Below the pieces are notes generated by a model. That model was not told the origin of the DNA, did no database searches, and saw nothing but the letters and a program-made list of their open reading frames with translations. The position numbers were made by a program, and so were the translations under genes. Below, in pieces: positions 1 through 20,000 of a DNA stretch of 20,000 bases; the stretch's first letter is position 1; every line of letters starts with the position of its first letter. The DNA is from Sanchytrium tribonematis (lineage: Eukaryota), in assembly GCA_018985235.1 (NCBI GenBank), contig JADGIG010000003.1:57008-77007 (forward strand), written 5' to 3'.

Positions 1-930
1 AAGATTGTTTGCAATGCAGTAAGCGAAGGCAATAAAGCTGTAATCAGTGATTTGTTAAATATGGTGGAGGCTCTACCAGAAGATGAATTCGACCTTTGCA
101 ACAAAATTCTTCATACTGCTTACATGTCGACTGAATACAGTTCAATTGAGACAAGAAAAAGGGCGGCCCAATTAGCTTCATTTGTTGGCGCCTATCATTT
201 AGAAGCGGATATCACAAGTATTGTTAATAGCTTTATAGCAGTTATTAGCTCTGTACTTAAAGAACCTAACATAGGCAATTCTTACTCTGAGAATATAGCC
301 TTGCAAAATATCCAAGCGAGATCCAGAATGGTTCTTTCCTACTGCTTTTCCATTCTGGTACCTTGGTTTAGAAATACAAATGGCAACTTGTTAGTGTTGG
401 GTACAGCAAACGTAGATGAATCTTTGCGGGGGTACTTTACCAAATACGATTGCAGTAGTGCAGACTTAAATCTCATTGGTTCAATTTCCAAAACGGATCT
501 AAAAGCTTTTGTTTCTTTTTGCAAAGACAAATTTGAAATGCCATTTCTTTCAGAATTTATAAAAGCAACTCCAACTGCGGAATTAAGACCTGGAGAGGAT
601 CTTCAATCAGATGAAGTAGAAATGAAAATGACTTACGAAGAATTATCGATATATGGACGGTTGAGAAAAATATTCAAATGTGGTCCGATTTCAATGTACA
701 ATCACCTGCTATTAGAGTGGAGTCCTATGCCACCAAAGGAAGTTCTCGATAAAGTTAAAACATTTTTTCATTACTATGGTATCAATAGACACAAAATGGC
801 TGTCATCACCCCATCATACCATGCAGAATCCTATTCACCCGATGACAATCGATATGACTTGCGCCCATTGCTGTACAAAAAATGGGATAGTTTTTATTCT
901 GTAATAGAAGAGCATATCGAAATGCTTTAA
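1..930 (+). CDS. QNS1: Glutamine-dependent NAD+ synthetase, C-terminal synthetase domain (5' partial)
   Basis: Frame is open from base 1 (KIVCNAVSEGNKAVISDL...). Motifs ENIALQNIQARSRMV, LVLGTANVDESLRGYFTKYDCSSAD, PTAEL, DEVEM, INRHKM..TPSYHAESYSPDDNRYDLRP. Stop TAA 928-930. Confidence 0.97.
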   Translation, partial: KIVCNAVSEGNKAVISDLLNMVEALPEDEFDLCNKILHTAYMSTEYSSIETRKRAAQLASFVGAYHLEADITSIVNSFIAVISSVLKEPNIGNSYSENIALQNIQARSRMVLSYCFSILVPWFRNTNGNLLVLGTANVDESLRGYFTKYDCSSADLNLIGSISKTDLKAFVSFCKDKFEMPFLSEFIKATPTAELRPGEDLQSDEVEMKMTYEELSIYGRLRKIFKCGPISMYNHLLLEWSPMPPKEVLDKVKTFFHYYGINRHKMAVITPSYHAESYSPDDNRYDLRPLLYKKWDSFYSVIEEHIEML

Positions 931-1535
931 AAATCTTCATTGGTAACATTACCAGATGAATCTAATAAACTGGGTAACCTAAAAACATCCAAAGTTAATT
1001 GATCGTTGCATTCCAATATAAACAAATCAGTCGTGTACGGCTTTTCAATCTTCACAAATCCTCTGTATTCGGTTTTTTTCAAAATTTCAGTCGAATATTC
1101 CGTAATATAACAAAAGTCGTAAAAGCTTAAATCAAGAAATTCGTCGCAAATAATAATACAAGTCATTTTGGTTTTTCTCATTTGATAAAGCTCTTCTGCT
1201 GTTGGATTAGAAACAAATACCAGTAAGCCATTGTTGAGAACTTCAAACTTTTTTAGATTTTTGACTTGATAATTTTGATGATTTAAATTCATAATTCCTT
1301 CCTTCAATGGCTCTAGGTGCTCAACAATCTGTTCTATTTTATCGTGTTCGTATTGATAAGCGATGTTAAATTTAACTTTGGATAATTTAGTTTCAATTTT
1401 AGGAAGATACAGCTCGATATCGTGTGGATTGTATACATACAATTCAGGTTCTTTAAGAAGTAGCAAGCTACATAAAAGATTGCCAAAAGGACCAGTTATC
1501 CCGTGAATTTTATTAGCGGATAATTTAATTGTCAT
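927..1535 (-). CDS. ELP4: Divergent, shortened Elongator complex subunit 4
   Basis: FNIAYQY resembles the Elp4 MKIAWRY motif. EYRGFVKIEK resembles EYHGLIHI. TLDVFRLPSL resembles TIERLHLPP, and the protein ends in ...EDF like the Elp4 C-terminal LDF. First ATG at 1535 (track start is TTG). Confidence 0.65.
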   Translation of the reverse strand: MTIKLSANKIHGITGPFGNLLCSLLLLKEPELYVYNPHDIELYLPKIETKLSKVKFNIAYQYEHDKIEQIVEHLEPLKEGIMNLNHQNYQVKNLKKFEVLNNGLLVFVSNPTAEELYQMRKTKMTCIIICDEFLDLSFYDFCYITEYSTEILKKTEYRGFVKIEKPYTTDLFILECNDQLTLDVFRLPSLLDSSGNVTNEDF

Positions 1536-1562
1536 CAAGTATTTCGATCAAGGAGATAACTT

Positions 1563-2696
1563 TTATTTCAAAGCATATAAAATATGACAACGCGGGCTGC
1601 TTTCTGGAAACAATTTGTATAGTTCACATTTATGACCTTGTTCAATTATATATTGCTGTTTATCCAAAAGGAAAAAATATTCGAGTAATCTACCTGCACA
1701 TATAAATCGTTTAAGTAAGGAAATTTTTAAATGATGCAATAAATTTTGGTCAAACTCAATATCAGAAATAGGATTTAAGCTCAGGGACTCGATGAAATAC
1801 TTTTTGTAGCTTTGGTAGTTTTCAAATTTCAAATACTTCAATTTTCCACTGATGGGATGAAAAACTTCATTAGAATAGTCGTAGCCTGATTTATGACACT
1901 CTGCTTTAAATCTTGTTCTATATTCTAATTTTTTAAGCCATTCTAGTACATCTTTGTTATCTTTCCAAGTAATTGTAGAATGACTTGCAATGTTTTTACT
2001 GGACAGTAACTGAATTACGTCTAGAAATTGGTATCGCATGAGAATATCAAATCCTTTTTTGGAAAGTGGTATATATTGGTTGTCAGTTTTATGATAGCAG
2101 CAAGGAGCGTGAAGTAATCCTTTAATTTTTTTGTTGGTGCAGAATTCTTTCATAATGAATACGCTTAAATCACCACAAGTGTGCAAAGCCGACAATATAC
2201 AATTTTCCGAAATCAATTTTCCAAGTGAATTTTCAATTACGTAGTGATTTAATACAGCTATGCCTCGCTGTTCAGCAACCTCACAAAGCTTTTTCTGTCC
2301 CTCCACAACAACGCAGTTTCGGTACCCGTATATAGAGCGAAGCAAAAGACACAGATTCCCTTTGCCACCTCCTACATCCACTATTTCACTGCAATTTGTT
2401 TGTTCGACCATGCCTTTGATAACTGGCATATATAATTCGCACTCATTTTTCTTCTTCAGACCAATCCCAGTGGTCTGCCATCTGTTTAAATCTAACGGAG
2501 TGACCTTGAATTGAGGTATTGTCACCTCAAACTTTCTATTTTGTAAAAGGTTAGCGAATTCATAATAACTATGATTTGAACAGAATTGAATTTCTAATTT
2601 TGTGAGAGAATCCGCCCAAGATAGATCAATCAGCCAGTCATTTGGGTGGTAAAGCAAGTTTTTGTATGTCAATAGCTCTTGTAGAATGACTTCCAT
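1563..2696 (-). CDS. METTL25/RRNAD1-family class I SAM-dependent methyltransferase
   Basis: KKKNE, IVDVGGGKGNL (SAM-binding motif I), LHTCGDLS, PCCYHK and C-terminal LFPESSPRC match this family. First ATG at 2696 (track start is TTG). Confidence 0.85.
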   Translation of the reverse strand: MEVILQELLTYKNLLYHPNDWLIDLSWADSLTKLEIQFCSNHSYYEFANLLQNRKFEVTIPQFKVTPLDLNRWQTTGIGLKKKNECELYMPVIKGMVEQTNCSEIVDVGGGKGNLCLLLRSIYGYRNCVVVEGQKKLCEVAEQRGIAVLNHYVIENSLGKLISENCILSALHTCGDLSVFIMKEFCTNKKIKGLLHAPCCYHKTDNQYIPLSKKGFDILMRYQFLDVIQLLSSKNIASHSTITWKDNKDVLEWLKKLEYRTRFKAECHKSGYDYSNEVFHPISGKLKYLKFENYQSYKKYFIESLSLNPISDIEFDQNLLHHLKISLLKRFICAGRLLEYFFLLDKQQYIIEQGHKCELYKLFPESSPRCHILYALK

Positions 2697-2732
2697 GGAA
2701 TTCAAGTGAGGAGAAAACACATTTATCAAATT

Positions 2733-2978
2733 ATGTCTTCTGCAATTTACGACGAAATAGAATTTGAGGATTTCATTTATGACTCTGTTTCTAAAATATT
2801 TACATATCCGTGTCCTTGTGGCGACAATTTTGTTATTTCTCTTAATGATTTACTTGAGGGAGAGGACATTGCCAAATGCCCTAGTTGCACCTTACAAATC
2901 AAAGTTATTTATGAAATAGAAGACGTTGAAGACTTTGAGGAAGCTGAAATCAATGAAGTTAGTGTGAAAGCCTGCTGA
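2733..2978 (+). CDS. DPH3: Diphthamide biosynthesis protein 3 / Kti11, CSL zinc finger
   Basis: YDEIEFEDF...FTYPCPCGDNF...IAKCPSCTLQIKVIY. ATG at 2733, TGA at 2976-2978. Confidence 0.96.
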   Translation: MSSAIYDEIEFEDFIYDSVSKIFTYPCPCGDNFVISLNDLLEGEDIAKCPSCTLQIKVIYEIEDVEDFEEAEINEVSVKAC

Positions 2979-3020
2979 GACTAAAATTATGCAAAATTTA
3001 ATAAATCTCCTTTTAATTTT

Positions 3021-3365
3021 ATGTCTTCCAGATTAAAAGAATATCTCGAGCAATCATCATTCAGTATGTATTCTTCGTTTGGTCAGGCTGATTACAGTTC
3101 CCTTTTTGAGCCTCGGAAAGGACAAAAGCTTACTGGTGACAATTTTACACCTTTAGATGATTCTGCAAAAGATTTTGGAAATAAAAGTAAGAATCACAAA
3201 GCAATACCCAAAAAGCCAAGTGTGATGGAAGCGCAGCCAAAAAATGAATTGTTCAGAGTACGCAAAATTTCATCCAATGAGCAAGAGTCTACACCAGATG
3301 AATTCGATACACAAAATCAGAATGATGACATGCAAATAAGTAATTCAGAAAGCCCACAGCAATAA
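3021..3365 (+). CDS. Hypothetical hydrophilic, probably disordered protein (114 aa)
   Basis: ATG-initiated ORF fills the gap between DPH3 and NDUFB4 and has the CTCCTT element 8 nt upstream. No family recognised. 3' end overlaps NDUFB4 by 21 nt. Confidence 0.6.
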   Translation: MSSRLKEYLEQSSFSMYSSFGQADYSSLFEPRKGQKLTGDNFTPLDDSAKDFGNKSKNHKAIPKKPSVMEAQPKNELFRVRKISSNEQESTPDEFDTQNQNDDMQISNSESPQQ

Positions 3366-3602
3366 ATACGAATGCAAGAACTCTTTATTAAGTCTGTTTC
3401 TAACATCATTCCATGGGTTATACTTCCGTTCTTCGTTGTAAAATAAGTATCCAAGAAAAGCTGGAAAAAGAACTGCTCTGGTTAAAACATAGCGAGCATT
3501 ATATGAGTTCCATCGAAAATAGTGGTCATAGCCATCTCTAAATGCAACCCATCTTTCAATTGCTGTATCAGGGACAAAATTAGTGAGGAATTTATGACCC
3601 AT
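3345..3602 (-). CDS. NDUFB4: Mitochondrial complex I accessory subunit B15/NB5M (NDUFB4 family)
   Basis: DTAIERW...HYFRWNSYNARY followed by one TM segment (VLFPAFLGYLFY). Matches the fungal DPALERW...YFRWTPRTAR...VPxxxGY pattern. Confidence 0.8.
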   Translation of the reverse strand: MGHKFLTNFVPDTAIERWVAFRDGYDHYFRWNSYNARYVLTRAVLFPAFLGYLFYNEERKYNPWNDVRNRLNKEFLHSYLLLWAF

Positions 3603-3605
3603 TAA

Positions 3606-3616
3606 GTAACAAGGAG
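3606..3616 (-). promoter_or_regulatory. CTCCTTGTTAC start-proximal element (NDUFB4)
   Basis: The same 11-mer with the same 3-nt spacing to ATG occurs at 6126-6136. The CTCCT core precedes 8 genes. Confidence 0.6.
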
Positions 3617-3631
3617 CATAAAAGTTTTATT

Positions 3632-4405
3632 TCAAAACATAAGCAATGCAAGTATATAAACAATACTCAAAGGAAGACTCACACGCTTACCACTAGGGCT
3701 ATCCTTCGGTTTGACACTGTATTGGAATGTGTAATTTGTACAAGAATTTGAAATGCCAGAGAAATTTTTCATAAGAAAATTACTTACGTCTTGCATTTCT
3801 GTAACGGTCATGGTATGCCCTGAATCGTGTTCACAGCGATACAAATTTGCATTGGAATATCTCACGGAATCTATAAATATATTGGTCGACGATGTAAAGC
3901 TGATAATCGATAAAATATCTTTCGATCCGCCACTATAAGCCATGATTTTTGGAACATCATGAACATTATTATAATCTTCTGAATAAACAAATCCGCCTGA
4001 CATGGAAACAACCAACTGAATTTTATCTGCTCTCAGGAAAGCTAAATGAGAACACATAATAGCTCCAGCAGAGAATCCTGCAACATACACTGTAGCAATT
4101 TGCACTTCTTTGAGTATAGCATCAAATAGATTAACATCAGTCATTGTCTCAGAATTTACAAGGTACCACTCGAATTGATTAGGGCCTATCACACTCTTAG
4201 GGGACGCAACAACAATATCTGTCATTTGTTGATACCAAGTCTGATCAACATATTCGGTAGGATCGCCGCCTGTTCTGTGAAAATAAACTACTAGAACATT
4301 GGCCAATCCTTTTTGCGTGGCATAATATTGCCTTGCTTCACCATTCACTGTAATGCTATTCAACTGCCCCCCAACAAATGCAGAAATAAGTAAAATGTGA
4401 ATCAT
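3632..4405 (-). CDS. Secreted, putatively GPI-anchored alpha/beta-hydrolase (PHB-depolymerase/esterase-like), paralog 1
   Basis: Signal-like N-terminus MIHILLISAFVGG, nucleophile elbow GFSAG, candidate Asp (GGSKD) and His (HDSGH), hydrophobic C-terminal tail. Confidence 0.8.
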   Translation of the reverse strand: MIHILLISAFVGGQLNSITVNGEARQYYATQKGLANVLVVYFHRTGGDPTEYVDQTWYQQMTDIVVASPKSVIGPNQFEWYLVNSETMTDVNLFDAILKEVQIATVYVAGFSAGAIMCSHLAFLRADKIQLVVSMSGGFVYSEDYNNVHDVPKIMAYSGGSKDILSIISFTSSTNIFIDSVRYSNANLYRCEHDSGHTMTVTEMQDVSNFLMKNFSGISNSCTNYTFQYSVKPKDSPSGKRVSLPLSIVYILALLMF

Positions 4406-4455
4406 CAATTATGAAGAGGTGTTTCAAATTGGGAAATCCTATATTTTTCGGAAAA

Positions 4456-5280
4456 TTAACTACCAGATAAAAAATAGAGGAGCCAGAAGAAATTACAGCC
4501 GTGAATTATGAGACTTGAACTGTCAACATCTTTGAGTAAATTTTCATTCTGTGCGATGGTACTTTGTTTGAAAAGACAGTCTTTCGGTTTGGTATAATTA
4601 GCAAAATTCGTAATCTTTAAAAAATTAATGGCACTAGCCTGCTCGAGTTCGGTTATTTTGTGTCCCTTATTGTGCTCACAAACAAATAAAATCGAATTCT
4701 TATTCATCGCTTCCGAAATATACCTGTTTGTCGCAGTTTGGAAGGACACCAGTGCTACTGAATCCAAATGTCCACCATTGTATATCATCGTTGGGGGCAC
4801 TATGGTATTATTGTAGCTATTTTCTATAAGGAAGCCGCCACTAAATATAACGGAAGACGCAATCATATTTTGCCTAAGGAATGTCATATGGGCTACATGT
4901 ATGCCTCCTGCAGAAAATCCCATAAGATGAATTTTTTTCCTATCGATTTGTGTTCCTAAAGCTGTAATCAAGTTATCCGAAAGTTCAATATCATCTAAAT
5001 CGTCACTCAGAACAATGTGCCATTCAAATTCTGAAGGGCCAATATCGCTCTTCGGTGCACATATTATCGTATTGTTAGGAACGTGTTTATACCAGTAAGA
5101 TTTTTGGTACTTAAGAACGTCCTCGCTTGTGCCATGGAAATATAAAATTAACGAATTGTTCTCATCTTTTTCGCCTCGCTTTGAGCAGTAGACTTCCCTG
5201 GTTTTACTTCCTATCTGAAATTGATTGAACTGACTAAAAATGATTTCTTTTGACAACAACAGTGACAAAAAAATTATCAT
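4456..5280 (-). CDS. Secreted, putatively GPI-anchored alpha/beta-hydrolase, paralog 2
   Basis: Signal-like MIIFLSLLLS, YFHGT oxyanion motif, GFSAGG, GGHLD, HNKGH, hydrophobic tail. Collinear similarity to 3632-4405 (PKS.IGP..FEW, H..FLR...I, SGGF). Confidence 0.82.
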   Translation of the reverse strand: MIIFLSLLLSKEIIFSQFNQFQIGSKTREVYCSKRGEKDENNSLILYFHGTSEDVLKYQKSYWYKHVPNNTIICAPKSDIGPSEFEWHIVLSDDLDDIELSDNLITALGTQIDRKKIHLMGFSAGGIHVAHMTFLRQNMIASSVIFSGGFLIENSYNNTIVPPTMIYNGGHLDSVALVSFQTATNRYISEAMNKNSILFVCEHNKGHKITELEQASAINFLKITNFANYTKPKDCLFKQSTIAQNENLLKDVDSSSLIIHGCNFFWLLYFLSGS

Positions 5281-5324
5281 GTGATACAAAGGATACAAAC
5301 AATTTAAAAAAAATGCACAGTGAT

Positions 5325-6122
5325 TTATTCATCCGAAAACTCATCAGAATAATTTTCTCGAAATTCTTGCCTTCTCGCCCTTCGTCTAGGTCTATTAGTG
5401 TTACCTCTACGAGATTCATCATCTACCGGCCTGGTGACTTCATCGTCAGAGTATATGTCTTCTCTTTCTACTATCCTTTCTCGCCTTGGTCTTTTATTTG
5501 TCCTCTTTGGTTTCTCTGGCTTATAAGTTACATGATTTCGCATAATATTAATGTCATAATCAACTTCGCTAGGTTTCAATTTCTCGCCAGGTCTACCCAG
5601 AGGCTTCTTTTTCGAATTCGCAAGTCTTTCCAGTATTTCTTCCGGAGTTTCACTATCATTAAGTATCATCTTAGAATACGGCATATTTGTGTCATTAGAT
5701 ATTTTGCCTGGGTCTTTCCGGCCAAAGCTGGTTACAGAATTTTGATTTCGGTCAGTTTCAATTATTTTTTTGCGTTCATTCAGGACTTCCATGAAATTTC
5801 CAAAAATGGAATCGGATATTCTGATAAAATCAGCTTCTATGTAATCTTTCATGTTTGTGGCTGTTTTTACAGCTTCTTCTGATATGTTTTTAAATGTTTC
5901 CTCCGATTCTCGTATCTGGTCTATTCTATTCTTGTCTAGAAGTTTTTCATAATATTGTAGCAAAGGGTGCTGTTTTTGTGTAATTTGCTCCAACTCCTTT
6001 TCTAGCATGCGAATTTGTTTTTTGTGAGGGTCTTCATGCTTTAGCTTTTTTACTTCTTCAGAAATATGCCAATATCTTTTTTCTGCGTCGCTTATCCCAA
6101 TTTCTTCACTGAGACTTCCCAT
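5325..6122 (-). CDS. Sds3/BRMS1-like subunit of the Sin3-Rpd3 HDAC complex
   Basis: Coiled coil LEKELEQITQKQHPLLQYYEKLLDKNR resembles the Sds3 L..I..G.HPEY...L..L...R pattern. C-terminal KKKP...LKPSEVDYDINIM resembles L...EI..D...I. ATG at 6122 follows the CTCCTTGTTAC element. Confidence 0.65.
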   Translation of the reverse strand: MGSLSEEIGISDAEKRYWHISEEVKKLKHEDPHKKQIRMLEKELEQITQKQHPLLQYYEKLLDKNRIDQIRESEETFKNISEEAVKTATNMKDYIEADFIRISDSIFGNFMEVLNERKKIIETDRNQNSVTSFGRKDPGKISNDTNMPYSKMILNDSETPEEILERLANSKKKPLGRPGEKLKPSEVDYDINIMRNHVTYKPEKPKRTNKRPRRERIVEREDIYSDDEVTRPVDDESRRGNTNRPRRRARRQEFRENYSDEFSDE

Positions 6123-6125
6123 AAT

Positions 6126-6136
6126 GTAACAAGGAG
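6126..6136 (-). promoter_or_regulatory. CTCCTTGTTAC start-proximal element (Sds3-like gene)
   Basis: Identical to 3606-3616, 3 nt before ATG 6122. Confidence 0.6.
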
Positions 6137-6275
6137 ACACGTGTCTGATTGGTTTTGCAAAATAGGCTTGTCCAAAAATAAACCGAATAGTTGCATAAAT
6201 TTTACTTATTAATATTCAACTGAATATTTGAATAGGGTTGGAATAAAATATAGAACTGTGTCCAAATTTGTACTC

Positions 6276-7410
6276 TCAAGATGATTTTGGGTGAGTCACA
6301 TCCTCTCCCATAAGACTAGATAAACTAGATGAATATCGCTTATAATGTTGCTTTTTGGTAGTGTGAAATGAAAGTATAGCTGCCACAATGCTAGCAAACA
6401 AGGCGCCGAAAACCAAGAATAAATAATTATAATCGAAAGGAGTATCATTAGCGTCGATGTCTTTTGAATTCTCAGAATTTTTGTCTAAATGAAAATGAAT
6501 TACATGATGATAGTAAAGAGTAAACATTGAAACAATTTTGCAGTGGTGACGAGATTACTAAATTAGAATCTGTGAAAGTGACTGAAGCTCCAAATCCACT
6601 GTTTGGAGACCCATACAATTGATCTAATTTATAATACGGGAGTCCACTATTTGGTTTCAAAAATCTAGATTCGTCGGAAAAAGCTTGCCCAGGTAAGTTT
6701 CTACTTAAAATTGAAACAAAAGGCTCGATTGGATCCGTGACTATTACGAAAAGACCATTTTTCATTGAACTTATTCTTGAGCCATTAATTGACATTGAAC
6801 TATTGTATTTTAATGAATCTCTTTCATAAAAATTAATCTTGTCGTTATTTTGGGTAATCAAATAAAAGTCATTCAGAACTGCATTTATGATAGAGGAGCT
6901 TTGCTCTACTATCCTGACCTGTTTAAGCTTGAGATTTTCAATTTTAAATTGGGTAATTTCGTTTCCGAAAGTAAATATGTCAGAGTCATCGCAGACAAAT
7001 TTAGTTGCTGAGATCGCTGCGTAGTCTACCGGTGTTAAAACTCCGCTATTCATTTGGAAAATTTGAAGCGAATCTGAAGCAATAACTGTTACGAACTTTC
7101 CACATAACTTGACGTCAATGAAATCCAACGCAAAATTATACCATCTATCTTGATATAAGGATACCGATTGACAGACAGATTTAAATAAAATATCATTATT
7201 GAAAGTTGATATACCATAGCCGGCACCGGTTGAACAACTTCCATCTAGATGCCCTAAGATATTATAGTTTGCGTCAAATTTCCAGACTGTGTTCTCCGAA
7301 AACGGGGACCCAATGAAGATTGTGTTGTTTTGTAATGCTGCTGTGGTCCACCCATACAATCCTCCATTAACAGTTTGAGAAGAACAGGAGCTTTTTAAAA
7401 GTTTAAACAT
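6276..7410 (-). CDS. Single-pass membrane protein with FG-GAP-like beta-propeller ectodomain; two exons (7410-6504, 6484-6276), 371 aa
   Basis: Track ORFs 6472-7413 and 6276-6527 join in frame after removing a 19-nt GT-AG intron (...LLSS-Y-KNSENSK...). Repeats GLYGWTTA..NTIFIGSP and SGFGASVTF..NLVISSP; TM YLFLVFGALFASIVAAILSF followed by a basic tail. Confidence 0.7.
6485..6503 (-). other. 19-nt spliceosomal intron GTAATTCATTTTCATTTAG
   Basis: GT-AG ends and TTCAT branch-like motif. Removal fuses two overlapping ORFs in frame and supplies the TM anchor. Confidence 0.8.
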
Positions 7411-7439
7411 CAAACTAACTTGACCTAATTTTGAAACAT

Positions 7440-8099
7440 TTACTTTTTCTTTAACAAAGCAGCTCTTCTAGAATACGTTCTTGGTGCGGGTTTTTTTTGG
7501 GTCTCGTCTGTTCTCTTCTTTTTAATAGGTATATCAACAGATGCGAGTGATGTTCTTTTTAAAGGTATTGAATTTGCCACTTCTGAATCAGAGCTGGTGG
7601 GTGGCACCGCAGTTTTTTTTGAAGTTTTTTTCTTGGACACCGCTTTAGATTTAGCCTTGACATTTTTAGACTTGCTGGAATGCGAATCTTTGATGTTCGG
7701 CGAAATTGTTGATTTTACATCAAGCGGTGACTCCAATGCCTTGTTTTCAAACTGATCTGTTTGTATAAATTGTTCCTTATGGTCATATTCAGCTTGAGCA
7801 AATTGTTCTTTCGAAAAGACTTCATGCTGAATATATTGATCTTTCTGATCTAAATCTGTCTGAACGTTCTGATCATAATAAACATTCTCAATTGTCATAG
7901 TACCCGCACTTTTAATCTCTTTTAGATTTTCGTCCCTCGTGTTCAATGTCTTGGGTTGAATTTTGCCTCTGTTTTCGTCGATAAATTCTTTCACATATTG
8001 TGAAAGTTGTGAATTATCAATAAAAATCTGCTCAAAAGTCACTTTCTTCAAGGATGCGGGCATTTCTTTAAAAATTGAATTGAGATGTTTTGTTGCCAT
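7440..8099 (-). CDS. Hypothetical disordered, basic protein with 11-aa xQT-like tandem repeats
   Basis: 219-aa ATG ORF. Repeats YDQNVQTD / KDQYIQHE / KEQFAQAE / KEQFIQTD and a Lys-rich NLS-like C-terminus. May extend to 7415 via a candidate 19-nt intron. Confidence 0.75.
   Translation of the reverse strand: MATKHLNSIFKEMPASLKKVTFEQIFIDNSQLSQYVKEFIDENRGKIQPKTLNTRDENLKEIKSAGTMTIENVYYDQNVQTDLDQKDQYIQHEVFSKEQFAQAEYDHKEQFIQTDQFENKALESPLDVKSTISPNIKDSHSSKSKNVKAKSKAVSKKKTSKKTAVPPTSSDSEVANSIPLKRTSLASVDIPIKKKRTDETQKKPAPRTYSRRAALLKKK
7755..7880 (-). repeat. Four degenerate 33-bp (11-aa) coding tandem repeats
   Basis: The central Gln of VQT, IQH, AQA and IQT are each exactly 11 residues apart. Confidence 0.7.
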
Positions 8100-8164
8100 T
8101 TGTTGATGCCAAACGAGGGAATATATAAAAAAATTTATTTTTTAGACTCTTTCGAAGTGTGAGA

Positions 8165-9011
8165 TTATAAACCTTTCACGTTCATTAGAAAATTGGATCC
8201 TTGACCAGTTGGGAGAAATGTCACATCGCCGCTCTTACTTAAAGTCTCTGCTATAGATCTACTTGTATCAATTTTTCTCAATTGTACCAAGCCCTCGCCT
8301 GATTTTTCCAAAGCCAAACTGATGAGCTTAGCAGCCTCAGCTTCGCCCTCAGCTCTTACAATGTTTGCCAATTTTTCTTGCTCTGCTTTTTCAACAATAA
8401 ATTTTGCCCTTTCTGCTTCTACGTAAATAATGAGTACCTTGTTGAGCAATTTGCTTCTGCTCTACTGCTTCAGTAAACTCTTTTCCAAATACCATGTGTG
8501 TAATAGATACATCTTCTAGAATGATGGAAAATTCTCTAGCTCTATCTACAAGTTGTGCTCGAATAGCTTCAGAAACTTCCTCCCGCTGAGTTATTAATTG
8601 AGAAGCGTCATATTGAGCAACAACAGATTTAAGCACTTCATTACCAATAGAAGGAAGAACCCTTTCGTTATAATCAGTTCCTAGGGTCTGGTAAATTACT
8701 GAAAGTTTGCTAATTTCAGGTCGATGTAAAACTCGTAATGAAACACTGACATTTTGCAAATCTCTGCTACCTGTGACAGTGGAAATCATTCTGGGTTGTA
8801 TTTTCGCATCAAAAAGTACCACTTTTTGTAAAAACGGAACTAAGAAGTGAGTGCCTTCTTCAGATATTGTTGGTAACACTCCCCTTAGTCTATCGAATGT
8901 GACTGCTCTATAGCCACCCGGAACATCAAATATACTTGATTGTATAGCACTGGCTGTAATACCTAACGTGATTGCAAACTTTCCGAAACGATCGAGCAAT
9001 TTCGCGTTCAT
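8165..9011 (-). CDS. PHB1: Prohibitin 1; two exons (9011-8438, 8418-8165), 275 aa
   Basis: IFDVPGGYRAVTFDR, TGSRDLQNV, DYNERVLPSIGNEVLKSVVAQYDASQLITQRE. Splicing restores the conserved KQIAQQ-E-AERAKF. Confidence 0.97.
8419..8437 (-). other. 19-nt spliceosomal intron GTACTCATTATTTACGTAG
   Basis: CAA CAA G|intron|AA GCA GAA AGG gives QQEAER, the prohibitin consensus with no residue missing or added. Confidence 0.95.
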
Positions 9012-9049
9012 CTCCAATGTTTCGCACAATTGTCGCAATTTAGGAAAAA

Positions 9050-9427
9050 TTATTTTATTTTAAGCCATCTCGGATTCAACTTTTTAGCTGTCTTGCCGTT
9101 ACATCTTCTGCGTCCTCCATTTACCGGAAGACCATATTTAAATTTCAAGCCCCGAATTGTATTCATTTGAACCTCTTTAATAATGTTGCTTTGTACATTT
9201 CTTTTCAAATCACCTTCTAGTGTTAAATTTGATAAATGATTCGAAATTTTCTGGACCTCGCTTTCTTCCAAAGAACCAATAGTGAGCTTAGGAGCGATGG
9301 TCAAAGCAGCGCAAATCTCTTTACCTTTAGCTTGCCCAATTCCATATATACGACTGAGCCCATAATAAACAAAATCTGTTTTGGGTATGGTTACGCCTAA
9401 TAGTCTAATGGTAGCGTTTGTTGCCAT
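9050..9427 (-). CDS. SWS2: Mitochondrial ribosomal protein uS13m (Sws2-like)
   Basis: IRLLG, GLSRIYGIGQAKGKEIC, LEGDLKR, RGLKFKYGLPVNGGRRRCNGKTAKKLN (S13 family). First ATG at 9427. Confidence 0.9.
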   Translation of the reverse strand: MATNATIRLLGVTIPKTDFVYYGLSRIYGIGQAKGKEICAALTIAPKLTIGSLEESEVQKISNHLSNLTLEGDLKRNVQSNIIKEVQMNTIRGLKFKYGLPVNGGRRRCNGKTAKKLNPRWLKIK

Positions 9428-9447
9428 TAATTTTTGTATCACCCTTT

Positions 9448-10758
9448 ATGAAACTATACAGTCAAATCATACTCATTTTTTTCTTGGCAACTTTTATTGT
9501 CAACAAGACGTGGTTTGTTCCCGACGAGCATTTTCAAAGCATCCAATTGGCATACACAAGAGTCTATAGTATTGGAGAGACAGTGTGGGAATTCGATGAC
9601 GCGATTCGATCTGGGCTATTTTACGGCCTATATGAGTATTATTTAAGAGTCTTACAATATTTACACATAGACACTACATTTATGATAAACGAATTCCCAA
9701 GAGTAATAACTTTTAGTTTAATGATTTATGTACAAGAAAAACGAATAAAACATAACCCACTTATATTATTTCATTGGATGCATTTATTCATGGGCCCCCG
9801 AACTCTAGTCAACACTATGGAATATATTATTTACACAGGCTCTATAAATTCCAAATGGTTTTATCCACTAATGAGCCTTGGTTGTATAATACGCCCTACT
9901 TTGGGAATATTTTACTTCCCTATTTTTTTAAATCAAGTCCGTGAAGATCTGAAGTGTGTTTTCAATTGGATTTTTTGGGGAACTGCATCCTTCGGATTTT
10001 CAATTTTAATCGATACTTACTATTATCAGCGATGGACCAGTTCGATTTGGAATTTTTTTAATTTCAATGTGGTGCACAATTTTTCAGAATTTTATGGAAC
10101 TCATAACGGATTATGGTATATAACATCAGCGCTACCCACCCTTTTAGGTGGCTGCATCATATATTTCATTGTAGGTTTATTTAAAGTATCCAGAAAGGAT
10201 ATTTTTTATATTTCCATTCCGTTGCTAATATTTAGCTTAATGAAGCATAAAGAGTTTCGTTTCCTATATCCTCACATGGACAAATATCTTGACATTGCGC
10301 TTGTGGGGTACAATGCTTTACCAAACAAGCATTTGAAAATTGTCTCTCAAATTGTTAATATTTTTTTAATTCTGTTATTTTGCTTTGTGCACCAAAGTGG
10401 AATTTATGCAGCATTTGACATTCTCAAGTTTGAAAATATTAGCACGCTGATGATTTTTGCACCTTGTTATTCATTTCCAGGTCAATCTTATCTTCATTCA
10501 AATATTAGCATCATACCACTCCGCTGTGATCCACCACACATGTCCCTTGTATTGCCACAGCAAGAAGATTATTACAGTGATCCAGCCAGCAAAACAAAAA
10601 TGTTTTTAGAGCAACACAAGCCAAGTCATGTTTTAAAGTTTTCGAATTTAAAATTGGATTTACAAGATTTCTCCTTAAAGTATTCGATTTTTAACAGCTA
10701 TTTTCATGATGATAGCAGAAGGCTTGGTGATGTGGAAATTTGGGTAAGAAAGGACTAA
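9448..10758 (+). CDS. GPI10: GPI mannosyltransferase 3 (PIG-B/Gpi10, GT22)
   Basis: FVPDEHFQS, WEF..AIRS, PRTLVNTME, IIRPT, FYGTHNGLWY, HKEFRFLYP, PCYSFP.QS.LH; multi-TM. First ATG at 9448. Confidence 0.92.
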   Translation: MKLYSQIILIFFLATFIVNKTWFVPDEHFQSIQLAYTRVYSIGETVWEFDDAIRSGLFYGLYEYYLRVLQYLHIDTTFMINEFPRVITFSLMIYVQEKRIKHNPLILFHWMHLFMGPRTLVNTMEYIIYTGSINSKWFYPLMSLGCIIRPTLGIFYFPIFLNQVREDLKCVFNWIFWGTASFGFSILIDTYYYQRWTSSIWNFFNFNVVHNFSEFYGTHNGLWYITSALPTLLGGCIIYFIVGLFKVSRKDIFYISIPLLIFSLMKHKEFRFLYPHMDKYLDIALVGYNALPNKHLKIVSQIVNIFLILLFCFVHQSGIYAAFDILKFENISTLMIFAPCYSFPGQSYLHSNISIIPLRCDPPHMSLVLPQQEDYYSDPASKTKMFLEQHKPSHVLKFSNLKLDLQDFSLKYSIFNSYFHDDSRRLGDVEIWVRKD

Positions 10759-10760
10759 AT

Positions 10761-11699
10761 CTAAACATCTTTATTATAAATAAGCTCATAGGCTTTACCG
10801 TAAGTAATTTTATCCTGTAAGAATTGATTGTAAATCAATTGATTACTACGGGATGTGGCATACATTGGCAAGGACAATTTATCTGCAATAAACATCTGAA
10901 CATTTTCTGCATAAATAACTGGATCCCTTTTTTCCAGATCATTAGGGTAATAAAGCGGATATAATGTAACTTTGCAGGAATGAGAAAATTCGCACAGCAT
11001 TCGGAACAGCCAGTATGAGAAATTTATACTTTCAAAAGCGGGTGAAAAGTTTTTGTATTGATACTCAAAAGTCATTGGTAAAACAGCAATTCCTGGAACA
11101 AACGCACCCGTTTTAAAAGAAATTACATAATAGCCATTTGTTGTTGTAGCTTCAGGAAATACAGCTATATTTGGTCCAGGAAAATCGAGACATTTAGAAA
11201 GTAATTTTGAAACCCCATTTTGTTCTTTGGCAATGAAAATGCACTGCAATTTTTTGGCAATTCTCCCAAAGAAAGGAATTTTTTGCAAGTCTGAGCGGCA
11301 AAGAAACGCGGGCATATCATCACTAGAAACGATCATCAATAAATAATCTATTATGCTGATATGATTTGACACTACAAAACGACTTTGAACCTTGTCTTTT
11401 CGATAGTCTTCGATTTTGATTTTCCAAAAACCAAATATGAATAGTAAAAGCCTTGCACTCAATTTGCATGATTTCGCAAATAGTCTGTAAGTAAACGAGT
11501 TAAATTTCATTGGTAAAAAACTAAGTAAATAAGGCGGCAAAACAGCAAATGGCATCAAAGACATTTTAGGAATGATTCCTAAACTACCCAAGAAGATTTT
11601 ACAACTCTTTAATAAAGATAGTCTTTCATTAGGTCTATAAAATGGTAGAACGTGTAAGGAATTAGCTAGTTCTCTGGAATACTTATTTTGAAATTCCAT
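10761..11699 (-). CDS. Lysophospholipid acyltransferase (LPCAT/LPEAT-like, PlsC family)
   Basis: HX4D motif NHISIID, FPEATTTNG, FKTGAFVPG..VLP. First in-frame ATG at 11699. Confidence 0.9.
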   Translation of the reverse strand: MEFQNKYSRELANSLHVLPFYRPNERLSLLKSCKIFLGSLGIIPKMSLMPFAVLPPYLLSFLPMKFNSFTYRLFAKSCKLSARLLLFIFGFWKIKIEDYRKDKVQSRFVVSNHISIIDYLLMIVSSDDMPAFLCRSDLQKIPFFGRIAKKLQCIFIAKEQNGVSKLLSKCLDFPGPNIAVFPEATTTNGYYVISFKTGAFVPGIAVLPMTFEYQYKNFSPAFESINFSYWLFRMLCEFSHSCKVTLYPLYYPNDLEKRDPVIYAENVQMFIADKLSLPMYATSRSNQLIYNQFLQDKITYGKAYELIYNKDV

Positions 11700-11781
11700 G
11701 GTATATTGTTTTATGTTAGACAAAGGAGAATGGACATTTTCACGATTTTTGTATAGGCGCTCAAATTAAAAGTTTTTTGAT

Positions 11782-14113
11782 TTATTTTAATTGATCTATC
11801 AAAATAGATTGTGCCTCGTTCATGTGTCTCAAAAGCACAATAGCAAAACTACATTAAGAACGTAAACCTTGGATCTAAGTTTTCTTTCTTTCGAGAAAAA
11901 GTTTTCAAACAATCTATCAGTTTTTCGCTACTACTCTTTTGTGTGCTAGTGTCCATTTCCTTCACTGGAGAAATTGAGCTATCTGGTCCAAAACTAACTC
12001 TTTTCGAAGACTTTACTATGACGGGTGAATCTGCAACAAATAAGTCAACGTTGTTTGGAGAGAAATTAGAATCCGACGGTTCGACACTTCTTTTCGTCCG
12101 TTTGTGGACTGAAGTATCAGAGTCTATCGATTGACGCTTCGAACTTTTCGATTCTGGGGTGATACTACCTCCAAATTGTCTACAAACGGACTTTGAAAAT
12201 CCGACATCCTTGATGATTGTGTAAATAAAGTTGTACATATCAGGCCTTTCTTTAAGCATTCCAATCAGCTGATTATCATTTTTGTAGTGCTTCAAAACAT
12301 TTTTCAAAATTTCTTCATCAGGATTTAGGAAGGCACAATTAGAAATAAACTTCAGCACAGTATAGCGTTCAGTTGTTTCTAAATTGAGACCAGCGGATAT
12401 AGATCCAGAAAATGCTAAAATAATTCCCAGAGATTCATTCTTATTTCCGTTAATATTTGATAACTTGGTTTGCTCTACTGTTAAGAACGAATTCAAACGG
12501 TCGAAAAATTTAAAAACTTCAGCTCGGAAATTTAGTGCGCCTCTTGGGTGCAAGAAATAATTACAATCATCAGGATTGTCAAAGCAGACAGCGAAATCGT
12601 TCTTTACAAGATAGGAAAAAGACTTTGCTGCAAACCAAGACATGTTTTCAGTAAGTTTTTTCACAATTTGAATCATCTGGCTTTCCCACTTTGCGGGAAT
12701 GACACACTTCTGTCGAATTGAACTCATAAGCTTACACCAAGCTTCGGTTATTGATTTTGAATAAGGCACCTGAGCGTTGGGAATACCACTAGCTTTTTGT
12801 ATCCACAATATTGGGAATGCGGCAATCTCCAAAATGCAATCGTTACTAGAAAAGCTATCAGACATGTCTTTTTGCTCCAAAAACTCCGAAATCCTGATGG
12901 CTAATAGATTCCATACCATCAAACAGTTTGAAATATGGACAGGTGATTGATCTGAGGCAGTATAGATATCTAGTACTCCTGCCAGAGCGGAATAATTGTC
13001 AAGTGCAAATAAATTAGATTGAGCAGCTGTAAAGCAAGCATCAAATAAATTTTTTGCTTCCATAGAAAATCTTTCAAACATCAAACCTGATTTTTGTAGC
13101 AAAATCGTGAAAATGGCAACTACTGGCGTGATGGCCAAGTTCGAGAGCTTCTCTGCTCTATAAATTGCAAAATTTTCTCTATTTTTAGCCGATAATCTAA
13201 ACTTTTGCGAAGCCAAAATTGTTGAGTCCATGCTTATTAAAAACACTTTTAAAAAGACAGTCTTAAAAACTACGTCGTTGACATTGCTCAATTCGGACCC
13301 GACCTTAAGAAATAGATTCTGCACAAGATCAATTATCGTTTGAGAAGGATGAATTAATTTCGAAGTCCTCTCTGATAAGAAATTAGTCATTGCTTGATAT
13401 GCGTCAATATATGATCTAGATATTAATTTGGGATTCACTAAACTATTGATTTCTTCAGGTTTCAGCTCTGGAATACCAGATAGACTTTCAAAAAATATAT
13501 CGCATAGTTGGGGCATTCGCTTCTCCAGAAAATCTGAATTGAATTTAGGAAACCGACAAAGCACACTGGTATTTTCGGTTATTGGATTAAAAATTTCTTT
13601 AATAGTATCTTCTGAATCTTTGACAGTGTTTCCTCTGACTATAGCGGTGATGCAAAATCCTACATGCTTTGGCGAATAATTTAATAAGCTTTTTAAAAAT
13701 GTAATTATCAAAGAATCCCAATGATCTTCTAGTTCATGCACCACAGAGCAAAGCCTTATCCAGGTTGGTATAATCACAGTAACACTTTTTTTGATACCTG
13801 GAATAAAAGGAACTTGGCAAAGTGCAATTTTCTTCTCCGATAGCTGATTTTGCTCCTTTAAAGCCAGAATAAACAGAGACCAAGATTGAAGAGCTAAGCT
13901 AATATTTTCGAATGTTTTGGCGTTAAAGACATTTTGAATTTCCTTTAGCATCTGATTTAATAGTATTTTGTCTGCAAGAATATTTTCCCTTTGCAAATAT
14001 ATTTTAAGACCCCATAATTTGATTTTGTCTTGTAAGTTAGATGGAGCATATTTAACTTCAAACGATTTTCTATAAACATGGTCCCAATTGCACCAAAGTT
14101 CATCTATTGACAT
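11782..14113 (-). CDS. RIF1: Rif1-like replication-timing/telomere protein; two exons (14113-11868, 11848-11782), 770 aa
   Basis: IKLWGL..LLNQMLKEIQNVF...ALQSWSLFI...SEKKIALCQVPF parallels Rif1_N HEAT repeats (LWP..FINSLL....F...AFIAWKSLI...KRLKLLMQPL). Also an SP-rich linker, KRVSF PP1 motif and a helical C-terminal domain completed by splicing. Confidence 0.7.
11849..11867 (-). other. 19-nt spliceosomal intron GTTTACGTTCTTAATGTAG
   Basis: AG|GT donor, CTTAAT branch-like motif, TAG acceptor. Removal gives ...ENLDP-S-FAIVLLRHMNEAQSILIDQLK*, an amphipathic helix filling an otherwise large gap. Confidence 0.8.
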
Positions 14114-14217
14114 CTCAATGGTTGACCCTTGTTTTGCTGCAAGTAAGAAATTGAATTCAATCTCGATACCCTGCTGTTAAATAAAGCTGCTTTGCGAATT
14201 TAGACAATTATAATGAT

Positions 14218-14391
14218 TTATTTCATCAACTTGCTTGGCCCTTGTTTACCACTTTCCCATTTGCTGACTTTAATCAAGTTCTCAAATTTACTTTTATTCT
14301 TCACTTCCTCTTTTAACGCAGATCTAAGGGCATCTGAAGCTGTTGACAAATATTTGAGGTAAGTCCAATTTGCAGCACGAAATGATTGCAT
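14218..14391 (-). CDS. ATP15: Mitochondrial F1 ATP synthase epsilon subunit (57 aa; absent from ORF track)
   Basis: Manual translation MQSFRAANWTYLKYLSTASDALRSALKEEVKNKSKFENLIKVSKWESGKQGPSKLMK* matches the family pattern WR.AG.SY..Y....A.A.R..LK.E...KW.NGK. Confidence 0.92.
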   Translation of the reverse strand: MQSFRAANWTYLKYLSTASDALRSALKEEVKNKSKFENLIKVSKWESGKQGPSKLMK

Positions 14392-14537
14392 CAAAAAATC
14401 CCCTAAAAATAAATAAAATAAGTGGGCAAATATTTGAATGGATATTCTCTCGATAGACCATTTCAGAAAGATGTCACAAAAGCATTCTTAACATTCAAAT
14501 TCGTTAAATTTGAACGGAGGATGTATAAAACAATAAT

Positions 14538-16430
14538 ATGATTGCAATCGGATACGCGTCGCAAACTGGTACCGCTGAACATATATCGAAGCACCTAAAG
14601 CAAGAGCTGGACGCGATGGGTATTAATTGCATGGTGTATCCTCTCGAAGAATATTCAAAAGTGCCCTATAATGAATTACAGCTGCATATCTTTATTGTAA
14701 GTTCCACTGGAGATGGAGATTGTCCCGAACACACACTTCCTTTTTATAAATGGCTTAGAAAGCTTAAAAAGTCCAAGGAGCCTTTGTTGAAAGGACTTAA
14801 ATATTGCATGCTCGGTCTTGGCGATACGAATTACACTAATTTTAATGGAAATGCGAAAAAGACACTGAAATTTTTAAAGGAACTTGAATGCGAGCCAGTT
14901 TTTAGAAACGAAATGGCCGACGATGCTGTTGGACTAGAGAGATTTGTAGACCCTTTTATTGATGAAGTGATACAATTTGTATCTAATAGGGCAGCTGTTA
15001 TAAAACAAAACAATATGCAAAATTTAGTTGAAGAGACCTCACGCTTAAGCACCAGGGATGCTGCAAACAAGTTTGATTTTAATATATCTACAGAAACCTT
15101 TAAACCATCTAGACTACCTAATCATATTACATGGAAAACTAAAGGCACAAGGGATCCTTCAATAGACTTTTTCCACTATAAAAAGACTTTAGTTGATAAA
15201 TCTGACCAAATTTGCGCTTCTACTGAATTGACATTAATCCGTGGGAAATGCATTACTCAAAAAAACTCAATTAAAAAATCGTACCAGATGTCTATCAAAG
15301 CTAATGGTTGCCATTTCAATGCCGGTGACTCAATTACTTTGTTTTTTCCAAATCCGAGCAAAATGGTAGAAGATGTACTTCACATATTTGGATATACTTT
15401 GGCTAACAATCCCGTGATTCTGGATGGTGAATATGATGATATATCATTGCACGATCTTCTTAAATATCGACTAAGTTTCAAATTTCCTTCTAAAAGATTT
15501 CTGAGACTAGTTTCCGAATATTGTAAGGACGATTTCGAAAAGAAAAAATTGATGTATCTGACATCAAAAGAAGGAGCAAGAGAATTTAACTCTTTAAGAG
15601 ATTCTAACTATTCATTGTTTGACGTTCTTTCTGCCTTTCCATCATGTGCCCCACCCATATATGCATTAGGTTTATTGGATATTTTGAAGCCTCGCCACTA
15701 CAGTGTTGTGGAATTCAGGCAAGATCAGGCTGAAATAGATATTGTATTTAATTTGAAAGAATTCAAGGTTGCAGAAAATGTAGGATTTGGGTTGGCTACT
15801 GGATATTTGTACGCATGCATGAATGAAAGTATCGAATTTGAAAAGGTAATTACTTTAAACCAACCAATATTAGGACTTCCTGCACCTACAAGTACATTCA
15901 CGTTAGACCCTCATAATCCAGTCGTATTTATTGGGCCTGGAAGTGGTGTTGCACCTTATTTGCAGTTTATAAAAGATTTAAATTTTGGACAGAAAGCTCT
16001 TTTAATTCAAGGTTGCCGAGGCCCCGAAGATTGGATATTAAAAAAAGATCTATCTGAAATTACTAAAGCTAGAGAAATTCCTTATTTTGTAGCTTATTCA
16101 AGAGTAAGTGCATGTGCTATACAGTCTATCAACGATGGCGTAACACTTGCTGAAAATGATGTGCACAAAGTTGGAGATTTATTGGGATACTCAAAGGCTG
16201 GTGCTTATGTATGGGATGTAATCAATACCTACAAAGAATTGATTTTAGAATACTTTGATGAAGATGCTGTTTTTTACTTATGTGGAGACGCAAACTCTAT
16301 GGTTAAAATGTTCCTCGAGGTCATGAAAATTGTCATTAGCTCCACAAACCATATATCTATGGAGAATGCTTCCAAAATTGTGGAGCAAATGATCAAAAAC
16401 AAACAAATTCGATTGGATGTTTGGGGCTAG
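14538..16430 (+). CDS. MTRR: Methionine synthase reductase (diflavin FMN/FAD/NADPH reductase)
   Basis: YASQTGTAE, SSTGDGDCP, LGLGDTNY; MTRR-type ADDAVGLE..VDP and KRFLR.VSEY..D..EKKKL.YL.SKEGA.EF; DVLSAFPSCAPP, PRHYS, GPGSGVAP, YLCGDA, terminal DVWG. Confidence 0.85.
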   Translation: MIAIGYASQTGTAEHISKHLKQELDAMGINCMVYPLEEYSKVPYNELQLHIFIVSSTGDGDCPEHTLPFYKWLRKLKKSKEPLLKGLKYCMLGLGDTNYTNFNGNAKKTLKFLKELECEPVFRNEMADDAVGLERFVDPFIDEVIQFVSNRAAVIKQNNMQNLVEETSRLSTRDAANKFDFNISTETFKPSRLPNHITWKTKGTRDPSIDFFHYKKTLVDKSDQICASTELTLIRGKCITQKNSIKKSYQMSIKANGCHFNAGDSITLFFPNPSKMVEDVLHIFGYTLANNPVILDGEYDDISLHDLLKYRLSFKFPSKRFLRLVSEYCKDDFEKKKLMYLTSKEGAREFNSLRDSNYSLFDVLSAFPSCAPPIYALGLLDILKPRHYSVVEFRQDQAEIDIVFNLKEFKVAENVGFGLATGYLYACMNESIEFEKVITLNQPILGLPAPTSTFTLDPHNPVVFIGPGSGVAPYLQFIKDLNFGQKALLIQGCRGPEDWILKKDLSEITKAREIPYFVAYSRVSACAIQSINDGVTLAENDVHKVGDLLGYSKAGAYVWDVINTYKELILEYFDEDAVFYLCGDANSMVKMFLEVMKIVISSTNHISMENASKIVEQMIKNKQIRLDVWG

Positions 16431-16453
16431 GTAGGAGAAGCGAAATAAATCAA

Positions 16454-17164
16454 ATGCTTTTTGACTTTGACGACGACATCATTGTTAAGTCTCGCGATAG
16501 ATTTCAAAATTTAGAATATAATTCTAACTTTATCCCAAAATATAAGGCAAAAACAGATTTGAATTCCCTAGACCTCGGAAAAGCAGATGTTAAATTGAAA
16601 ATAAGCAAACTAAATTATTTGTATTTAAGAAAAAACTATGATGAATGCTATAGTCTAGCTTTGAAGATGGTGTTGCAAAATGATGACAAAGAATTGGATT
16701 TTAATACTACGTCAAAACCTACCACCTACAAAAAGGAATTGACTGGTGGAAACAAGAGAACTCTTGTTGACGTACTTATAAGATGCTGGATAAAATCGCA
16801 GCGCAAAAATGAAATTGATGCCATTCAAAAGTGTGTGGAAATTGCTGAAACATCTGCAGCAGAAGATTTTGGATTTTTTTATAGCAAAATTTTATTTACA
16901 TTTTACGTTGACCATTGCAAATGCTACCAATTAATATTAGAGTATTTGAGATTAAGACCTGGAGACATCAAAGCTATTGATATTGTGGTTCAACTTAACA
17001 TACCAAATAAGCTTCGTTCACACCTCATCAAGGAGTTTGCAATTTCAAAAAAATTAGCGGCATTAGAATTTGACTATCCGGAAATATCAGTAACTCCTGA
17101 AGACCAAAGTCTTATTTCTGCAAGATCAAAAGCAGTGACACTAACTTCAGTAAAAGACTTGTAG
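16454..17164 (+). CDS. Helical/TPR-like protein resembling the uncharacterised C8orf76 family
   Basis: N-terminal FDFDDD, K..YLYLRKNYDEC and KRTLVDVLIRC recall C8orf76 (EFEDS; KGDLAYRRQEY; RDVQEGQARC). First ATG at 16454. Gene is confident, family call tentative. Confidence 0.5.
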   Translation: MLFDFDDDIIVKSRDRFQNLEYNSNFIPKYKAKTDLNSLDLGKADVKLKISKLNYLYLRKNYDECYSLALKMVLQNDDKELDFNTTSKPTTYKKELTGGNKRTLVDVLIRCWIKSQRKNEIDAIQKCVEIAETSAAEDFGFFYSKILFTFYVDHCKCYQLILEYLRLRPGDIKAIDIVVQLNIPNKLRSHLIKEFAISKKLAALEFDYPEISVTPEDQSLISARSKAVTLTSVKDL

Positions 17165-17172
17165 AACTAGAA

Positions 17173-17562
17173 TTAGGTCCCATCTATTGCATCACCATCT
17201 TCATCTCCGTAATCAGCGATGTAGTCGTTATCTTCCTCCTCAGTTGGTACATTGTTGTCAGAGATATGATTTTCATTTTCTTCATCGTCTTCATCGTCAG
17301 AAGAGAGTACTGTAGCACCGATTTTCGAAATTGTACCTTTAATCAATTCAGCTGGCATCATATCGTCGATTTCGATCTCTTCAGTATCGTGTAATTCTCT
17401 CATTCTTTTACAAAAATCAATTGCCCAATTCGACACCTCATCCTCTAACACCTCTGGTTCTTCTGGTGTATATTCAGGCCAATTGTTGACACAATCAATT
17501 TGTTCTTGTTGTAGTTTTGTGATGGATGCAAAATTGACAAGTAAATTCGCACTGCGTTTCAT
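17173..17562 (-). CDS. RPC31: Minimal RNA polymerase III subunit C31 (RPC31/POLR3G-like)
   Basis: WPEY.P..P..L.......F.KRMR, MPAEL and acidic tail EEEDNDYIADY match the Rpc31 pattern (FP..P.PL...FR.RM; PxEL; E.DNDY...YF). Confidence 0.65.
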   Translation of the reverse strand: MKRSANLLVNFASITKLQQEQIDCVNNWPEYTPEEPEVLEDEVSNWAIDFCKRMRELHDTEEIEIDDMMPAELIKGTISKIGATVLSSDDEDDEENENHISDNNVPTEEEDNDYIADYGDEDGDAIDGT

Positions 17563-17699
17563 AGTGGACCCTATTATTCAATTTCAAAACTTGAGTCACA
17601 TCCATTTACCATGGAAACATTATTTACTCGATTATTGCTTCGGATTACAAGCTAATTATCATTAATTTTGAATTTGCTCCTGTTTCGTATAGTTTAGAA

Positions 17700-18467
17700 A
17701 TGCAACCGATATTTCATGTAGAATATTCTGAACCAAAACCATCAGACCCTTCCAAAAAGATATCATATAGACATGTTTATTATTCCAATAAAATTGAGAC
17801 ATTTGTTAAATATGCTTTCAATTGGTTGCCAATTAGTTTGACAAAGCTTGTCTGCAATCCCAAAACAATTGATTGCGAATCATGCCCGAAATTTACCCCA
17901 AACATAGATACTAAGAAAGACATAGAGGTCCTATATTTAGAATGTATAAATCAACATCATTCTCAAAATTTTGAGTACAAATCTAAAAAGTGGTATGAAA
18001 AGTTCAACTCAATGTATAATCAATCAAAGAAATATTCTATAGGGCAAAAGCGCAAAATAGAAATTCCCTTTTGGGAAGACGACTCAATTATGTCGGAAAA
18101 GCGACAGCGGTACGAAGACTTAGAACACACCACTTTGAAGGAATTTGAATCATTAGAAGATTCAGAAAAAACAATAACAGCCGCGGATGAAAACGATGTC
18201 ATAAATTCAAATATTCTATCTACCCCGAAAAAGTCAATTAAGCCATTAATTCAAAATACCCCATCTAAAATACTAGCGACTGAATTGGAATCTAAATTAG
18301 GTTCGATTTCTAGTCGAACAAACCCAATTGTGTGTCTCAGTGAAAATTCAATCGCTAAAGTTTGCGACACATGCCATTTATCAATTGAACCAAGCAATCA
18401 AAAAATATGCTTATCTAAAATATATGATACTGTAGATGCTTGGATGAAGGCGTATTACTCAGAGTAG
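17700..18467 (+). CDS. Hypothetical protein (255 aa) with two CxxC pairs and NLS-like basic patches
   Basis: ATG ORF preceded by CTCCT. CESC and CDTC, KRK and KRQR, two TP sites. No family recognised. Confidence 0.7.
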   Translation: MQPIFHVEYSEPKPSDPSKKISYRHVYYSNKIETFVKYAFNWLPISLTKLVCNPKTIDCESCPKFTPNIDTKKDIEVLYLECINQHHSQNFEYKSKKWYEKFNSMYNQSKKYSIGQKRKIEIPFWEDDSIMSEKRQRYEDLEHTTLKEFESLEDSEKTITAADENDVINSNILSTPKKSIKPLIQNTPSKILATELESKLGSISSRTNPIVCLSENSIAKVCDTCHLSIEPSNQKICLSKIYDTVDAWMKAYYSE

Positions 18468-18481
18468 TGAAAATAAAATCT

Positions 18482-19486
18482 TTATTGGCCCCATCCATAG
18501 TTTGATGGCAACTGAACATCCACATCCATATTCTCACCTTCTGGTGGTTCCCCGGAAACTTCTTTTTTCAAACTTGTGTACAGCAAGGCAAACTTTGCAT
18601 TTAAAACTTCGACAGCTTCTTCTACAATAAATCTTGCCCTAAGGGCCCCAGTTGATTCTAACTCAAAATAGAAAACACTAGGCTCTGTGTTAAGAAGAGC
18701 TTCACTGTCTCCAGAAGGGGGCATCTCCAGACTGGCATTCTTAGATCTTGGCCATTCTTTCTCGATAACATCGTCAGCGGGAACACCATCCGGGACTTCC
18801 ATTGGCGATCCTACCACCTTAGCGACTCCGTAGGTAGGAAATCCCTCGACTTGCTGCTCCAGCCAATATCTTGTATGTCGGAGCTTGTTATGAGGATCAT
18901 ACTCAAAAGCCAAACCAGCGACAGGTGACCACTTTGCGTGTTCTTTACCAACGCCTTTTTTCGCAATACAGTCGACTGTCAACGTCTGCCCTTTTGCAAG
19001 TCGAGTTATTAAAATACCCTGATCTACATAATTTTTAATGTTTCCGTATTTGTCGGGTATTTCAAAATCTGGTAAAACGAATGGAGGCACATTGTCAAAA
19101 TTAGCTTGCACAATTAAATCATTTGTGTCGACTCTCTTGTCTGTCCCTCTATCAGTATTTGTTTTATCAATTTGGTATACCACAGCACAATTATTGCAAT
19201 ATTCGTCACAAGTACAGTCTCGAGACGATTTTAAAGTTTTGAGAGAATTGTCTGAAATTAAAGGTATGAGACCCAATCTATGCGCTATATATTCATCTGG
19301 TAATACACTAGTATTAACAGTAAAATTAACTAGGTCGATCGCAATCGTGGGGACCTCTGCTACCATTGTACGTCGTAAGGCATTGGCGAGACCAATATAC
19401 GAATCTCTCAATATGAAAGATATCTCCAGATCGCTGACATCGGTGACTTCAATTTGTGTTTCGACAACATCAGTTTCTGCTGGCAT
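18482..19486 (-). CDS. RPB3: RNA polymerase II subunit RPB3
   Basis: LANALRRTMVAEVPTIAID, NTSVLPDEYIAHRLGLIPL, Zn loop CTCDEYCNNC, AKKGVGKEHAKWSP, FEYDPHNKLRHT, ESTGAL. First ATG at 19486. Confidence 0.97.
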   Translation of the reverse strand: MPAETDVVETQIEVTDVSDLEISFILRDSYIGLANALRRTMVAEVPTIAIDLVNFTVNTSVLPDEYIAHRLGLIPLISDNSLKTLKSSRDCTCDEYCNNCAVVYQIDKTNTDRGTDKRVDTNDLIVQANFDNVPPFVLPDFEIPDKYGNIKNYVDQGILITRLAKGQTLTVDCIAKKGVGKEHAKWSPVAGLAFEYDPHNKLRHTRYWLEQQVEGFPTYGVAKVVGSPMEVPDGVPADDVIEKEWPRSKNASLEMPPSGDSEALLNTEPSVFYFELESTGALRARFIVEEAVEVLNAKFALLYTSLKKEVSGEPPEGENMDVDVQLPSNYGWGQ

Positions 19487-19516
19487 TTTCAAGGAGGTAA
19501 GAAGAAAAGAAATTTT

Positions 19517-20000
19517 ATGATTCAATTGTACAGGCGATTCAATTCTTTACCAACACTGTCTCAAATCGATTTCCAAATAGACAAATTGCTGCCAAAAGAT
19601 TTCGTAACTGAAAATGTGCCAATTGAGGCAATTATCAAAATGTTTTACATAAATGAGCTTTGCGACCCTATAAAGCACGACTGGCATTCATCTATGCAAC
19701 CGATCTGGTCAATTGATGGAACGATTAAAGAAAGGGTGTCTTTATTAGACCACTTGATTCATATTAACCACAATATAGCACCTAATGCAACATTGGAAGC
19801 AACTTACAAGCAATTCGTCGAGCCGTTCACAGAATACGATAAAGCGGATCAATACATTAAAAGTGGTGGTTATGAGTTCTTAATGGATAAATTCGGAAGA
19901 GTCCATGGCTATGGTTCTCGCAAAAGAGCAAAATCAAATTTGTGGCTTGTGTACAATCCCAAGATTCAAACTGAACATCCAATTTTAATTAATAATAGAC
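19517..20000 (+). CDS. MRPS9: Mitochondrial ribosomal protein uS9m (3' partial; absent from ORF track)
   Basis: Open frame from ATG 19517 (MIQLYRRFNSL, presequence-like) to the window end. MDKFGRVHGYGSRKRAKSNLWLV...ILINNR matches uS9m LDEFGRS.AVG.RKSSTAKV...ILVNGR. Confidence 0.88.
   Translation, partial: MIQLYRRFNSLPTLSQIDFQIDKLLPKDFVTENVPIEAIIKMFYINELCDPIKHDWHSSMQPIWSIDGTIKERVSLLDHLIHINHNIAPNATLEATYKQFVEPFTEYDKADQYIKSGGYEFLMDKFGRVHGYGSRKRAKSNLWLVYNPKIQTEHPILINNR

Follow-up and report, generated by a model that had tools for sequence, protein, structure and literature searches.

Candidate 19-nt spliceosomal introns in a sanchytrid fungus and a likely lineage norm of 19-20 nt

Described tiny-intron systems and the sanchytrid window

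How short an intron can become and still be spliced is an unsolved structural question, and the lineages known to have introns of 21 nt or less (ciliates, mikrocytids and nucleomorphs) are all far from yeast. Introns of the ciliate Stentor coeruleus are 15-16 nt long, have a 10-11-nt loop, are mostly multiples of three and have been validated with RNA (PMC9505925, PMC13685798). Mikrocytos mackini has 217 introns of 16 nt and 7 of 17 nt among 224, with 17-19 spliceosomal proteins (PMC10245619), and introns of chlorarachniophyte nucleomorphs measure 18-21 nt (cited in PMC10245619 and PMC2483917). Introns of Encephalitozoon cuniculi span 22-76 nt (PMC3629993), the shortest in Vairimorpha necatrix is 24 nt (PMC10759460), and the ultra-short introns of myxobolids and dicyemids have medians of 22-27 nt (PMC13644364).

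We analyzed a single stretch of 20,000 nucleotides, here called the window, which grouped with the sanchytrid Amoeboradix gromovi (100/100), and its sequence places the fungus in Sanchytriomycota. Sanchytrids are fungi that parasitize algae. The candidate introns of the window resemble those of heterotrich ciliates such as Stentor in their tiny and narrow length, in the place of the branch A at -6, which leaves a 5-nt tail, in a U-rich degenerate branch region, in the retention of most spliceosomal proteins and in low intron density (<0.10 per kb in Stentor, ~0.05-0.16 per kb in the window). They differ in their 19-20 nt, a 14-15-nt loop, a length that is not a multiple of three and an unrelated host lineage, and they are known here from sequence alone. 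Mikrocytids share parasitism, very short introns and a two-length range with sanchytrids, whereas mikrocytid intron sequence is described as highly conserved and the donors here vary after GT, the relative A. gromovi keeping U1-70K, Prp40, U2AF and SF1. Nucleomorph introns, as cited, agree in length range, GT-AG ends and weak sequence constraint but lie in an intron-dense relic endosymbiont nucleus, and not, as here, in an aerobic fungus's main nucleus with few introns. Microsporidia, which are holomycotan and parasitic too, also have short introns whose branch site is near the AG, but these introns are longer and variable, carry strict 5' and branch motifs, often lie in ribosomal protein genes and are served by a strongly reduced spliceosome. 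Myxobolids and dicyemids also show convergent shortening in parasites, though these are animals with longer introns.

The combination of a -6 A with the lack of a pyrimidine tract, to which a sequence-only reading of this DNA had drawn attention, is present here but already known in a fungus: introns of Yarrowia lipolytica have no pyrimidine tract, and a fixed spacing of 2 nt between branch motif and AG places their branch A at -6 as well (PMC2483917). Those introns differ in their strict branch consensus, rather long size and unconstrained donor-to-branch distance (PMC2483917). The sister group of Sanchytriomycota is Blastocladiomycota (PMC8371127), and because sanchytrids are far from ciliates, Rhizaria and nucleomorphs, the independent origin suggested earlier is reasonable. 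Sanchytrids are probably a new, convergent tiny-intron lineage, of a type otherwise represented by Stentor, mikrocytids and nucleomorphs; our literature search turned up no earlier description of introns in sanchytrids. The 19-nt introns, which are likely real, would be shorter than any spliceosomal intron that we saw reported for a fungus, and shorter also than the 22 nt of E. cuniculi, the minimum that we met among fungi together with their relatives.

Three genes with candidate introns

The three 19-nt stretches are present where the sequence-only reading had placed them, all on the minus strand, which it had left unsaid (Table 1). Among the 23 genes of the window no other gene needed an intron, and each frame break was accounted for by exactly 19 nt. 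The three largest of the 22 intergenic gaps (349, 291 and 149 nt) follow the three unspliced stops, and become 153, 65 and 82 nt with splicing. The candidate introns lie at 69-97% of coding length (n = 3). We also inspected by eye, for 5' introns, the larger gaps around 7410-7470, 14113-14218 and 17562-17700 and accepted none there: GT..AG stretches in these gaps lacked a Y after the -6 A, brought no gain in frame, or were absent.

Table 1. Predicted exons and introns of the three genes, in window coordinates
Feature	Positions	Strand	Remarks
FG-GAP-like gene, predicted exon 2	6276..6484	-	one hydrophobic helix, short basic tail; codon/hydropathy scores
FG-GAP-like gene, probable intron	6485..6503	-	19-nt GT-AG, phase 1; predicted branch A 6490
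FG-GAP-like gene, exon 1	6504..7410	-	homology to P0242, P0243
PHB1 exon 2	8165..8418	-	ungapped alignment to C-terminus of intact P0004
PHB1 intron (predicted)	8419..8437	-	19-nt GT-AG, phase 1, within codon 192; predicted branch A 8424
PHB1 exon 1 (Band 7 domain)	8438..9011	-	Pfam PF01145
Rif1-like gene, possible exon 2	11782..11848	-	21 codons; weak coding signal
Rif1-like gene, possible intron	11849..11867	-	19-nt GT-AG, phase 2, at gene 3' end; predicted branch A 11854
Rif1-like gene, exon 1	11868..14113	-	Pfam Rif1_N E=0.0007, under cut-off

The reading frame of the prohibitin gene PHB1 is broken by a 19-nt GT...AG stretch whose excision repairs it. When 1,503 frame-restoring deletions were scored against 8 intact homologues, this excision ranked first, with no residue gained or lost; two cuts that tied with it are register shifts, and it alone has GT-AG ends. 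Exon 1 showed 80-81% identity to three sanchytrid-like proteins, and exon 2, itself intact, matched the C-terminus of P0004 without gaps at 68 of 83 residues (82%). On this comparison the stretch can firmly be assigned as a predicted intron of PHB1.

In P0003, the PHB1 protein of A. gromovi, the frame is lost two codons further on than in the window. The sole combination of donor and length fitting both this read-through and an intact relative was a 20-nt GT-AG intron in phase 0, from a trial over offsets of 0-15 and lengths of 8-39 that could be solved with 2 of 4 references and leaves the base at -6 free. P0002 also breaks at an intron-like place, from which no length could be derived. Since P0004 is full length, although 91% identical to A. 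gromovi PHB1, the PHB1 introns appear not to be conserved in position; the breaks fall at three different positions inside ~50 nt among four sanchytrid-like proteins.

The second gene is FG-GAP-like. Its exon 1 is 54% identical to P0242 and 37% to P0243. An ESM Atlas search with exon 1 brought up FG-GAP_2 clusters, scored 0.90 but of low recognition, which is no more than a lead, and P0242 matched Pfam FG-GAP_2 at E=0.006, under the cut-off. When contigs of viral and prokaryotic genomes were scanned with the alignment, no relative came up. The predicted exon 2 occupies the otherwise abnormal 349-nt gap with 68 open codons (equally open in 0.9% of 20,000 shuffles); its codon score of 0.22 bits per codon is in the range of the 23 window genes, the other frames scoring negative, and its membrane helix has a 19-residue hydropathy of 2.58. 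Both homologues found stop shortly past one common Cys (2 and 5 residues), the residue expected from a phase-1 T|GT donor. The P0242 tail has exactly 5 codons, the last two of which fit Y-T-N then A-C-N ahead of the stop, a fit with a simulated chance of ~0.2-0.3% in a test picked after the tail was seen. Back-translated, it gives a 20-nt intron with A at -6, provided that the stop is TAG (the terminal AG being assumed); P0243 breaks at an intron-like place that yields no length. A 43-nt acceptor alternative would preserve the same frame. Taken together, these data suggest that the 19-nt stretch is probably an intron of this gene.

In the Rif1-like gene, the 19-nt stretch has the full 3' motif, and the gap after the unspliced stop is the third-largest. 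The putative exon 2 is open in 16% of shuffles and scores 0.26 bits per codon, with a second frame open and positive too (0.15); a 40-nt acceptor alternative also preserves the frame. In the ESM Atlas, exon 1 ranked a Rif1_N cluster third at 0.88, an ambiguous result useful as a lead. Among 1.84 billion representatives the protein matched itself alone, and neither putative exon 2 nor the end of exon 1 had a match in the PDB. It is thus the motif, together with the size of the gap and a weak signal of coding, that points to a possible intron. All three introns had been called well supported; PHB1 has that support by homology and the FG-GAP-like gene has it well, if indirectly, but the Rif1-like gene stands without a homologue.

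Branch motif, intron length and competing explanations

All three 19-mers start with GT, end with TAG and have A at -6, as the sequence-only reading held. U12-type introns carry an extended conserved 5' motif and a branch motif. The donors of the three introns diverge from +3 onward, none has the U12 5' motif, and by donor sequence they do not fit the U12 type. They pair with the textbook U2 hexamer at 4-5 of 6 positions (n = 3), a hexamer that may not be this organism's own, and the positions T9, T11, T12 and Y15 that they have in common are those facing its four purines; the U2 branch-recognition hexamer is described as conserved (PMC13685798). The common T/T/T/Y positions are therefore read from sequence as a degenerate branch site such as ordinary U2 pairing predicts, not as a new motif. 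Outside the motif the three introns differ, whereas an introner family would show many near-identical copies.

Because they are circular or weak, motif counts cannot serve as proof. The exact pattern proposed earlier has 4 matches in the window against 0.12 expected, but was built from three of them; a relaxed pattern has 4 against 1.06 expected, and 10 of 200 shuffles reach 4. On sense strands the full 3' motif occurs in 3 of 25 GT..YAG 19-mers, versus 9 of 224 at other lengths from 15 to 25, a modest enrichment. The fourth exact match (16707..16725, minus strand) is antisense to the plus-strand ORF 16454-17164 and was rejected as chance. Two decoys were likewise rejected: a 19-nt GT..AG stretch with A at -6 (184..202, plus strand) lies inside the NAD synthetase ORF, where excision would shift the frame, and is richer in G+C and a poorer U2 match; a 21-nt GT..AG stretch with a good branch motif (18685..18705, minus strand) lies in RPB3 coding sequence that aligns without gaps to both relatives. 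Length had been proposed as a splicing signal, but by itself it cannot be one: of the 10 stretches of 19 nt on sense strands that combine GT, YAG and an A at -6, 7 lie inside continuous ORFs and lack the full branch motif.

With an estimated probability of about 0.68, we consider that the PHB1 stretch and the two similar ones are spliceosomal introns of the ordinary U2 type that have shrunk to about 19-20 nt, the norm of the lineage. The earlier idea of tiny GT-AG introns with a branch-like A in a fungus thus gains support, whereas its uniform 19 nt holds within the window and relatives imply 20 nt. The lengths are 19, 19 and 19 in the window and 20 and 20 from the unspliced read-through proteins P0003 and P0242, the latter also having A at -6, which makes a norm near 19-20 nt, not strictly 19, likely on three window introns and two protein tails. 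It is unlikely, though the foremost competing account, that the introns are real and spliceosomal but mark the short end of a broader range that the window misrepresents. The sample is three introns plus two inferred, P0243 and P0002 break at places that yield no length, and E. cuniculi shows how wide a range can be (PMC3629993); but every break among the 23 genes fits exactly 19 nt and none needs longer, and the length was 20 in each of the two relatives that allowed it to be derived.

We give little credence to the suggestion that the PHB1 intron alone is real, the FG-GAP-like and Rif1-like proteins ending at their unspliced stops beside chance motifs. C-terminal tails vary naturally, the common Cys could be a true residue, the Rif1-like two-exon model is weakly supported and motif decoys occur. 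Such chance would nevertheless have to fill an abnormal gap with an exon of 68 codons whose codon usage looks coding and which encodes a membrane helix, make the P0242 tail independently fit a 20-nt intron with a branch motif, and give all three stretches one length and the same U2-facing bases.

Very improbable is an origin of the inserts as assembly or amplification artefacts or as pseudogene frameshifts. A sequencing-run search with the window sequence returned one DNA run (X1) and no RNA run, so the stretch is seen in a single run that may be the window's source. One X1 contig crosses all three introns gap-free at depth 182.6, which is not independent if X1 is that source; moreover, PHB1 exon 2 is intact and 82% conserved, the same two genes break in other organisms' proteins with unrelated tails, and artefacts would not have GT, AG and a branch motif in common. 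On another X1 contig there is one 20-of-21 match to the FG-GAP-like intron, which may be chance.

Fungal HAC1/hacA introns are 19-20 nt long, and IRE1-cleaved introns of the HAC1/XBP1 type have stem-loops at both junctions and non-GT-AG ends. Removal or skipping of the 19 nt without a spliceosome, by IRE1/tRNA-ligase splicing or ribosomal bypassing, has that length in its favour but is the least credible account, given the GT-AG ends and branch-like A, the lack of paired hairpins at the junctions (folding z-scores +1.77, +0.68 and +0.76, no better than shuffles) and the spliceosome and debranching enzyme encoded by A. gromovi.

Splicing machinery and a proposed geometry

The annotation table of A. 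gromovi lists Prp8, Brr2, U1-70K, U2AF35, U2AF65, SF1, SF3B1 and Prp5, together with Prp21, Prp40, Cef1, Yju2, Cwc25, Isy1 and the debranching enzyme Dbr1. By this partial inventory, from the published annotation of a relative, A. gromovi keeps most core splicing factors. It does not resemble the reduced type of spliceosome (~20-30 proteins, with U1 parts largely missing), since U1-70K, Prp40, both U2AF subunits, SF1, SF3B1 and Prp21 are labelled, and a heavily reduced spliceosome finds no support there. Slu7 and Prp18 are unlabelled, but so is Prp19, and 3,838 of 7,220 proteins are annotated, which makes this a weak lead. An Rfam scan of the window gave one chance match and no snRNA.

If the three stretches are spliced as U2-type introns, a U2 snRNA assumed to keep its usual branch hexamer would pair with intron positions 9-15, with A14 bulged. 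The 3' AG would be chosen at a fixed 5 nt beyond the branch A, without a pyrimidine tract, and such a fixed step may make Slu7 and Prp18 dispensable or allow their loss. The 5' GT would lie just 13 nt ahead of the branch A, giving a 14-nt lariat loop. In human extracts the donor-to-branch minimum is roughly 50 nt (PMC6692369), and at a distance so far below it U1 and U2 would likely be unable to sit side by side, so that early assembly would probably be altered. Recognition would require two things together, the module of branch site and AG and a donor spaced from it within narrow limits, as either one alone fails against the decoys. Sanchytrid introns would offer splicing research a 13-nt donor-to-branch distance, and a true fungus at 19-20 nt, if confirmed, would stand much nearer to the yeast spliceosome with its known structures and genetics. 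The changes that permit lariats this small (U1 footprint, Slu7/Prp18, Smu1/RED and the factors of branching) could then be named and tested. We extend this only tentatively, and rather doubtfully, to the whole phylum Sanchytriomycota, whose introns would all measure 19-20 nt, less than in any other fungi, and be gained or shifted at new 3'-biased sites; its near-complete spliceosome would have lost the 3' ruler of Slu7/Prp18 and would treat donor, branch site and AG as a single unit of fixed geometry.

Cluster look-ups with 20 window proteins returned single-member clusters only, one protein being absent from the collection, and no spliced twin. A metagenome scan using the RPB3 alignment and generic peptide patterns gave 80 loci; their identities of 30-48% did not approach the 67% seen for the sanchytrid-like proteins, and the loci were left unused. 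Sanchytrid proteomes were published from TransDecoder calls on genomic contigs, without introns (PMC8371127), and the three genes stand in the public protein collection as unspliced read-through products. Because the proteomes hold such read-throughs, claims of gene loss or truncation for the phylum need to be re-checked with a minimum intron length below 19.

The PHB1 intron and intron lengths among relatives

Judged from genomic sequence, sanchytrids are probably a new, convergent tiny-intron lineage; the sample is small and there are several precedents outside fungi. The sequence-only reading had proposed three introns of 19 nt in the window. We confirmed the three 19-mers, 3/3 of which start with GT, end with TAG and carry an A at -6, counted from the intron 3' end.

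Positions of the candidate introns and other features in the window
Feature	Position	Strand
PHB1 19-mer	8419-8437	minus
FG-GAP-like gene 19-mer	6485-6503	minus
Rif1-like gene 19-mer	11849-11867	minus
Fourth pattern match (rejected)	16707-16725
FG-GAP-like gene	6276-7410	minus
Segment matched by second X1 contig	6485-6505
RPB3	18482-19486	minus
Abhydrolase_2 esterases	3632-4405, 4456-5280	minus
3' overlap, 4 nt	927-930
3' overlap, 21 nt	3345-3365
Many single-base differences from X1	14114-19589
One place differing from X1	1-12445

Removal of the PHB1 19-mer ranked top among 1,503 open-frame deletions of 1-60 nt, scored against eight intact homologues. Two deletions tied with it, both of them register shifts, and GT-AG occurred only in the register of the 19-mer. 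Exon 2 agreed with the intact, full-length sanchytrid-like prohibitin P0004 at 68 of 83 residues, and we regard this intron as a firm prediction. In the PHB1 of Amoeboradix gromovi (P0003) the frame is lost two codons past the window's site. When donor offsets of 0-15 and lengths of 8-39 were tried, the sole fit to both the read-through and an intact relative was a 20-nt GT-AG phase-0 intron, a solution obtained with 2/4 references that leaves the -6 base free. A further prohibitin, P0002, ends abruptly at residue 207, which is compatible with another intron or with a contig end.

The lengths in hand are thus 19, 19 and 19 in the window and an inferred 20 and 20 in relatives. It is unlikely, given these values, that the length range is broad and the window unrepresentative.

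The PHB1 breaks differ among the sanchytrid-like proteins: the window's is at 8437, that of A. gromovi lies 5 nt downstream, a possible third lies about 45 nt on, and P0004 has none. The closely spaced pair suggests intron sliding or recent gain.

The FG-GAP-like and Rif1-like genes

The claim that all three introns are well supported held firmly for PHB1 and indirectly for the FG-GAP-like gene, whereas that in the Rif1-like gene is unproven. In the FG-GAP-like gene, whose protein resembles FG-GAP weakly, removal of the 19-mer opens 68 codons (0.9% of shuffles were equally open) with gene-like codon use and one predicted membrane helix. Two homologues were returned, both sanchytrid-like (P0242 and P0243). 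They can be aligned up to a common Cys, with stops 5 and 2 residues beyond it and unrelated tails, as expected if each homologue reads into a phase-1 intron. The P0242 stop lies 20 nt from GT, the final two codons of its tail fit Y-T-N and A-C-N, and a TAG stop would place an A at -6; such a fit arose by chance in about 0.2-0.3% of simulations, in a test picked after the tail was seen. Against this intron, a 43-nt acceptor yields an identical frame, a signal peptide is not evident, and the C-terminus may be genuinely variable. On balance, these sequence comparisons support the 19-nt intron well, if indirectly.

The spliced product would gain its helix in an integrin-alpha-like layout, yet with an N-terminus lacking an evident signal peptide. 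In the DNA sequencing run X1, a further contig (4,762 nt long, depth 28.5) matched the intron plus two exon bases at 20/21 positions and diverged exactly at the 3' splice site. The contig may carry another intron of nearly the same sequence, or the match, one of four short pieces listed, may have arisen by chance.

The Rif1-like 19-mer bears the full motif and is located at the third-largest gap, and its removal adds just 21 codons (16% of shuffles open too, and a second frame is likewise plausible); homologues of the protein were sought and none was found. The three largest among 22 intergenic gaps sit behind the three unspliced stops. That the PHB1 intron alone is real is improbable in view of the FG-GAP-like gene, and it would suit the Rif1-like result.

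The three-19-mer feature is real. All three lie inside one gapless X1 contig at a depth of 182.6, X1 being the only DNA run found and possibly the window's own source; an artefact or pseudogene is very improbable. Fungal HAC1 introns are 19-20 nt long and non-spliceosomal, and would be the model for removal without a spliceosome; there are no hairpins at the junctions, and we consider this explanation scarcely credible.

Putative recognition and the spliceosome of A. gromovi

The original pattern was expected 0.12 times and observed four times in the window, three of the matches having defined it. The fourth was rejected because it runs antisense to a long ORF. A relaxed pattern gave 4 matches against 1.06 expected (10/200 shuffles reached 4), and on coding strands the full 3' motif was present in 3/25 GT..YAG 19-mers versus 9/224 at other lengths of 15-25. 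Because these counts are circular or weak, the evidence is frame repair and relatives, not the motif.

The U2 branch-recognition hexamer is conserved across nearly all surveyed eukaryotes (PMC13685798). With the hexamer taken from other eukaryotes rather than from this organism's U2, 3/3 introns would pair wherever a U2 purine stands opposite, at four positions that coincide with T9, T11, T12 and Y15 of the sequence-only reading; this may represent a U-rich degenerate branch site. The predicted branch A lies 5 nt ahead of the AG in all three. Natural introns of S. cerevisiae have at least 10 nt there; when the spacing is short, Slu7 and Prp18 are not needed, and it has been proposed that Prp18 acts as the ruler setting the minimum (PMC10711555). 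Donor and predicted branch A are 13 nt apart, versus a human minimum near 50 nt (PMC6692369), so early spliceosome assembly is likely altered, in parallel to the argument made for Stentor (PMC9505925).

The proposed length-measured splicing needs qualification, as length is not sufficient by itself: 7/10 sense-strand 19-mers with an A at -6 fall within uninterrupted ORFs and do not carry the motif in full. Nor does the 3' motif suffice, since two motif-bearing stretches of 21-22 nt lie within the coding sequences of RPB3 and NAD synthetase. RPB3 has insertions relative to other fungi; these are common to both sanchytrid-like relatives and so are protein sequence rather than retained introns.

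Spliceosomal factors were sought among the rows listed for A. gromovi in the eggNOG annotation that accompanies its genome paper (PMC8371127, Supplementary Data 1). Rows were present for Prp8, Brr2, Snu13, U5-40K, cactin, U2AF35, U2AF65, SF1, SF3B1, U1-70K, Dbr1, Prp5, Prp21, Prp40, Cef1, Yju2, Cwc25 and Isy1. Identifiers that we take to be Prp22, Prp16, Prp17 and U1A also gave counts. Under the identifiers taken for them, Slu7, Prp18, Prp19, Prp39, Smu1 and RED had no label among those rows. Prp19 is, to our knowledge, near universal; because it too is unlabelled and 3,838/7,220 proteins are annotated, the missing Slu7, Prp18, Prp39, Smu1 and RED labels are leads only. The suggested modified spliceosome is, on these A. 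gromovi rows, not one stripped down like that of mikrocytids, most of the core factors sought being labelled.

Comparison with known systems and genome setting

The sanchytrid introns would work like those of Stentor (15-16 nt, branch A plus a 5-nt tail; PMC9505925), mikrocytids (16-17 nt) and nucleomorphs (18-21 nt; both PMC10245619). Yarrowia has the identical branch-to-AG spacing but long introns (PMC2483917). Among fungi and relatives, the shortest introns in the literature covered were those of E. cuniculi (22-76 nt; PMC3629993) and V. necatrix (24 nt; PMC10759460); in animals with very short introns the medians are 22-27 nt (PMC13644364). Searches of CC-licensed PMC and bioRxiv turned up, by title and abstract, no paper on sanchytrid introns. 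In the available texts of the genome paper (PMC8371127) and of PMC10459994, the word "intron" occurs once each, in a reference title. Sanchytrid proteins were predicted by TransDecoder run on contigs (PMC8371127), and 3/3 genes are present in the public protein collection as unspliced read-through products.

The window's prohibitin was 80-81% identical to three proteins, one of them labelled A. gromovi, and no more than 70% to any of the remaining 116 matches listed. With rows hand-picked from 120 listed matches, it formed a clade with those three at 100/100 (35 rows), and the RPB3 protein grouped with two ENA proteins at 100/100 (29 rows). Because of these identities and groupings, the window, on its protein sequences, belongs in Sanchytriomycota and is distinct from A. 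gromovi.

The window is gene-dense (23 genes, intergenic gaps mostly <50 nt), has a G+C content of about 35%, encodes mitochondrial proteins and contains about 0.05-0.16 introns per kb. Its three introns are positioned at 69, 81 and 97% of coding length, 3/3 in the 3' third of the gene, whereas yeasts and microsporidia are described with a 5' bias; the sample is small and detection bias is possible. Two convergent gene pairs share bases at the 3' end, by 4 and 21 nt, which points to a strongly compacted genome. The right half of the window departs from the X1 contigs at many single bases, depth also falls there, and an allelic or strain mixture is possible. The two adjacent esterases have hydrophobic N- and C-termini and are probably tandem paralogues, secreted and anchored.
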